From Candidatus Parcubacteria bacterium (GTDB taxonomy: Bacteria; Patescibacteriota; Saccharimonadia; UBA4664; JBIOIQ01): 64,000 nt of DNA. Location: NCBI GenBank assembly GCA_963718875.1, contig OY970378.1, positions 324,396 through 388,395 of the forward strand. The letters run 5' to 3'. Under the pieces are notes generated by a model. That model made no database searches. It had not been told where the DNA came from and saw only the letters and a list, made by a program, of their open reading frames with translations. A program made the position numbers and the translations under genes. Position 1 is the first letter of the stretch, and each line of letters begins with the position of its first letter. Shown piece by piece: positions 1 through 64,000 of this stretch.

Positions 1-172
1 CTGTCTTAAGTAAACAAACGGGTGGATTTTCAAAACAAGATATGTCTATTCCTCAAGAGAAGCAAGAGTTAGATATAGCAAATGCTAAAAGCAAACAAGT
101 AACGGTACAATATAGTAAACGAAAAGAATGGTTCTATTTAATGCTTATGCTTTCTGCTATTATCACATTATT

Positions 173-601
173 ATGGCTAATTTGGCTACGAAAAATTTGG
201 CTACGAAAAACAGTGAAAAAAGAGTTGTAATACTTCATCTTGCAACAGTGTTTGCTGCCTTAGTATTTTCATATGTTTTTGGATGGATCGCGAACTTTAT
301 CGGTAATAATGATTTGATGTGTGCTGGTATAGGGAGTATAGGCGGCTGCGATCGGAACAACATATTTATATATTTGTTTGGTTTCTATTTTTCGCTCATA
401 TTCTGCTTAACATTTTTGCATTTTTTTTACCTTACAAATAAATTTCGCTTATATTTGTTTCTCGTAATGCCCTTATTGGCATTTGGGTCGTTAGAGTTGG
501 AGGTTCTTAAGATAGCCATCTTTTTTCTGGTGACTGCTATTTTATTAGGGGTTGCTTTTTCAAGGCTGCTTTTCTTATTGAAAAGCAATAGTAGGGCTTA
601 G
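173..601 (+). CDS. hypothetical polytopic membrane protein (start uncertain; ORF opens at 128)
   Basis: ORF 128-601 is hydrophobic throughout. The internal ATG at 173 precedes a short ANLATKN x2 repeat. Confidence 0.4.
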   Translation: MANLATKNLATKNSEKRVVILHLATVFAALVFSYVFGWIANFIGNNDLMCAGIGSIGGCDRNNIFIYLFGFYFSLIFCLTFLHFFYLTNKFRLYLFLVMPLLAFGSLELEVLKIAIFFLVTAILLGVAFSRLLFLLKSNSRA

Positions 602-1794
602 GCAGGTTGGTAAAACATAAGACCTAGCTTAATCTGGAGTGCGTCGTCAAAGTGACGAGGGTCGAGAGAGATGAGCTTTTTGGTTTTATCTAGGCGATAA
701 ATCAGGGTGTTGCGGTGGATATGGAGGTTTTTGGAGGCGTCTGTCAGGTTAAGGCCGCTGTCTAAAAAAACCTTAACTGTCTTATATAGTTGTTGATCTC
801 GCAACAGTGGGTGAAGTATTTGATGGGCAAGCTCGGCTTTACGATCTTGCCCAATGTTAGCCAGCGTCACAAACATTCCCACCTGCTTTACGTGATAAAC
901 GCGGTTGGTCCCCCAAACTTTTTTACCAACCGTGACAGCCAATTTGGCGTCTTGATAGCTCTTACGCAGACCGCCTAGGTTGGGATAATATTGCCCAACT
1001 CCCACCGTAAGATGGAATTTATGTTGTAAATAATTCAACATCTCATATACTTGCTGACCTTTTTCGGTCATAAAACGAATGGTGTTTAAGGTGTTGGCGC
1101 TGCTTCCAGCAATGCCTTTTAGGATTACAAAAGTATCTTCTCCCAGGTATGACACTATGTTTTCTTGGTTTTTATTGAACCCTTCTCTCAGTTTTAAAAT
1201 TATATTATCGATAGCAGTACGTAATGTAACGCGCTGCTCCTCAGATGACAGATGATCGTTTTCGGCCGAAACAATAGCCTCAAAGTCGGTTAATTTTGCC
1301 AATATTACGGCTTGAGTTGCCCGCAAATTGAGCTGTAAAATGTCGGCTTGGTGATAGGCCTCGTCGTAGTCTACGTGTGAGGCAGAAAGGAGATCCTTTA
1401 TAAAGTCGGCCCGCACAATTTCGGGCGACTGCATTTTATCGAGCAACAAGTATTGGTGGATAATAACTTCGGCAAGGCCTTGAAGTAGGCTAACAGTTTC
1501 TGTAGCTATGGTTTCGTCATTACCGGTAACTCCAAATACGCCAATTACTTGTTGCTCGTAAACAAAGGGAATCCATTCTACTTTGTCGCTACCCAAAGTT
1601 CCTGCTATTCGCTTGTCTTCTTGGCAGGCTTGCAGGGCCTCGGCCACAAACTTACCGTTACTGCGAGCGCTTCCTACCAGCAAGGTGCCGGTGGCGTTGG
1701 CAATTACTATTTCGCGGTCCAAAATGCTTTTGGCCTTGTCGCGGATTTGTTTAGCGAGTTCTTTTGTGAGTTCCATAATTTTATTGTTCAACAA
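598..1794 (-). CDS. CdaR/PucR-family transcriptional regulator
   Basis: 398 aa. C-terminal PucR-type HTH (LHIHRNTLIYRLDKTKKLISLDPRHFDDALQIKLGL) and N-terminal GGDEF-like sensory region typical of sugar-diacid regulator CdaR. Confidence 0.75.
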   Translation of the reverse strand: MLNNKIMELTKELAKQIRDKAKSILDREIVIANATGTLLVGSARSNGKFVAEALQACQEDKRIAGTLGSDKVEWIPFVYEQQVIGVFGVTGNDETIATETVSLLQGLAEVIIHQYLLLDKMQSPEIVRADFIKDLLSASHVDYDEAYHQADILQLNLRATQAVILAKLTDFEAIVSAENDHLSSEEQRVTLRTAIDNIILKLREGFNKNQENIVSYLGEDTFVILKGIAGSSANTLNTIRFMTEKGQQVYEMLNYLQHKFHLTVGVGQYYPNLGGLRKSYQDAKLAVTVGKKVWGTNRVYHVKQVGMFVTLANIGQDRKAELAHQILHPLLRDQQLYKTVKVFLDSGLNLTDASKNLHIHRNTLIYRLDKTKKLISLDPRHFDDALQIKLGLMFYQPA

Positions 1795-2929
1795 ACCGGG
1801 TGAATAATATAGCTAGCCGTATCTGTACAGCATCATCAAATCGTCGGGGATCCAGGCCAAGAGTTTCGGAGATACGATCAAGGCGATATACCAATGTATT
1901 GCGGTGAATACTAAGCTCTTCGGCAGTGCGGGTAAGGCTCATATCGTAATTAAAGAAGGCTTCGAGGGTTTGAATGATTTCACTATTTTCCCCTAGGCGG
2001 TCAAGCAGTTCGCGGCTGAAATAAATGTTGGTTTCATCGATACCAGAGAGCAGTGGGGCCACAACGCCAAAGTCGTCAATGCGGTAAATGCGATCGGTGC
2101 CCCACATTTGACCACCTAGTTCGATGGCCGAGATGGCTTCGGTATAGCTTGTACGCAAGCCTCCGAGTCCAGGATGATAGTTGCCGACGCCGACACTAGT
2201 TGGGAGTTTAAGCTCGGATTTAATGATGTCGTAGATGGTGTTGATGGACTTTTTGAAAGAATCGAGGCTTTCTTCTAGTGCGCCGTTACTGGCGAGGGAT
2301 TTGAGGATGCAAAACTTGTTTTGGCCAATGTAGGCTACGATGTTGTCGTAACTTGATGTGTAGAATGATCTTAAGCCGCGATCAATACCAGCTTTGTAGC
2401 GAGCGATGCGAATTTCGCGGTCACTGGAAGGGTCGGAAAATGAAGAGGTAAGGGCGGGATCCTCAACATAAATAACAATGGCGATGCGGGGAGCCGTTAG
2501 GTCGATATCAAAAAGACGAGCCTCGGCAATCAGGAGAGGCTCATCACTTAAAGATCGGTGAAGGATGTCATAAATAAACTTATCTAGGCGCTCTTCTTGG
2601 CGCGGAATTTGGTCGATCAAAATTGATTGGTGCATAACTAGCTCGGCAATGGAACGCACCAACGGAGTTATCTCCTCGTGGTTGGGCATGGCTTGAGCTA
2701 AGACAATGTAGCCCACTACTTGGCCGCCATAATTGAAAGGGATAGCCGTGCTTGTAAGCTCAAGATCAATCATTTCATCGGCCTGGGGATCGTTACTGGC
2801 CATAACCATGCCTCGGGGCTCGACGACGGAAAGCTCACGGTTAACTAAGCCTCCCACTTTTGCTCTAATCTTCTCAGCTATGTGTTGACTCAGCACCCCG
2901 TCACCTTCCGTTAGAATATGAATTAGCAA
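1781..2929 (-). CDS. CdaR/PucR-family transcriptional regulator (tandem paralog)
   Basis: 382 aa with the same architecture (LSIHRNTLVYRLDRISETLGLDPRRFDDAVQIRLAILF). Overlaps the previous gene by 14 nt. Confidence 0.75.
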   Translation of the reverse strand: MLIHILTEGDGVLSQHIAEKIRAKVGGLVNRELSVVEPRGMVMASNDPQADEMIDLELTSTAIPFNYGGQVVGYIVLAQAMPNHEEITPLVRSIAELVMHQSILIDQIPRQEERLDKFIYDILHRSLSDEPLLIAEARLFDIDLTAPRIAIVIYVEDPALTSSFSDPSSDREIRIARYKAGIDRGLRSFYTSSYDNIVAYIGQNKFCILKSLASNGALEESLDSFKKSINTIYDIIKSELKLPTSVGVGNYHPGLGGLRTSYTEAISAIELGGQMWGTDRIYRIDDFGVVAPLLSGIDETNIYFSRELLDRLGENSEIIQTLEAFFNYDMSLTRTAEELSIHRNTLVYRLDRISETLGLDPRRFDDAVQIRLAILFTRFVEQ

Positions 2930-3158
2930 ACTTCGCTATCGATGTCGTCAGCTTATATTTAGTGTATTTTACAAGCCTGCGGCCTAAAACGTGGATGAAT
3001 TAGAACATTTAACATAATAAGCGTACTGGTATAAAAGTAACGCTGCAAGCACAAGCGCTATTTGAGAATAATGAATAATGAATTAAGAATAACGGTTGAA
3101 GCTGTTTCCGGCGAATCCTTCCCAAATTCATAGTACTTTATTCATAATTCGTACGATT

Positions 3159-3689
3159 TTAAAGTGAGGCTTTGAGTTTTTCCAATGCCTGCCTGCGCGC
3201 GCTGATGCGGTTTTTATCGGCAAAAGACATTTGGGCTTGAGTTTGATCAAAGCCATCGGGCATAAAAATAGGATCAAAACCAAAGCCGTTTTGGCCATTG
3301 GGAGGAACAATGGTACCTCCGGTGGAAGCAGAAAAATAGGTAATCTCGGTGCGGTTTTTGGCATAGCCATAGGTTACGCTTGATGTGGCGTCATAGAGCT
3401 CCATTTTGTGGGCTAGCTCGTAAATACCGTGCGGCTCAAGTACGTGGATAAACCACTTTATAAGCGGCCCAGGGAGGCCGCCAAGGCAGGCTAGCTCCAA
3501 AGAGACGTCTTCGACTATGAACGGCCCTTCATGGTGGTCAAAAGCGGCTTGAAGCTTAGCTTCAATGACCTTGCGAGGATCAAGGGACTGGATTTCGCGT
3601 AAGTTAACGTCTAATTGCTTCAAACGGGGCAATATAGCAGAAGCTTCAGCAAATTTTCCAGCGTTGCCTGTAATGAAGTAGATTGTCAT
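3159..3689 (-). CDS. rdgB: non-canonical purine NTP pyrophosphatase (RdgB/HAM1 ITPase family)
   Basis: MTIYFITGNAGKFAEA N-terminus and FGFDPIF motif. Start moved to the internal ATG at 3689. Confidence 0.8.
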   Translation of the reverse strand: MTIYFITGNAGKFAEASAILPRLKQLDVNLREIQSLDPRKVIEAKLQAAFDHHEGPFIVEDVSLELACLGGLPGPLIKWFIHVLEPHGIYELAHKMELYDATSSVTYGYAKNRTEITYFSASTGGTIVPPNGQNGFGFDPIFMPDGFDQTQAQMSFADKNRISARRQALEKLKASL

Positions 3690-3851
3690 AAAGATATTAT
3701 AGCTTGATTTGAAATTCCTTACCCAAGGCTTTATAGTGAGTAGCACGCGTTTTACTTAGGAGTTGTTAGGTATAGCAGTATCTCTCACCCGAAGGTCTTG
3801 CGGGAAACAGTGAAGCTTTGATCAAGGCCACTCTATCAAAGGAGCAGAATC

Positions 3852-4556
3852 GTGGGTCGGGTACTGATGGTGATTGGTGGTTCCGGTACTATTGGTGAGG
3901 CGGTCATCGCACAGGCTTTGGCGGACGGCTTTCGGGTCGCTGCCACTTGGAACAGCACGGTTCCTGCAGATAGCGATGACGTGCTATGGGTCCGCTGCGA
4001 TGTAGCTGATCCCGCGTCGGTTGACTCTGCGTTTACCCGGGTCGAAGCCGACCTGGGAGATGTAGAGATCCTGGTGTTCAATGCCGGCGTCAACGCGGAC
4101 GGCATGGCTCTTCGGATGACGGATGAGCAGTGGAGGAATGTGCTCAGTACAAACCTGGATGGTGCATTCTACGCCTGCCGCCGGGCTATGGCCAAGATGG
4201 TGCGTGCTCGCTGGGGTCGAATGATCGTGGTTGGCTCTGTGGTTGCTTTAACCGGAAGCGCGGGTCAGGCAAACTACGCCGCCGCCAAAGCGGGGCTGAT
4301 CGGGCTCGTTAGGGCGTTGGCGCGCGAGCTTGCCGGCCGAAACATCACCGTCAATGTGGTGGCGCCAGGTCCGATTACATCGCGAATGACCTATGCGCTG
4401 ACGTCCGAAAGGCGTGCTGAAATCGTGGCGAAAGTGCCGTTGCGGCGCCTCGGCGAGGGCCAAGATGTGGCTGAGGCGGTGGCGTTCCTGTGGTGGGCTG
4501 GGTACGTGACCGGGGCGGTCATTCCCGTTGACGGCGGTCTGGGCATGGGCCACTAG
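3852..4556 (+). CDS. SDR-family oxidoreductase (FabG-like), in a high-GC island
   Basis: GGSGTIG Rossmann motif, NAG, and YAAAKAG (YxxxK) catalytic motif. GTG start with AAGGAG Shine-Dalgarno. Local GC about 65% by eye against about 45% flanks. Confidence 0.75.
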   Translation: MGRVLMVIGGSGTIGEAVIAQALADGFRVAATWNSTVPADSDDVLWVRCDVADPASVDSAFTRVEADLGDVEILVFNAGVNADGMALRMTDEQWRNVLSTNLDGAFYACRRAMAKMVRARWGRMIVVGSVVALTGSAGQANYAAAKAGLIGLVRALARELAGRNITVNVVAPGPITSRMTYALTSERRAEIVAKVPLRRLGEGQDVAEAVAFLWWAGYVTGAVIPVDGGLGMGH

Positions 4557-4751
4557 GCGGGTGAGGCTGACTGTGTTGCGGGGCGATGGGATAGTCCCGC
4601 TGCCTCGCAACACCTTTTATTTTAAGTCGGATTTGTTGAATAACCGGCGTCATTCGGCTATACTTTCAGCTTGTACCGAGTACAATTTTCAATTTTCATT
4701 CAAAGTGCGCTTAATGAAACTTGAAACTTTAAGTAAATGAAACTTAGATAT

Positions 4752-4828
4752 GGGCCCTTAGCTCAGTTGGCTAGAGCGCTTCCTTGACGTGGAAGAGGTC
4801 AGAGGTTCGAGTCCTCTAGGGCCCACCA
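4752..4828 (+). tRNA. tRNA-Val (anticodon GAC)
   Basis: Cloverleaf folded by hand: acceptor GGGCCCT/AGGGCCC, anticodon stem CTTCC/GGAAG with loop TTGACGT, T-loop TTCGAGT, encoded CCA. Confidence 0.85.
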
Positions 4829-4866
4829 TTCGACTCACTTCGTTCGCTCATGGTAAACCATTAGCA
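4822..4866 (+). repeat. conserved 3'-flank module shared by tRNA-Val(GAC) and tmRNA (CACCATTCGACTCAC ... GCTCATGGTAAACCATT)
   Basis: Same module at 43715-43775, in both cases starting within the last bases of the RNA gene. Confidence 0.7.
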
Positions 4867-4885
4867 TGAATATGGGTCGAATGAT

Positions 4886-4903
4886 CCTGAGCGTAGTCGA
4901 AGG
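4886..4903. repeat. family C motif CCTGAGC-NN-GTCGAAGG, copy 1
   Basis: Other copies at 11599-11618, 16029-16088 (inverted pair forming a hairpin) and 43805-43822. Confidence 0.6.
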
Positions 4904-4980
4904 ACCAAAGCAATTTTCATTTTTAACAATTATCCAATTTTCAATTAATGAACGTGATTTCCTTGGCTAGGGGCAATTAG

Positions 4981-5002
4981 CTCTCCGTCGGCTGACGGAT
5001 GG
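4981..5002 (+). repeat. family D module core CTCTCCGTCGGCTGACGGATGG (partial copy between the two tRNA-Val genes)
   Basis: Core palindrome CCGTCAGCTGACGG-like. Confidence 0.55.
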
Positions 5003-5044
5003 TTAGAGCGGTCGCCGCGGCGACAGGTCACAGTAGTGACGTTT

Positions 5045-5120
5045 GGATCCGTAGCTCAGCGGTTAGAGTACTCGGTTCACATCCGAGGGGTCGGTGGTTC
5101 GAACCCACCCGGGTCCACCA
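5045..5120 (+). tRNA. tRNA-Val (anticodon CAC)
   Basis: Acceptor GGATCCG/CGGGTCC, anticodon stem CTCGG/CCGAG with loop TTCACAT, T-loop TTCGAAC, encoded CCA. Confidence 0.8.
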
Positions 5121-5170
5121 AAAGCAATTTTCATAATTTTTACTTTTAATTGTTTAAGGCAGGAGCAGTG

Positions 5171-5740
5171 ATGATAACCCAAAAACTTATAAATCGAGCT
5201 CGAGAATTAGCGGGGGTTGGCCCTTCGCAATACCAAACCCCACCCCAAGAATTGGTGTATTTGGCGTCCAGAAAAGCGCTGGAGCTGGCCGAGAAGCTGC
5301 AGGCTGATCGCAATGTAGTTGAAGTGGGTAGTTTGCTGATGGACTGTGAGCTGGGTCTGGCCACGAAGGAAGGTAAGGGTTCTCAGCATATCGAGATGTC
5401 AGTTGTGACTACAAAGAATTTGCTTGATGAATTTCCTGAAGTGTCGGTAGAGGATCGAGACAGTATTCTGGCTTGTGTGACTGAGCATCATGGAGCCAAG
5501 CAGTTCACTAGCTTAGAGTCTGAGATCTGCTGCAACGCCGATTGTTATAAATTTGCCTCGGTTGAAGGTTTTGTTTTAACGCTGCGGTTTATGAGACCAA
5601 TGGCGATTGATGATCAGATTAAAATTTTGCGAGATAAGCTTGAAGAAAAATGGAGCGCTTTGACACTGGAAGACTGCAAAACGGAGCTAAAGCCTCAGTA
5701 TGAAACGATCAAAAGATTGTTGGAACAGCTAAAAATTTAG
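5171..5740 (+). CDS. HD-domain-like phosphohydrolase family protein
   Basis: GGAG Shine-Dalgarno 7 nt before the ATG at 5171. VTEHHGAK and a conserved D/H pattern suggest an HD fold. Assignment is tentative. Confidence 0.45.
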   Translation: MITQKLINRARELAGVGPSQYQTPPQELVYLASRKALELAEKLQADRNVVEVGSLLMDCELGLATKEGKGSQHIEMSVVTTKNLLDEFPEVSVEDRDSILACVTEHHGAKQFTSLESEICCNADCYKFASVEGFVLTLRFMRPMAIDDQIKILRDKLEEKWSALTLEDCKTELKPQYETIKRLLEQLKI

Positions 5741-5761
5741 AGCGCTGATTGCAAGACTCGT

Positions 5762-5832
5762 GGATCCCCGATCCGGAGCGTCCAATTTTACATTTATGGT
5801 TATTGCCTTATGTGCTCCGATCGAGGATGACG
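5762..5832. repeat. family A palindromic element (GGATCCCCGATCCGGAGCG ... GCTCCGATCGAGGATGAC)
   Basis: Inverted arms. Related to 31601-31651. Confidence 0.55.
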
Positions 5833-5948
5833 TGAGGAGGGAAGTCGCTCATGCTTGCTTGATCTGTTGACTAGGCTTAAAATGGTCGATTGTTAGATTA
5901 GGGACTGTTTTGGACGGAGTAGCAACATCGTTTCGGCCATACTTCAGT

Positions 5949-6551
5949 ATGACCGGTTTATATTTGGCCAGAGGATGGGTGCTGTGGTTTTTGCGTTATC
6001 GCCGGCAAAAGGCGGCGATTTGTGCTACTTGGGGTGTGCTTTTTATAATTTTGCTTCAAATGAGTTATCAGATGGGGATGGGTCCAGCTGAATCAAAAGC
6101 TTCTAGACTGGCGTCAAATAAAGGTATCGTTACAACGATATTGGAGGAAGTCTCAACCCCAGCCGAAGCATCGGCTGCGCCCATACCTGCCCCTGCGCCA
6201 GTGGCGCCGCCTGCACCTGTTGTACAAAACTTTATATATGCCCGAAAAGGTGGGAATAGTTACGCCTATGGCAATTGCACTTTTTATGTAGCCAATAGGC
6301 GGACTATACCCGGAAATTGGGGTAATGCCCGTACTTGGTTGCGAAACGCTCAGCGCGCAGGTTATGCGACCGGAAACATCCCTCAAGTGGGGGCAATTGC
6401 TTGGACAGGGGCTGGGTATCTAGGGCATGTGGCCATGGTAGAGGAAGTTTCGGGTAGCCAGGTTAAGATAGCCGAAATGAACGGAATTGCGGGTTTCAAC
6501 CGAGTGGGCTATCGCTGGGTGCCTACAAGTGCCTTTTTGTACATTTACTAA
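5949..6551 (+). CDS. CHAP-domain peptidoglycan hydrolase/amidase, membrane-anchored
   Basis: Catalytic Cys (GNCTFYVANRR) and His (GHVAMVEEV) of the CHAP domain. N-terminal TM segment followed by an Ala/Pro-rich linker. Start ambiguous between 5910 and 5949. Confidence 0.65.
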   Translation: MTGLYLARGWVLWFLRYRRQKAAICATWGVLFIILLQMSYQMGMGPAESKASRLASNKGIVTTILEEVSTPAEASAAPIPAPAPVAPPAPVVQNFIYARKGGNSYAYGNCTFYVANRRTIPGNWGNARTWLRNAQRAGYATGNIPQVGAIAWTGAGYLGHVAMVEEVSGSQVKIAEMNGIAGFNRVGYRWVPTSAFLYIY

Positions 6552-6557
6552 ATTTTA

Positions 6558-6641
6558 GAAGTCTGACTTCAATCTTGAGTATAAAAAAACTGGACTTGAA
6601 GTCGGACTTTAATCTGGAGATAGAAGTCAGACTTCCATTTT
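6558..6641. repeat. family B hairpin element (GAAGTCTGACTTCAATCT ... CTTGAAGTCGGACTTTAATCT ... AGAAGTCAGACTTCC), three-arm copy
   Basis: Repeated AAGTC(A/T/G)GACTT arms. Confidence 0.55.
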
Positions 6642-6686
6642 CGGGTGTTTAAATTTTTAGTTTTGAATTGTGACTTGATCGAGTAG

Positions 6687-6723
6687 ATGATAATTATCAA
6701 TAAAAAGTCTTGATAATTATCAA
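6687..6723. promoter_or_regulatory. two copies of a perfect palindrome TGATAATTATCA (operator-like) upstream of the gene at 6765
   Basis: ATGATAATTATCAAT at 6687-6701 and TTGATAATTATCAA at 6710-6723. Centres are about 22 bp apart, two helical turns. Confidence 0.5.
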
Positions 6724-6764
6724 AGTCTACATTATGCTTATGTTTGTGGTAAGGAACAGCGCTG

Positions 6765-7262
6765 ATGGCAGTCCGTACAACTGGTAAAGCGCTCATCGAT
6801 TTTTGGCAAAGCCCGTTCGTGGAGAGCAGGGTTTCAGTCAGAATGGCCGCCGATATGGCGACCGCCTGCCGGGAAGTACTTAGTGCCAGGTCAGATGGAA
6901 ATACAGTTGACCTGCGTACATGTCCAGTAAGTGAGCTCACCGGCAGTTTTATACAAGCGCATCCTGATCGCCCAAAGGCGACTCTGGCTGCATACAAGAG
7001 CCGCTTTAAAAAAGCGGTTCGTTTGTATTTGAGCTATCTGGAAAATCCTAGTGACTGGCCGGTGGACCAGCTTGAGTCAAAGGTCAAAAGTCAAAAGTCG
7101 AAGGTTGCCATGCAGGATTATCAGTTCCCGCTGAGGAGGGATTTTTTGCTTGCAGTAGGCTTGCCGTTGGACATTACTAAGGAAGAGGCGAGGCGGTTGG
7201 CGGCTTTTATAGAAAGTCTGGCATTTACGGACAATGAGCCCTTCGACAGGCTCAGGGAGTAA
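6765..7262 (+). CDS. hypothetical protein
   Basis: 165-aa ORF with AAGGAA Shine-Dalgarno. No recognisable motif. Confidence 0.5.
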   Translation: MAVRTTGKALIDFWQSPFVESRVSVRMAADMATACREVLSARSDGNTVDLRTCPVSELTGSFIQAHPDRPKATLAAYKSRFKKAVRLYLSYLENPSDWPVDQLESKVKSQKSKVAMQDYQFPLRRDFLLAVGLPLDITKEEARRLAAFIESLAFTDNEPFDRLRE

Positions 7263-7524
7263 CGGCTCATTTGTTAAGAGACCCCCGGCACAAGGCCGGG
7301 GCAGGCCTGAAACGAGTTCAGGTTGACAAAAAATTTGTGTTATAATGAGTTCAAGTTAATAGAGCTCAGGCAAGCCTAACCATCTTGCTAGCTCCGGTCC
7401 GGGTGACGTACATCTGGGAGAAAGTGATCCGCCTGTTGGTGCGATAATCCGAGTGGAACCATCCCGCCAGAGGCGGGGTCTCGGAGCCGGCCTTTGGCGG
7501 TTTTTCGTTTTAAGGAGAGAGTTG

Positions 7525-8106
7525 GTGAAACCAAAGAAAGGCCAGGCTTTAAACCCAAGTGAGCCTAACAAAATATCAAGACCTGGTCTTGGGACGTTCT
7601 GGATAGTTCTTGGTATAGGGCTTTTAATTGCTTGGTTGATGATTCCCGTGGGTGGACTTGTCGTTCAGGCTTGGACTTGTCGTAATGCACCTGGGGTTTT
7701 AGTAGAAGGCGTCGCTTACCCCGACGTTTATAATAACTGTGGCTCGTATAGTGGTGATGTATATAGAGGGTTGTTTTTCTTAAGTTTTATTGCAACTCCG
7801 ATCATACCTGTGGGTTCATTTTTGGTATGGCGTGGGTTGAAGCGACGACAAAAAAATAGTCATGGTGTATCGTTACCAATTAAAGGTTTGTCGATAGTCC
7901 CGATGGTTTACGCAGTTGGATTGATCTTTTTGGCATTAATGTCGGCATTGGCTACCTTGATATATAGTGGTGAGAGGGTTAATGGCGGGCTAAATAGTAG
8001 CTTTTGGTTTTTCTTAATCGTAACGCTCTTTTGGTCTGGAATGGCTTGGATTACCTATAAAAGCGCAAGGAAATCACAGCAACTTGTTAAGGTCAGTAAG
8101 GGGTAA
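7525..8106 (+). CDS. hypothetical integral membrane protein
   Basis: GTG start with TAAGGAGAG Shine-Dalgarno. Four predicted TM helices. The N-terminal 20 aa are near-identical to the thrS N-terminus. Confidence 0.55.
   Translation: MKPKKGQALNPSEPNKISRPGLGTFWIVLGIGLLIAWLMIPVGGLVVQAWTCRNAPGVLVEGVAYPDVYNNCGSYSGDVYRGLFFLSFIATPIIPVGSFLVWRGLKRRQKNSHGVSLPIKGLSIVPMVYAVGLIFLALMSALATLIYSGERVNGGLNSSFWFFLIVTLFWSGMAWITYKSARKSQQLVKVSKG
7543..7594 (+). repeat. 52-nt segment near-identical to the thrS 5' coding end (copy in the upstream membrane-protein gene)
   Basis: CCAGGCTTTAAACCCAAGTGAGCCTAACAAAATATCAAGACCTGGTCTTGGG versus 8147-8198. About 45 of 52 nt identical. Both copies are in frame and encode LNP(S/G)EPNK(I/R)SRPGLG. 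Confidence 0.8.
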
Positions 8107-8117
8107 GGAGGAATGTC

Positions 8118-10133
8118 ATGAGCACACAAAACAATCAAGATAAAGACCAGGTTTTAAATCCGGGCGAGCCTAACAAAAGATCAAGACCTGGTCTTGGCGT
8201 TGAGGCAGATGAACTATACGCTATGCGGCACTCGCTAGCGCATATTATGGCTACAGCCGTAGAGGAGCTGTGGGCTGAGGCTAAGTTGGGCGTGGGACCG
8301 GTTATAGAAAACGGATTTTATTACGATGTGGATTTAGGCGAGACTAAGATATCGGAAGAAGACTTTACCAAAATTGAATCTAAAATGCAGGAAATTATTA
8401 AGGCTGACCAGCCTTTTGAGTGTTTCGAAATGCCGATTGATGAGGCTGTAGAGTGGGCCAAGGAAGCCAAGCAGCCGTATAAGCAAGAGTTGTTGAATGA
8501 CCTTAAGGAGCATGGCACTACGGTGATGAAGGATATTGATGCAAGTTCGCTAGGAGTAGAGTCTAGTTCTCGTCGTACCTCCTCAAACAATGAAGGTGAG
8601 AATCAAAATTCTGAGTCAGGTGAGGATGCTGGATCTGAGGCGTCGAAGGTTAGTGGTCAAATGTCAAATGTTACTCAGGTGTCGTTTTACCGTAACGGGC
8701 CATTTACTGACCTGTGTCGTGGTCCGCACGTGGAGTCGACCGGTAAAGTTGGGGCTTTTAAGCTGATGAAGGTGGCTGGTGCTTACTGGAGGGGGAAAGA
8801 GACCAATCCTCAAATGCAGCGGCTGTATGGGGTGGCATTTGCCACTAAAGAAGAGCTGAAGAGTTATCTTGAGACCATGGAAGAGGCCAAGAAACGGGAT
8901 CACCGTAAGCTTGGGCAGGAGTTGGATCTCTTTACGTTTTCGGACTTAGTCGGTCCAGGATTACCTCTTTATACTCCTAGGGGTACTGTGCTTATAGAAG
9001 AACTAAAAAAAGTATTGCGCGAAATTAGTAATCGTTATGATATGTTGCTTGTTTCGATTCCTCATATTGCAAAAATTGAGCTCTACCAGACATCTGGCCA
9101 TGCCGATAAGTTTTCTGATGAGCTATTTCATGTTAAGAGTCATTATGATCAACCTTTCGTGATGAAGCCAGTAAACTGCCCACACCATACTCAAATTTAT
9201 GCTGCGCGGCCGCGTAGTTACCGTGAGCTACCATTGCGCTATATCGAGCAAACAATGCAATATCGCGACGAGAAACCTGGTCAAATAGGCGGTTTGCAAC
9301 GAACAAGGGGCTTTACTGTAGATGATGGTCATACGTTCTGTCGTGTTGATCAGATTGAACAGGAAGCCTCTATGTCGGTGGAGGTGATCAAGGATTTCTA
9401 TACTAACTTAGGCCTCTGGGGTGAGCATTGGGTGTCGTTATCCGTTCGAGAGCCTGGTGCCCAAGACAAGTATATTGGCCTTTCTGAAGACTGGGATAAG
9501 GCTGAATCCATGCTTGACGAAGTCTCTACCAAATATGGGTTGAACGCAAAACGGATGGAAGGTGAAGCTGCCATTTATGGTCCAAAGCTCGACTTTATGT
9601 TCAAGGATGCGCTGGGACGAGAGACTCAACTGGCTACGGTACAGCTGGATTTTGCCATGCCCAAACGTTTTGGACTAACTTATACTGACGAAAATAGCGA
9701 GTTAATACCACCCGTAATGATTCACAGAGCCATTCTAGGCTCGTTTGAACGCTTCATAATGCTTTTAATTGAACATTTTGCGGGCAAGTTCCCGGTTTGG
9801 CTGGCGCCAGAGCAAATAAGAGTAGCGACGGTAAACGACTCCAAAAAATTGGAAGATTATGCCAGAGTGCTTGTGAAGGACATGAAGGAAGCTGGGTTGC
9901 GTGCGGAGCTTGATCTGTCGAATGAGAGTGTGGGTAAGAAGATCAGAGCGGCAGAACTTTACAAGGTTCCTTACACGCTTGTGGTGGGAGAAAAAGAGCT
10001 GGAAAGTGGCAAAGTTACGCCTAGAGTGCGCAAGGATTTGGCCACAAGTGAGCCTTCTGAGTTGGAAGTAGATAAGTTTATTCAGGTCGTGGCGGGTGAA
10101 GCAAAGTCACGGGCGAGTAAAGCGAGCTTATAA
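8118..10133 (+). CDS. thrS: threonine--tRNA ligase
   Basis: Editing-domain motif HSLAHIM, class II catalytic core and C-terminal anticodon-binding domain. Perfect TAAGGAGG Shine-Dalgarno. The TGS N1 domain is absent and there is a Ser/Glu-rich low-complexity insert. Confidence 0.9.
   Translation: MSTQNNQDKDQVLNPGEPNKRSRPGLGVEADELYAMRHSLAHIMATAVEELWAEAKLGVGPVIENGFYYDVDLGETKISEEDFTKIESKMQEIIKADQPFECFEMPIDEAVEWAKEAKQPYKQELLNDLKEHGTTVMKDIDASSLGVESSSRRTSSNNEGENQNSESGEDAGSEASKVSGQMSNVTQVSFYRNGPFTDLCRGPHVESTGKVGAFKLMKVAGAYWRGKETNPQMQRLYGVAFATKEELKSYLETMEEAKKRDHRKLGQELDLFTFSDLVGPGLPLYTPRGTVLIEELKKVLREISNRYDMLLVSIPHIAKIELYQTSGHADKFSDELFHVKSHYDQPFVMKPVNCPHHTQIYAARPRSYRELPLRYIEQTMQYRDEKPGQIGGLQRTRGFTVDDGHTFCRVDQIEQEASMSVEVIKDFYTNLGLWGEHWVSLSVREPGAQDKYIGLSEDWDKAESMLDEVSTKYGLNAKRMEGEAAIYGPKLDFMFKDALGRETQLATVQLDFAMPKRFGLTYTDENSELIPPVMIHRAILGSFERFIMLLIEHFAGKFPVWLAPEQIRVATVNDSKKLEDYARVLVKDMKEAGLRAELDLSNESVGKKIRAAELYKVPYTLVVGEKELESGKVTPRVRKDLATSEPSELEVDKFIQVVAGEAKSRASKASL
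8147..8198 (+). repeat. 52-nt segment, thrS copy
   Basis: CCAGGTTTTAAATCCGGGCGAGCCTAACAAAAGATCAAGACCTGGTCTTGGC. Confidence 0.8.
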
Positions 10134-10134
10134 A

Positions 10135-10162
10135 CTGTCATCCCGACCGTAGTGGAGGGATC
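10135..10162. repeat. family A element, short copy after thrS (CTGTCATCCCGACCGTAGTGGAGGGATC)
   Basis: GTCATCCCGACC head shared with other copies. Confidence 0.45.
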
Positions 10163-10181
10163 TAACGAAAGGGATTGATAG

Positions 10182-10847
10182 ATGTCTCGACTCATTCGAC
10201 AGGCTCAGAGTTTACAACAAGCTCGACATGACAATATAAAGCCGGTCATTGCGGTTGATATTGATGAAGTGTTGGTTCCTTTTGCTGAAGGGTTCATAGG
10301 GTTTTACAACCAGGTTAATGGTACAGCTTATGAGCTGGCTACTACACAAGTGTATCGGCTTGAAGAAATCACCGGAGATACGAAAGAATATATGTTAGAG
10401 ATGGTGCATCAGTATCATGCGCTGGTAGAGCGTCGAGCTGACCTGCCTATCGAAGGTGCCGTAGATGCCATTAATCGGTTACTTATGTACTACGAGGTTG
10501 ATATTGTAACTTCAAGGCGTTATGTAGAGCTTGAATTTACACACAAGTGGCTTAGACAGAATTTTCCGAAAGTATTTCGAAAGGTGCATTTTATTCGCGG
10601 ACCTGATGATGGAAATGTAATGACAAAATCAGAGATATGCCAGCAAATAGGGGCAAAAGTACTGATTGAGGATCAGTTAACGTATGCGCTCGATGCTGCT
10701 AAATCCGGCATTAGGGTGTTGCTCTTTGGAAGCTACCCTTGGAACCAGATTGATGTTTTGCCCCACAACGTGAAGCGAGTTTATAATTGGGATGAAGTAC
10801 TGCAAGATTTAATTGGTTTAAAAAATTCTGAAACGACCGTCGGCTGA
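10182..10847 (+). CDS. HAD-superfamily 5'(3')-deoxyribonucleotidase-like protein (NT5C family)
   Basis: N-terminal DxDxV motif (IAVDIDEVL) and overall NT5C-like length and pattern. Confidence 0.55.
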   Translation: MSRLIRQAQSLQQARHDNIKPVIAVDIDEVLVPFAEGFIGFYNQVNGTAYELATTQVYRLEEITGDTKEYMLEMVHQYHALVERRADLPIEGAVDAINRLLMYYEVDIVTSRRYVELEFTHKWLRQNFPKVFRKVHFIRGPDDGNVMTKSEICQQIGAKVLIEDQLTYALDAAKSGIRVLLFGSYPWNQIDVLPHNVKRVYNWDEVLQDLIGLKNSETTVG

Positions 10848-10876
10848 CGGTTCAGGATGACAGCTAGGAGTATGTA

Positions 10877-11548
10877 ATGCCGTCAAGTACGGATAATGAG
10901 TTGATTTTGATTGGGGGTGGGGCTACAGGCCAAGTGGCTGAGTATTTGGCGTCTAAAGCTGGCGGTGAGGTTGGTATAGTGACGTTTGCTCTGGATGATC
11001 CAAAAACCTATATTGCTCAAAAGACTGAAGTTTTTTCTGAGTACAACTGTAAGGTTAGACATGTAAACGAGATAGATGACCTAGAAGGGCTTTCATTGGT
11101 GTTTTACGCAGGAGGGGACCAGATTCGGTTAGCATTTCAACTGAAACAAACTGGCATTCACTCTGAGTTAGTAAAATGGTGGCGCAAAGGCGAGGTTATT
11201 TTAGCGGGCTCTAGCGCCGGAGCGATGGTGATGTGCGGCGTGATGTTGGAAGAAGACAGCGATGAAAATTATGGCAGAGTGGGGATTGATTTGACTCATG
11301 GTTTGGGGCCGATTGGGAGTAGTATTATAGCGCCGCATTGGTCGGAACGGTCTAGTTCTGAGTGGCGCGGCAAGCTGATCAGTGAGTATGGCGAGGCTTA
11401 TTATATTTTTGGGATCGATGAAAATACGCTTTTAAGTTGGCGGGCAGGGAAGTGTAGGGTTGTTGGGGAGGGGAAGGTTCATGCTTTTGGGCGGATGATG
11501 GGTACTTGGGGTGATGGTGATGAGTTCACAGTGGCTCGGGGTTTTTAG
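10877..11548 (+). CDS. peptidase S51 (dipeptidase E-like) family protein
   Basis: GSSAG nucleophile-elbow (ILAGSSAGAMVM) and class I glutamine-amidotransferase-like fold pattern. Confidence 0.6.
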   Translation: MPSSTDNELILIGGGATGQVAEYLASKAGGEVGIVTFALDDPKTYIAQKTEVFSEYNCKVRHVNEIDDLEGLSLVFYAGGDQIRLAFQLKQTGIHSELVKWWRKGEVILAGSSAGAMVMCGVMLEEDSDENYGRVGIDLTHGLGPIGSSIIAPHWSERSSSEWRGKLISEYGEAYYIFGIDENTLLSWRAGKCRVVGEGKVHAFGRMMGTWGDGDEFTVARGF

Positions 11549-11598
11549 CTAGCTCGCATACCATGATCCCGAACTTACTCCCTGATCCCGAACTTACT

Positions 11599-11618
11599 CC
11601 CTGAGCATTGTCGAAGGG
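11599..11618. repeat. family C motif, copy 2 (preceded by direct repeat GATCCCGAACTTACTCCCTGA x2 at 11565-11606)
   Basis: CCCTGAGCATTGTCGAAGGG. Confidence 0.6.
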
Positions 11619-11778
11619 TCTTATAACCACCCAGACTCTTTTAATAGGGTAGTTTCGCGCTGTTTTTGGCGTATCAACCTATCAACCTAACTGTCTAACT
11701 ATTTTATGAAATTAATGCTCAAACTACTCGAGGAAGTACTGATATACCAACGAGGAGGAGTAAGTCGATTTTGGTTTT

Positions 11779-11822
11779 TATACTACGAAAAGCAAATTTA
11801 TTATACTTTTTCGTAGTATAAT
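11779..11822. promoter_or_regulatory. 15-bp perfect inverted repeat operator overlapping a TATAAT -10 box, immediately upstream of the PadR gene
   Basis: TATACTACGAAAAAG at 11779-11792 and CTTTTTCGTAGTATA at 11806-11820. TATAAT at 11817-11822 lies only 7 nt before the ATG at 11830, implying a leaderless or near-leaderless transcript. Confidence 0.5.
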
Positions 11823-11829
11823 ATTGAAA

Positions 11830-12180
11830 ATGAACATCTCCTCGCGCGAAGAATATATACCTTTGACTCCTCAAGCTGGAGCCGTCCTGTTAGCACTAGC
11901 GGATGGTCCAAAACACGGCTACTGGATTGTACAGTTATGCCGAAGTGACTCAGATGACATGCTTGTTATGAGTACCGGCTCGATATACCCCATACTAGAG
12001 CGATTAAAAGCTCAAAAGTTAATTGAGGAATTTAGAAGTGAAATTGGCACATCATCACCTTTTAAAAGAAAAATGTATATGCTAACAGGTACGGGTAAGA
12101 TGGTTTTGGAGCGAGAGATGGATCGCCAAGCTAATTTTGTGGCTTTGGTTAGATTTCGATTAAAAAAGCACAATGTCTGA
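11830..12180 (+). CDS. PadR-family transcriptional regulator
   Basis: Winged-HTH PadR pattern (PLTPQAGAVLLALADGPKHGYWI ... SIYPILERLKAQKLIE). Confidence 0.75.
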   Translation: MNISSREEYIPLTPQAGAVLLALADGPKHGYWIVQLCRSDSDDMLVMSTGSIYPILERLKAQKLIEEFRSEIGTSSPFKRKMYMLTGTGKMVLEREMDRQANFVALVRFRLKKHNV

Positions 12181-12547
12181 GCTCGATAGCAGTTTTAAGC
12201 AAGATGTTTACGCCATCGTTGCACTAATTCCTTCCGGTAGAGCCATGACTTACGGTCAAATTGCTGCATTATGTGGTCACCCTCGAGCAGCCCGTCAAGT
12301 CGGCCAAATAGCCCATTGGGGCCCACAAGAATTGCCATGGCACAGAGTTGTTAATAAAAGTGGTGGCCTCGCAGGTGCGTTTACAAGTGGCGGAAGGCAG
12401 GCTCAGGCTCAAATGCTGCGTAATGAAGGAGTTCAGGTGTCGTCAAATCACATTATTGATATAAAAAACTTGATCTGGTGGCCTGAAGATAGTATCTTGT
12501 CTCAATCTGTCATCCGAGCAGAGATCGAGGGATCTCCCAGTGAATAA
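12173..12547 (+). CDS. alkyltransferase-like protein (ATL; MGMT DNA-binding domain with Trp replacing the active Cys)
   Basis: PWHRVVN motif in place of PCHRV. Overlaps PadR by 8 nt and miaA by 8 nt, so it sits in an operon. Confidence 0.7.
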   Translation: MSELDSSFKQDVYAIVALIPSGRAMTYGQIAALCGHPRAARQVGQIAHWGPQELPWHRVVNKSGGLAGAFTSGGRQAQAQMLRNEGVQVSSNHIIDIKNLIWWPEDSILSQSVIRAEIEGSPSE

Positions 12548-13421
12548 GTTGCTGGTAATTGTCGGCCCCACCGCCAGCGGAAAGAGCGCGCTAGGGTTAA
12601 AAATTGCCCAAAAGTTTAATGCCGAGATTATTAATGCGGATTCAAGGTCCATCTACAGATATATGGACATTGGCACAGCCAAACCGACCAGTCAGGAAAT
12701 GTTGTTAATTCCACATCATTTAGTAAACATTAAAAACCCCAATCAGGTATATTCGGCCTCGAAATTTAAGCGTGACGCGCTTAAAGCCATAGATGACATT
12801 GTGAGTAGAGGAAGACTGCCTATAATAGTTGGTGGGACAGGACTTTACGTTGATAGTTTGTTATTTGATTACCAATTTCCAGGTCTAAACACAGATACCA
12901 ATCGTAAAACGTTACGTGAGTTACCTCACGAAGAGTTGTTACAAAAACTACTTGATTCCGATTTTGAAGCATTTGATTCGATCGACTTGAAAAACCCACA
13001 TAGAGTTTTAAGGGCAGTTGAAACGGCTGGTTTTCCCCGCAGTAAGAGCACAGACATGCGCCCAGACACATTAGTAATTGGGCTTAGCTTGAATAAAGAA
13101 GTTATTCAAAAGCGAATTTATTCTAGAATAAAAAAAATGCTTAGGGAAGGCTTAATTAACGAGGTTGAGCAAGTGGGAGAGACATTTGGGTGGGATAATG
13201 AAAGCATGACTGGGCCAGCATACAGGTCTTTTAAGGGGGTTATTCTGAGCGATAAAACTATTGCTGATGCCTCACAGGAGTTTGCCAAAAGAGACATTGC
13301 TTTGGCCAAGCGCCAGATGACATGGTTTAAGCGTAATAAAAACATTCATTGGCTGGATGCGGCTGACTCTGAACAGCTTGAGTTTGAGGCTACAGTGTTA
13401 ATCAAGCAATTTATGGCCTAA
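12540..13421 (+). CDS. miaA: tRNA dimethylallyltransferase
   Basis: P-loop GPTASGKS and the typical MiaA length and motifs. Confidence 0.85.
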   Translation: MNKLLVIVGPTASGKSALGLKIAQKFNAEIINADSRSIYRYMDIGTAKPTSQEMLLIPHHLVNIKNPNQVYSASKFKRDALKAIDDIVSRGRLPIIVGGTGLYVDSLLFDYQFPGLNTDTNRKTLRELPHEELLQKLLDSDFEAFDSIDLKNPHRVLRAVETAGFPRSKSTDMRPDTLVIGLSLNKEVIQKRIYSRIKKMLREGLINEVEQVGETFGWDNESMTGPAYRSFKGVILSDKTIADASQEFAKRDIALAKRQMTWFKRNKNIHWLDAADSEQLEFEATVLIKQFMA

Positions 13422-13437
13422 ACTAAAAACACTTTTA

Positions 13438-13488
13438 TGTCATTCCATATCGGAAGCGAGGTACGAGCGTTCCGGGTAGGGAATCCAG
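13438..13488. repeat. family A element between miaA and murT (TGTCATTCCATATCGGAAGC ... CCGGGTAGGGAATCC)
   Basis: Inverted arms. Confidence 0.5.
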
Positions 13489-13546
13489 CAAACGTTGTTT
13501 TTCGAGGCGAGTTCAAGATGATACTAAAAGAGCGTATAATAAGCTC

Positions 13547-15010
13547 ATGTTTCTGATGATCATTTGGTTAGCAAAGCTGGCTGGAACGTTGAGTCGGCTT
13601 TTTGGTAAAGGCGGCGGATCGGCCTTGCCGGGTTTGTTGGCTGAACAAAGCGACGATAATATTTTGACTCAACTCGGTTCGCGATTAAAATATGGCTCAA
13701 TCGTTATTACCGGTACAAATGGTAAAACAACAACCACCAAAATGGTTTGTGAAATTCTCGAATCTGTAGGCTACAAAGTTATAACTAACCAATCGGGCTC
13801 AAATTTGAGTCGCGGAATTGTTTCGACTTTAGTTGAAAAAATCAGCTTGACCGGTAATTTTAGTGCTGAACTTGGTGTTTTTGAAGTGGACGAAGCTAGT
13901 ATGCCGGCAGTGTGTGCTGCCCTCAAGCCTAAAAGCGTGATGGTTTTAAACTTGTTTCGGGATCAGCTTGATCGCTATGGCGAGTTAGATCAGACGGCCG
14001 CCATGATAGGTAAAGCGATTTCGCCACTTGAGACCGAGCTGTTTTTGAATGCCGACGATCCGTTGGTGGCTAGTCTGGCCAGATACTGCAAACCTCAAGA
14101 CCAGGTCTTAAGTCCAGATGTTTCAAGTTCTCGTGTCAAGGCCTGGTCTTTGAACCCTCGTATCCATTATTTTGGGGTTGAAGCCGCAAAAACCCTAAAA
14201 CTCGATCACGATCTAGCGGCAGATTCCGATCATTGTCCGTTTGATGGAGCGGCTTTGCACTACAAGAATAATTTTTTTGGACATATTGGGCACTATGTCT
14301 GCCCGAACGGTGATTTTGAGCGGCCGAAAACCGAAACAAGCTTAGTGGAATATAAAAACGGCCAGCCTTTTAAGCTTAAAAGTGAAAATGGCGGTGAAGC
14401 TAAGCTTTATTTACCGCTGCCAGGCCTCTATAACGCCTATAACGCTCTGGCGGCGGTAAGCCTCTGTGAAACGCTGGGTATTACAGTTGAAAGGGCTGCA
14501 AAGGCTTTAGAACGCGTTACAGCGGCCTTTGGCAGGGTAGAGAGACTGGAAATTGAAGGCAGGACTGTTTACTTGCTTTTAATTAAAAATCCGACTGGCT
14601 TTAACCAAGTGATTCAGACCTTTTTGACCAGTAATAAAGCTCATAGCATTATGGTAGCCATAAACGACAATTTTGCGGATGGACGAGACGTGAGTTGGTT
14701 GTGGGATGTGGCAATTGAAGAGTTGCGAGTTCAACACCCGTCGTCAAACGTTAAAGGCCCTAAACCGGCAGTTGGCAGTGTTGGACACAATATTGTAGTG
14801 AGTGGCGATCGAGCGCTTGATATGGGTTTACGCTTTAAGTATGCGGGGCAGGCAGTGGCGATCGAGACTAATTTAGAAGCGGCTTTTAATCAAGCTGTTA
14901 GATCTGCCTCTCCTGGTGAAACGGTGTATGTACTCCCGACTTATACGGCCATGTTGGAATTACGCGAACGTGTTAGAACACTAGGCCTTGTTAAAGGCTA
15001 CTGGTCATGA
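13547..15010 (+). CDS. murT: lipid II isoglutaminyl synthase, Mur-ligase-like subunit MurT
   Basis: Mur ligase P-loop GTNGKTTT, central Cys-rich ribbon (CPFDG...HYVCPNG) and C-terminal DUF1727-like region. Confidence 0.8.
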   Translation: MFLMIIWLAKLAGTLSRLFGKGGGSALPGLLAEQSDDNILTQLGSRLKYGSIVITGTNGKTTTTKMVCEILESVGYKVITNQSGSNLSRGIVSTLVEKISLTGNFSAELGVFEVDEASMPAVCAALKPKSVMVLNLFRDQLDRYGELDQTAAMIGKAISPLETELFLNADDPLVASLARYCKPQDQVLSPDVSSSRVKAWSLNPRIHYFGVEAAKTLKLDHDLAADSDHCPFDGAALHYKNNFFGHIGHYVCPNGDFERPKTETSLVEYKNGQPFKLKSENGGEAKLYLPLPGLYNAYNALAAVSLCETLGITVERAAKALERVTAAFGRVERLEIEGRTVYLLLIKNPTGFNQVIQTFLTSNKAHSIMVAINDNFADGRDVSWLWDVAIEELRVQHPSSNVKGPKPAVGSVGHNIVVSGDRALDMGLRFKYAGQAVAIETNLEAAFNQAVRSASPGETVYVLPTYTAMLELRERVRTLGLVKGYWS

Positions 15011-15080
15011 CAATGTATTCCACGCTTTGCATATTACTTCGTCAAGCTCTCCAGTCCGCGTTCGACGTAGGCTTGCTACG

Positions 15081-15129
15081 CCTCTCCGTCAGCCGACGGA
15101 TGCGGACTTCGGTTTTTTCTTGTACTGCA
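15081..15129 (+). repeat. family D module, full copy between murT and gatD
   Basis: CCTCTCCGTCAGCCGACGGATGCGGACTTCGGTTTTTTCTTGTACTGCA. Confidence 0.6.
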
Positions 15130-15164
15130 TCGAGCTATGAAATGCTTTTACGGGGGTTAGTTAA

Positions 15165-15896
15165 ATGTTAAATGTCAAAGGTCAATCGTTAACAATCGTA
15201 CACTTGTACGCAAATGAGATGAACATTTATGGCGACAGAGGGAATGTACTGACTTTGTGTCAGCGGTTGGCTTGGCGGGGGATTGAGGCGAATGTTGTAG
15301 AGGTAGGAGTGGGGCAAAAATATGATTTTACTGAGGCCGATATTGTGTTTGCTGGTGGAGGTCAAGATAGGGGTCAGTTGGCTGTGGGAGCTGATTTACT
15401 GAAGCGCTCTACTAATCTGCATTTGGCTGCCCAAGCCGGAGTAGTTATGTTAACTGTTTGCGGTACTTATCAGTTGTTTGGGCGCTTTTTTGATACGCAC
15501 GAAGGTCATAAAATTCCTGGTATAGGTTTGTTTGGTGCTCAAACGGTGGCTAGCAAAACTAGGATGATTGGAAATGTGGTGCTCGAAAGCGCCTGGGGCA
15601 GGTTGGTGGGTTTTGAAAACCATAGCGGCCAAACTATACTAGATGCTGCTCAGCCGGCACTAGGGAAGGTGCTAAAAGGTTTCGGCAACAACGAAACTAG
15701 TGGCGCTGAAGGTGCTGTTGTTCACAATGTTTATGGCACTTACTTACATGGGCCGTTGCTGCCTAAAAACCCGGCTTTTGCCGATCATTTGCTACTGACT
15801 GCTTTGCGGCGCAAGCATAACATTAGCGAGTTGCAGCCACTTGATGATCAGCTTGAATTATCAGCTGCGGCTATTGCGGCAAAACGCCCGCAATAA
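15165..15896 (+). CDS. gatD: lipid II isoglutaminyl synthase glutaminase subunit GatD (CobB/CobQ-like GATase)
   Basis: Close pattern match to S. aureus GatD (MNIYGDRGN ... TVCGTYQLFG ... GFENHSG ... YGTYLHGPLLPKNP). Confidence 0.8.
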   Translation: MLNVKGQSLTIVHLYANEMNIYGDRGNVLTLCQRLAWRGIEANVVEVGVGQKYDFTEADIVFAGGGQDRGQLAVGADLLKRSTNLHLAAQAGVVMLTVCGTYQLFGRFFDTHEGHKIPGIGLFGAQTVASKTRMIGNVVLESAWGRLVGFENHSGQTILDAAQPALGKVLKGFGNNETSGAEGAVVHNVYGTYLHGPLLPKNPAFADHLLLTALRRKHNISELQPLDDQLELSAAAIAAKRPQ

Positions 15897-15937
15897 CATC
15901 AAGAGTCGTGAGTCGTGAGTCGTGCTCAGGGATAGAC

Positions 15938-15992
15938 TAAGTCAGACTTCAAATCGGATTGCTTTGGCTATCCAAGATTAAAGTCTGACTTA
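15938..15992. repeat. family B hairpin element (TAAGTCAGACTTCAAATCGGATTGCTTTGGCTATCCAAGATTAAAGTCTGACTTA)
   Basis: 11-bp inverted arms AAGTCAGACTT/AAGTCTGACTT. Confidence 0.6.
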
Positions 15993-16028
15993 TATTTACG
16001 CATTAGACACCAGCATTGCTACTTATTG

Positions 16029-16088
16029 CCTGAGCTTGTCGAAGGCCAGAAAAATGAGCCTGCTTTGACCCTTCGACTACGCTCAGGG
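16029..16088. repeat. family C motif, inverted pair forming a 17-bp-arm hairpin
   Basis: CCTGAGCTTGTCGAAGG ... CCCTTCGACTACGCTCAGG. Confidence 0.65.
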
Positions 16089-16128
16089 AATAAAAAGATG
16101 CGTTGCAGTGAAGCTTGGCAAGCCGGAT

Positions 16129-16184
16129 CAAAGTCAGGCTTCAAATCCAATTGCTTGATCATCCAAGATTAAAGTCTGACTTAC
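16129..16184. repeat. family B hairpin element, second copy in the same intergenic region
   Basis: CAAAGTCAGGCTTCAAATCCAATTGCTTGATCATCCAAGATTAAAGTCTGACTTAC. Confidence 0.6.
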
Positions 16185-16307
16185 ATTAACGCTATTGAAT
16201 CCGATAGGCAGACGTATTAAGAACTAAAACAAAAAACCGCCCGATGTTATCAAGCGGCTCTTTGCTTATTTTGTTTTAACCAAAAATGCGGAACAAAAAG
16301 AATGAAT

Positions 16308-16988
16308 TTATTTGTCGAAGCCTTTGCGAACCCGGGCTAAAATATCTGCCGCTAGGTCTCGGCCGCCGAGTCCAAATGCCAAACCACCGGCTAGGGCTAA
16401 CATTACTACCACGGCCGTAAATAAGCGGTCGAGGAAGATGGTGTTGACGCCTAGCTGAGCTAAGGCAGTAAAGGTTACAACCGCCCAAATTGCGTACTTA
16501 GCAATGTTTCCGAGCAGTCCTGCTACACTTGCGCCCATAGCGCGGGCAGCGTTAACAACTACTCGACTGGTTAGATCTGCAACTACACCACCAGCAAACA
16601 GCACAAAGGCGGCTGCAATGACGCTAGGGATGTAGTGGAGCAATCCTTGAACGAGGTTGTTGACCTCAAGGACATGAGCAATCGTAAACGCCTGGAGTAA
16701 GAAGACAATGATGAAAAACCATTTAACGAGATCGCCCAATAGTTCTACAATGTCGTATTTACCCGGGAAAACCGACTCCAAACGTACTTGTTTAGCTAGA
16801 GATCCTAGCTTGATTGCTCGAAGCAAGCGGACGATTAGGCCTTTTAGGACCACCCCAACTACCACACCGATAAGGAACACGACTACGGCAGCTAGGACGT
16901 CTGGTACGCCTACTACAACTTTACGTAGGGCGTCACTTACGCCTGATTGAACAACTTCTGCCCAACTTGAAATGTTTCCAGAATCCAT
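16308..16988 (-). CDS. membrane protein with repeated conserved TM-helix motifs (mechanosensitive-channel-associated TM_helix-like)
   Basis: AAGGAGGTGATAT Shine-Dalgarno before the ATG at 16988. Multiple amphipathic/TM repeats. Confidence 0.45.
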   Translation of the reverse strand: MDSGNISSWAEVVQSGVSDALRKVVVGVPDVLAAVVVFLIGVVVGVVLKGLIVRLLRAIKLGSLAKQVRLESVFPGKYDIVELLGDLVKWFFIIVFLLQAFTIAHVLEVNNLVQGLLHYIPSVIAAAFVLFAGGVVADLTSRVVVNAARAMGASVAGLLGNIAKYAIWAVVTFTALAQLGVNTIFLDRLFTAVVVMLALAGGLAFGLGGRDLAADILARVRKGFDK

Positions 16989-17225
16989 TCTTATATCACC
17001 TCCTTTCTTGATAGGATATCTTGGTAATACTCTATAAAGGTTATGCTTGTCAAATCCGAGCACAACTTTTACGAATAAAGAATATTGAATAAAGAATTAT
17101 GGGTCACGCATTTGAAGGCTGAAACCATAATCTAAATTTATAATCTAGATCCCGGTGTTGTAATGTGCAGGGGTTTGCTATAATCAGCGCATAGGTTAAT
17201 AAGTGTTCATGAGTGGGAGAGGGCG

Positions 17226-17876
17226 ATGTTCGAACAATTATTTGGCTCAAAAACTCGCGTAAAGTTACTCAGTTTGTTTTTAAATAACCCGGGTAGATCG
17301 TATTTTGTACGCGAAATAACTCGCAAAATTGATGAACAAATTAATTCGGTTAGACGTGAGCTATCAAACTTACTTAGCATTGGAATAATAAAATCGGAAG
17401 GCTCTAATAACCGTTTGTATTATGAAGTAAACCCTAAATATGAACATTACAAAGAACTACGTAGCATATTTGCATCCATACCAATTAAAAATAAAGTCAT
17501 CCGTGAAACCAAAGAAGAAGACCAGATTACCAAAAAACTTTTAGCTACTGGTCAAGTGGAGCTAGCGTTTTTGACCGGATCGTTTGTGCACGATAACAAT
17601 GTAGGGGTGGATGTGTGCATTATTGGCGATGTAAACCGGGCGAGTGTTTCAAAAGTAGTCGCAGAGCTAGAAAAAGAGCAGGGTCGGGAGCTTAATTATA
17701 CGATCATGACCCCCGAGGACTACGCTTATCGCACCAACCTCAATGACCGCTTCTTGTCTAGCATTATGGAGGCAAAACGGATAGTGTTGGTTGATGGAGC
17801 AGAAAAGCCGCTCAAACACACCACTGTATCAATACCAGAAGATGCCGAAGAAGTGCCGATTAAAGTTGCGGAATAA
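17226..17876 (+). CDS. winged-HTH transcriptional regulator-like protein with C-terminal domain of unknown function
   Basis: N-terminal ArsR/MarR-like wHTH pattern (TRVKLLSLFLNNPGRSYFVREITRKI). Confidence 0.45.
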   Translation: MFEQLFGSKTRVKLLSLFLNNPGRSYFVREITRKIDEQINSVRRELSNLLSIGIIKSEGSNNRLYYEVNPKYEHYKELRSIFASIPIKNKVIRETKEEDQITKKLLATGQVELAFLTGSFVHDNNVGVDVCIIGDVNRASVSKVVAELEKEQGRELNYTIMTPEDYAYRTNLNDRFLSSIMEAKRIVLVDGAEKPLKHTTVSIPEDAEEVPIKVAE

Positions 17877-17904
17877 CGAAAAAGTTCAAAACTAAAGGAG
17901 TTAA

Positions 17905-18516
17905 TTGTTGGATATATCATATCTTGGCGGCGGAAGTATAAAGCTTAGCGGGCGTTTACTCAATGTAGTGAGCGATCCTGGCAAAAGTAAAAAAGTAACG
18001 GCTGATGTAGTACTTTTAACGGCCGGAAATGTCGGGAATGTGACGGACGGGGCAGGCATGGTCATAGATGGCCCGGGTGAATATGAGGTAAAAGAAGCTC
18101 TAATTACTGGTATACCAACTCGTTTACATGTAGATGCCGAGGGTCAAAATGGCACGGCTTACTTGGTTGATATTGATGATGTAAAAGTAGTTGTACTTGG
18201 CAATGTGGCCCCTGAGCTTACCAATGACGAGCTAGAGCTGTTAGGCGGGGCTGATGTGCTGGTTGTACCAGTTGGTGGAAATGGGCTGACACTTGATGCT
18301 ACTGCGGCTGCGCAGGTGGTAAGTCAAATTGAACCCAAATACGTCATACCGGTCCATTATGATGACGGTGTCAGTAGCTATGCTATGCCGCAAGATAATG
18401 TTGATAAGTTTTTGAGTGAAGTGGGAGCCCAACCAGAGCCAGTGGCTAAGCTGAAAGTTAATAACAAAGAAATGCCGCTAGAAACTACGATTGTAGTGCT
18501 GACTCCGCAAACTTAA
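17905..18516 (+). CDS. MBL-fold hydrolase-like protein (metal-binding motif degenerate)
   Basis: Overall similarity to the UPF0173/MBL fold (VIPVHYDD C-terminal motif shared with the gene at 57107) but lacks HxHxDH. Confidence 0.4.
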   Translation: MLDISYLGGGSIKLSGRLLNVVSDPGKSKKVTADVVLLTAGNVGNVTDGAGMVIDGPGEYEVKEALITGIPTRLHVDAEGQNGTAYLVDIDDVKVVVLGNVAPELTNDELELLGGADVLVVPVGGNGLTLDATAAAQVVSQIEPKYVIPVHYDDGVSSYAMPQDNVDKFLSEVGAQPEPVAKLKVNNKEMPLETTIVVLTPQT

Positions 18517-18600
18517 GCAATCTCTAACAACTAAGTACCAAATCCGAAAGAATCATCCAAGTCCTAACGTTTGAAACCTGAATCAAGAAACTCCCAACCA

Positions 18601-18667
18601 GTCATTCCCTATCGGAAGCCAAACTCTACCAATGTCTAGTTTGGTGCTCCGGATAGGGAATCCAGTT
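18601..18667. repeat. family A element (GTCATTCCCTATCGGAAGCC-aaactct ... agtttgg-TGCTCCGGATAGGGAATCC)
   Basis: Near-perfect long inverted repeat downstream of rpmB. Confidence 0.6.
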
Positions 18668-18697
18668 CCCCGTTTAGCTATTGGTGTTTAATTACTG

Positions 18698-19030
18698 TTA
18701 TTTAGCGGTTTTGGCGGGAGTTTTGGGGGCTTTGGTGGTGCGACTAGACTTGGGGTCGACCTTGGGCTTTTCGGCTGATTCAGTAGATGTTGCAGCATTT
18801 GATGGCTCGGTAGGATTGAGGTTGGCCTCTTTTTCGGCAGCTTTTAGGCGATATTTATCAAGTGTGCGTAAGCATTGGGTGCAAATTTTGACCTGGACAC
18901 GGCTGGTGCCAAGGCTAATATAATGGCGCTGGAGGTTAGGTTTCCAGACCTTTTGGGTTTTGCGTTGAGAAAAGCTGACGTTGTGGCCAAATTGTTTTCC
19001 TTTGCCACAGATGTCGCAAGCGTAAGACAT
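18698..19030 (-). CDS. rpmB: 50S ribosomal protein L28 with Lys/Ala/Pro-rich C-terminal extension
   Basis: CDICGKG ... GHNVS ... KVWKPNLQ motif. Confidence 0.85.
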   Translation of the reverse strand: MSYACDICGKGKQFGHNVSFSQRKTQKVWKPNLQRHYISLGTSRVQVKICTQCLRTLDKYRLKAAEKEANLNPTEPSNAATSTESAEKPKVDPKSSRTTKAPKTPAKTAK

Positions 19031-19096
19031 AACTACTACCTTTAAATCTTAGTTAGTTTAGCTGATCTGTAGCTTAAAGTCAACGAGGCTAGATTG

Positions 19097-19154
19097 AAAA
19101 GTCGGACTTCAAATCTGGTTTCTAGGACGATGAAGATTAAAGTCCGACTTTAAT
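19097..19154. repeat. family B hairpin element (AAAAGTCGGACTTCAAATCTGG ... GATTAAAGTCCGACTTTAAT)
   Basis: Compensatory change (CGGAC/GTCCG) preserves pairing. Confidence 0.6.
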
Positions 19155-19233
19155 ACGGTTTGTAAATGAAAACGGGGGAGGCGCCGGGCGGATGCCCGGG
19201 CGTCTCCCCCGTGGGGGACTTGTTGTTCGACTG

Positions 19234-19734
19234 TCAGCGTCGGCTGGGGGTGCCGCCCCTGACCACCCGTTGGGTGGGGGTGGGGTTAGCTGCCGTAGGG
19301 CGGCGGTCTGTCTTGGCCCTGCGGATTCGGGCCGCACGCTGCCTGGCGCTTCTGTCCAGGACAATGCGCTCGTCGATCGAGTGATAGAGACGGTCGATCA
19401 GGCCAGTGATCACTTCGGCGATGAGGATGCCGATGAAGCCGATGACGGAGGCGCCGAAGAAGACGATTGGCAGGTGGAGGTACGGGTGGAACTGGTCGAG
19501 TTCGGAGGCGACGGTGTTGGTGATGCCCGTCCCGATGAACAAGAAGAAGACACTCGCCAACAATCCACCGATCTCGGAGTCGAAGATCATGGTCATCAGG
19601 TAGCGGCACATGGCGCCGACGGTGAGAGCCACGACGGCAACGATCATGCCGATCTCGAGCATCATGACGAACTCGACGAACCCGTTGTGGCTCGCGTAGA
19701 GGTGCCACAACGGAGCGATCATGCCGAGGAGCAT
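19234..19734 (-). CDS. hypothetical membrane protein, high-GC island (start uncertain)
   Basis: 4-5 TM helices and an Arg-rich C-terminal tail. GC about 62% by eye. The opposite-strand ORF 19192-19818 is acidic low-complexity and judged antisense noise. Confidence 0.4.
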   Translation of the reverse strand: MLLGMIAPLWHLYASHNGFVEFVMMLEIGMIVAVVALTVGAMCRYLMTMIFDSEIGGLLASVFFLFIGTGITNTVASELDQFHPYLHLPIVFFGASVIGFIGILIAEVITGLIDRLYHSIDERIVLDRSARQRAARIRRAKTDRRPTAANPTPTQRVVRGGTPSRR

Positions 19735-19951
19735 GACGAGGGTAGCGTTGGCCGCCCTCTGGAAGGAAGATTTCAAAGTTCTACCTGCTTTCGGAAAGGG
19801 TGGTTTCTCCACCGGTAAACTTACGAGCCCATTATTACGCTTTTTGACGTAAATGTCAAGGATTTTCTTTCTTCGCCCCACTCTAGACCGAACTCAGCGT
19901 AATGTAGAACGAAAGATCGGAGGCTAGTGTGCTTAATGCTACAATGACATT

Positions 19952-20569
19952 ATGGAAATCATTAATCTTTTAATAGCGCTTGTTTTGAGCTTAACTCTGC
20001 ACGAATTTATGCATGGTTATGTAGGCTACCTACTGGGTGATGATACAGCCAAAGACCAGGGTCGACTCACTCTTAACCCAATAGCCCATATAGATCCGTT
20101 TACTACCTTGGCGCTGCCCTTACTATTAATATTAGTGGGTTCGCCGATAGTGTTTGGAGCGGCTAAGCCAGTGCCATTTAAGCCTTGGGCGCTGCGTTAT
20201 GGCAAGTGGGGAGCAGCATTAGTGGCGGTAGCGGGTCCTCTAACCAACTTGTTTATAGCCGTATTTATTGGATTGTGGCTAAGGTTTATAGATGTCCCCT
20301 CAGGTATTGCGTCATTGTTGGTGTCGATTATCACTGTAAATTTAGCCTTCTTTGTGTTTAACATGATTCCTTTCCCGCCACTTGATGGCTCCAGGGTGCT
20401 TTACGCCCTGGCACCTCACGGATTGCGTGAGGTGATGGACAAAATTGAAGCAGCCGGTTTTATGGCAATCGCGCTATTTATCTTGGTGTTTTACAGCGTA
20501 ATCGGCCGTTATATGGGTATGATTATAGAGTTTTTAATGCAGTTATTGGTGCCAGGTTTGCGTTTATAA
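19952..20569 (+). CDS. site-2 protease family zinc metalloprotease (peptidase M50)
   Basis: HEFMHG (HExxH) and NMIPFPPLDGSRV (LDG) motifs. Confidence 0.75.
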   Translation: MEIINLLIALVLSLTLHEFMHGYVGYLLGDDTAKDQGRLTLNPIAHIDPFTTLALPLLLILVGSPIVFGAAKPVPFKPWALRYGKWGAALVAVAGPLTNLFIAVFIGLWLRFIDVPSGIASLLVSIITVNLAFFVFNMIPFPPLDGSRVLYALAPHGLREVMDKIEAAGFMAIALFILVFYSVIGRYMGMIIEFLMQLLVPGLRL

Positions 20570-20980
20570 GTTTAGTTTTTTCGTTGGTGCGATTGATTAG
20601 GGTTTAGATCTTAGAATTTAGTGCTTATAATATAGGTAGCTCTGCGACATTGGTGAATCTTGACCAAATTTTCCTGTTAACATTCTATCGGGTGTCTCGC
20701 TTTAGCGAGACGAGCCTAAGATTGTTCCAGCCCGTGGGCTGCGGACTGAAGGTACCCACCTGTCTTAAGGCAGGGAAGAATGGGTTAAGTTACCGTGGAG
20801 CGGAGTTATGTGATTATCGCTTTGAGGGACCTTAACGGTCTCTTTTAAGTTATAATCACAAGGACCCAGGGTGCAAGAGAGAAGGATGCAAATAAATCTC
20901 TAATCTCAAATCTACACCCTAAGTATTGTAATTTGTTTCTTGGGGCTTGTTTCTTCCTGGTAAAAAAGAAAATTGGAAAT

Positions 20981-21001
20981 TGCTCCGTTAGCTGACGGAA
21001 T
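20981..21001 (+). repeat. family D module core, partial copy 16 nt upstream of tRNA-Pro
   Basis: TGCTCCGTTAGCTGACGGAAT. Confidence 0.5.
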
Positions 21002-21016
21002 TGAAAATTGATGCCG

Positions 21017-21090
21017 GGGTGTGGCGCAGTTGGTAGCGCGTACGGCTGGGGGCCGTGAGGCCGCAGGTTCGAGTCCTGTCACCCCGACCA
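21017..21090 (+). tRNA. tRNA-Pro (anticodon GGG)
   Basis: Acceptor CGGGGTG/CACCCCG, anticodon stem TACGG/CCGTG with loop CTGGGGG, T-loop TTCGAGT, encoded CCA. Confidence 0.8.
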
Positions 21091-21133
21091 GCTTTTAAGG
21101 CCTATTTCTTTATTTTTATAGGACAACACGAAT

Positions 21134-21152
21134 CCAGAGGTTTAACCTCTAG
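21134..21152. repeat. cassette-boundary palindrome copy 1 (CCAGAGGTTTAACCTCTAG)
   Basis: 19-bp near-perfect palindrome 44 bp downstream of tRNA-Pro. Confidence 0.8.
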
Positions 21153-21257
21153 CTCTGATAATACTTTCAAAATGCCGTCCTGAAACTTCAATTTATTGAT
21201 TGAAAACTCGGGATGGTACCGGAGACCCTGCGCGTGCACGGTCTCCGGTGGTTGTTG

Positions 21258-21992
21258 CTACCTCTCGTGAGGTGGGCGGAAGAGGATCCGGAGGTCCTCC
21301 TTGTAGCCCAGTCGCTCGAGGATGAGCGAGAGGACTCCGTTGAAGCTGTTCTTGGAGTCGGGACAAGCTTCCTCTAGTGAGTAGCTCAGGACTTCCACCC
21401 CCGGACGAACCGGAAGGTAGCCGTGGCGGTCCTTGCTGTGCGGGTCGCGCACGTGGACTGTGAGGCTCTCTAGCGTCAGCTCGATGTGCTCGAGCGTTCC
21501 GCTGAGGTGGTACTGCCCGTTGATGCGGTAGATGACGATCTCGCCTCCGATGTAGCCGGAGAGTTGATCATTGGCGATGAGGTCGGCGATCCAGTTGCGC
21601 TTGGGGATGATGCCCCACGCGATGGCTCGTGGGCCCTTCTCACCCGGTACTACCTTCATGATGATGCGACTGGGGTTGCGCCCGCGCGAGCGGACGTAGC
21701 TCTCAGTTGAGGGCTTGTCGGTCAGGACGGGTTCGTCGGCGGTGCCGGTGACCTCACGGCATCCCTCCTTGCGGAAGAACACCGAGATGGGTCGACGCTG
21801 CTGATCGCGAACGCCGCTCTGTTCGGCGAAGCCGAACCCCTTGGCATCATCGTAGTGCGTGACGTATCCCGTCGCGATGACGGGGGTGTTGCTGGACTGG
21901 TTGCTCACGGTACACTCCTTCGAAGATCGTTCGGATGAACTGGTACAGGCTTGTGAGCCCGCACCTCTCGAAGAAGGTATCGCGTCTTGCAC
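21258..21992 (-). CDS. cold-shock-domain-like protein with C-terminal extension, high-GC island (start uncertain)
   Basis: GYVTHYDDAKGFGFA resembles the CSD RNP motif. GC about 60% by eye. Confidence 0.4.
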   Translation of the reverse strand: MQDAIPSSRGAGSQACTSSSERSSKECTVSNQSSNTPVIATGYVTHYDDAKGFGFAEQSGVRDQQRRPISVFFRKEGCREVTGTADEPVLTDKPSTESYVRSRGRNPSRIIMKVVPGEKGPRAIAWGIIPKRNWIADLIANDQLSGYIGGEIVIYRINGQYHLSGTLEHIELTLESLTVHVRDPHSKDRHGYLPVRPGVEVLSYSLEEACPDSKNSFNGVLSLILERLGYKEDLRILFRPPHER

Positions 21993-22143
21993 AAGATGCG
22001 GGAGTAGGAGGGGTTACCTACATAAGTTGGGCTTTCTCGGTTTGTTGCCGGTGCACCACGCCACAGCCGATCCTCCTTTCAAAAGTAGTCGGATGGACGA
22101 AGATAACTAGTATTATATCATACTCTTATAACAATTGCAAAAT

Positions 22144-22162
22144 CTAGAGGTTAAACCTCTGG
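22144..22162. repeat. cassette-boundary palindrome copy 2 (CTAGAGGTTAAACCTCTGG, reverse complement of copy 1)
   Basis: Exact reverse complement of copy 1. Confidence 0.8.
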
Positions 22163-22176
22163 CTATACCGACGTAG

Positions 22177-23022
22177 CTAGCAGTTGGGTTTTAGTGCGGC
22201 CGCTCCCTCGTTGCCAATCTTTTGCATCGGCGTAGCTCGGTTCCAGACGTAGTTAAATAGCTGTTTTTGCATATGGGCCAAAGCTTTGCTGTGGACCTCG
22301 ATGCAAAAGATTTCGCCATTCAAGTAGGTGTACATGGCAAAAGTGTTGTTATAAATCAGTAGCTCAAATTTAACCTCGAGCTCCTTGGGGTCGATGTAGC
22401 GTGGCTCCCAAAATTTTACAACTTGCTCGGTAACTTTTGTCCAGGGAGGCATTTCAGTTAAGCTAGTGAGTTCGCGGGTGTGGATTTTGCGCTTCACTAA
22501 GTCTTGACGGACTTCTTCGGCAAAGCCAAAATCCAGGAAAGCTGACATGTCTTTGAGCTCATAGATGAGTAATTCGTCTTTGGCTTCGAGTGAGTTCAAT
22601 GTGATCTGCTTAAGACCCTCAATGCCTGAGTAATAGCGCAGACGTGATCCCATACCGTCGTCGCTTAACAGATTGGCAATATCGCCGAACACGCTGGGGA
22701 GTGAATGTTTAAGCTCGGCTGTCTTAGCTTCTTGGGTTTTAATTAGACCTTCAAGGTTTTGATAGGGTTGAGCCTGGAACCGTAAACCGCTTTCATTAAC
22801 AAAACTTTTGGTGAGGTTTTTGTCACGTAAACGCTCGAGCAAGCGATAAACCTTGCTGCGGCCAATTTTGGTTAAACGGCTAAGCTCAAGAACCGAAATG
22901 GCGTCGTGTTGCAATAAGGTTAGATACACCGTTGATTCGTCGGCATCGAGGCCCAACGTTATCAAGTGAGCAGTTATATTGTCTATTTCTGTGGACATGC
23001 TTGTTTTATTCATACTGTACAA
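22177..23022 (-). CDS. TrmB-family transcriptional regulator
   Basis: N-terminal TrmB HTH (LGLDADESTVYLTLLQHDAISVLELSRLTKIGRSKVYRLLERLRDKNL) plus a C-terminal sugar-binding-like domain. Confidence 0.65.
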   Translation of the reverse strand: MYSMNKTSMSTEIDNITAHLITLGLDADESTVYLTLLQHDAISVLELSRLTKIGRSKVYRLLERLRDKNLTKSFVNESGLRFQAQPYQNLEGLIKTQEAKTAELKHSLPSVFGDIANLLSDDGMGSRLRYYSGIEGLKQITLNSLEAKDELLIYELKDMSAFLDFGFAEEVRQDLVKRKIHTRELTSLTEMPPWTKVTEQVVKFWEPRYIDPKELEVKFELLIYNNTFAMYTYLNGEIFCIEVHSKALAHMQKQLFNYVWNRATPMQKIGNEGAAALKPNC

Positions 23023-23079
23023 TCCAGGTTATGTGTGCTATGTTAAGGTATAAATACACATTTAGCAAGGATATAATCA

Positions 23080-23847
23080 ATGTCTATTTCTGTAGACAGC
23101 ACGATTAAAACTAAAACGGCTTTGGTTACGGGTGTATCCCGAGGAATAGGGAAAGCTATTTGCGAACAGTTGAGCGTTGAGGGGTATCGAGTTATTGGTA
23201 CGTACAACCAGGGGCTGGAAGAGTCGCAAACGCTGCAGCGAGAGTTGGGTGAGGTGGAGTTTTTTCAGGTCGATTTTGGCAATCGAGCTGAAACCACCAC
23301 CTTTTTAGAGGTTTTGAAGGGGCGAAAGTTTGAGGCCATTGTTAATAACGCCGGGACTATCGACTTTCAGCAGTTTAGTAAGTATGAAATGAAGGGTTGG
23401 GATAATACACTTGAGGTCAATTTGGGTGTGCCTATGTTGCTGGTGGCGGGCTTGCAGCATAATATTTGTGATGGTGGTTCGGTAGTTAATATTGCCAGCA
23501 CAGATGGATCGATAGGCTCGTTTGCAAGCATTGCTTATTCAGCCAGCAAGTCGGCCTTAATGAATGTCACCAAGAGTCTGGCTAATAATCTGGGCTCTCG
23601 GGGTATACGAGTAAATGCTGTGGCACCTGGGTGGATTAATACCGATATGGATACAGAAGTAGTGGGGGAGTCAGAAAAGCTGACACCGCTCGGAAGAAAT
23701 GGTACACCGGGGGAAGTTGCGGATTTGGTGAGTTTTTTATTGTCGGATAAGGCTGCTTTCATTACTGGAGCTACAGTTGTCATCGATGGCGGATACACCT
23801 GCGTCGATTACGTTATGAAGCTGGAAAACGAGTTGGAACAGGGCTAG
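23080..23847 (+). CDS. SDR-family oxidoreductase (3-oxoacyl-ACP reductase-like)
   Basis: TGVSRGIGKA Rossmann motif, NNAG, and YSASKSA (YxxxK) motif. Stop codon TAG lies inside palindrome copy 3. Confidence 0.75.
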   Translation: MSISVDSTIKTKTALVTGVSRGIGKAICEQLSVEGYRVIGTYNQGLEESQTLQRELGEVEFFQVDFGNRAETTTFLEVLKGRKFEAIVNNAGTIDFQQFSKYEMKGWDNTLEVNLGVPMLLVAGLQHNICDGGSVVNIASTDGSIGSFASIAYSASKSALMNVTKSLANNLGSRGIRVNAVAPGWINTDMDTEVVGESEKLTPLGRNGTPGEVADLVSFLLSDKAAFITGATVVIDGGYTCVDYVMKLENELEQG

Positions 23848-23862
23848 AGGTTAAACCTCTAG
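23844..23862. repeat. cassette-boundary palindrome copy 3 (CTAGAGGTTAAACCTCTAG, perfect)
   Basis: Perfect 19-bp palindrome. Confidence 0.8.
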
Positions 23863-23958
23863 CTGATTTTAAGACGAACCCGCCCCGTCAAGCCCATCGT
23901 TGTATATTCACATTAAACGGTTTTTTTAAATAAGACTACACTCGGCTATAATTGACTT

Positions 23959-24723
23959 ATGAAAGGTGATATACCGTTGCGGTTTACTAAAGGAGTGGAA
24001 GCGATTAAATCGCTACAATACTACCCACGTTATCAGGCGGCCTTTATATTTGGTTCGGTAGCCGAAGGCACAAGTACGGCCAAAAGTGATCTTGATGTAA
24101 GAGTGCTAGTCGACCAGGATAACGACTGTCAAAACGTAAATCATCCAATGTTTGATGAATATAAAATGGATCTATCATTTCGATCATTTGCTCAGATCAA
24201 GCTTGATGCCGAAAAAGATTTTGAGAAGCGTGAAAGACGACCCATCTTAGCTACCTCTAAGATTATTTTTGACAAGACGGGCGAAATAACAAACTTACAA
24301 AGTAAAGCCCGCCAGGTAGAACCAGAGAGGCTTAAGGGTAAAGACTACTTATTTATCCAGTTTATGCTTTATCATGCCAACGACAAGGTAGAGCGTTATA
24401 TTGAGGAGGATCCGCCGTCGGCGCTTTATTCTATGCATGCCAACATTGGTGATATATTGAAGTACCATTACCGTTTGAATGGTCGATGGTGGGTGAGTAG
24501 TAAGAGGATATTGGATGATTTAGAGACATGGGATGCCGAACTGGCGGGTTTGTTAAAGAAGTTTGTTGCCACTCCTGACGTAAGAACAAAATATAGTTAT
24601 TGGTCAGCTATTATTGATCACGTGACTGCTCAAATGGGAGGACGGCAGCCAATTGCGGAAAATAACTGCGATTGTAATGTTTGTAAGGTGGATATGGCCA
24701 CTTTAATGGGCGAATCTGGCTAA
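23959..24723 (+). CDS. nucleotidyltransferase-fold protein, AadA/Lnu-like (candidate aminoglycoside/lincosamide nucleotidyltransferase)
   Basis: FIFGSVAEGTSTAKSDLDVRVLV matches the GS-x9-13-DxD minimal NTase motif at the position seen in ANT(3'')/Lnu(F)-type enzymes. About 250 aa with a helical C-terminal domain. Confidence 0.5.
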   Translation: MKGDIPLRFTKGVEAIKSLQYYPRYQAAFIFGSVAEGTSTAKSDLDVRVLVDQDNDCQNVNHPMFDEYKMDLSFRSFAQIKLDAEKDFEKRERRPILATSKIIFDKTGEITNLQSKARQVEPERLKGKDYLFIQFMLYHANDKVERYIEEDPPSALYSMHANIGDILKYHYRLNGRWWVSSKRILDDLETWDAELAGLLKKFVATPDVRTKYSYWSAIIDHVTAQMGGRQPIAENNCDCNVCKVDMATLMGESG

Positions 24724-24771
24724 AGCGCGGCGATTCGCCGCTAAGGATAGAAAAACCTTCACCTAGCAGAT

Positions 24772-24790
24772 CCAGAGGTTTAACCTCTGG
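24772..24790. repeat. cassette-boundary palindrome copy 4 (CCAGAGGTTTAACCTCTGG, perfect)
   Basis: Perfect 19-bp palindrome 24 bp upstream of rnhA. Confidence 0.8.
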
Positions 24791-24813
24791 AAAACAATTG
24801 TTATGATAAGATC

Positions 24814-25242
24814 ATGTCTATGACATATGATGAAATAAAGATTTTTACTGATGGCGGGTCGCGCGGGAACCCTGGTCCTGCGGCGTCGGGTGTTGTAATA
24901 TTGACAACGCAAAATGACGTGATTGAAGCGTTTGGGCGTTTTCTGGGCTCAACCACAAATAACATAGCAGAGTGGAGTGCTGTTGAGTTTGCCCTTGAAG
25001 AAGCCAAAAAATATAGCCCAAAACGAATACATTTTTTTATGGACAGCGAATTGGTTTGCAAGCAACTTAATGGTCAATATCGCGTGAAGCATCCCGGACT
25101 CATTCCAATACATGAAAGGGTGGTAAGGCTAGCCAAGCAGTTTGACGTTAATTTTCAGCACGTTTACAGAGAACATAATAAGTTGGCAGATGCGCAGGTA
25201 AACATTGCGATTGATGCGGCGCTGGGTATAAAGCCGAAATAG
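24814..25242 (+). CDS. rnhA: ribonuclease HI
   Basis: FTDGGSRGNPGPAASG ... EWSAVEFAL ... REHNKLAD catalytic DEDD pattern. Confidence 0.8.
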   Translation: MSMTYDEIKIFTDGGSRGNPGPAASGVVILTTQNDVIEAFGRFLGSTTNNIAEWSAVEFALEEAKKYSPKRIHFFMDSELVCKQLNGQYRVKHPGLIPIHERVVRLAKQFDVNFQHVYREHNKLADAQVNIAIDAALGIKPK

Positions 25243-25292
25243 TTTCAATGACATCAGTAACATGATGTTTGGAGGTGAGAGCTGGGTCAACT

Positions 25293-25322
25293 AAAAAACT
25301 GCTCAGGTTCGAGCAGTTTTTT
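25293..25322. terminator. bidirectional intrinsic terminator between rnhA and rnpB
   Basis: AAAAAACTGCTC-aggttc-GAGCAGTTTTTT: 6-bp stem with an A-tract on one side and a T-tract on the other. Confidence 0.55.
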
Positions 25323-25323
25323 A

Positions 25324-25720
25324 GTTGCCAGACTATCTGTAAGCCGGATTTTGTATCTCGCCAGAAGGCGGGACGATGACCATCTATCTAGTCCCATAAT
25401 TGCTTATAGGATCAAGCGGGTTCAAACATTGGGGAGACGAGCAGCCTCTTATCCCAACTCCTTGCAGCAGACGGGGTTTACCTCCCTTTAATGTCACCAT
25501 TATTGGCTGAGCGCTTTTACCGCTCTCGTTTCACCCTTACCTCCACTTACGGAGGCGGTCTCGTTTCTGTGGCACTTTCCCTAGGCTTTAGTGTAAATGG
25601 ATTCTCGAGAGCTCCCATTTACACTTACTCCCGGTTGCCGTTAGCAACCGTCATTGCTCTATGCTGTCCGGACTTTCCTCTCCACGTTAATGGAGCGGCC
25701 ATCCAATAGTCTAGCGAGGT
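25324..25720 (-). ncRNA. rnpB: RNase P RNA, bacterial type A
   Basis: Minus strand shows GAGGAAAGTCCGGAC (P4 5' strand), GGGAAAGTGCCACAGAAA, AGGGTGAAACGAGAGCGGTAAAAGCGC and ACAAAATCCGGCTTACAGATAGTCTGGC (P4 3' strand plus P1). P1 pairs GCTAGACTAT with ATAGTCTGGC. Ends are approximate to within 5 nt. Confidence 0.75.
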
Positions 25721-25732
25721 CAATTATAACAA

Positions 25733-25766
25733 AAAACAGGCTTTTTGACCAGTATTCGGGTATAAT
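25733..25766 (-). promoter_or_regulatory. candidate sigma-70-type promoter for rnpB (TATAAT -10; TGGTCA -35-like 17 nt upstream)
   Basis: Minus strand reads TGGTCAaaaagcctgttttttgtTATAAT, ending about 8 nt before the RNase P 5' end. Confidence 0.4.
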
Positions 25767-25901
25767 ACAGCCTAAGCCGATTGGATAGTTTTATAGTCTC
25801 TCCTTGGTTTACAGATGATCGTTCGACGGGACTATGTTTCGAGCGGAAACAACGAGAACCTGTTTAAGCCTTATATCGAACGAATATTACTCTAAAAAAA
25901 T

Positions 25902-27356
25902 ATGCAAAAACGAAGCGAACTTATTTTTAATTTAGCGCTGCTACCAATTGATTTTTTGGCAGTGTTAGCAGCTTTTGTGGCTGCCTACGCATACCGAGTA
26001 AAAATATTAACTACTCCAATTGTTAATCCATCGGGGATTGAGTTGTTTTTAAAGGTCTTTCTGGTGATAGTCCCGGTGTGGATCCTGATATTTGCGCTTT
26101 CTGGCCTCTATAGCCAATCGGTAATGCGAAGTCGTTTGAGCGAACTGGGCAAGATATTTGTGGCGGTGTCAGGGGGAACGATGTTTTTTATTTTGGTAGA
26201 TTTTGCCTCTAGGAAACCAATATTTCCGGCTAAGTCCATTCCGATTTATGGATATATCCTAAGTTTTATATTGGTAGCGCTGGGGCGCGAGGTAGTGAGG
26301 GCAATCCAGCGGTCGTTATTTGGATTGGGTATAGGGGTGCAGCGGACGCTCTTAGTTGGCAGCGGCAAGTTAGCTCAGCGACTATTGGGTGACCTAAAGA
26401 ATACTAAGCGGTCTGGTTATGACATTTTGGCCTCGGTTGATACGGCTAAGAACGCCGAAAAACGTCTTAAGGGTCTAACGGTGTATGCGACATTTGATGA
26501 GGCGCTCGCAAAATGTGGTGAGCTAGACGAAATAATTCAGGCTGATTCTGGGCTGGAGCAAGACGAAATATTGGAAATGATTAATTACGCTAGTAACCAT
26601 CATGTGCGATATCGGTTTGTGCCTAACCAGTTTGGTTTGTATGCCACTGGATCCACCATGGCTGCGATGGCTGGCATTCCAATGATCGAAATCCGGCCTA
26701 CGCCGCTTGATGGGTGGGGGAGGATTATAAAACGCAGCTTCGATATTGTTGGCGCTGGCGTGGGGCTAGTGGTGCTATCACCCGTGTTTTTAATAATCGG
26801 AATTGTTATCAAGCTGACTGATCCGGGTCCAATTTTTTATAAACATAAACGATTGAGTCGCATTGGCAAGGAAATATATGTGTATAAGTTTCGGTCGATG
26901 AAGGCTAAGTATTCGACGGGTGCTGGTTATAGCGGCAAGACGGATGAGGAGATTTTTGCCCAGGAGCTGGGCAAGCCAGAGCTGTTTGATGAGTTTAAAA
27001 AAGAACAAAAATTAATTAAAGACCCGCGAGTGAGTAAGGTGGGCGGTTATTTACGTAAAACAAGCTTGGATGAGCTCCCACAGCTCTACAATGTGCTAAT
27101 GGGCAACATTAGCTTGGTGGGGCCGAGGCCGATTGTTGAGGCAGAGCTGGCACATTATGGAAGTGAAATTTCGACGTTCTTTGCCCTCAAGCCAGGGGTA
27201 ACGGGCTTGTGGCAGATATCTGGACGCAGCGATATTGGTTATGATGAACGAGTTAAATTAGATATTTACTATGTTGAAAACTGGAGCTTACTTCTGGATA
27301 TGAAGATTTTGCTTAAAACAGTGGCGTCGTTAGTGCGCGGCAAAGGGGCTTACTAG
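25902..27356 (+). CDS. polyprenyl-phosphate hexose-1-phosphate transferase (WbaP/WcaJ bacterial sugar transferase family)
   Basis: Four to five N-terminal TM helices and a C-terminal sugar transferase domain (KRSFDIVGAGVGLVVLSPVF ... PGVTGLWQISGRSD). Confidence 0.8.
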   Translation: MQKRSELIFNLALLPIDFLAVLAAFVAAYAYRVKILTTPIVNPSGIELFLKVFLVIVPVWILIFALSGLYSQSVMRSRLSELGKIFVAVSGGTMFFILVDFASRKPIFPAKSIPIYGYILSFILVALGREVVRAIQRSLFGLGIGVQRTLLVGSGKLAQRLLGDLKNTKRSGYDILASVDTAKNAEKRLKGLTVYATFDEALAKCGELDEIIQADSGLEQDEILEMINYASNHHVRYRFVPNQFGLYATGSTMAAMAGIPMIEIRPTPLDGWGRIIKRSFDIVGAGVGLVVLSPVFLIIGIVIKLTDPGPIFYKHKRLSRIGKEIYVYKFRSMKAKYSTGAGYSGKTDEEIFAQELGKPELFDEFKKEQKLIKDPRVSKVGGYLRKTSLDELPQLYNVLMGNISLVGPRPIVEAELAHYGSEISTFFALKPGVTGLWQISGRSDIGYDERVKLDIYYVENWSLLLDMKILLKTVASLVRGKGAY

Positions 27357-27426
27357 TCATGAGTTTTGACTCGAGAGTGGTGAGGGGGGTGCTTTTAGAG
27401 CGGAATTTTGAATCTGGATTTTCTAA

Positions 27427-27534
27427 TTGTCATCCTGAACTCCGTTTTTGTCATCCCGGACCGGAAGGCTTTAGCCGCTCCGGATCCGGGAACCACCAAC
27501 TGACGTGGATCCTGAAACTAGTTCAGGATGACAA
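27427..27534. repeat. family A composite element: outer inverted repeat TTGTCATCCTGAAC/GTTCAGGATGACAA enclosing inner GTCATCCCGGACCGGAAGGC ... CCGGATCCGGG hairpin
   Basis: Nested inverted repeats between the sugar transferase and GT4 genes. Confidence 0.6.
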
Positions 27535-27615
27535 TTCAAAAAAAATAGTTAAATGGAGTAGGTTTTCCTCGCTCTTCATTCATAATTCATCAGTCGCAGC
27601 ACTTGAGGCTTGTAG

Positions 27616-28782
27616 GTGAGCACTCAAGACTCAAAACTCACAACTCACGACTCGCAAAGTCCGCGAATCGCTTTGGTTCACGATTGGATTACACGTCGGG
27701 GTGGGGCAGAGCGGGTGCTTGATGTGCTGCACCAAGTGTGGCCGGAAGCGCCTATCTATACCTCGCTATACAATCCGGCGATGTTTCCAGAGTTTGCCGA
27801 GGCTGAGGTTAAGAGTACGTGGCTAAATTACATCAAGCTAGCTCAAAAAAAACATCAGCTGTTCGCGGTGCCGCGGGGGTGGGTTTACCGCACAATTGAC
27901 CTAAGTGATTATGACATTGTGGTAAGTTCTTGCAGTGCTGAGAGTAAATATGTAAAAACTGGTCCAAATACACTACATATTTGCTACTGTTACACGCCCA
28001 TACGCTACTACTGGAGTGATTATAAATGGTATCTTAAGCATCCACCATTTGGAGTGCTAAATCCGCTAGTTAAGTTTGTTTTACCTGCCTTAATTGGCTA
28101 CTTGCGTAAACAAGATTACAAAATGGCTCAAAAAGTAGATGTGTTCGTAACGCAGTCAAAGTATATTCAAGCTCGGATTAAGAAGTATTATGATCGCGAT
28201 TCAGTAGTGATACATCCGCCTACGCCCACAAAACTGTTTTTGGACTTAAAAAAGAAGCCCGGTGAGTATTACTTGATTGTGGGCAGACAAGTGGCCTACA
28301 AACGCTTGGATTTGGCTGTAGAAGCTTTTAATAAGTTGGGATTGCCGCTGGTAATTGCCGGAGCAGGCGAGGAGATTGCTGTCCAAAAGAAACTAGCCAA
28401 GAGTAACATTACGTTTTTGGGGTTTGTGCCGGATGGCGATTTGCCTCAACTTTATGCTGGAGCCAAGGCGGTTTTGTATCCGCAAGAAGAGGATTATGGA
28501 CTAGTACCGATTGAAGCGCAGGCTGCGGGGACGCCGGTGATTGCATTTTCAAAAGGCGGTGCGTCCGAAACCGTTGTAGATGGAACAACAGGTGTGTTGT
28601 TTGATGAGCAAACCACAACGGGACTGATAGAGGCAATTAATCGCTTCGTAAAGTTAAAATTTGACCCTAAGGTATTGCGCGAACATGCTAAAAAATTTGA
28701 TGAAGAAGTTTTTAAGCGTAAGATTAAGGAATTTGTGAAAGCAGAATACACGAAGTTTAAAGAAACCAAAAAAGTGATATGA
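27616..28782 (+). CDS. glycosyltransferase family 4
   Basis: GT4 C-terminal signature (YPQEEDYGLVPIEAQAAGTPVIAFSKGGASETV). Confidence 0.75.
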   Translation: MSTQDSKLTTHDSQSPRIALVHDWITRRGGAERVLDVLHQVWPEAPIYTSLYNPAMFPEFAEAEVKSTWLNYIKLAQKKHQLFAVPRGWVYRTIDLSDYDIVVSSCSAESKYVKTGPNTLHICYCYTPIRYYWSDYKWYLKHPPFGVLNPLVKFVLPALIGYLRKQDYKMAQKVDVFVTQSKYIQARIKKYYDRDSVVIHPPTPTKLFLDLKKKPGEYYLIVGRQVAYKRLDLAVEAFNKLGLPLVIAGAGEEIAVQKKLAKSNITFLGFVPDGDLPQLYAGAKAVLYPQEEDYGLVPIEAQAAGTPVIAFSKGGASETVVDGTTGVLFDEQTTTGLIEAINRFVKLKFDPKVLREHAKKFDEEVFKRKIKEFVKAEYTKFKETKKVI

Positions 28783-28822
28783 TTCAGTGTGGTCGTTTAT
28801 TTAAGCAGGGGCTTTAATTATT

Positions 28823-29587
28823 ATGTCAGTCGGAGAAGGATTATCAAATCATGAGGTTTTTGAGACAAACGTTGATCCGGAGTTTTCGCGAGTATTGGAC
28901 GAAGCAGCGCAATATGTGACTAATAATATAGACCTGGTGATTAATGGTCAGCTAATTGAGCACCCATTCAAAGGTACATATACTATGGCGGCTGTAGTGG
29001 TTGGCGCTGAAGCGGCCGAGAAAAGTGGAGAAGAGTTGCTTGCCGCGGGTTCTGCGAAGAGTAAAAGTGAACACCTAGAAGAAACCATGGGATATGGTGA
29101 CTTGAGCCCAATTGCCTTTAGGAAGGCAAAACAACTGGTTGAAATTGCCGAAAGCTTACCAGCAGATAAATTACGAACAAGTAATCCTGAAACAGTAGGA
29201 GCGTTAGTTGAGTCTGGGGATGACCATTTATTTATGGGTGGAAGCAGGATTGACAGCAATGAGCCAGGAAGCCAAAAGTTTATTATTGGGACAAGCGGCG
29301 GGGAGGGAACAGCTGAGCTTATTAGGGCATTATTCCCAGATGAAACATTTGATTTTGAGAACAATCCTACTGAGCTTGAGCGGGGAGCAGGTTTGTTAGA
29401 TGAGCTTGTATCTCGACTTGCGGGTGGATTAATGATATTTAAAGCCATGGGCAGACCAATACCTGAAAGGATGACGCTTGAGCTCTCTCAGCTTCAGCAG
29501 GGTAACATTGCTGCTATTGAAGAGGCTGTGGCGGAAGTTCCTGGTAACAAAAAGCCCGATGGTTCTCAGTCAGTTAGCATAGATTAG
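28823..29587 (+). CDS. hypothetical protein
   Basis: 254-aa ORF with typical local codon usage and no recognised motif. Confidence 0.45.
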   Translation: MSVGEGLSNHEVFETNVDPEFSRVLDEAAQYVTNNIDLVINGQLIEHPFKGTYTMAAVVVGAEAAEKSGEELLAAGSAKSKSEHLEETMGYGDLSPIAFRKAKQLVEIAESLPADKLRTSNPETVGALVESGDDHLFMGGSRIDSNEPGSQKFIIGTSGGEGTAELIRALFPDETFDFENNPTELERGAGLLDELVSRLAGGLMIFKAMGRPIPERMTLELSQLQQGNIAAIEEAVAEVPGNKKPDGSQSVSID

Positions 29588-29596
29588 AACAATACA

Positions 29597-29971
29597 ATGC
29601 CATTAATAAGATGTGATTACTCTAAAGAACAAATTTCTGAGCAGCAAATTAGCGAGATAGTAAAATTATTACTCAAAGTGTCTGAAGACGCGTTTAATTA
29701 TTCTCCTGAGCAAGCACTTGAGTTGGTGTCGATTTTTTCTGCTCCTTATGGTAAGTCGGATCATTCGGCCGCTGCAGCAGAAATTGAATTAAGAGCTAAA
29801 ATTGGTGAATTTGATCATCCTGCTATGTCTAGGGATGAGGTGCGTGTGCTGAAAATGCAACCTTATGAGGTGGCGTTAAAAGATTATATTCAAAGAGAAA
29901 ATCTTGTAAACGGTATTGTATTTACGATTACTTTTGAAGATTGGAAAGTTTCGTTTTTGCCTGGATCCTAA
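29597..29971 (+). CDS. tautomerase-superfamily-like protein (N-terminal Pro1; Tautomerase_3-like), native GC
   Basis: Begins MPLIRCDY. About 124 aa. Confidence 0.35.
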   Translation: MPLIRCDYSKEQISEQQISEIVKLLLKVSEDAFNYSPEQALELVSIFSAPYGKSDHSAAAAEIELRAKIGEFDHPAMSRDEVRVLKMQPYEVALKDYIQRENLVNGIVFTITFEDWKVSFLPGS

Positions 29972-30089
29972 TTGACTAGTTTAAAAAGCATTCGAGCCCG
30001 CGTTAGCGGGCAAGAATGCCTACTAATCACGGGCTCGGCGGAGTGACCTAGTATTTAATGGACTAGGTACGGCTCCTTGCACTGCACGG

Positions 30090-30467
30090 TTACTTCGTTT
30101 CGGTCCAGACGTAGGGACCGAGCTTGGTCCAGCTTGCCACCTTGCGGTCGGTGGCCAGGAGTTCCTTGACCCGCCTGTCGATTTCGAGGCCGCGCTCTGG
30201 CAGATTGGCAGCGCGGTCTGGGTAGTCCATGGCCTCGATGTCGAGCACGACGCCAGCGTTGCTGTGGTTGCCGGGACCGGAGACGTCGAACGGATAGAAC
30301 TCCGTGTCCTCGTCGGGGTCGAGCTGGATGAACGTGCCGGCATCGCCGATGGGGTTGGGAACGAAACAGGAATGCACGGCGGCGACGATCGCGCGGATGC
30401 CAGCCTCGTTGTCCCTCACTGTCTGAACAAGGTCAGGATCGCTTATGTAAGCCTTGATGAGGGGCAT
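30090..30467 (-). CDS. tautomerase-superfamily-like protein (N-terminal Pro1), high-GC xenolog of the adjacent gene
   Basis: Begins MPLIKAYI. About 125 aa. GC about 60% by eye. Confidence 0.35.
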   Translation of the reverse strand: MPLIKAYISDPDLVQTVRDNEAGIRAIVAAVHSCFVPNPIGDAGTFIQLDPDEDTEFYPFDVSGPGNHSNAGVVLDIEAMDYPDRAANLPERGLEIDRRVKELLATDRKVASWTKLGPYVWTETK

Positions 30468-30611
30468 GTGAGCCCTCCTCTGTGTTTGGGGGTGTGCAAG
30501 GGGCGTCTCGGAACTGCCGAGTCAGTCGCTTCTGTCTCCAGATTTGATCACTACATGATATCACAAGTGTCATAAAAAGTCAAACTATATTTTTTGAGTT
30601 TCACCTCAATC

Positions 30612-30657
30612 TGTCATCCCGGACCAGGAGGCTTTTAGCTGCTCCAGATCCGGGATC
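30612..30657. repeat. family A element (TGTCATCCCGGACCAGGAGGC ... GCTCCAGATCCGGGATCC)
   Basis: Inverted arms. Confidence 0.55.
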
Positions 30658-30680
30658 CAGATTTTTTTTATTTTTTTTAG

Positions 30681-30741
30681 ATTCCCTACCCGAAGCGCCA
30701 AACTAGGCAATGGCAGAGTTTGGCTTCCGATAGGGAATGAC
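30681..30741. repeat. family A element, inverted orientation (ATTCCCTACCCGAAGCGCCAAACT ... AGTTTGGCTTCCGATAGGGAATGAC)
   Basis: Shares the AAACT ... AGTTTGG core with 18601-18667. Confidence 0.55.
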
Positions 30742-30818
30742 GGATAGGGAGGTTGGTTCACGGTGGATTGACTGGGACATACAAGTATCATATGATTCTT
30801 GTATGAATGGAGAATGGT

Positions 30819-31061
30819 ATGGCTACTAAGATTATCAATATTTCTTTGCCGGAGGAGTTGGTGGAGGTTATAGACCTAGAAGCTAAGGATCAATACGCTA
30901 GTAGGAGCGATTTTATTCGACAGACTTTGGTAGAGCGCTTGGCTTTGCGAAAGGAGTTGCAAAGCATACATAAGGAGGTGGCTGCATCTGCCAAAAAAGC
31001 TGGTATTAATACCGATGTAGATGTTGTTAGGGCAATTCGAGAATTACGCGAAGGCCGTTAG
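30819..31061 (+). CDS. ribbon-helix-helix (CopG/VapB-like) antitoxin
   Basis: GGAG Shine-Dalgarno 6 nt before the ATG. RHH pattern (MATKIINISLPEELVEVID ... RSDFIRQTLVERL). Confidence 0.6.
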   Translation: MATKIINISLPEELVEVIDLEAKDQYASRSDFIRQTLVERLALRKELQSIHKEVAASAKKAGINTDVDVVRAIRELREGR

Positions 31062-31468
31062 TGGTAGTTAGGATAGTAATTGATACTAATGTTTTGGTTT
31101 CAGCCTTCAGGTTTAATAAAGATCTTTTAAGTTTGATCGAAACTTGCTTGGCTGATAGTAGTATTAGGGTGTTTAGTTCTCTTGCTTGTTACAATGAGCT
31201 GATCAGGGTGTTGGTAGAAAAGTTTGATATCCCAGAAGAGGTAATTGCATCAGTTGAAAATACTTTTAAGCGCGTTAAGATTGTTAATCCAAGGATTAAA
31301 TTGCAAGTAGTGCGAGATGCATCGGATGATAAGTTTGTTGAGGCTGCTGTTGAGGCAAAAGCCGAATACATTATTTCTGGCGATAAGGACTTGTTGGCTT
31401 TGGGGAGTTATGAGGGGATTAAGATAGTTTCGCCAGCGGAATTTTTGACGGTGCTTGCGGCGAGGTAG
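31061..31468 (+). CDS. PIN-domain toxin (VapC-like)
   Basis: IVIDTNVLVSA N-terminal Asp plus the DDKFVEAA ... ISGDKDLL acidic residues. Start overlaps the antitoxin stop. Confidence 0.65.
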   Translation: MVVRIVIDTNVLVSAFRFNKDLLSLIETCLADSSIRVFSSLACYNELIRVLVEKFDIPEEVIASVENTFKRVKIVNPRIKLQVVRDASDDKFVEAAVEAKAEYIISGDKDLLALGSYEGIKIVSPAEFLTVLAAR

Positions 31469-31526
31469 GTATTTGGATAATCTCTTGCAAGGAGTGGATC
31501 ACCGGATTGTGGTCCGGGGCAGGTTC

Positions 31527-31552
31527 TGAAACTAGTTCAGGATGACAATCTA
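31527..31552. repeat. family A partial copy (CTGAAACTAGTTCAGGATGACAATC), identical to the 3' arm region of 27513-27534
   Basis: 24/25 nt identity to 27511-27535. Confidence 0.55.
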
Positions 31553-31600
31553 GGTAGTTCTCCTGTCGTCGAACAATAGCACTGCGTTATTTTTGTTTCT

Positions 31601-31651
31601 GGGTCCCCGATCCGGAGCGATTGAGTACAATCTTCCGGTCGAGGATGACAG
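31601..31651. repeat. family A element (GGGTCCCCGATCCGGAGCG ... CCGGTCGAGGATGACAG)
   Basis: Near-identical arms to 5762-5832. Confidence 0.55.
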
Positions 31652-31709
31652 TATGGCTTACTTAGCCGTTTTGGCCTGGGCGACTATGGCTTTGAAGGCG
31701 GTGGGTTGA

Positions 31710-32009
31710 TTAACGGCTGAGCTCAGCCAAGATTTTGCGGTCTACTTCAATGTTAGCTTTTTTGGCAGCACCCATAAATACGCTGTAGCTCATACCTTCT
31801 TCGCGCAAGGCGGCGTTGATACGAGTAATCCAAAGGGCGCGGAAGTCACGTTTTTTATTACGGCGGTCTCGGTAGCCGTAAGTAAGCGCCTTAAGGATGG
31901 CCTGTTTGGCCATGCGGATGCTAGAGCGACGGGCTAGGCCCATGCCTTTGGTTTGCTGGCGAATTTTTTTATGTTTGGAGTGGGTGCTTACGCCGCGTTT
32001 AACGCGCAT
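31710..32009 (-). CDS. rplT: 50S ribosomal protein L20
   Basis: MRVKRGVSTHSKHKKI ... YRDRRNKKRDFRALWITRINAA. Start at the internal ATG of ORF 31710-32138. Confidence 0.8.
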   Translation of the reverse strand: MRVKRGVSTHSKHKKIRQQTKGMGLARRSSIRMAKQAILKALTYGYRDRRNKKRDFRALWITRINAALREEGMSYSVFMGAAKKANIEVDRKILAELSR

Positions 32010-32139
32010 GGTGGGCTCCTTTAAAGGTAAGTTTTGACGATAAGGAATAAGGAATGAGGAATAATGGGTAGAAGCGAGGAAAGCTCCGTTCACTCCGATG
32101 ATTCTTAATTCATAATTCGCAACAATTGATAATTTCATA

Positions 32140-32343
32140 TTACTTAAAATACGTTCCTAACATTTTTTTGATGTTACCAGCATCTCCGCTTGAAACCTCG
32201 AACTCTTTAACGTATGTGCGCTTTAGTGAAGCGCCTTTGTGGGCAAGGAGGTGATTGCGATAGGCTTTACGACGGAGTAGCTTGCCGGTAGCAGAGAGCT
32301 TAATTCGTTTGGTCATTCCTTTGTGGCTTTTGAGCTTCGGCAT
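32140..32343 (-). CDS. rpmI: 50S ribosomal protein L35
   Basis: MPKLKSHKGMTKRIKL. Confidence 0.8.
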   Translation of the reverse strand: MPKLKSHKGMTKRIKLSATGKLLRRKAYRNHLLAHKGASLKRTYVKEFEVSSGDAGNIKKMLGTYFK

Positions 32344-32858
32344 CTTTTTTCTTTCCTATAATCATGTTTAAATCGCGGCCGGTCATTTGAGGTGGTTGTT
32401 CGACTTCGCCAATGTCTGCGAGTTGTTCTTGAACACGAGCCATGATGGCGCGGCCAAGGTCGGGGTGAGTAATTTCACGACCTCTAAAAATGAGGCTAAT
32501 CTTGACTTTGTTGCCCTCATCCAAAAACTTGCGGGCATTGCGCAGTTTGACCTGCAAATCATGTTCGCCAATTTTAAGCCCCAAGCGAACCTGCTTTACT
32601 TCAACAATCTTTTGATTGCGACGACTACGGTTTTCTTGCTTGGTCTGCTCGTAGCGGAACTTACCCCAATTGAGTACTTTTGCTACGGGAGGATTGGCGT
32701 TTGGAGCGATTTCGGCTAAATCGAGACCGGCGTTGACCGCTTCTGCAAGCGCTTCACTGAGACTAACAATACCCAGTTGGGTACCATCTTCACCGATCAG
32801 GCGAACCTGAGGGGCGCGAATCTCATGATTTAGGCGGATCTTGCTGATCTATGTCTCC
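32300..32858 (-). CDS. infC: translation initiation factor IF-3, initiating at a non-canonical ATC codon
   Basis: Reading frame ISKIRLNHEIRAPQVRLIGEDGTQLGIVSLSEALAEA ... matches the IF3 N- and C-domains. It continues in frame upstream of the listed ORF (32300-32584) up to a TAG. AAGGAG Shine-Dalgarno sits 6 nt before the ATC at 32856-32858. No in-frame ATG/GTG/TTG occurs upstream. Confidence 0.75.
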
Positions 32859-32952
32859 TTAAGTGCTTAAACCCATTGTGGGCTAGCTCTCGGGTGATTA
32901 TAGCAGCAAAGTCAGTACCAATCAATAGTTTGGATGGACTGCGAGTTGTGCA

Positions 32953-33016
32953 AGATCAAAGTTTGCAGACTTAAAATCAAATTTCTTGGGTGTCCGAGAT
33001 CAAAGTTTGACTTACA
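32953..33016. repeat. family B degenerate copy upstream of infC
   Basis: GATCAAAGTTTGCAGACTTAAAATCAAA ... GAGATCAAAGTTTGACTTACAT. Confidence 0.4.
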
Positions 33017-33048
33017 TAACCCGAAATCTGAAGTAGTGATTAGAGTGT

Positions 33049-33927
33049 CTATAGGCCGGATTTGATATCTCCAAGCTGCTTTTCGGTAATAATGCGGATT
33101 CGGCGGTCGGTAAGCCGGATGGCAATGGGGGTGCGTCCGGCGACTTTGCCATCAATCATAATGCCTGTGGCGGGTTCGGTGGATATAACCACGCGTTGCC
33201 CGTGCAGGCGGGTAGAGGGAATGTCTTGTGTTGACTTTGCCCCTTTAAGATGTCGCCATAGGTAAGTGGCCATACTGGTGGTGCTGGGTTTCTCGATGGC
33301 ACTAATTTCTAACTCGTTGCTGGCCAGGGGGTTGCTAAATTTTTGGTTTGTTAGGGATAAGCTAAATATGTTGGCGTCAATTTCAAGCTTGTCGTCTATA
33401 GTGAGGTGGCATTGCAAGGTTTGGTAATGTCGAGCGTGCCCAAAGGCCGCTTTAAATTGTCCTAAGCGTTGTTTTATTTTTTGTTCGGGAGCTATGTCAA
33501 CGTTTTTGTCCAAATCGGTCTCAAAGCCAAGGGTAAGCGTGGATAAGAAAAATTTTTGTCCGGCGGCAATCAATCCGTAGCTAGTAATCCGTCTGGCTGC
33601 TAACACGCCGACTGCTTGTTGCCAGCTACTAATACCAAACTGGTTGGCCAGGGCATTGGTGCTACCTATAGGGATAATACCAAGTGCAGCATTACTTCCG
33701 GCCAATCCATTTACAACTTCGTTAACGGTGTTATCGCCACCAATAACAACCACCGTGGTAAAGCCTTTTTCAACGGCCACTTTGGCCATTTTGGTAGCTT
33801 CGCCGGGGCCGGTGGTTTTGGCAAACTCACCGCCAATGCCGACACTGTTTAATTCGGCCCGCAGCTTGTCTTGGATGCCATTGATTGCGCCCCGGTTTGA
33901 TGATGGGTTAATGATGTAGTAATACAT
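33049..33927 (-). CDS. diacylglycerol kinase catalytic-domain family lipid kinase (YegS/DgkB-like)
   Basis: MYYYIINPSS ... VVVIGGDNTVNEVVNGL ... IIPIGSTNALA. Confidence 0.7.
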   Translation of the reverse strand: MYYYIINPSSNRGAINGIQDKLRAELNSVGIGGEFAKTTGPGEATKMAKVAVEKGFTTVVVIGGDNTVNEVVNGLAGSNAALGIIPIGSTNALANQFGISSWQQAVGVLAARRITSYGLIAAGQKFFLSTLTLGFETDLDKNVDIAPEQKIKQRLGQFKAAFGHARHYQTLQCHLTIDDKLEIDANIFSLSLTNQKFSNPLASNELEISAIEKPSTTSMATYLWRHLKGAKSTQDIPSTRLHGQRVVISTEPATGIMIDGKVAGRTPIAIRLTDRRIRIITEKQLGDIKSGL

Positions 33928-33944
33928 ATTTCCTTTTGAATCGT

Positions 33945-34346
33945 TTAAGAGTCCAGGTTCGAGTCGGTATCTGATGGGTGAGGGAGCGGGCTGCGAGCCT
34001 CAGTCATTTTGCTTTCTCCTATAAATACTGCTCCGCTAGAGATTGAGAGGAGACCGGTTGTGATCGTGCCGTGTACTCGTCCGCTCTCGGCTATATTGGT
34101 TTCGCCTTCTGCGGTGACATTGCCAGTGAGCTGGCCGCCAATCCATACGTTAGTGGCCGAGATGTTGGCTTTTACTACGGCGTTAATGCCTAGCGAGACG
34201 TTTCCGCCCGCCTTAATGTCGCCGCTAAAAACCCCGTCAATGATGATGTCGGTTTCACTTACCAAATTGCCCTTGGCCGAAACGCCCGTTCCGATAATAG
34301 TTTCAGAGCTGCCGGTTACACTTAAAGCATCAGATTTTTTGGCCAT
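33945..34346 (-). CDS. bactofilin (polymer-forming cytoskeletal protein)
   Basis: Repetitive beta-helical G/V/S-rich pattern typical of DUF583 bactofilins. Confidence 0.65.
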   Translation of the reverse strand: MAKKSDALSVTGSSETIIGTGVSAKGNLVSETDIIIDGVFSGDIKAGGNVSLGINAVVKANISATNVWIGGQLTGNVTAEGETNIAESGRVHGTITTGLLSISSGAVFIGESKMTEARSPLPHPSDTDSNLDS

Positions 34347-34737
34347 CAGTTGTCTCCTTAAAATTAGGTACTCGTTTCGCTGCTTGGCTAAGGGCTTGTT
34401 TTTCTTCGTTGGAAAGCTGGTATTTACTAGATCCGTAATCTATTGGCTTAACATAGACACGAGTGCCTTCGCGACCGTGGATGCTAGTAAGGACGTATCC
34501 TGAGTCGTGGGCATCCAAGACCGCCAAGGTAAAGCTTTGATCCCCGCCGGTGTCTCCAAAAGGGTTAAACCTCACGACCGAAATTTTTTGCGATGCCAGG
34601 GCGCTTGTAACTGTGAGCTTTTGGTAAGATTGATTTAGTTGATCAAGTTTTTTATCAACTGAGCTTACTTGTTCAGTATAACCAACCAATTGTTGTTCTA
34701 AGTCCCCAGATGCAGTATTGCCAAGTGCGGCAGTCAT
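34330..34737 (-). CDS. hypothetical protein; the frame is open upstream through a TM segment without a canonical start
   Basis: Listed ORF starts at the ATG at 34737. An in-frame upstream run encodes FFLATTAFLTLGLSWCLWKLARINRR with only a CTG after a GGAGG sequence. Confidence 0.35.
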   Translation of the reverse strand: MTAALGNTASGDLEQQLVGYTEQVSSVDKKLDQLNQSYQKLTVTSALASQKISVVRFNPFGDTGGDQSFTLAVLDAHDSGYVLTSIHGREGTRVYVKPIDYGSSKYQLSNEEKQALSQAAKRVPNFKETTDGQKI

Positions 34738-34960
34738 GCGTCGATTGATGCGAGCAAGCTTCCATAGGCACCAAGAAAGACCCAGTGTTAGAAAAGCTGT
34801 TGTAGCTAAAAAAAACGTTTGCAGTGTTCCTCCAAAAAAATCTTATAAATGTAAGTATACAGGACTATTTTTTTAAGTTTTAATCATTACATTCTAAAAA
34901 TCGGCAGTTTGGCGGTATGGATTGGTTATTATATTCAACGAGTGCTACTATGGATGTGTT

Positions 34961-35263
34961 ATGGCAAAGAAGAAAAAATCACACAAGAAACACTATAAGC
35001 AAAACTATTCTAAACCTGCTGTGTCAAAAGTTCTTTCTGAAAATGCTACAGCACGCACGGGTTCTGTTAGTGCTCCCAGTGTGCCCGTAGTTTCGTCTAA
35101 ACCCATAGCTAGTTACCAAGTGGCTAATCTAAACCTTATAAAACAAGATGTGATTAAAGTGGCAATTTTGGCCTCGACATTTGTTGTTCTGCAGCTGCTT
35201 TTGTGGGGATTATTCGAAAATACTTCGATTGGGCCTACTATCTACAATTTTGTAAAAGTTTAA
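34961..35263 (+). CDS. small hypothetical membrane protein (Lys-rich N-terminus, C-terminal TM)
   Basis: MAKKKKSHKK ... VAILASTFVVLQLLLWGLF. Confidence 0.35.
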   Translation: MAKKKKSHKKHYKQNYSKPAVSKVLSENATARTGSVSAPSVPVVSSKPIASYQVANLNLIKQDVIKVAILASTFVVLQLLLWGLFENTSIGPTIYNFVKV

Positions 35264-35266
35264 GCT

Positions 35267-36763
35267 CTATCTGGAACGGTACTGAATAGCTTCGGTTATA
35301 TGTCTTGTCTCAATATTAGGACTGACGTCAAGGTCGGCAATGGTCCGAGCCACTTTTAGTGTGCGCATAAAAGCTCGGGCGGATAAGTTTAGGCTGTTCA
35401 TTGCTTGCTGCAATAGGCTAGAGCTGGCCAAGTCTAGCTTACAAAACTGTTCTATTTGTACGTTTGTCATGGCGGAATTGGTAATCAAGGTGCTATTAAA
35501 CCGCTGGTTTTGTGTTTTACGTGCTCTAGCAACTCTAACAGCGGCTTCCTCACTAGTACCGCTGTGTGATCGTTGCAATAACTTGCTTTGGTCCACCCGT
35601 GCAACTTGCACCGACAGGTCGATCCTATCGAGTAAGGGGCCAGAGATTTTGCGATGATAGTTGGCTACTTGGGCGGGGCTGCAATCGCAGTTTTGGATGG
35701 CGTCGCCAGCATAGCCGCATGGACAAGGGTTTTGGGTGGCGATGAGCAGAAACTTTGATGGAAATGTTACAACACTATTAGCTCTAGCTACGGTTACATA
35801 CCCGTCTTCTAGAGGTTGACGTAATACTTCGAGTACACTTCTGGGAAATTCAGGAAGTTCGTCTAAAAATAAGACTCCATAGTGGCTGAGGCTGATTTCG
35901 CCTGGCTTAGGAAACCGTCCTCCGCCTATCAGTGCAACTGAGCTTGCGGTATGGTGAGGATGACGGAATGGCCGTTGCTGGATAATGCCGCTAAGGGCAT
36001 TACCGGCGAGGCTGTGAAGCTGGGTAATTTCTATGGTTTCGGCCAAAGATGGTGGAGGCATCAAGCCAATTAGAGCCTTAGCAAGCATGGTTTTGCCGGC
36101 GCCCGGTGGACCTGACAGGAGTATATTGTGGCTACCTGCAGCAGCAATTTCCAACGCCCTTTTAGCTTGTTCTTGGCCATATATAGTATTTAAATTTGTT
36201 GTAATATTTACTTTATTGAACTCAAGTCTACTTGATTTGTATGTTGTAATTAACTCTTCACCAATAAGATGACGATAGAGCTCAAATAAGTTTTTAACCG
36301 GGTAGACGTTAATGTTCTGCATAATAGCTGCTTCAGGAGCGTTTTGGGCAGGTATAAATAAATTTTTTATCCCGTGCCTGCTGGCCAGTAGAGCATATGA
36401 CAGAACTCCGGGTATTGGCCTTAAATTTCCGTCTAAGCCGAGTTCTCCGGCAAATATTGCTTGGTCAGGGTTAATTTTAATTTGGCCGCTGGCCTGTAAT
36501 AATGCAACCGCGATCCCAAGATCAAAGGCGCTGCCATCTTTGGGAAGGTCGGCCGGAGCTAGACTTAAAGTGATGCGTCTCGGGGGTAGCTGGAGATTAC
36601 TGTGCTTTATAGCACTGCGTACGCGTTCTTTTGATTCCTCGATGGCTTTGTCGGCTAATCCAACCACAATAAAGGCTGGTAAACCGTTTGATAAGTCGCA
36701 CTCTACGCTTACTATCTGTCCGTCCATTCCAAAATGGGTAGGGGCGAGAACTTTGGCTAGCAT
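35267..36763 (-). CDS. YifB/ComM-family Mg-chelatase-like AAA+ ATPase
   Basis: N-terminal Lon-like domain, Walker A (GPPGAGKT), Walker B (LFLDELPEF) and C-terminal ChlI domain. Confidence 0.8.
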   Translation of the reverse strand: MLAKVLAPTHFGMDGQIVSVECDLSNGLPAFIVVGLADKAIEESKERVRSAIKHSNLQLPPRRITLSLAPADLPKDGSAFDLGIAVALLQASGQIKINPDQAIFAGELGLDGNLRPIPGVLSYALLASRHGIKNLFIPAQNAPEAAIMQNINVYPVKNLFELYRHLIGEELITTYKSSRLEFNKVNITTNLNTIYGQEQAKRALEIAAAGSHNILLSGPPGAGKTMLAKALIGLMPPPSLAETIEITQLHSLAGNALSGIIQQRPFRHPHHTASSVALIGGGRFPKPGEISLSHYGVLFLDELPEFPRSVLEVLRQPLEDGYVTVARANSVVTFPSKFLLIATQNPCPCGYAGDAIQNCDCSPAQVANYHRKISGPLLDRIDLSVQVARVDQSKLLQRSHSGTSEEAAVRVARARKTQNQRFNSTLITNSAMTNVQIEQFCKLDLASSSLLQQAMNSLNLSARAFMRTLKVARTIADLDVSPNIETRHITEAIQYRSR

Positions 36764-36879
36764 TTTATATTCCTTTTCTACACCCTCTAAAGGTATAATA
36801 CCGAACATAAACCGAACTGTCAATACGAAAACTTTTAACCTATAACATTTAATTTTTAACTTTTTCGCCCAAAATTAGC

Positions 36880-36907
36880 AGGTCAAAGGTCAAAGGTCAA
36901 AGGTCAG
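36880..36907. repeat. tandem heptamer AGGTCAA x4 in the divergent promoter region between the YifB-like gene and a TrmB regulator
   Basis: AGGTCAAAGGTCAAAGGTCAAAGGTCAG. Confidence 0.6.
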
Positions 36908-36962
36908 TTAAGTGTTGTTGATGGTTGACATTATTAAACCCAATAGGTATGCTCGAGCAGGT

Positions 36963-37742
36963 ATGAACGAAGATTTACTACGATCAATTGAAGATTTGGG
37001 TTTGAGCCAGAAAGAGGCCAGAGTTTACGTAGCTAATTTAATGCTTGGTCCTGCCACTGTTCAAAAAATTGCCGATCAAGCAGAGATTAAACGTGTAACA
37101 ACCTATGTAATTTTGGAATCCTTGGCTGCGCTCGGCTTAGTGAGCCAAAGCAATCAGGGTAAAAAAACCTATTTTACAGCCGAGGATCCTATAAGTCTGA
37201 GGCGCTTGTTAGATAAAAAAGAGCAGCAAGTTAAAGAACAGAAGCTTGGATTTGAAAATGTTTTACCAGATTTGCGAGATCTTCGTGGTATGCCTGCTGA
37301 TAGCCCCAATGTAAAGTTTTATAATAGTACGGAAGGTATTAATAGCCTGATGAAAGTTTTTTTTGCCTTGCAGGCTGAGGCCGGCAAGAAAATACTATAT
37401 GGCATTAGTAATTTAGACCAAGTAGATGAGTTTTTTCCCGAAATTGAGCGCAATTTATTTAATCCTGAGAGACTAAAAGCGGGGATTAAAAGTCGATTCC
37501 TTTATACTTCGTCTAAAGGACCTGTCTTGCATACCACAGACGCGAAAAGTTTTCGTGAGTCTAGATATATACCCATTGATAAGTATCCTTTGAACGGGGA
37601 TTTTACTATTCTTGGAGATACGATTGTCATGTTATCATTGGTTGGAAAACCCTTGGGCATATCTATCAAAAGCGTAGAAATAGCAATTGGATTGACAGCG
37701 ATATTCAATTTGGCCTGGGATGCTGCTGAAAAATACAATTAG
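36963..37742 (+). CDS. TrmB-family transcriptional regulator
   Basis: LGLSQKEARVYVANLMLGPATVQKIADQAEIKRVTTYVILESLAALGLV. Confidence 0.6.
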   Translation: MNEDLLRSIEDLGLSQKEARVYVANLMLGPATVQKIADQAEIKRVTTYVILESLAALGLVSQSNQGKKTYFTAEDPISLRRLLDKKEQQVKEQKLGFENVLPDLRDLRGMPADSPNVKFYNSTEGINSLMKVFFALQAEAGKKILYGISNLDQVDEFFPEIERNLFNPERLKAGIKSRFLYTSSKGPVLHTTDAKSFRESRYIPIDKYPLNGDFTILGDTIVMLSLVGKPLGISIKSVEIAIGLTAIFNLAWDAAEKYN

Positions 37743-38508
37743 ATTTTAAATTCAGAGACCTACCTACTAAATATTGTACGATTGAGCTTGTGTTTTTTAG
37801 TAGTAATTATTATTGACTCAGTGTTGCTTAAAGTGTAGAATTGACTCTGCTTCGAAGCGCACCGTTACTTGGTCGCAGAGATGCACTCCGGCATGACAAG
37901 TCGTCTTCCGGGGTTACCATAGGCCACTCGTACCTGATAGAAGGAGGGGATGATGGGACGTTGAGCCCAAAGTTCTCATATTCTACTCGCGTACCGGGTT
38001 GCCGCCAGGCAGATCCGAAGGCTATCTCGGCCTGAAGTAAATCCTGAGGGCAACCCTGGGAACTAGATCTGCGATCCTCCTTCCCAGGGGAGGTAGCAGA
38101 ATGGTCATAGGCGCCTGCAGCGCCAACGGCCCCAAAGCGAGGAGATGAACTCCGGCCCACGGTCAACTATCGACCTCGCTGCGGTTTGGAAAGACTGCAA
38201 GGCCGCGCCGCAATGGCAGCCGCTTGCAGCAAAAACGCGGAAAAGACTTTCGCGTTTTTGTCCAGGTGAGAACGTGTTCTCACCAATATTTGCTCGTGAC
38301 GACCTCATCGACAACCCCCCCACGTTACCGATGAACGTCACGAGCAAAATTTCCCCGGTAACGGCAACTTCCTCTCCGCTCACTCTCTTTGTAGTGTCGG
38401 AGCGGAGTCGTTACCGGGGTAGTGTCCCCAATGATCCTGGATTTTTTCAGGGTCTACCATAAGGCCCTTAGTTTTCAAAAGGAACTCGGGGTCTTTTTCT
38501 TAACTTAA

Positions 38509-39447
38509 TTATTTAAAACTTTGACGATACCAGTCAGCTGCTGATTCTGGGAATATTGGGTTTATGATAATGCCAGTACTTAACTCAAATCCGCCGCCAA
38601 TTGTTTGGCGTGGTTCAACTTTTAACACAAAATGATGATCGTAACCAACCAGCGAATCTTGCAGTAAAAAGTTAAAACTAATTTTTGACTCATCTAGAAA
38701 TTGAGTAATTTTTTGCAAAATTACCGCAAATTGATAACGCTCATCTTGTGTAAGTTCTGCAAAAGTTCCGCTGTGTCGTTTTGGGCTAATCCAGGCTTCA
38801 AAAGGGTTTTCGCTGCAGTAGGGTGCATATGCTACAACGTCAGGTTGGTCATATATAATGCGCTCTTTTTGGCCTTGTTCCCAAGCTATAAGATCACAAT
38901 AGGCGCAGGTGCCATATTCTTGGGTGTAGCTATTGAGGGCAGTAGCTTCGTGAGCTAAATGCGGAGGAACGATGGGTAGGGCAAATATTTGCGAGTGGGC
39001 GTGGGCAATAGAGGCGCCAGATTTGGGCCCGTCGTTTTTAAAGACTGTGACATGTCGGATGTCTTTAATTTTTCGTAGGTGGGCTAGACGGTGGGCATAG
39101 GCAGTAAATACTCGTTCAATTTGGGTCAGTGAAAGTTCCGAGAACTCTATATTATGTTCCGGTGTCTCAATCACAACCTCTTGCTTGCCGTAGGCCTTTT
39201 TATTATCAAGGGTAAAAGCTGGATATTTATTGTCGATTACTTTAACAAGCCATTGGCCGCGGGAATTCTTGATTTCATAAATCGATGGGTCATTTTCAAT
39301 TGCTGGGCTGGTAGCCGTTTCGCCAGTATGGGATATATTGCGGCTGATTAACTCATTTGGGCGCATGTTACGTTTTGGAGCTATGACAACGTAGCGATCA
39401 AGAAAATAATGTTTACGCAGCTCAGATTTTGATGATTGATGCTCCAT
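38509..39447 (-). CDS. galT: galactose-1-phosphate uridylyltransferase (HIT family, GalT-type)
   Basis: SIAHAHSQIFALP (HxHxQ) and the Cys/His metal site pattern. Confidence 0.75.
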   Translation of the reverse strand: MEHQSSKSELRKHYFLDRYVVIAPKRNMRPNELISRNISHTGETATSPAIENDPSIYEIKNSRGQWLVKVIDNKYPAFTLDNKKAYGKQEVVIETPEHNIEFSELSLTQIERVFTAYAHRLAHLRKIKDIRHVTVFKNDGPKSGASIAHAHSQIFALPIVPPHLAHEATALNSYTQEYGTCAYCDLIAWEQGQKERIIYDQPDVVAYAPYCSENPFEAWISPKRHSGTFAELTQDERYQFAVILQKITQFLDESKISFNFLLQDSLVGYDHHFVLKVEPRQTIGGGFELSTGIIINPIFPESAADWYRQSFK

Positions 39448-39479
39448 ATTTTAAGCGTAACAATTTTTAGAGGTATCGG

Positions 39480-40742
39480 CTAGCTTTTAGTCTGGACAGG
39501 TTTGTTTAAAAGGTCTTTATATAGGGCTTCAAGTCGCTTAGCCTGGCTGTTTACGGATAATTTGGATGCCCGAGTGCGTGCATCATCGCCCAATCTGTCA
39601 TGTAGGGCTTGATCCTTGAGGATACTTATAAGCTTGTCGGCAAAATCAGCGGCATTATTTTTGGCGTAAAGACCGCTTTTATTGTCAATTACGACTTCTG
39701 TTATGCCATGATCAATCATTACAGTAGGGACTCCGGCAGCCGCAGCCTCATTAACTACCAGCCCTTGGGTGTCGGTTCGCGATGGGAAAGCAAAAACATA
39801 GCTACTTTCGAAAACTGCTCCCAAAACAGTTCTGTCGGTGATAAAACCAGTAAAAATAACTTTATCGGTCAAGCCAAGCGACTTTGCCATAGCTTGTAAC
39901 ACTTTCCTATGAACGTTATCGCCAACAATCACTACGCGACTGTCTGGAACGTGTTTATGTACAATGGCAAAGGCTCGAATTAGTAGCTCCAAGTTTTTTT
40001 CGGCGGCAGGACGGCCAACATTTAAAATAACTTTTTTACCACGCAATGAACTGTATTTGTTGTAAAAAGACTTAATCTCGTCTGAATTCGTTGTGATTTT
40101 ATCAACACCTGTTGGCAAAATAGCTACTGGCTTAATTGTTTTCCAAGATTTTAATTGCTCGGCAACTTTAAAAGATGGGGCTATGACTAGATCACATAGA
40201 TTGTTCATTAGCGGAATCATTTTGGTAACAAGTTTTTGGCTCCAGCGGTCTATACTGATCTCGGGACGCATTAAAGTAATAGAGGTTTTATAAAGGTTTG
40301 GCTTATTTACTAGAAGCGGCAGCATTTGGCTCAGTATTATCGCTCCAGGTAGCGCTTGCGGGTAATGTTTTACATATTCAAATAAATCGGTGTGGTAAGT
40401 AGTCACAAGAGGGATATTGTCTTTAAGCGCAACGGCAATGCCAAAAATTCCCATTTCGCTAGGAGTATGTATATGAACAATATCTAGGCCTAGCCGATGG
40501 GCGCGGCGGTATGCTTGTGGTGTCCAGGGAAACTTGGTCAGATAATCATCAAAGCCAAGTCCCTTGATGGCAGGGAAGCGGATAATATGCGGGTCGGTTT
40601 CTTTGTAGCGAAAGCTTGGTGCGGGAGCAAAAATAAATACCTCGTGTCCAAGGGCCTCGAGTTCTTTACGAAAGTTAACAATTGAATACACTACACCATC
40701 TATTTGGGGGAGGTAGCGTTCACTGAAAAAACCTATTTTCAT
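39480..40742 (-). CDS. glycosyltransferase family 4
   Basis: GT4 pattern (GRPAAEKNLELLIRAF ... FAFPSRTDTQGLVVNEAAAAGVPTV). Confidence 0.75.
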   Translation of the reverse strand: MKIGFFSERYLPQIDGVVYSIVNFRKELEALGHEVFIFAPAPSFRYKETDPHIIRFPAIKGLGFDDYLTKFPWTPQAYRRAHRLGLDIVHIHTPSEMGIFGIAVALKDNIPLVTTYHTDLFEYVKHYPQALPGAIILSQMLPLLVNKPNLYKTSITLMRPEISIDRWSQKLVTKMIPLMNNLCDLVIAPSFKVAEQLKSWKTIKPVAILPTGVDKITTNSDEIKSFYNKYSSLRGKKVILNVGRPAAEKNLELLIRAFAIVHKHVPDSRVVIVGDNVHRKVLQAMAKSLGLTDKVIFTGFITDRTVLGAVFESSYVFAFPSRTDTQGLVVNEAAAAGVPTVMIDHGITEVVIDNKSGLYAKNNAADFADKLISILKDQALHDRLGDDARTRASKLSVNSQAKRLEALYKDLLNKPVQTKS

Positions 40743-41911
40743 TTTGTTGTCCCCTGGACTAACCGCTTATATTGCAGTTCATATTCGTGGAAAGTTACAT
40801 CGGTAGAGTGGTGGTCGCCGATAATTTTTAGGCTGGCTTTGCCAAAATCCTGCTGGCGCTGAGGGTTTTCGAGTATTGCCAAGGTTTTTACGGCTAGTTC
40901 TTGGTAGTCGTCGCGCTTGAACAAATATCCATTAACGCCGTCTTGGCACAGCTCTTTTAGAGCTGCAACGTCAACCGACACAATTGGTAGTCCTGTGGCC
41001 ATTGCTTCAAGTATAACAATGCTTTGGAGCTCGGCCGGAGATGCCATTAAAAACATGCTTGATGCAGTATAAAGTAGGGGCTTATCATCTTCATCTAAAA
41101 ATCCCGTAAAGCTAATATGGCTTTCGACGCCCAAATCACGGGCCTGTTTTTTGCAAGCGTTTAAAGCTACGCCGGCGCCGGCAATTACAAGATGTGTTTT
41201 TTTGTGCTTAAGAATGAGAGGTAAGGCGGAAATTATGAGGTCAATACGCTTTTCGCCGTCTACTCGGCCAAGATAGAGCAATATTGGTCTATCAGTGGGC
41301 AAATTGTATTTCTTGATGAGCGAAGATGCATCAAGGCCTGGGTGAAAAACTGCGGTATCGATACCATTGGTAATGGCTTTGTGGGGTGATTTGAGGCCAC
41401 GGTCAACCAAGAGTTGGACGGCGGTGGGGGTGGGGGAAGTAACAAAATTGCACTTATTATGGAACCACACCAAATAGCGCCAGATTAGAGCATGAAAAAA
41501 TGGCCGGTTTATGAAGTGCATATTTAAAAGAGCGTTTTCTGGCATAAAATGGTTGGTGCCGAGAACCGGAATATGATAGCGTTTAGCCCACATAAGGGCG
41601 GACAATCCCATGAGACCGGCGTTGTGGATGTGGATGACGTTTGGTTTAACTTGCTTTATAACACGGCGGGCTGACCAGAAGGGCCAGTAGCTGACTCGGT
41701 ATTTGGGGTTGTATAGTAGGACCCAAGACTTTTCGCGGTAGATGGTAGTGGGGCCGTCGGGCTGAATATAGGAACTAAAGCCAACTGCGGGAGCCCAGAT
41801 ACTTAAGCTGTGGCCAAGCGCTGAGATGCCATAGGCTAGTCGGCGTTCAAATAACGCTCCACCGTCGAGGCTTGGCCAGTAGCTTTCGGTTGCCAAAAGA
41901 ATCTTCATCTT
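40739..41911 (-). CDS. glycosyltransferase family 4
   Basis: MKILLATESYWPSLDGGA N-terminus and a GT4 C-terminal motif. Overlaps the downstream glycosyltransferase by 4 nt. Confidence 0.7.
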   Translation of the reverse strand, partial: KMKILLATESYWPSLDGGALFERRLAYGISALGHSLSIWAPAVGFSSYIQPDGPTTIYREKSWVLLYNPKYRVSYWPFWSARRVIKQVKPNVIHIHNAGLMGLSALMWAKRYHIPVLGTNHFMPENALLNMHFINRPFFHALIWRYLVWFHNKCNFVTSPTPTAVQLLVDRGLKSPHKAITNGIDTAVFHPGLDASSLIKKYNLPTDRPILLYLGRVDGEKRIDLIISALPLILKHKKTHLVIAGAGVALNACKKQARDLGVESHISFTGFLDEDDKPLLYTASSMFLMASPAELQSIVILEAMATGLPIVSVDVAALKELCQDGVNGYLFKRDDYQELAVKTLAILENPQRQQDFGKASLKIIGDHHSTDVTFHEYELQYKRLVQGTTK

Positions 41912-42011
41912 CATTAGTATAGCAAACTGATTATCCTTAGGGTGTTTTTGAAGTTTGGGTAAAAAAACGGCCCAGCAATGCAAGACCGTTTTTTTTTGTG
42001 CGAACTAGGTT

Positions 42012-42284
42012 CTAGAATGCGCCTGAATCTGATGCAGGGGTAACATTGTCATCGTCATCGTCCCCTTCGCTGTCATCGTCATCGTCATCAGAATCGTTGT
42101 CATCTGCTGCATCAATGTCTTCGAGTTCATCGTCTTCTGGCTCTGCCGTAACGTCATCATCGTTAGCAGGAGGAGTTCCGCCCCCTAATTCCTCACCAAA
42201 GACGTTTTCTGGCCAATCCAAAGGGGTGTTATATGTTTCGTGGTCTTTCATTTGCCAATCTGTTCGGTCACCGTATATATCCAT
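42012..42284 (-). CDS. small highly acidic protein with C-terminal poly-Asp tract
   Basis: GGAGGT Shine-Dalgarno 5 nt before the ATG at 42284. C-terminal DDDDDDSEGDDDDD. Confidence 0.4.
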   Translation of the reverse strand: MDIYGDRTDWQMKDHETYNTPLDWPENVFGEELGGGTPPANDDDVTAEPEDDELEDIDAADDNDSDDDDDDSEGDDDDDNVTPASDSGAF

Positions 42285-42386
42285 CTCGTACCTCCACGTT
42301 TTAGTTATCGTAACGAACTGCACACCCCAATACATTACGTTGTCGATCCTCCAGCCCGCGCTCGTCGTAGGCAATTACTACGACTT

Positions 42387-42430
42387 TTCCGTCAGCTGAC
42401 GGATACGGGCTTCGGCTCTCCTGTACTGCA
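42387..42430 (+). repeat. family D module, full copy
   Basis: TTCCGTCAGCTGACGGATACGGGCTTCGGCTCTCCTGTACTGCA. Confidence 0.6.
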
Positions 42431-42580
42431 TTAAAGTGTGCAGTTCGTTGTAGTTACTATCTTATGTGTGTGTGCGTAGCTTTACTATTGAAAGATTATC
42501 CAAAAATGTGTTCGGTTTTGAGGCGAACAAAGTGCTGTATATGCTGATTACTTTTCTAATCGTTATCTGTATCTGCTATT

Positions 42581-42639
42581 GATAAAAACATTGTTGATGC
42601 CCCGACCAAGCGCAACAAAATGCGCAAGGTCGGGGCATC
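42581..42639 (-). terminator. intrinsic terminator downstream of the Flp pilin gene
   Basis: 12-bp perfect stem GATGCCCCGACC/GGTCGGGGCATC (42596-42607 and 42628-42639) followed on the minus strand by a T-rich tract. Confidence 0.55.
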
Positions 42640-42656
42640 TGGGTGCGGATGCCGTG

Positions 42657-42830
42657 CTACTGAGTGGCTGTAGTCGCGGTGGTGGGTGGGGTGTTGGAGC
42701 TGGTGTCTTCGCCCATGGTGGTCAGGGCCACGATGCAGACCACGGCGATGAGGGCCATGAGTAGGGCGTACTCGATGAGAGCCGAACCCGCCTCGGTTGT
42801 GCTCCTGCGAATTGCTTTCATGTGCTGCAT
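42657..42830 (-). CDS. Flp/Fap-family type IVb pilin (Tad pilus major subunit), high-GC island
   Basis: MKAIRRSTTEAGSALIEYALLMALIAVVCIVAL matches the Flp motif. GGGAGG Shine-Dalgarno. GC about 60% by eye. Confidence 0.6.
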   Translation of the reverse strand: MQHMKAIRRSTTEAGSALIEYALLMALIAVVCIVALTTMGEDTSSNTPPTTATTATQ

Positions 42831-42902
42831 GAAACCTCCCTGTAGTTGGAACATATATGGTAATGGAAACTGATGCTCCTGCTGTCAAACGGGGCAAGGC
42901 CT

Positions 42903-43217
42903 CTAGTGTATGTGTCTTTCGGCCGCCCGTCCGAGCTCGTCACCAACGCGGCCGTCTCGTTCGCCCACAGACTGCGCGAAAGCTTGGCCTCTAACCTTGT
43001 CGAGCTCCCAACCGGCTACAAATACTGCCACCAGAAGTGGCAAAGTCAGAGTCTTGCACACAAGGGTGACCCATCCTGGGAGTTGTTGCTCAAAGCCGTA
43101 CCAGGTCATGGCCACAACAAAAGCCACGGCTGCTAGAGTCAGAAAGCGTGTCCATGCCGCGCCGTTCTTGGCGGGCCGAAGACGACTCAGCTCTGTGAGA
43201 TCTGCAAAATCATCCAT
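42903..43217 (-). CDS. hypothetical membrane protein in the high-GC Flp island (strand call tentative)
   Basis: Two TM helices. Co-oriented with the Flp gene. The overlapping plus-strand ORF 42873-43136 was rejected. Confidence 0.3.
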   Translation of the reverse strand: MDDFADLTELSRLRPAKNGAAWTRFLTLAAVAFVVAMTWYGFEQQLPGWVTLVCKTLTLPLLVAVFVAGWELDKVRGQAFAQSVGERDGRVGDELGRAAERHIH

Positions 43218-43324
43218 TTCCCGCTCCTAGCGTCGACGTTTCTGCCTGCGGATGCAGGTTTAAAATATAATAATATAATTGCTAGCACTTGTAAAATATT
43301 CTTGATTAACTACCCTCAAAAATG

Positions 43325-43330
43325 CTATAA
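43325..43330 (+). promoter_or_regulatory. TATAAT -10 box for ssrA
   Basis: TATAAT lies 12 nt upstream of the tmRNA 5' GGGG. Confidence 0.4.
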
Positions 43331-43342
43331 TTTTGAACACAT

Positions 43343-43721
43343 GGGGCTGATATTAGCTTCGACGTGAGGACATTTACAAACTACTCGGCAGGTCGCAGGC
43401 AGGCGTTACTATCCAAACAATAAACAAATCACAACTTTGTTTCACGGGTGAAGTCGCTCTTTGCAGTTCCTTCATTCGCACCTGCTTTCGCCTAAACACG
43501 AAAGCCATCGTCTCCCTGATGCCCGGTAGGGGACAGACGGTGCCAATTATCGGGACGCTTCCCGCCATTTGCCTCATTGGTGGGACTAAGACTTGAGGTT
43601 GCTGCGTTTGATTATCTTGTCTGTTCTAAGATCAGCGCTTAAGACAATTGAATAGGATAAGCCTGTAGAAGAGTAGTGCGTAACTTCGCGGACCGGGGTG
43701 CAATTCCCCGCAGCTCCACCA
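43343..43721 (+). ncRNA. ssrA: transfer-messenger RNA (tmRNA, SsrA)
   Basis: 5' GGGGCTGATATTAGCTTCGACGTGAGG and 3' GGACCGGGGTGCAATTCCCCGCAGCTCCACCA (T-arm plus acceptor plus CCA). The 5' and 3' ends pair as a tRNA-like domain. I did not resolve the tag reading frame. Confidence 0.8.
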
Positions 43722-43775
43722 TTCGACTCACTTTAACTATCGTTAAAGCTCGCTCATGGTAAACCATTCTCCTGT
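43715..43775 (+). repeat. conserved 3'-flank module, tmRNA copy
   Basis: See the copy at 4822-4866. Confidence 0.7.
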
Positions 43776-43804
43776 AAAAAGTGAGGAGAATGACCCTGAG
43801 CTTG

Positions 43805-43822
43805 TCGAAGGGCCATTAAAAG
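43805..43822. repeat. family C motif, copy 4 (downstream of tmRNA)
   Basis: CCCTGAGCTTGTCGAAGGG. Confidence 0.6.
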
Positions 43823-43852
43823 CACCTTCGGAGTCGGTTGCAATTATTTAAA

Positions 43853-43883
43853 CAAAAAAACCTGAGGGAACTCAGGTTTTTGT
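43853..43883. terminator. bidirectional terminator hairpin after ssrA
   Basis: AAAAAAACCTGAGggaaCTCAGGTTTTTGT. Confidence 0.5.
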
Positions 43884-43896
43884 ATTTAAGGAATTT

Positions 43897-44152
43897 ATGA
43901 AGCCTTGGTTTGTTTATATCGCAAAAGCGCGAACTGGCAGGTATTACACAGGAATCACGACTGATTCCGACGAAAGAATCAAAAAACACAATGAGGGCAA
44001 AGGGGCTATGTTTGCAATTGAGCAAGGACCCTTCGAGCTAATATTGTTCTGAGCCTTTTGAAGAAAAATCTGAGGCTAGAATCCGCGAAATCCAAATCAA
44101 GGGCTGGAGTAAGATTAAAAAAGAAAAACTGATTAACGGTGAGTGGGAATAA
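43897..44152 (+). pseudogene. GIY-YIG nuclease-superfamily protein (YhbQ/UPF0213-like), disrupted by a single frameshift
   Basis: Frame 1 reads MKPWFVYIAKARTGRYYTGITTDSDERIKKHNEGKGAMFAIEQGPFELILF then stops. The conserved C-terminus SEPFEEKSEARIREIQIKGWSKIKKEKLINGEWE continues in the +1 frame from about 44041. Confidence 0.55.
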
Positions 44153-44181
44153 AGCTTCCTTGTTTTTGATACAATGGCACA

Positions 44182-44586
44182 ATGAAACCAACTCTCCGAA
44201 CAGCAGGATGCTTTATTCAATATGAGGGCAAATTTCTTATACTACTACGCGGTGTTACGTCAAGACAGCCCAATACATGGGGTTTGCCAGCAGGCAAAGT
44301 TGAAGAAGGTGAGTCCGATTCGACAACGGTTTTGAGAGAAGTCAGGGAGGAGACCGGCTACCAAGCATCAGCAGATGAGCTGGAGCTAATCAGAGTTCAT
44401 GAATACGATTTTCCAGATTTCCATCTATCCTTTCCGACATATAGGATAAAACTCAAGAAGCCGATTGCAGTTGTTATTAATACGAACGAGCATACGGAGT
44501 ATCGTTGGGTATCTGCGGGTGAATGCTTAGAGCTACCTAATCTTATTGAAGGGTTCGCTGAATTAATAGAAAAAGTAGCGGTATGA
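44182..44586 (+). CDS. NUDIX hydrolase
   Basis: Nudix box GLPAGKVEEGESDSTTVLREVREETG. Confidence 0.7.
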   Translation: MKPTLRTAGCFIQYEGKFLILLRGVTSRQPNTWGLPAGKVEEGESDSTTVLREVREETGYQASADELELIRVHEYDFPDFHLSFPTYRIKLKKPIAVVINTNEHTEYRWVSAGECLELPNLIEGFAELIEKVAV

Positions 44587-44822
44587 AAACGAAATTTATC
44601 CTTCATGGTGGGCGGTTGAAACTGAAAGATGAGCGGAATAACACTTACTTTCAGGAGTTGGCTCGTGATTTGGTGGATGGGGATGAAGTATTATTTATTG
44701 GGTTTGCTACGATGGATGACTTCGATCGTAGCGACAATGGCCCTTTGATTACTGTTGTATTTTTTACTACGTTTTTAAGTACAAAGCCATTGACAATAGG
44801 GTATAAGTTTGCTATAGTGTGA
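44583..44822 (+). CDS. peptidase S51-like N-terminal fragment (possible truncated remnant)
   Basis: FILHGGRLK ... EVLFIGFATMDD parallels the N-terminus of the S51 gene at 10877 but the ORF ends after 79 aa. Confidence 0.3.
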   Translation: MKTKFILHGGRLKLKDERNNTYFQELARDLVDGDEVLFIGFATMDDFDRSDNGPLITVVFFTTFLSTKPLTIGYKFAIV

Positions 44823-44858
44823 GCAAGTAAAAAATAACAAAAACAAAAGGAAATAAAA

Positions 44859-45245
44859 GTGGCTACCAAGCGCAAAAGATCGGTCAAAAGACAGAACAAT
44901 TTTTATGAAGTAATCGGTGCCTCAGCGAATCGCTCATTAGCCATTCCAGCTGTTGCTGATCACGCAAAAAATGTTTCAAAATTAGTAACAGTTGCATTAG
45001 CAGCTGCTATTCTTGTCATTGCTATTACAGCACGTTCTACAGTATTAGTAAGCACTCCTGAAGTAACTCCAGCTGGCTCAATTGGTATAACTGGTGCTAA
45101 TCTGGCTGATGTTAAATTGCAAAATGCCCAGACCGTTGAGTCGTACCAATCTACCCGCAGTGACCTACAGGTTCAGGATGGTTCTAAGCTCCAGGCTTAC
45201 TCCGACTCGGCTAACCTTCAAGGTGGCATTCCTACTCAGCAATAA
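44859..45245 (+). CDS. hypothetical membrane-anchored protein
   Basis: GTG start. Basic N-terminus and one TM helix. Confidence 0.4.
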   Translation: MATKRKRSVKRQNNFYEVIGASANRSLAIPAVADHAKNVSKLVTVALAAAILVIAITARSTVLVSTPEVTPAGSIGITGANLADVKLQNAQTVESYQSTRSDLQVQDGSKLQAYSDSANLQGGIPTQQ

Positions 45246-45417
45246 GCTTTCTTATAAAAAGCGGTTCAAGATTATTCTGAGCCGTTTTTTTATTTTGAAG
45301 TATTTATCAATGGTAGATATTACAAAAATAAAGCCTTAAAAATTCTTTTATAACATTGCTTAAAGACCCCTAAGTTCGCTAGTGGTAAGTTTAGACTTGT
45401 ATTTTTAAGGGGGTTTT

Positions 45418-45645
45418 ATGACCAAACAAAAATTGCCACTCGAACCTGTTAAGCGGGTGAAAAATGAATATTTAAGCGGATCGACAGGGGTAGTTGTGCT
45501 CGAGCGGAGTGATGATCAGGAGATAACTTTGCGATTTTTGAACGCTAACCCAGAGTGGGGTTCTAGGGTAAAGGAAGTTAAGCTGGATTTTGATCTGGCA
45601 GAGCAGCTCCAGCGGCTGCTAGCAGCGGAGCTAGAAGACTATTAA
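45418..45645 (+). CDS. small hypothetical protein
   Basis: TAAGGGGG Shine-Dalgarno 4 nt before the ATG. Confidence 0.4.
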   Translation: MTKQKLPLEPVKRVKNEYLSGSTGVVVLERSDDQEITLRFLNANPEWGSRVKEVKLDFDLAEQLQRLLAAELEDY

Positions 45646-45704
45646 CGGGTAGGTTCTATAAAGGGTCCGTGATTATATTTGCAGTCCTGTTACAATTGTA
45701 GTTA

Positions 45705-46370
45705 ATGACTAAAAAAACGATGTTGATTGTAGGTGTAGGAGCATTGGCCTTAGCGTTGGCAGCCATTGGTATTTGGGTATGGTATTGGAAATCTATTTAC
45801 CCGCAGGTTGCTTCAAACGCCACAATTGGTGCAGCCGTGCCTTTAAGTAATAACAATAGTAGCAAAACTATACCCCTAAGCTCAGACGACACGCCAGACC
45901 CCAATGCGCTTAAGGTGGTGAGCGAAGGAAATGGTCAAACTGGCTCGGCCTCACTTTCGTCATCTTCACCAGGTGCAAGCAACTCTAGCTCATCAAGCAG
46001 CACTGATACGCCGGATAAGTTTAAAGAATACGATAAGTACAAAGATGCATCCGATGCTTTGTTTGGCGAAATAGTTGTGGGTGCTGGTCCAGTCGCAGAA
46101 GCCGGCAAGCAAATAATTGTAAATTATCGCGGCTGGTTGACCGATGGTCGGTTGTTTGATGATTCGTATCAAAAAGGCAAGCCATTCGTGTTTATACCTG
46201 GTGAACATAAAGTTATTCTAGGGTGGGAACAGGGGGTACTGGGAATGAAGGTGGGTGGTAAGAGACGTCTAATAGTGCCGCCAGTGGTTGGCTATGGGGC
46301 AGAAGGTAAGGATCCGATTCCGGGTAATGCGGTTTTAGTATTTGATATCGAGCTGGTCGGCGTTCAGTGA
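45705..46370 (+). CDS. FKBP-type peptidyl-prolyl cis-trans isomerase, membrane-anchored
   Basis: N-terminal TM, Ser-rich linker and an FKBP domain (VNYRGWLTDGRLFDDSY ... LVFDIELVGV). Confidence 0.75.
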   Translation: MTKKTMLIVGVGALALALAAIGIWVWYWKSIYPQVASNATIGAAVPLSNNNSSKTIPLSSDDTPDPNALKVVSEGNGQTGSASLSSSSPGASNSSSSSSTDTPDKFKEYDKYKDASDALFGEIVVGAGPVAEAGKQIIVNYRGWLTDGRLFDDSYQKGKPFVFIPGEHKVILGWEQGVLGMKVGGKRRLIVPPVVGYGAEGKDPIPGNAVLVFDIELVGVQ

Positions 46371-46544
46371 AAAACTACATACATAGCGTATTACTGCGCC
46401 AAGCCTGCGTTCCGCACTCAACGTAGCTTTAACTACGTATTGCTTACGGTACTGGGCTTTCCTCGTACTCCATAGATGTATGTGACTTTTAAGTAGGGTA
46501 GGTGTCGATTCTTTCAGTCCGCATTCGCCTTAGGCATAACTACG

Positions 46545-46600
46545 GCTCTCCGTTAGCTGACGGATACGGGCTTCATTTCTCCTTCTGCTGCACCACAGTA
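46545..46600 (+). repeat. family D module, full copy
   Basis: GCTCTCCGTTAGCTGACGGATACGGGCTTCATTTCTCCTTCTGCTGCA. Confidence 0.6.
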
Positions 46601-46695
46601 GGTAGCTTCGGGGTCAGGTTGGGGTATCCGCCCCATCTCTTAAGCTCTTATAGACGATGATTACACTTGCGATGTAGATATTACAACTTTATTAT

Positions 46696-47247
46696 TTACA
46701 TCCAGCCGTGTTTTTGCATGGTTTGAAGTAGTTTTTGCCGGTAAGGCTCCTCGCGCCAATAGCCTGGATAATCGATCAATGCATCGTTTATAACATTTAG
46801 GCCAGCCTCCTTTAAGGGTCCAGAAGCAATGTTGTAGGGGTTGGATTTGATCAAAATAATTTTAGTGTTCGGTCCTGATAAAGCTTCAATTTTTGTTATA
46901 AGTTGAGGTAGAATGTCCTTAATTTTTTGTTTGCGCACTGCTGGAGTCGTGCCGTGAGGAAGTGATTCTTCTAAGGATTCTATCATGTAACATCCGTCAC
47001 TCTGAAAGCGCTTGAGCCAATCATGTTTTTGCCGTGCTAAGTCGGTTTCGCCTATGTTCAATACTTCGGGGTACAGGGCTTTTACGGTATTAGTAAAGAG
47101 TCGGTCGCCCTCACCAACATCATTAAGGTAAAAATGACGTGTACTGATTGTACCCGCTGGCGGGGGAGCTGACTCAGCTACAAACAACCACTTAATATCG
47201 GCTGGTTTGTAGGTTTGACGTATTAATTCGTATTGTTGATCGGCCAC
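46696..47247 (-). CDS. hypothetical protein
   Basis: 183-aa ORF with no recognised motif. Confidence 0.4.
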   Translation of the reverse strand: MADQQYELIRQTYKPADIKWLFVAESAPPPAGTISTRHFYLNDVGEGDRLFTNTVKALYPEVLNIGETDLARQKHDWLKRFQSDGCYMIESLEESLPHGTTPAVRKQKIKDILPQLITKIEALSGPNTKIILIKSNPYNIASGPLKEAGLNVINDALIDYPGYWREEPYRQKLLQTMQKHGWM

Positions 47248-47382
47248 GTGGTTATTTTACCATTATAGGAACAGCTCTAGTCTTGAGGTTTATTATTGCC
47301 TTAGTCGAGATACTGGAGCCAGTTTCTGATAAAATATGATGGTGTCTAACTTTTGATGGCTGAAATCAACGAGAGGAAGTAC

Positions 47383-47835
47383 ATGTATACGGTGAGATTA
47401 GGCAACAAGGTCCGCCGAGGTTTAGTCGCGAGTGCTGTACTGGCTTTCATGCTGATCGCTAGGGCTGCCGAGATGCCCGCCACGGCCTATAACCAGCATC
47501 CCACTGTGTGGGGTCAAACCCGGCTCAGTGAGCCAGATAACGGAAATGTGCTTTTCCGTTATGGCCCGGATGGCACACTGGTGGACGCATACGCAACTAA
47601 CTCAGTGCCTGGGCGGGACTACAATCTTGTAATCGGTAAGGTGTTGGGGATGAATCCTTGCGGAGCAGACACCCATATTGTTAACCCTCGTCCGAACACT
47701 TCCGACAGTACGGGCAAGTTGGGCACGATTACAGGAAATATCCCTTCTACAACTCCTCAAGGCTGGTGGTCTCTATGCTTTGAAGAGGTAGATGGTTCGA
47801 CGACTACGTCCGGGGTGCCCTTTACGGTCATCTAG
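47383..47835 (+). CDS. hypothetical secreted protein (signal peptide), moderately GC-elevated
   Basis: GAGAGGAAG Shine-Dalgarno. N-region RLGNKVRR then a hydrophobic core and ARAAEMPA. Confidence 0.4.
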   Translation: MYTVRLGNKVRRGLVASAVLAFMLIARAAEMPATAYNQHPTVWGQTRLSEPDNGNVLFRYGPDGTLVDAYATNSVPGRDYNLVIGKVLGMNPCGADTHIVNPRPNTSDSTGKLGTITGNIPSTTPQGWWSLCFEEVDGSTTTSGVPFTVI

Positions 47836-48031
47836 AGATGTCTGAACACTATTCGCGCGACCGACGACTTCGGCAAACAGCCTTGACCGGCTGCTGCTTG
47901 GTTTCATCTTGAGGGATGGAACCTTTACCCAAGTTTATAAAAGACTTATAGCCTTAGGTAAAGGAGAAGTAATGATATATAGGTTACCCCTTGTGCTTGC
48001 AAAGGTTATTTTGGCGGTAGAAAATTGATTA

Positions 48032-48346
48032 ATGGGAATCATAAATCAATCCGAAGAGCGGCGCAAAAAGAACGAAATCGAGTTTCGTGATTTTAATGTG
48101 GCTAATAGAGAAGCTTTAGAAAATGTTATGGATGAAGAGTCGAAAGTTAGTTTTCCGCTAGGCATGGTGTGTGAATGCTCAAACCCAAATTGTTTTGAAA
48201 GGATCGAATTAACTGTGGCGCAAAGGAAGGAAATTCGAAAAGATCCGTTGGTTTTTGTCATTGCACCCGGACACCAAGACAATCAGATTGAAAAAGTTAT
48301 AGATCAGCACAAATATTACGCTTTGGTAAAAAAATACTCTAATTAA
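48032..48346 (+). CDS. hypothetical protein
   Basis: 104-aa ORF. Confidence 0.35.
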   Translation: MGIINQSEERRKKNEIEFRDFNVANREALENVMDEESKVSFPLGMVCECSNPNCFERIELTVAQRKEIRKDPLVFVIAPGHQDNQIEKVIDQHKYYALVKKYSN

Positions 48347-48396
48347 CGTTCGCTTTTGTTTGGTTTGGTGACATAGGCCTTAGAAATATAAAATGC

Positions 48397-48960
48397 TTGC
48401 CTGAGACTCTGTTCAATATTGCGGATATCTTAGGTTTGCTTTACATTTTATTTATGAATAATGCACGGCTTCTTGCAAGCAAGGAACAACTTGAGAAAAT
48501 TTTGCAACATGTGGCAGATGGTATTACAGTCCAGTCCAAGGCGGGAGGGCTGGTGTATGTAAATCAATCTGCTGCCAAGATTATGGGTTTTAGTGAGCCG
48601 TCAGAGGTGTATAGCGTCTCCGTGACAGATCTTTTGTCGCGGTTTGAGATTATGGATGAAAATCTTCAACCGTTAGATATTGCTGAGCTACCTGGAAGGT
48701 TGGCTTTGAAAGGTGAAGAAGAGCCGGCGAAGATTATAGGTTTTCGAGTTCGCCCACATAATAAAGTATCGTGGTCCTCTGTAAAGGCCTCGCCGATTTA
48801 TGACAAGCCTGGAGAGGTCGGATTTGTGGTAAACGTTTTTCAGGACATCACAGATCTTAAGCAAACCGAAATTGAACTTCGTGAAGCTAATAACCGCATC
48901 ACAAAATTGTTGGAAACAGTTTTAGATAAAGACATTTTGCCTGTTACCAACGTAAAATAG
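48397..48960 (+). CDS. PAS-domain sensor protein (no output domain)
   Basis: PAS S-box pattern (LEKILQHVADGITVQSKAGGLVYVNQSAAKIMGF ... ). Confidence 0.5.
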   Translation: MPETLFNIADILGLLYILFMNNARLLASKEQLEKILQHVADGITVQSKAGGLVYVNQSAAKIMGFSEPSEVYSVSVTDLLSRFEIMDENLQPLDIAELPGRLALKGEEEPAKIIGFRVRPHNKVSWSSVKASPIYDKPGEVGFVVNVFQDITDLKQTEIELREANNRITKLLETVLDKDILPVTNVK

Positions 48961-49044
48961 TTGTAAATAAAACAACATTAATTATAATTTTTGGGTTTTG
49001 TGTATCTAGAGTTGAAAAAATTATCAATGTGGTATATTTGCATT

Positions 49045-50130
49045 ATGAACCGCAGTTCTAATAAAAAAACTTTATATGTGATTCTATGCTGCGTAATCGT
49101 TTTACTTGTCGCTGGGTGTGTGTATACCTTGAATAAGGTAAGTAACGTTAAGGATTTGGCAGAAGCAGTTCCACTAAAAACGACTAGTTTTAAATATGCA
49201 TGTAAAGGTGATCCCCAGAGCCTACCTTGCTTACAAAAGCAGTATCAAAAGCTAACAAGCGAGCAAGGTGTTGCAAGGGCTTTTGAGCAGCTTAAGAAGG
49301 CGTACGATAAAGACAGTAGTGTAAAAGCTGGGTGTCATCAGCTAGTTCATGTCATAGGGCGAGTGCAGGCGGAAAAATCGGCTTCGATTTCAGAGGTGTT
49401 TAGTCAGGGCGACCAATTTTGTTGGGCGGGTTACTTTCATGGGGCGATGGAAACGTTTATAGCTAAAATTGGCGCAGAAAATGTTGTAGGTAAACTTCCA
49501 ACTGTTTGTGCCCAAATAAAAGCTGAAAAACCGTATTCGTTTTATCATTACAACTGCGTTCATGGTATGGGGCATGGGGTTTTTTCGATTGAAGATAATG
49601 ATTTAATGAAAACTCTATCTTTGTGCGACCGGGCGGGCGACAGTTGGGAGCAAAAATCTTGCCAGGGTGGTGCTTTTATGCAAAACGTCATGGCCGCGGA
49701 AGATCCCAATGATCACACTGATTTTTTGAAGGGTGATCAGCCGATGTATCCCTGTACGGCAGTATTAGAGCAGTATAAAGATCAATGTTATTTGATGCAA
49801 ACGTCATATGCTTTACGTCTGGCTCGCCAAAACTTTGCCACTGTTTTTGCACAGTGCGCTGGTATAGAAGAAAAATACCGCGATACTTGCTATCAGAGCT
49901 TGGGAAGGGATGCTTCTGGTAACAGCGTTAGTAATGTAGATCAGACCAAAGCTACTTGTATGCTAGGAAGCACTCAAAATGCCCGTGCTAACTGCATCAT
50001 TGGAGCGGTCAAAGATTTTGTATCGTATTTTCATAGCGATAAGCAAGCAACCCAGTTGTGCCAAGTGCTTGATGCCAGCCTTTCAACCGTCTGTGAAGCA
50101 ACCAAAAAGTCATACTACGAGACATTCTAG
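49045..50130 (+). CDS. Cys-rich hypothetical lipoprotein
   Basis: Lipobox-like LVAGC after a basic N-region. More than 20 Cys residues. Confidence 0.4.
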   Translation: MNRSSNKKTLYVILCCVIVLLVAGCVYTLNKVSNVKDLAEAVPLKTTSFKYACKGDPQSLPCLQKQYQKLTSEQGVARAFEQLKKAYDKDSSVKAGCHQLVHVIGRVQAEKSASISEVFSQGDQFCWAGYFHGAMETFIAKIGAENVVGKLPTVCAQIKAEKPYSFYHYNCVHGMGHGVFSIEDNDLMKTLSLCDRAGDSWEQKSCQGGAFMQNVMAAEDPNDHTDFLKGDQPMYPCTAVLEQYKDQCYLMQTSYALRLARQNFATVFAQCAGIEEKYRDTCYQSLGRDASGNSVSNVDQTKATCMLGSTQNARANCIIGAVKDFVSYFHSDKQATQLCQVLDASLSTVCEATKKSYYETF

Positions 50131-50159
50131 CCTTTTAGTGATGTAAAGCGTAACCGTAA

Positions 50160-51509
50160 TTGACATCCTCTGGCAACCCGGAGTACGCTTTTAGTTATAA
50201 GCCGATGGAAAATATAACTACTCGATATTTTGATCCCGAAGAACTGGAGCCGGTTCTTGAATATATCGATAGGATGTGGGCGGTTTTGACCGTATATAAT
50301 CCCAAGGATCGAGGGACTCTAATAGGTCTACCTAAACCTTATATTGTACCTAGTAGTCGTAGCAATGCAGGGTTTAGTTTTAAAGAATCGTATTATTGGG
50401 ATAGTTTTTTCATAGCCCAAGGACTTTTTGGTACCAGGCATAAAAAACTAGCTGGCGATATGCTGGAAAATTTAATTTACCTGCAACGCCGTTTTGGTAT
50501 TATTCCTAACGGTAACCGATTTTATTTTTTGAGCCGATCTCAACCACCTTTCTTGACTACTTACATTTTGCAGGTGTACCACCATTTACGCAAAAGCAAA
50601 AAATGGTTAAGTAGGGCAATGGCGGCTGCGGAGTCGGAGTATTTACAAGTTTGGACAAATAGCGAACATCCCAACAATCGTGTTGTGTTTCAAGGCCTTA
50701 GCCGTAACTATGATATTAATTTAGAATCATCTTTAGCTGAAGCCGAAAGCGGCTGGGATATGACGCCCCGATTTGGTAACCAATGCCTAGATTATTTACC
50801 GGTTGATCTTAATGCGCTGTTATATAAATACGAAAAAGATTTTGAAAATGCAAACCGTATCTTGGAGAGGCAGCAGGACGCTTTAATGTGGGCAAAGCGG
50901 GCCTATCGTCGAAAAGTAACCATGAACAAGTTGATGTGGGATGATAAATCTGGCATGTACTTTGATTACAATTACAAACAAGGCGATAAAAGTTTGGTTT
51001 GGTCGCTTGCAGCTTATTTTCCATTGTGGGCAGGAATGGTTAATGAGGCTCAGGCAAAGATGCTGGTAAAAAACTTAAGTAAGTTTCAGTTTCAAGGAGG
51101 TTTGGCTACTACAACAGCAGATGCAGTGGCAAGTACAAATGAGCGTTCGTTACAGTGGGAATACCCTAATGGATGGGCTCCATTGCAATGGATAGCGGTT
51201 GAGGGGTTGGTAAGGTATGGGTTTAGAGAAGAGGCTGATCTGGTTGTAAGAACTTGGATAAGCGCAAACTTAGCGATGTTTAAAAAACACCAAAGTTTGT
51301 TTGAAAAGTACAATGTGGTGAAGGTAGGGTCGTCGCCTAAGGCAGGTTTGTATCCTGCACAAGAGGGTTTTGGTTGGACAAATTCGTTGTTCTATCGTTT
51401 GAGTAATGATTACTTATTGCCTCAAGAGCTACAGCCAAGCGTTAAGCGTGCCCGTTCTCAGCTGAAATCATATTTAGAACCAGAATGGTCAATTAAAACT
51501 TCTAGCTGA
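50160..51509 (+). CDS. alpha,alpha-trehalase (glycoside hydrolase family 37)
   Basis: GH37 signatures (PGGRF-like RFGIIPNGNRFYFLSRSQPPF and WDMTPRFG ... GWAPLQWIAVEGL). Start may be the ATG at 50205. Confidence 0.75.
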   Translation: MTSSGNPEYAFSYKPMENITTRYFDPEELEPVLEYIDRMWAVLTVYNPKDRGTLIGLPKPYIVPSSRSNAGFSFKESYYWDSFFIAQGLFGTRHKKLAGDMLENLIYLQRRFGIIPNGNRFYFLSRSQPPFLTTYILQVYHHLRKSKKWLSRAMAAAESEYLQVWTNSEHPNNRVVFQGLSRNYDINLESSLAEAESGWDMTPRFGNQCLDYLPVDLNALLYKYEKDFENANRILERQQDALMWAKRAYRRKVTMNKLMWDDKSGMYFDYNYKQGDKSLVWSLAAYFPLWAGMVNEAQAKMLVKNLSKFQFQGGLATTTADAVASTNERSLQWEYPNGWAPLQWIAVEGLVRYGFREEADLVVRTWISANLAMFKKHQSLFEKYNVVKVGSSPKAGLYPAQEGFGWTNSLFYRLSNDYLLPQELQPSVKRARSQLKSYLEPEWSIKTSS

Positions 51510-53079
51510 CCTCAACCACACGATATACTTCTTCTACTGTGGTTAACCCTGCTATGGCTTTGAGCAATCCATCTTGAAGTAGGGTAATCATACCGTCTTT
51601 GGCGGCTTGTTCGGCAATAGCCCGGGTAGTTGAAGCTCCTGTTCCGCTACTAACAATAGCTTCCATAGCGGGTGTCATTTCTAGCATTTCTAGTAGTGAT
51701 ATGCGCCCAAAATATCCATAGTTGTTGCAAGATTCACAACCTTTGCCTCGTGAAAGAGTTATCTTTTCGGTGGGTTGGTAGATAGCGCTTGATACATTTC
51801 GTAGTGCAGCCTTAATTTGATTACTTTGGTTTTGGTCTGGTTCATAGGTTTGGGCGCAGTGTTCACAAACTTTGCGGATTAGCCTTTTGGCTACTATAAG
51901 TCGTAGTGATGATGGTAATAGTGGGTTTTGGCCAATCATATCCATTAAGCGACTGATGGCGGCGGAGGCACTATTGGCATGGAAGGTAGAAAGTACTAAA
52001 TGCCCGGTCAGGGCTGCTTGTAAGGCAGTCTTGGCAGTATCGATGTCGCGAATTTCACCAAGCATGATGACGTTGGGATCCTGTCTTAGAACAGCCCGGA
52101 GCTTTTCGGCAAACAGTTCGTTATCGTCAGCGTTTACGGGTATTTGGCTTGTTCCAGGAAGCTCGTATTCTACTGGGTCTTCTAGAGTAACAGCTTTTAT
52201 TTCGGGAGTGTTTACTTTGTTAATAATTGCGTAAAGCAATGAAGTCTTGCCGGAGTTAGTTGGGCCTACCGTTAAAATCATGCCATGCATATGGGTAATA
52301 ACTTCTTCAAGTTTTTGTTTTTGCGACTCTAACATAGACATACTCGCTAGGCTTAGATATTGGGCGTCGAGGATCAAAAGTCGGGCAATAATTTCTTCAC
52401 CGCGTAGAGTCGGAATACTTTCAAGGCGAACATTAAGAGTAAATTCTTTCCCGGATGAATCAGTCAGGATCTCATCAACACGTCCACCTTGAGGCCGGTC
52501 GCTTCCCCATGTCATATGGCCTTTGGTTTGCAGGCTACTTAATAAAATTTTGTAACTTTCAGGTGGCAACGTCATAACTTGATGCAGCGCACCGTCAATG
52601 CGGAATCGCACTAAGACTTGATCGAGCTTGGGTTCTATGTGGATGTCGGAAGCACGCATGTTATAGCCTTGTTGTGCTAAGAGCCTAAAAATATCGTCGC
52701 CTTTGGCGGTTTTGATTCTAGTAGCAATGTCCTCAAGCGATCCGCTGGAAACTTGACTCATAACGGCAGCATCCAGAACCTTGGCAATTTCATCGAAACT
52801 AGACTGGGTAATAACGTAAAAACGACATTGGTAGTCGGGGAAGCGTTGCTTGATAAATTGTAACCTGCCTAAATCTGTTTTAGATGTGACGCCAAAGTTG
52901 ACTTGGCCGCCAACTTTTCCGAGCGGGACTATTTGATATGTGGCAATGTCGTTTCCGCTCATAAGATTGGAGGCCTGATCGAACCCACTGGCATTGCGCA
53001 GATCAAGATAAACCGACTTATGTTCGGCCGCCCATTGCTTGGCTTTTAGTTCTTCTTGCTCGCGCTCACCATCTTGCAT
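51502..53079 (-). CDS. pilB: type IV pilus assembly / type II secretion ATPase (PilB/GspE family)
   Basis: Walker A GPTNSGKT, Asp and His boxes, tetracysteine motif (CEHC ... CESC) and an N-terminal GSPII_E_N domain. Confidence 0.8.
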   Translation of the reverse strand: MQDGEREQEELKAKQWAAEHKSVYLDLRNASGFDQASNLMSGNDIATYQIVPLGKVGGQVNFGVTSKTDLGRLQFIKQRFPDYQCRFYVITQSSFDEIAKVLDAAVMSQVSSGSLEDIATRIKTAKGDDIFRLLAQQGYNMRASDIHIEPKLDQVLVRFRIDGALHQVMTLPPESYKILLSSLQTKGHMTWGSDRPQGGRVDEILTDSSGKEFTLNVRLESIPTLRGEEIIARLLILDAQYLSLASMSMLESQKQKLEEVITHMHGMILTVGPTNSGKTSLLYAIINKVNTPEIKAVTLEDPVEYELPGTSQIPVNADDNELFAEKLRAVLRQDPNVIMLGEIRDIDTAKTALQAALTGHLVLSTFHANSASAAISRLMDMIGQNPLLPSSLRLIVAKRLIRKVCEHCAQTYEPDQNQSNQIKAALRNVSSAIYQPTEKITLSRGKGCESCNNYGYFGRISLLEMLEMTPAMEAIVSSGTGASTTRAIAEQAAKDGMITLLQDGLLKAIAGLTTVEEVYRVVEVS

Positions 53080-53121
53080 CTTATGCTTAACTATATCATG
53101 AGCACTTTGGCTTGCGTAGAG

Positions 53122-54747
53122 CTACGGTGTAATATCAAGGCTCAAGGGCGGCTTGGTGGTTGTTTGGCCAAGGTAAGAAATGATTGACTCGACTTTCCAT
53201 TGGCCAACCGATAGTCCGACTGAGGCAGCATTCCATATAAAGTTAGCCCCGCCCCATTCATCCAAGGTTTGGCTACCAAGGTATTTAACAGTATTCCCAT
53301 CGCTACTAGTAATGCGTATATTACAGCTTGCGCCTGGTTCACCCTGACAGGTAGAGTTGAGCAGAGGACCATTTACGATGTCAGCAGCCGATAAACTAGC
53401 CTTGTTCTTGTTCAGTAGTTGGCCTTTTGGAGATGCCAAAGAAGCAGCTAGAATAGATTTGTAGATGCTTATCCTGCCGTAGCCGTATTGTAGCGTGCGC
53501 CCTTGGCCGCCCATACCCGCAGGTTTATCGGTATTTTGAGTGATTAAGCGGATGATGTCACCAGGGGAGGCTACGGGGCTTTGCATTTGTAGCAGTGAAG
53601 CCAGGCTTGCTACGATTGGGGCGGCAAAAGAAGTCCCGGAGTAGTTGCAGCTATAAGACGAAGTTTGGTTGGCGGGCGTCCATAATGCTCCACAAACGTC
53701 ATTAGCTGTTCCAGGAGCTACTACGGCTAAGCTGGCTCCGTAGCTAGAGAATGAGGCTACTTGGTCGGAACTGGTAGTAGCACCGACGGAAAGGACTTCT
53801 GGGTAAGCTGCGGGGTAAGATAGGCAGTTACAGCCGCTGTTTCCGGCTGCCGCGACAACAACAATACCCTTACTGATGGCATAGTTGATTTCTGCTCGTA
53901 GATAACTGTCATCGTAGGGTGATCCTAGACTGAGACTTATAACGGTAGCTCCATGGTCTGCTGCATAACGCACCGCTGCAGCGACAGTGTCGGTATATCC
54001 TACACCGGCGTCGTCTAGTGCTTGCAGCGGCATTATCTTGACGTTGGGGTTTAGGACCGCTGCTAAGCTGGCTGTAAGTGTGCCGTGGGCTACTGATGAG
54101 CCGTAAGGATTAGATGAACCGGTGGAGGGGTCATTATCGTTACCGACAAAATCCCATCCACGCCAGTTGCTGGGGTAGCCATCATTATTATTGTCGTAAT
54201 TATTACAACGTTTATCTTGGACCAAGCCTTGATTTGTGCAGTTTTGTGCTGATCCAAGTAGGCTCGGACCCATTTCAGATGAGTCGGTGGCCCAGAGTGA
54301 TTGGAGGTTATTGTGGGCCATGCCAAAGCCAGTATCTATGACGGCTATTATTGGGGCTATAGAACTGCTTGAAACGGCCGCATTAAGACCGGCGGGCGCT
54401 CCCAGGCGGTTTACAAAAGGCTCCATTGCATAGAGGGGATTGCTGGTCGATACAAGAGCAGTGTATTGATAGTTGGGGTGAGATTTGGGTGCGCTTAAAG
54501 CAGAATTAACACTCGTTGTTTCATTATTTGTAATCTTATTTGAGTTTGGTTTGTTGTTTTGTTGGGGTGTTGGCGCAGGAGTTGGGGGGGGAGTAAGTGT
54601 TTGTGGTGGTTGGGGCTTATAAGCAATGTTGGGTGGTGTAAAAGATACTTGGGGACTAATGTTTTTTCTAAAATTAAGATTGGCTAGGCTAATAAATGAG
54701 CTTAGCTCGAGGGTGATAATTAGTGCAAACCGAACTTTTTGTAACAT
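53122..54747 (-). CDS. subtilisin-like serine protease (peptidase S8), secreted, with Pro-rich linker
   Basis: Asp (VIDTGF), His (HGTLTAS) and Ser (GTSFAAPIVAS) catalytic triad motifs. Confidence 0.75.
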   Translation of the reverse strand: MLQKVRFALIITLELSSFISLANLNFRKNISPQVSFTPPNIAYKPQPPQTLTPPPTPAPTPQQNNKPNSNKITNNETTSVNSALSAPKSHPNYQYTALVSTSNPLYAMEPFVNRLGAPAGLNAAVSSSSIAPIIAVIDTGFGMAHNNLQSLWATDSSEMGPSLLGSAQNCTNQGLVQDKRCNNYDNNNDGYPSNWRGWDFVGNDNDPSTGSSNPYGSSVAHGTLTASLAAVLNPNVKIMPLQALDDAGVGYTDTVAAAVRYAADHGATVISLSLGSPYDDSYLRAEINYAISKGIVVVAAAGNSGCNCLSYPAAYPEVLSVGATTSSDQVASFSSYGASLAVVAPGTANDVCGALWTPANQTSSYSCNYSGTSFAAPIVASLASLLQMQSPVASPGDIIRLITQNTDKPAGMGGQGRTLQYGYGRISIYKSILAASLASPKGQLLNKNKASLSAADIVNGPLLNSTCQGEPGASCNIRITSSDGNTVKYLGSQTLDEWGGANFIWNAASVGLSVGQWKVESIISYLGQTTTKPPLSLDITP

Positions 54748-54873
54748 TTTTTATTTGTTTTGAATACCTGACTGTATTATGTCACTTAAAGCATAAGTTT
54801 TTCAAGAGTTATCCTTGCACTTATGTTATATTTCGGCGACAATTAACCATAAGAGTTACAAACCAAGTGGCGG

Positions 54874-56283
54874 TTGATGATTAAAAAAATTCTAAATAAG
54901 CGAGTTTTGATAGTAGTCATAGGGCTGACTGGGTTTTTATTCGTGTCTACAAACGTGGTTTTAGCTAGTCTGCTGCAAGACCGTATATATCCAGGAGTAA
55001 AAGTGGGATCACTGGACTTAGGTGGTTTAACGCGATCAGAGGCACTGAAGCTGCTACGTGCTCAAGTGCGGGCTTATCATCTGTCGTTGGTGGTTGATAA
55101 TGTCAAATATAGGGTTAAGTTAGGAGATTTGGGCGCAAGCTATGATCCTGCCCTAACTGCTAGCCAGGCTTTTGCAGTGGGCCGTAACGAAGTTTTGCCA
55201 GTTATTGGGTTAATTGACTCATCAAGACGCAAGCCACTGGTGCTGGCATATAGCATTGATAGGGTAGTGCTAGCTAAATTTACCTCGACCTTTGTTAGCC
55301 AACAATCAGCTGCGCCGGTAGATGCCGCAATCGTAATCAAAAATGGTATTGCGACTGTTGAACCAGATAAACCTGGTTTGGGGGTAAACATCGAGGCATT
55401 AGTGGCGGCTTTAGAAGAAAGTGTGGGTTCGAATGTGGAACAGCTTACTATCCAGCGCGGCCCAGTACCGGCTGATGTTCAAGCGGCAGAGGCTCAGACA
55501 GTAGCAGAAGCGACCAAAAGCCTAATTGGAACGTCCGTGAAGCTGGTGTATGGTGAAAAGACGTTTATTCCGTCGCTTGCTCAAGTAGGTAGTTGGATCA
55601 CTTTTTCAAAACAACTTAATGGCGGTTTAATCCCGGCTGTTGATTCTGGGAGGGTAAATGATTATTTAAAGACTATTGCGCCTCAAGTAGAAGTGGCGGC
55701 AATTTCCAAAAAGATTAGCGTGGTGAATGGTGAAGTTAAGGCTGAGGAGGGTGGGGTTGATGGTACGGCCATAGACAAGGCATCGCTATCTGCCCAAATT
55801 ATTGCGGCTGTTACAGCGGCAAAGGGCTCTACCATAACTATTCCAATGGTGGTGGTGGCATTTAAAACCCAATATAACCGAACGGTGTCGCTCGATGCGC
55901 CTAAATATATCGAGATAAATTTAAGCAGCCAGCGCTTATGGGCCTATCAGGATCATAAAGTGGCTTATGAGTCACAAGTGACTTCTGGGGCTACTGGCTA
56001 TGGGTTCCCTACAGTCACAGGTCTGTTTAGTATTTATGCCAAGCAAACTAACCGCTATTTAGATGGACGTCCATTAGGATATAACTACAACGTCTTTGTA
56101 CAGTTTTGGATGCCTTTTCATACCGATTATGGGCTACACGATGCCAGTTGGCGCAATGGCGTTTTTGGTGGGCAAGACTATTATTATAACGGCTCACATG
56201 GTTGCGTAAACCTGCCAATTGCAACAGCCAGCTGGCTTTATAACTGGGCGCCCATTGGCACGCCTGTTTGGGTGCATCTATGA
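54874..56283 (+). CDS. L,D-transpeptidase (YkuD-fold) with N-terminal membrane anchor and PG-binding-like region
   Basis: C-terminal catalytic motif HDASW ... SHGCVNLP. Confidence 0.7.
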   Translation: MMIKKILNKRVLIVVIGLTGFLFVSTNVVLASLLQDRIYPGVKVGSLDLGGLTRSEALKLLRAQVRAYHLSLVVDNVKYRVKLGDLGASYDPALTASQAFAVGRNEVLPVIGLIDSSRRKPLVLAYSIDRVVLAKFTSTFVSQQSAAPVDAAIVIKNGIATVEPDKPGLGVNIEALVAALEESVGSNVEQLTIQRGPVPADVQAAEAQTVAEATKSLIGTSVKLVYGEKTFIPSLAQVGSWITFSKQLNGGLIPAVDSGRVNDYLKTIAPQVEVAAISKKISVVNGEVKAEEGGVDGTAIDKASLSAQIIAAVTAAKGSTITIPMVVVAFKTQYNRTVSLDAPKYIEINLSSQRLWAYQDHKVAYESQVTSGATGYGFPTVTGLFSIYAKQTNRYLDGRPLGYNYNVFVQFWMPFHTDYGLHDASWRNGVFGGQDYYYNGSHGCVNLPIATASWLYNWAPIGTPVWVHL

Positions 56284-56850
56284 TGATGTATAGGACTGGC
56301 TAAGGATTCTTTTGCTATAGGAGGCCATGCCGGTCTTATAGTCGTCAATTCGCTTCAAATGATAAGGTATGACATTTTCTGGAAGTTTGCTTAAAGGGAA
56401 CCAGCTGGCTTTGTTGGCATCGTCTCCTACTCTAAGCCGCCCGTCTATGAGCGTAGCCACAAAAGCTACAATTTGTCGTAATGAGGCGTCTGGCATGGTC
56501 TCTACATAAATACCTAGAATTTGGGTTATTTCTATGTTTAATCCTGTCTCCTCCACAACTTCACGTATTGCGGTGCTTGTGGGGTGTTCACCATATTCTT
56601 GAAATCCCCCTGGCATTGCCCAGTAGCCTTTGAATGGTGGTTGCTTTCTTTGGATGAGCAAGAGCATACCATCTTGAATTACGAGTGCATCGGCGCATAA
56701 GCCAGGTTGTTTTAGCTTCCATAAAATTCCGTGTTGAGCGCACTTAGGATATTTGTCAGGATCAAGTGTGGTTTGTGCGCCACAGTGATAGCAAAAAGTG
56801 TTGGGCATAGCTCCATGATAACAAGAAAATTGGTCGATGGATAATTCCAT
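56278..56850 (-). CDS. NUDIX hydrolase with N-terminal zinc ribbon (NudC-like)
   Basis: CYHCGAQ ... KCAQH zinc ribbon plus Nudix box GGFQEYGEHPTSTAIREVVEETG. Confidence 0.65.
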   Translation of the reverse strand: MELSIDQFSCYHGAMPNTFCYHCGAQTTLDPDKYPKCAQHGILWKLKQPGLCADALVIQDGMLLLIQRKQPPFKGYWAMPGGFQEYGEHPTSTAIREVVEETGLNIEITQILGIYVETMPDASLRQIVAFVATLIDGRLRVGDDANKASWFPLSKLPENVIPYHLKRIDDYKTGMASYSKRILSQSYTSS

Positions 56851-57106
56851 AGTTGAACACCCGATTGAGTGTACGTAACAAATTGCGGTAACGAAAAAGG
56901 CTCCGGAGAGCCTTGTTTCGGTGGAGTTTTGATTGTTTTTGTATCTGAGTACTTTTTTTGTCCAGTACCTATTTGAATCTTATATCAGGCTTGAACGGGC
57001 TGTCAATGGGTTTACATAAGAATTATCAGTTTTTTTCAAGGGGGTGTGAAAAAACGGACCAACTGGTGCTTAAATTGATATAATTGGTGAAAGGGAGGAA
57101 ATATTA

Positions 57107-57730
57107 TTGAAGGTAACAAAATATCCTCAGTCGTGTTTATTGTTAGAAAAAGACGGGCATAGGCTGTTGATTGATCCGGGGTCTCATTTTACCGCCCGAT
57201 ATAGTAGTCGTGATATAGGAACGGTTGAGACGGTGTTGATAACTCATCATCATGGCGATCATTTTGATCCTAAATTCATTTCTGGGCTAGTATCTGAAGG
57301 TGTTTCGATATACGGAAACACTGATACTTGTGCTCAGCTTGAAGGGATTAAGCAAATTAAATCAGGAGAAGGGTTTAGCGTGCCTGGGTTTACGGTTATG
57401 CCTCATGATTTACCGCACTGTCGAGTACCCAAAGTCTATGGTGACGTTCAGAATACGGGCTACGTTATAGATGGAACTTTTTTCCATCCTGGAGACGGGG
57501 TGGAAACGAGCGGGGTAACGGTTCATGATGCGGCGGTACCTGTAGCAGGCCCTGACATTAGCTTTTATGATGCCATGGAGTTGATTAAGTCGATCGGAGC
57601 TAAGAGAGTGATACCGATACACTATAACGACCATCATAACTTGGCCAACCTAGACCACTTTAAGCTTTACGCTGATGAAGCTGAGGCAGAGGTTATAGCT
57701 TTGGGTGACGGTCAGTCCGTGGAGTTGTAG
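57107..57730 (+). CDS. MBL-fold metallo-hydrolase
   Basis: LITHHHGDH metal-binding motif. Confidence 0.6.
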   Translation: MKVTKYPQSCLLLEKDGHRLLIDPGSHFTARYSSRDIGTVETVLITHHHGDHFDPKFISGLVSEGVSIYGNTDTCAQLEGIKQIKSGEGFSVPGFTVMPHDLPHCRVPKVYGDVQNTGYVIDGTFFHPGDGVETSGVTVHDAAVPVAGPDISFYDAMELIKSIGAKRVIPIHYNDHHNLANLDHFKLYADEAEAEVIALGDGQSVEL

Positions 57731-57782
57731 AGGGTGGGAGTCTGTCTACCCACAGACAGGTTTATTAACGATTTTCGGACGG

Positions 57783-58529
57783 CTACCGCTTAATCGGAAT
57801 GGCTTTTTCCCAGCGCATGTAAAAAAAGTCGCGCAGCGCCTTTGTGAGCTCAGGGCTAGTAATAACCATGCCGGTTCTCTCGGTTGTTTCCTTGGGGTTG
57901 CTGGCAACCAAAACGGCTTTTTGACTATCAAATATTAGTAGATGAAAGCCGCTGTCGGGGTAATGTGAGACCTCAACTCCCATGGCAACCCAGCTACTGA
58001 GGAGTGATTGGTTATTTTTATCATATTTATGGAACATAAACTTACATTCGACGTTGCGAGCTAAAGCATCTCGAGTAGAAAGCTTGATTTCATCTGGAAC
58101 GGGTTCGCCAATTGATATGACAAGTATTTCTTGCTTGGCAAAGTGCGAAAGCTCAACAAACTTATCAAAAAATTGGTTTTGGCCTGAAATGAAATTTATG
58201 AGGGTTTCGTCCTGGGGGATATGCTTATTAAGGCTTGCAAGAGCTTGTAGTTTAGATGAGCTCAGCGCTTCAGATTGATATCGAGAATACGCCTCAATTG
58301 CTGCCTTCGGAGGTAGAGCTTGATATTTAAGAGGGCTGGTAGCTAGCTCGACTACCATTCCGTAGACCTGTAGTTTATCAAGTAAACGATAAACCGAATT
58401 TACAAGAACGCTAATTTGCTCTGCCGCTTCCGACACTGTCATTGAGCCCTTCTTAACCAGAGCCAGATAACAAAGTGCTTCGTTGTGGGTTAAGCCTAGT
58501 TTTATAAGAGAGTTGGATTGTTTTATCAT
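57783..58529 (-). CDS. TrmB-family transcriptional regulator
   Basis: LGLTHNEALCYLALVKKGSMTVSEAAEQISVLVNSVYRLLDKL. Confidence 0.6.
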   Translation of the reverse strand: MIKQSNSLIKLGLTHNEALCYLALVKKGSMTVSEAAEQISVLVNSVYRLLDKLQVYGMVVELATSPLKYQALPPKAAIEAYSRYQSEALSSSKLQALASLNKHIPQDETLINFISGQNQFFDKFVELSHFAKQEILVISIGEPVPDEIKLSTRDALARNVECKFMFHKYDKNNQSLLSSWVAMGVEVSHYPDSGFHLLIFDSQKAVLVASNPKETTERTGMVITSPELTKALRDFFYMRWEKAIPIKR

Positions 58530-58734
58530 ATTTACTATATTTTAACATTAAATAAATAAAAGCGTATAAGCACTGATACACTATGTTCTCGTCCCTACCA
58601 AGGAGGGGTGCTATGTTCTTCTTTTCAGCCATATTAGCTTTAATTGCTTTGGTGTTGATGGGCGTAATGGTCATATCGACGATTGTTCAGGAAAGAAAGT
58701 GTCGCGAGGGAAGTTCCTTCCGCAAAGGAGCGTC

Positions 58735-59283
58735 ATGACAGACAATTGGAGACGCTCGGCTGATCCAGCTGAGCTTAGGCTGTTAGGTCAACAGATTCGT
58801 AAATGCCGCAAAGACAGCAAAATGTCGATGCGACAGGTAGCGAGTGCAGCTGGCTTCACAGCGTCTTATCTTAGCATTCTTGAGTTAGGCAAAAATCCTA
58901 GGACTGGACATCCCAGTCGACCCAGTCCAAATCACATTCTTGCACTAGCAACCATCTTGGCAGTTGAACCGGAAGAGTGGCTTAGTTTGGCAGCATATGA
59001 TCGTGACGAGTGGGTGGGGGCGACCGATCAGGTTGAGTTCTTACCAACCAGTAAGGCAGCAGCAGGCCGTAAGTTTTGGCAGAGCCAGCGCTACCTGGTG
59101 GCGCAGATTGAAGCAGGTATCCGGGAACAGTACGCTCCTGGTGGTACTGTTGTCGTAAATTTTGGTTCAGACGTTAACGAAGAACTAGCTAACGGACTGG
59201 CTCAAATGTTTGGCCATCCTGAGCTCGGCTGGACAACAACCGTAGAACAGCTTAATGGCTGTTGGATTCTCAAGATGAGTTAG
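58735..59283 (+). CDS. XRE-family HTH transcriptional regulator
   Basis: AAAGGAG Shine-Dalgarno 5 nt before the ATG at 58735. HTH LLGQQIRKCRKDSKMSMRQVASAAGFTASYLSILELG. Confidence 0.55.
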   Translation: MTDNWRRSADPAELRLLGQQIRKCRKDSKMSMRQVASAAGFTASYLSILELGKNPRTGHPSRPSPNHILALATILAVEPEEWLSLAAYDRDEWVGATDQVEFLPTSKAAAGRKFWQSQRYLVAQIEAGIREQYAPGGTVVVNFGSDVNEELANGLAQMFGHPELGWTTTVEQLNGCWILKMS

Positions 59284-59512
59284 CGGTGCCCGAAGGAGAG
59301 GATTTGATCCTTAGCCTTCGGGCCTTCTTCGTTCTACTCTAAGAAGTGCATACGGATTCTTTTAACGAGGTAATCCGAATTATTTTTTAGATCCGGGGCA
59401 AGATAAGAGTTCTTTTAATAAGAGTATGGAGGCCTTTATATAACCTGGTACTTTAGTCTTGATTAACCCTAAAAATAAGACCACGACAGGAGTGGGGTAG
59501 TACTTCTGCAGT

Positions 59513-59562
59513 ATTATATCACCAAAAGTACTAATATATTATTACTTTTGGTGATATAATAC
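59513..59562. promoter_or_regulatory. 19-bp perfect inverted repeat operator overlapping a TATAAT -10 box upstream of the second PadR gene
   Basis: TATTATATCACCAAAAGTA at 59513-59531 and TACTTTTGGTGATATAATA at 59544-59562. TATAAT at 59555-59560 lies 7 nt before the ATG at 59568. Confidence 0.5.
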
Positions 59563-59567
59563 TGAGT

Positions 59568-59921
59568 ATGAACATCGCGGACGGAGACAGTTTAATTCCG
59601 CTCACTCCCCAAATGGGCTCAATCTTGTTAGCTTTAGCTGAAAAACCCCAGTATGGCTATGCAATATCGCAGCAGGCAGAAGTTGATAGCAAGGGGGTTA
59701 TTTTGATGAGTGCTGGTTCCTTATACCCTGGCCTCAATCGATTAGAGGCTATGGGTTACATTGAACCTGCGGGTATAGTTAAAGCCACATCATCGCCTTA
59801 TAAGAGAAGGCTGTATCGTTTGACCTTGCGTGGGAGAGAGATACTGGAAATGGAGACCAACAGACAGGCAGAATTTGTGGGATTAGCAAGGTATAGATTA
59901 ATAAAAAACAAGCCTATTTAA
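59568..59921 (+). CDS. PadR-family transcriptional regulator (paralog of the gene at 11830)
   Basis: PLTPQMGSILLALAEKPQYGYAI ... SLYPGLNRLEAMGYIE. Confidence 0.7.
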   Translation: MNIADGDSLIPLTPQMGSILLALAEKPQYGYAISQQAEVDSKGVILMSAGSLYPGLNRLEAMGYIEPAGIVKATSSPYKRRLYRLTLRGREILEMETNRQAEFVGLARYRLIKNKPI

Positions 59922-60351
59922 CTGCTCGGCGGGCTTCGCGCTCAGTATCACGTTTTTTAATGGCTTCTCGCTTGTCGTATTTGTGTTTGCCCCGTCCAAT
60001 CCCAACTTCGAGTTTTATGAGTCGCTTGTGCTCAAGTAAGGCCATAGGAATGGCTGACAGGCCGGCAGTTTTGTTGCCAATGAGTTCTTGTAGCTGTTTT
60101 TGGTGCAACAGTAATTTGCGCGTGCGGGTAGGGTCGGGCTGATTGCTGTTACCGGCCATGTTGTAAGGCGTAACATGAGCGTTGGTAAGGTAGGCTTCAC
60201 CGTCTCGAATAGCGATAAAGCTGCCTTTAAGGCTAGCATGGCCATTTTTGATGCTTTTAACTTCGGGTCCAACCAGTATTAAACCGGCTATGATTTTGTC
60301 GGTAATCTCATAGTCAAAGGTCGCTCGTTTGTTTTTGGCCAGTAGTTTCAT
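59914..60351 (-). CDS. smpB: SsrA-binding protein
   Basis: KNKRATFDYEI ... GLILVGPEVKS ... C-terminal basic tail. Confidence 0.8.
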   Translation of the reverse strand: MKLLAKNKRATFDYEITDKIIAGLILVGPEVKSIKNGHASLKGSFIAIRDGEAYLTNAHVTPYNMAGNSNQPDPTRTRKLLLHQKQLQELIGNKTAGLSAIPMALLEHKRLIKLEVGIGRGKHKYDKREAIKKRDTEREARRAVK

Positions 60352-60400
60352 AATTAGCATTATACAGCCTCACTTCAACTAAGGTATAATCGATACCATT

Positions 60401-62062
60401 ATGGTTGAGAAGTTGCAGAATATTATTGCTCAGGCGGTTGAGTCTAGCTATGGCGTGAAGATTACTCCAAATGTTAGCTTGCCTGAGTCCGAGTTTGGGG
60501 ATTTTAGCACCAATGTGGCGTTCCAAGTGGCTGGTCAACTAAAAAAGGCGCCCAAAGCGATTGCAGATGAGCTAGTCCAAGCTATTAAAGCCCCTCAAAT
60601 AGCGGAAGTTATGGTGGCTGGGAGCGGTTTTATCAATTTCCGTCTGACCGACAACGCTTTGTGGCAACGGCTAGACGAGCCCATTCACCAGAGCTTAGTG
60701 GGTCAGACGGTGGTGGCTGAGTATTCTGATCCCAACCCTTTTAAAGTTCTACATGCAGGACACTTGTATACCAGTGTGGTAGGGGATGCTATTGCAAACC
60801 TAATGGAGGTGGCTGGGGCCAAAGTGTCGCGCGTTAACTTTGGTGGGGATGTTGGTCGTCATGCAGCGAGAGCGATGTGGGGGATTATACAAAAGCTAGG
60901 TGGAGAGTTCCCGGATAAGTTGGGTAGCGTTTTAGAGGATAAGCGAGCAGATTGGATGGCTGAGGCTTATGTTGTGGGATCTACAGCGGATGAAGAAGAT
61001 TTAGAAGCTAAAACAATGATTGATCAGCTGAATCAACAAATTTACAAAATCGCATCTTCAAATGATCGTGAATCAGATTTAGCTAGAATATACTGGGTCT
61101 GTCGGCAATGGAGTTACGATTACTTTGAGGAGTTTTATGCGCGTATTGGGAGTAAATTTGATAAGTACTATCCCGAAAGTATAACAACGCCGTTTGGATT
61201 GGAATTGGTTGAAAAAGGCCTGGACAAGGGCGTACTAGAACGTTCGGAGGGTGCGGTGGTGTTTCGGGGCGAGCAATATGGTCTCCATACCCGGGTATTC
61301 TTAACTTCAAAAGGCGTGCCGACCTACGAGGCTAAAGACGCCGGGTTAAATATTTGTAAGTGGAATGATTATCATTTTGATAAGAGCGTCGTAATAACAG
61401 GTAATGACATTCTAGAATACATGAAGGTAGTATTAAAGGTTGTAGAGCAGCTATGTCCAGACATACCTCTTAGTACGAAACATATTACTCACGGCCAAGT
61501 AAAGTTGCAGGGTGGAGTAAAAATGAGTAGCCGAAAAGGTAATATTTTGCGGGCTACGGATGTCATGGATGCGGCTAGTGAGGCAGCCAAGACAGTGACA
61601 GTCCAAGCTAGCGATCAAATGGTTCTAGCAGCCGTAAAATACGCCTTTTTAAAGTCACGCATAGGCGGAGATGTTGTGTACGACCCGGCAGAATCAGTAA
61701 ATATATTGGGAAATTCAGGTCCGTATCTGCAATACGCTCATGCGCGGGCTAGGAGTATATTGACCAAGGGTGGACCATTAACAGGGCAGTCGGCAGAGTC
61801 ATTAGAGCCTGGTGAACGTGTTTTACTTGCAAAATTAGGGGAATATCAAATGGTGGTTGAGGGTGCTGTTGAGGAATTGATGCCACATGGCGTTTGCGGA
61901 TATCTGTATGAGCTAGCGCAAGTTTTTAATGCCTTTTATGAAAAAAATCGAGTGATGGGTGATCCTAGGGAGAAGGTACGATTAAATTTGGTTCAAGCCT
62001 ATGCAGGTATTCTTAAAAACGGTCTTGAGCTGTTAGGTATTACCGCCCCAGACCGTGTTTAG
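60401..62062 (+). CDS. argS: arginine--tRNA ligase
   Basis: Class I HAGH motif and C-terminal DALK-domain signature YLQYAHARARSIL. Confidence 0.85.
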   Translation: MVEKLQNIIAQAVESSYGVKITPNVSLPESEFGDFSTNVAFQVAGQLKKAPKAIADELVQAIKAPQIAEVMVAGSGFINFRLTDNALWQRLDEPIHQSLVGQTVVAEYSDPNPFKVLHAGHLYTSVVGDAIANLMEVAGAKVSRVNFGGDVGRHAARAMWGIIQKLGGEFPDKLGSVLEDKRADWMAEAYVVGSTADEEDLEAKTMIDQLNQQIYKIASSNDRESDLARIYWVCRQWSYDYFEEFYARIGSKFDKYYPESITTPFGLELVEKGLDKGVLERSEGAVVFRGEQYGLHTRVFLTSKGVPTYEAKDAGLNICKWNDYHFDKSVVITGNDILEYMKVVLKVVEQLCPDIPLSTKHITHGQVKLQGGVKMSSRKGNILRATDVMDAASEAAKTVTVQASDQMVLAAVKYAFLKSRIGGDVVYDPAESVNILGNSGPYLQYAHARARSILTKGGPLTGQSAESLEPGERVLLAKLGEYQMVVEGAVEELMPHGVCGYLYELAQVFNAFYEKNRVMGDPREKVRLNLVQAYAGILKNGLELLGITAPDRV

Positions 62063-64000
62063 GGTAGTGGCGCACTGATTAACTTGCCCCTAGTGAGAGC
62101 ATAGAGAGTGGTTGAGCTGGAATCAACCGTAACTGAATAAACGGGTGTAGAGTCTAGGGTAACTTGATCACCCATTATGAGTGCATCGGGAGTGGATTCA
62201 AACAGGACAAGTTGGAGTGATTTTGAATCAATGGCAATTAGTCTGTCCCCGTTGCCGATTGAGCGCAAATGAGTGGGGTTTATGAAGTTTTGAGGTAGGG
62301 GCGCTAAAGATTCATCAAGTACACCGGCTACAAATCTGCGTATACCGCTTTTGCCTCCCATAAGATAAATCGAGCCGTCTATGGCTATAGTGGTTGTGTC
62401 CTTGATCGTACTAGCGTCAGTGAAATAGTCGACTGGCGCGGTAAAGCCAGCTGAGGTCGGTGAAAATTTATACAATTGGCTTGAGTCGTGGGCCAGGACA
62501 TAAAGATTGCCGTTATAACTAGCTAAGGCTTTCCCGCGGGGCCAATCGCCAAAGCTTAGGCTTTGTTCAGATATTGTGCCATCTATGGCTTTATAGAACC
62601 ATACAGAAGGTTTGTCGGTAAGGACATATATTCCGCTATTATCGCTGCTGGGAGTTGTGGCTACTACACGGCCAAAACCAGTGGGGGTTTTAGGGCTGGT
62701 AGATACCGTCTTAGCCGTTAGGTCGTAGACATAAAACGATGAGTTGCCTTGTCCGTCAGCCATGATTAGCTTGGTTCCTACTAGTTCAAGGAAAGTTGGC
62801 TTAGTGTTTTTGAGCTTAGTCAAGTCGGCTAAGACGGTGGATTTAAGTTTTGCAACATTATTCAATTTATCTAAGAGTGTGGTTATTTGACTCTCTAAAG
62901 CTGAGATAGAAGTTGGCTCAGCTTCGAGGTGAGAGCGAGATGATAGGGTCGAGGAAAAGGCGGCTTCGTTAACAGTGCCCTTGAGTGAGGATAGCTGAGA
63001 ATTTGCCCTAGACAAGACCTTACTAGCGCCGTCTTTATCTCCGCTAGCGGCCATAGTTTGCGCTTTGGCATAGTCTTGATAAATGCTATGGAAGATGGCG
63101 ATTTTTTGCGATTGAGTTTGGTTTAGGCTGCGTCTAGCTCCTAGGGATATTATTATAATAATAATTGTGAGGACTACTCCAATAAGCTGAAGTTGGCCAC
63201 CTTTGGTGTGGAGACGGCTGCGAATGGCGCCTGCTGCTTGGTGTCCGAGGTTGTTCATTTTTGGAACAACGTGGTTTTTGGCTTGCTCTGCAGCCTTGGT
63301 GCTAAGGCTCTTTGAAGAATTAAGGATGCTACGAGCAGCTGGAGAGGCGATAGCTTTGGCAATTTCAAGCGGTTTGTCAGGTTGACCAACTGCAATGGAT
63401 TCGGGTTGGTCGCTCTGGACTTGTTGTGCCAGAAGTTCTGCTGTAGTGAGCTCCACTATAATGAGTGCGACTCGGCTAGCTTCGTCGCTATCATTTATAA
63501 GCTCAGATAGCTTTTGGATCCCGCTGCTAGCGGTGTTGTCTTTTAAAATGGACTTTAATTGGGTTCGTAACACTTGGTGAAAGAACGCTGGGGTGGCTAT
63601 TACAAGTCGGTCGTGTAGCTGTAACTGACCGGTGGCGATATTTGCAAATGTGTTGATGGGTCGTTGTTGCGATTTGTTGTGCAGATCGGCAGTGACGTGA
63701 CTAGTGATGTTGCCACGATATAGATAAGCTTCAGCAGAACCGGTTTGGCTGATGTGTATCTCGTCACTTACGATAACTGCAATTACTGCACTCATCCTGC
63801 CAACCCAACTAGCGTTTCCTTTGTTGGTGTACTCAGCTAGGGCTTGGTTTGTGGCTTTAACAGCTTGCTCAAAGCGTTCAAGCGGCGTATTTTGATCATC
63901 TGATAAGTTATAAAAATGGTTTCCGAGCGTTTCTATTACTAAGTCGGCTACTGTCTCGGCTTGCTTGGGATTGGTTAAAACTTCGATTGCAACATAAAGA
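62059..64000 (-). CDS. PP2C-like Ser/Thr phosphatase domain fused to a TM helix and a large extracytoplasmic beta-rich domain (5' end beyond window)
   Basis: The frame stays open upstream of the listed ATG at 63795 to the window edge (… LYVAIEVLTNPKQAETVADLVIETLGNHFYNLSDDQNTPLERFEQAVKATNQALAEYTNKGNASWVGRMSAVIAV … TGSAEAYLYRG), consistent with PP2C. It is followed by TM (LIGVVLTIIIIIISL) and a Ser/Thr-rich repetitive C-terminal domain. Confidence 0.5.
   Translation of the reverse strand, partial: LYVAIEVLTNPKQAETVADLVIETLGNHFYNLSDDQNTPLERFEQAVKATNQALAEYTNKGNASWVGRMSAVIAVIVSDEIHISQTGSAEAYLYRGNITSHVTADLHNKSQQRPINTFANIATGQLQLHDRLVIATPAFFHQVLRTQLKSILKDNTASSGIQKLSELINDSDEASRVALIIVELTTAELLAQQVQSDQPESIAVGQPDKPLEIAKAIASPAARSILNSSKSLSTKAAEQAKNHVVPKMNNLGHQAAGAIRSRLHTKGGQLQLIGVVLTIIIIIISLGARRSLNQTQSQKIAIFHSIYQDYAKAQTMAASGDKDGASKVLSRANSQLSSLKGTVNEAAFSSTLSSRSHLEAEPTSISALESQITTLLDKLNNVAKLKSTVLADLTKLKNTKPTFLELVGTKLIMADGQGNSSFYVYDLTAKTVSTSPKTPTGFGRVVATTPSSDNSGIYVLTDKPSVWFYKAIDGTISEQSLSFGDWPRGKALASYNGNLYVLAHDSSQLYKFSPTSAGFTAPVDYFTDASTIKDTTTIAIDGSIYLMGGKSGIRRFVAGVLDESLAPLPQNFINPTHLRSIGNGDRLIAIDSKSLQLVLFESTPDALIMGDQVTLDSTPVYSVTVDSSSTTLYALTRGKLISAPLP

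Follow-up and report, generated by a model that had tools for sequence, protein, structure and literature searches.

Why a member of the Saccharimonadia should carry a gene for a Tad-type mini-pilin, alone in a short block of GC-rich DNA close to its tmRNA gene, is the question raised by this locus. The window, the whole stretch of 64 kb that was analysed, is part of a 1.19-Mb source contig and has a gene content that fits assignment to the Saccharimonadia (CPR/TM7), with a glycosyltransferase that neighbours the block having its best relatives (54-58% amino acid identity) in Saccharimonadia/Saccharibacteria MAGs. The reading favoured here, and thought to be probable, is that a foreign block of 661 bp in this Saccharimonadia chromosome carries an orphan flp gene with a putative role only. 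The block is most likely a stray that was acquired recently and is of uncertain use. Flp pilins, islets of horizontally transferred DNA in Patescibacteria (PMC12455944) and competence in Saccharibacteria (PMC10633639) are all already known.

The flp gene and the family of its product

The flp gene, recognised from its open reading frame, Pfam, its homologs and its GC3, lies at 42657-42830 on the minus strand, where 174 nt encode 57 amino acids and a stop (peptide MQHMKAIRRSTTEAGSALIEYALLMALIAVVCIVALTTMGEDTSSNTPPTTATTATQ, which begins MQHMKAIRR). The coordinates in the original prediction were correct, although the peptide quoted with them begins at the second methionine (42821) and the coordinates at MQHMK; this second methionine is an alternative start that would give 54 aa, with the gene call in metagenome (Logan) data starting at 42830 too. 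The Shine-Dalgarno sequence GGGAGG that had been described ahead of the gene is present at 42835-42840 (minus strand, by reading of the sequence), 4 nt from the ATG at 42830 and 13 nt from the second ATG. The reading frame has no internal stop and no frameshift, and its GC3 is 0.79 against 0.35-0.55 in native genes. An overlapping ORF at 42556-42897 was ruled out by its codon-position GC and composition.

The leader of the prepilin is hydrophilic and ends in ...TTEAG15/SALIEY, a G/XXXXEY processing motif with glutamate at +5, which to our knowledge is common to all type IV pilins, and the motif is followed by a hydrophobic helix of about 21 residues (stretch ALLMALIAVVCIVALTTMG). Cleavage is predicted between G15 and S16, which would leave a mature pilin of 42 aa. 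The prepilin, at 57 aa, is within the range of the very short prepilins (about 50-90 aa), and most of it is the hydrophobic alpha1-N helix.

The product matches the Pfam family PF04964 (Flp_Fap) with an E-value of 5.1e-6 and 26.6 bits, which does not reach the gathering cut-off of 32.2, and none of the NCBIfam models matches it. Five relatives were found in databases (P0001-P0005) that are 48-69% identical to it, with P0004 and P0005 reaching 69% across 56% of the query. In the closest relatives the identity is 64-69% across a core of 30-39 aa (...EYxLLxALIAVVCIVALTTMG), and at the DNA level it is 81-87% across 53-63 nt. The junction of leader glycine and XXXXEY is common to all five relatives and to eight metagenome loci. 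Through P0004 the gene is homologous to Flp genes that lie inside tad loci, as the neighbours of P0004 encode RcpC, CpaE, TadA, TadB, TadC and an A24 peptidase in one locus (L001), and in three others (L002-L004) it is in tandem with TadE. Solved Tad pilins in the PDB (8U2B, 8UCR and 8U1K) also match the product with E-values of about 1e-3, and residue 1 of the mature chains of 8U2B and 8U1K aligns with Ser16, that is with cleavage after G15. The motif, by which the original prediction was to be judged, is present as G15/SALIEY in register with both the homologs and the solved pilins. Given the Pfam E-value, the motif, the homologs in complete tad loci and the matches to solved Tad pilins, the earlier identification as Flp is upheld and the product of 42657-42830 is accepted, from its sequence, as a Flp-family type IVb/IVc prepilin.

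With the Tad (type IVc) Flp/Fap pilins, such as Flp1 of Aggregatibacter, PilA of Caulobacter and the three solved structures, it shares a short prepilin, a leader that ends in glycine, the G/XXXXEY motif and a helix of about 21 residues, and the predicted mature length of 42 aa is close to the 45 aa of the solved subunits. It differs from them in having no linked tad locus, a Pfam score below the cut-off, a CPR host, and a tail rich in Thr, Ser and Pro without an amphipathic end. This C-terminal tail (EDTSSNTPPTTATTATQ) is of low complexity and is missing the amphipathic hydrophobic pattern found in 17 of the 17 homologs inspected, and decay is possible since the tail is unlike that of all of these homologs. 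A frameshifted tail was ruled out, as no Flp-like tail was found in the two other frames 3' of the flp helix. With Flp genes such as P0001-P0005, from high-GC tad loci of uncultured bacteria, flp has in common its core sequence and its high GC, but those genes lie beside their machinery, often in tandem with TadE, whereas flp is alone in a genome of 45% GC.

In a six-frame translation of the 64-kb window the single match to the pattern of motif plus hydrophobic stretch is flp itself. Unrelated loci totalling 1.44 Mb, from which those fetched through Flp had been left out, were for the most part free of it. No Flp-like ORF is present in seven loci labelled as Saccharibacteria, and no report of a Flp gene in Saccharibacteria came up in literature searches.

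A pilin gene without assembly genes in the window

Around 55 ORFs of the window were scanned with Pfam and none belongs to the T2SSF, A24, RcpC, CpaE or TadE families, which bears out the statement in the original prediction that the window holds no tad secretion or prepilin peptidase genes. There are no linked Tad/Cpa assembly genes within the 64 kb, and flp is an orphan in this window. The sole T2SSE ATPase detected there by Pfam (51502-53079) lies alone between trehalase and subtilase genes, 9 kb from flp, and had been suggested as a possible helper of the pilin. Its PilB-type identity holds, with 342-360 bits to PilB/GspE models, but it scores 33 bits against the TadA-family model and is therefore not a Tad motor.

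Despite this the product might be a functional satellite pilin, either with a Tad-type machine elsewhere or with type IVa-like machinery and PilD accepting it, for instance in host attachment. This is possible but thought to be unlikely. The ORF is intact, has a strong Shine-Dalgarno sequence and a complete processing motif that includes Glu at +5, and sits in a transcription unit that looks tidy, with a hairpin at one end and a promoter-like site at the other, but against this the tail is atypical and neither a second copy nor a conserved ortholog points to selection. The lone PilB-type ATPase 9 kb away is a potential partner, but it is not of the TadA type, and the Tad components are absent from the window just as Flp-like ORFs are from the seven Saccharibacteria-labelled loci. 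Type IV pili are indeed needed by Saccharibacteria to bind their hosts, several pilB copies being present (PMC11623550; bioRxiv 10.1101/2023.03.20.533568), with lone pilB copies known in other Saccharibacteria (bioRxiv 10.1101/2023.03.20.533568), but in the cultivated TM7x, which has type IVa-like pili with PilD, no Tad system was identified (PMC11623550).

It could also be argued that the product is not a pilin in function, but what is left of a decaying gene or a short, hydrophobic peptide of the membrane, toxin-like for example, whose likeness to Flp is confined to its helix. The Pfam score under the cut-off, the atypical low-complexity tail, the ORFan neighbour and the lack of machinery nearby would all fit with this, but the similarity goes beyond the hydrophobic stretch and includes the junction of leader Gly and XXXXEY, the pattern of motif and helix has no second match in the window when all six frames are read, nor any in most of the other loci searched (1.44 Mb), and the gene has no frameshift or internal stop, with the other frames offering no better Flp tail. 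This makes it very unlikely.

If flp is instead a stray gene for a true Flp-family prepilin, as is preferred here, its product would enter the membrane by means of its class III signal peptide and would be cut after Gly15 by a resident A24 prepilin peptidase encoded elsewhere. Saccharibacteria typically have PilD along with their type IVa-like pili (PMC11623550). Flp of Pseudomonas aeruginosa is reported by de Bentzmann et al. 2006 to need its own peptidase, FppA, and not PilD, which would argue against cross-processing and weaken this step. Without a cognate TadA, TadB and TadC the resulting 42-aa product would be carried along to no purpose, or would at best serve as an accessory type IV subunit or a membrane peptide.

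The high-GC block and its boundaries

The block occupies about 42596-43258 (minus strand), as delimited by its composition profile, a boundary search and its absence in relatives. Over 42598-43258, its approximately 661 bp, the GC is 0.58 with a peak of 0.64, when the mean of the window is 0.455 (sd 0.052), so the contrast in GC that the original prediction described (about 60% against about 45%) is real. It is situated between the spacer of a native gene for an acidic protein and the ssrA promoter region. Two relatives (L006 and L007) share the arrangement of tmRNA, acidic protein and glycosyltransferase but have neither flp nor orf104 in between; the spacer from tmRNA to acidic protein, about 660 nt in L006 and about 190 nt in L007, is free of both genes. 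With both relatives lacking the block at the syntenic site, it represents an insertion relative to these relatives, which are distant ones (54-58% aa). Judged by the deviation in GC and GC3, and by the finding that the contigs carrying relatives of Flp are all 60-68% GC, the block is compositionally foreign DNA that was acquired horizontally.

Upstream of flp and in the same orientation is orf104 (42903-43217, minus strand), which from ORF reading and AF2 is a 104-aa ORFan predicted to encode a two-helix membrane hairpin protein. The small co-oriented membrane protein ORF of the original prediction is thus indeed there, with an AGGAG at 43224-43228, 6 nt ahead of the ATG, and a pair of long hydrophobic helices that AF2, in a single-sequence model, places at residues 3-39 and 48-103 of a plain helical hairpin (pLDDT 77). 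It has no family match in Pfam, NCBIfam or PHROG and no relatives in viral contigs, and its only match was to itself, both among 5.8 billion clustered proteins and when HMMER was run exhaustively against 1.84 billion representative proteins. The ORFs that precede other flp genes gave no clue to its function when compared with it. The codon-position GC pattern supports the strand of orf104 over that of an antisense ORF at 42910-43230, which was ruled out on this basis and on composition. Its GC3 of 0.56 is below that of flp, and this together with its complete lack of homologs means that orf104 is possibly no real gene, or that the block is a composite.

The 3' edge of the block is formed exactly by a GC-rich hairpin at 42596-42639 (minus strand, found by folding energy and stem search), a putative terminator that starts 17 nt past the flp stop. 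It has a perfect 12-bp stem (42596-42607 and 42628-42639), a 2x2 internal loop and an inner 5-bp stem, and its folding energy of -39.6 kcal/mol (z -4.5) was equalled by none of 200 shuffles. The claim that the locus has its own strong terminator stands as regards the strength of the hairpin and its perfect 12-bp stem, but not as regards the U-tract, which is not adjacent, as a run of five T begins 8 nt after the stem, nor did a consensus terminator scan call the site. The hairpin is for these reasons treated as strong and as a likely, though non-canonical, terminator of flp. At the other end a sigma-70-like candidate promoter (TTTACA-17-TATTAT, 43267-43295, minus strand, by consensus match) lies in native AT-rich DNA, divergent from the ssrA promoter, and could drive orf104 and flp; the number of such sites is not above that expected from shuffles. 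Transcription of orf104-flp would begin from this promoter-like site (43295-43267), divergent from ssrA, and end at the hairpin, with translation of orf104 and flp presumably starting from the two Shine-Dalgarno sites.

The tmRNA gene itself (ssrA, 43343-43721, plus strand) is a native neighbour outside the islet, and is matched at full length by Rfam RF00023 with 105.6 bits; ARAGORN missed the gene in the same region. A candidate promoter for it (TTGATT-18-TGnTATAAT) was found by consensus scan at 43302-43331 on the plus strand. The original prediction took adjacency to tmRNA as the mark of an island integration point. Islands that target ssrA insert at its 3' end, and while the tmRNA is real and only 85 nt of native AT-rich DNA, with divergent promoter-like sites inside, separate its 5' end from the block, the block precedes ssrA, on its promoter side. 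The 27 nt of the ssrA 3' end occur once in the window, even with 3 mismatches allowed, and are not duplicated, no integrase or recombinase is found in the block (which holds orf104 and flp only) or among the Pfam-scanned neighbours, and the only repeat flanking the block is an exact match of 9 nt, which is at chance level. An ssrA-targeted island was rejected on these grounds, that is the 5' position, the missing att repeat and the missing integrase. What the block has in common with ssrA-targeting islands and prophages is its adjacency to ssrA; it is also far smaller (0.66 kb) than these.

A misjoin, with a piece of some high-GC genome built into the contig as a chimera or as contamination, might be suggested by its sharp GC boundaries, by the absence of the exact flp product from the protein collection and by a break between Logan contigs inside the conserved flp core (42728-42755), but it is hardly credible, as two Logan contigs of ERR12037361 (spanning 33326-42755 and 42728-43718) each join high-GC to native DNA and so bridge both junctions, the junction of a second islet, that with the SDR gene, is bridged likewise, the islet measures just 661 bp and its genes sit tidily amid native promoters and spacers, and native DNA with a T-run comes straight after the hairpin of at least two other islets. 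Since the exact look-up failed as well for the acidic-protein gene, a gene known to have been called, the absence of flp from the collection is weak evidence.

Recurrent micro-islets and their source

The flp block is one case of a recurrent gene-plus-hairpin pattern. Composition and a boundary search identified at least 5 sharply bounded high-GC micro-islets in the 64-kb window, and as similar islets are found across the window the flp block is not a special ssrA event. By composition the others are an islet with an SDR/FabG-like gene (about 3.7-4.6 kb), one with a membrane protein (19.2-19.8 kb), one with a 244-aa protein, p244 (21.2-22.1 kb), one with a 125-aa protein (30.0-30.5 kb) and one that is free of genes (37.9-38.5 kb). 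Most have a single gene and their own GC-rich hairpin that forms the edge of the islet, and in at least two besides that of flp the hairpin leads directly to a T-run in native DNA. The GC3 of the islet genes is 0.67-0.80, with four cargo genes, flp included, at 0.78-0.80, and three of the six islets are no further than 150 nt from tRNA or tmRNA genes. This set of tidy gene-plus-hairpin micro-islets is more unusual than flp itself.

Two types of carrier were considered for the islets. As to a TIR/MITE-like element, a 19-nt palindrome (CYAGAGGTTWAACCTCTRG) flanks the islet at 21 kb, yet the palindrome also occurs away from islets, at 23844 and 24772, which marks it as a motif native to this region, not a TIR. 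Integron cassettes seem unlikely, as the islets are scattered and not arrayed, there is no integrase, and the sequence adjacent to the hairpins misfits GTTRRRY.

Islands of horizontally transferred DNA are common in Patescibacteria (PMC12455944). The islets share with the islands and single-gene transfers described there the presence of deviant DNA in a reduced CPR genome, with uptake through competence a plausible route, but they differ in being units of 0.55-0.9 kb with 1-2 genes that end in a hairpin and occur several times within 64 kb. A pilin is not known to be among the cargo reported there (PMC12455944).

As to the donor of flp, which the original prediction had put up for checking, a collection of 5.8 billion proteins and searches of JGI metagenomes, plasmids and phages yielded nothing near-identical to its DNA or protein. 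Its relatives are in contigs of 60-68% GC, but a close donor was not found. The gene of the SDR islet scores highest against an actinobacterial FabG1 model and has its best plasmid matches, of about 50% identity, in Streptomyces and Microbacterium. The hosts of Saccharibacteria are Actinobacteria, to which the cells live attached, and the resemblance of the SDR islet to actinobacterial FabG fits with this. A different source may apply to p244, for which there are six relatives in all, with 38-49% identity. Those relatives examined are on contigs of 52-57% GC that appear CPR-like by gene content, the gene being a clear GC outlier in one of them, and this setting suggests a donor pool that may lie within the group itself or may not have been sampled.

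The proposed course of events is that a foreign, GC-rich segment of 661 bp would have been inserted between the ssrA promoter and the native acidic-protein gene, plausibly through the uptake of small gene-plus-hairpin pieces by a naturally competent episymbiont, with the pieces landing in permissive intergenic spacers. Saccharibacteria are known to be naturally competent (PMC10633639). A further step would be to regard the islets as a cassette-like mobile gene pool, captured when the cells take up DNA of high-GC hosts or of a donor not yet sampled, in which flp would be a minimal pilin processed and displayed by the cell's own PilD and type IV machinery for contact with the host; this is improbable.

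The favoured reading, that of a recently acquired stray, makes the flp block at present a well-documented curiosity of horizontal gene transfer and not a new system. It would make the use of a Flp subunit by a type IVa peptidase and machine directly testable, and a Tad-type mini-pilin gene from a high-GC donor, if true, would be a candidate for surface equipment that is derived from the host or mimics it. The micro-islets as a set show single foreign genes entering a reduced, naturally competent CPR genome.

High-GC micro-islets and their edges

The flp block (42596-43258, minus strand), which carries orf104 and the Flp-family prepilin gene, is not the only high-GC micro-islet in the window. 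At least five more are present, with sharp edges and a GC content of 56-66% against 45% for the genome, in addition to a weaker high-GC stretch at 47401-47700. Most carry a single gene with a GC3 of 0.67-0.80: an SDR gene is found at ~3736-4613, a 215-aa membrane ORF at 19172-19762 and the gene for a 244-aa protein at 21219-22076, with further micro-islets at 29988-30541 and, free of genes, at 37853-38458. It is apparent that a GC-rich hairpin forms the exact edge of each micro-islet, as at 4573-4613, 19172-19212, 21218-21249 and ~29988-30019. The sequence of the SDR islet looks actinobacterial and FabG1-like, and a contig of the second, Logan assembly (run ERR12037361) extends across the left junction of this islet. 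The 215-aa ORF (19234-19881, minus strand) is chimeric in composition, with its initial ~40 codons in low-GC native DNA and the remainder in islet DNA. It is a fusion unless its real start codon lies further in.

Neighbouring tRNA and tmRNA genes

Three of the six islets lie less than 150 nt from a tRNA or tmRNA gene, the facing positions of islet and RNA gene, in ascending order, being 4613/4752 for tRNA-Val, 21090/21219 for tRNA-Pro and 43258/43343 for ssrA, the tmRNA gene. On a rough estimate this proximity exceeds chance, and the islets occur on either side of the adjoining RNA gene. Site-specific integration would be one way of placing them there; as a search of the window found no duplicated tRNA or tmRNA ends, the spacers beside these genes may instead simply be permissive.

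The tmRNA (43343-43721, plus strand) is matched over its full length by Rfam at 105.6 bits and is not reported by ARAGORN. A GIY-YIG nuclease gene 175 nt downstream of it (43897-44160, plus strand) is split by a frameshift, and the repaired product of 85 aa covers the entire Pfam GIY-YIG profile (E 2e-15). The Logan assembly breaks at 42728-42755, where flp is best conserved (ALIAVVCIVA), and again at 43718, the 3' end of the tmRNA. One possible cause is k-mers common to other sequences in the sample, such as another flp gene or other strains.

Native palindromes and a gene-free stretch with a stable predicted fold

The palindrome CCGTCAGCTGACGG occurs at six sites in the window with at most one mismatch (4985, 10837, 15086, 20985, 42389 and 46550), where 0.07 would be expected. 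All appear to be at the ends of genes or between them, two of them shortly upstream of tRNA genes. In three copies the palindrome belongs to a common structured element of ~100 nt with 78-80% identity (15033-15130, 42334-42431 and 46503-46583); one of these, 200 nt away from the hairpin of flp (42596-42639), is in native spacer DNA, within a leader whose folding z is -5.5. A second native palindrome, CYAGAGGTTWAACCTCTRG, has four sites against 0.03 expected (21134-21152, 22144-22162, 23844-23862 and 24772-24790), grouped near the genes for a TrmB-like regulator and an SDR protein. Two of the four flank the 21-kb islet. The palindrome probably represents an operator or terminator family rather than transposon ends.

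Between genes for a TrmB-like regulator and a GalT-like protein, the stretch 37840-38470 has no genes and a GC content of 56-58%. Its plus strand folds at -281 kcal/mol, far more stably than shuffled sequences (z -11), with a z of -5.9 for the minus strand. Rfam gave no match, even at E<=1, and nothing similar was found in the other loci compared. Candidate identities are a large structured RNA and a non-coding islet of foreign origin.

Relatives of the 244-aa islet protein

The 244-aa protein of the 21-kb islet (21258-21992, minus strand) has only six relatives, with 38-49% identity, in a search of 5.8 billion proteins. Those examined, encoded at 6001-6648 of locus L094 and 6001-6708 of L096, are on contigs with 52-57% GC and a CPR-like gene content. 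As the L096 gene is likewise a sharp GC outlier (GC 0.68, GC3 0.89), this hints at a pool of high-GC genes circulating among CPR-like genomes.
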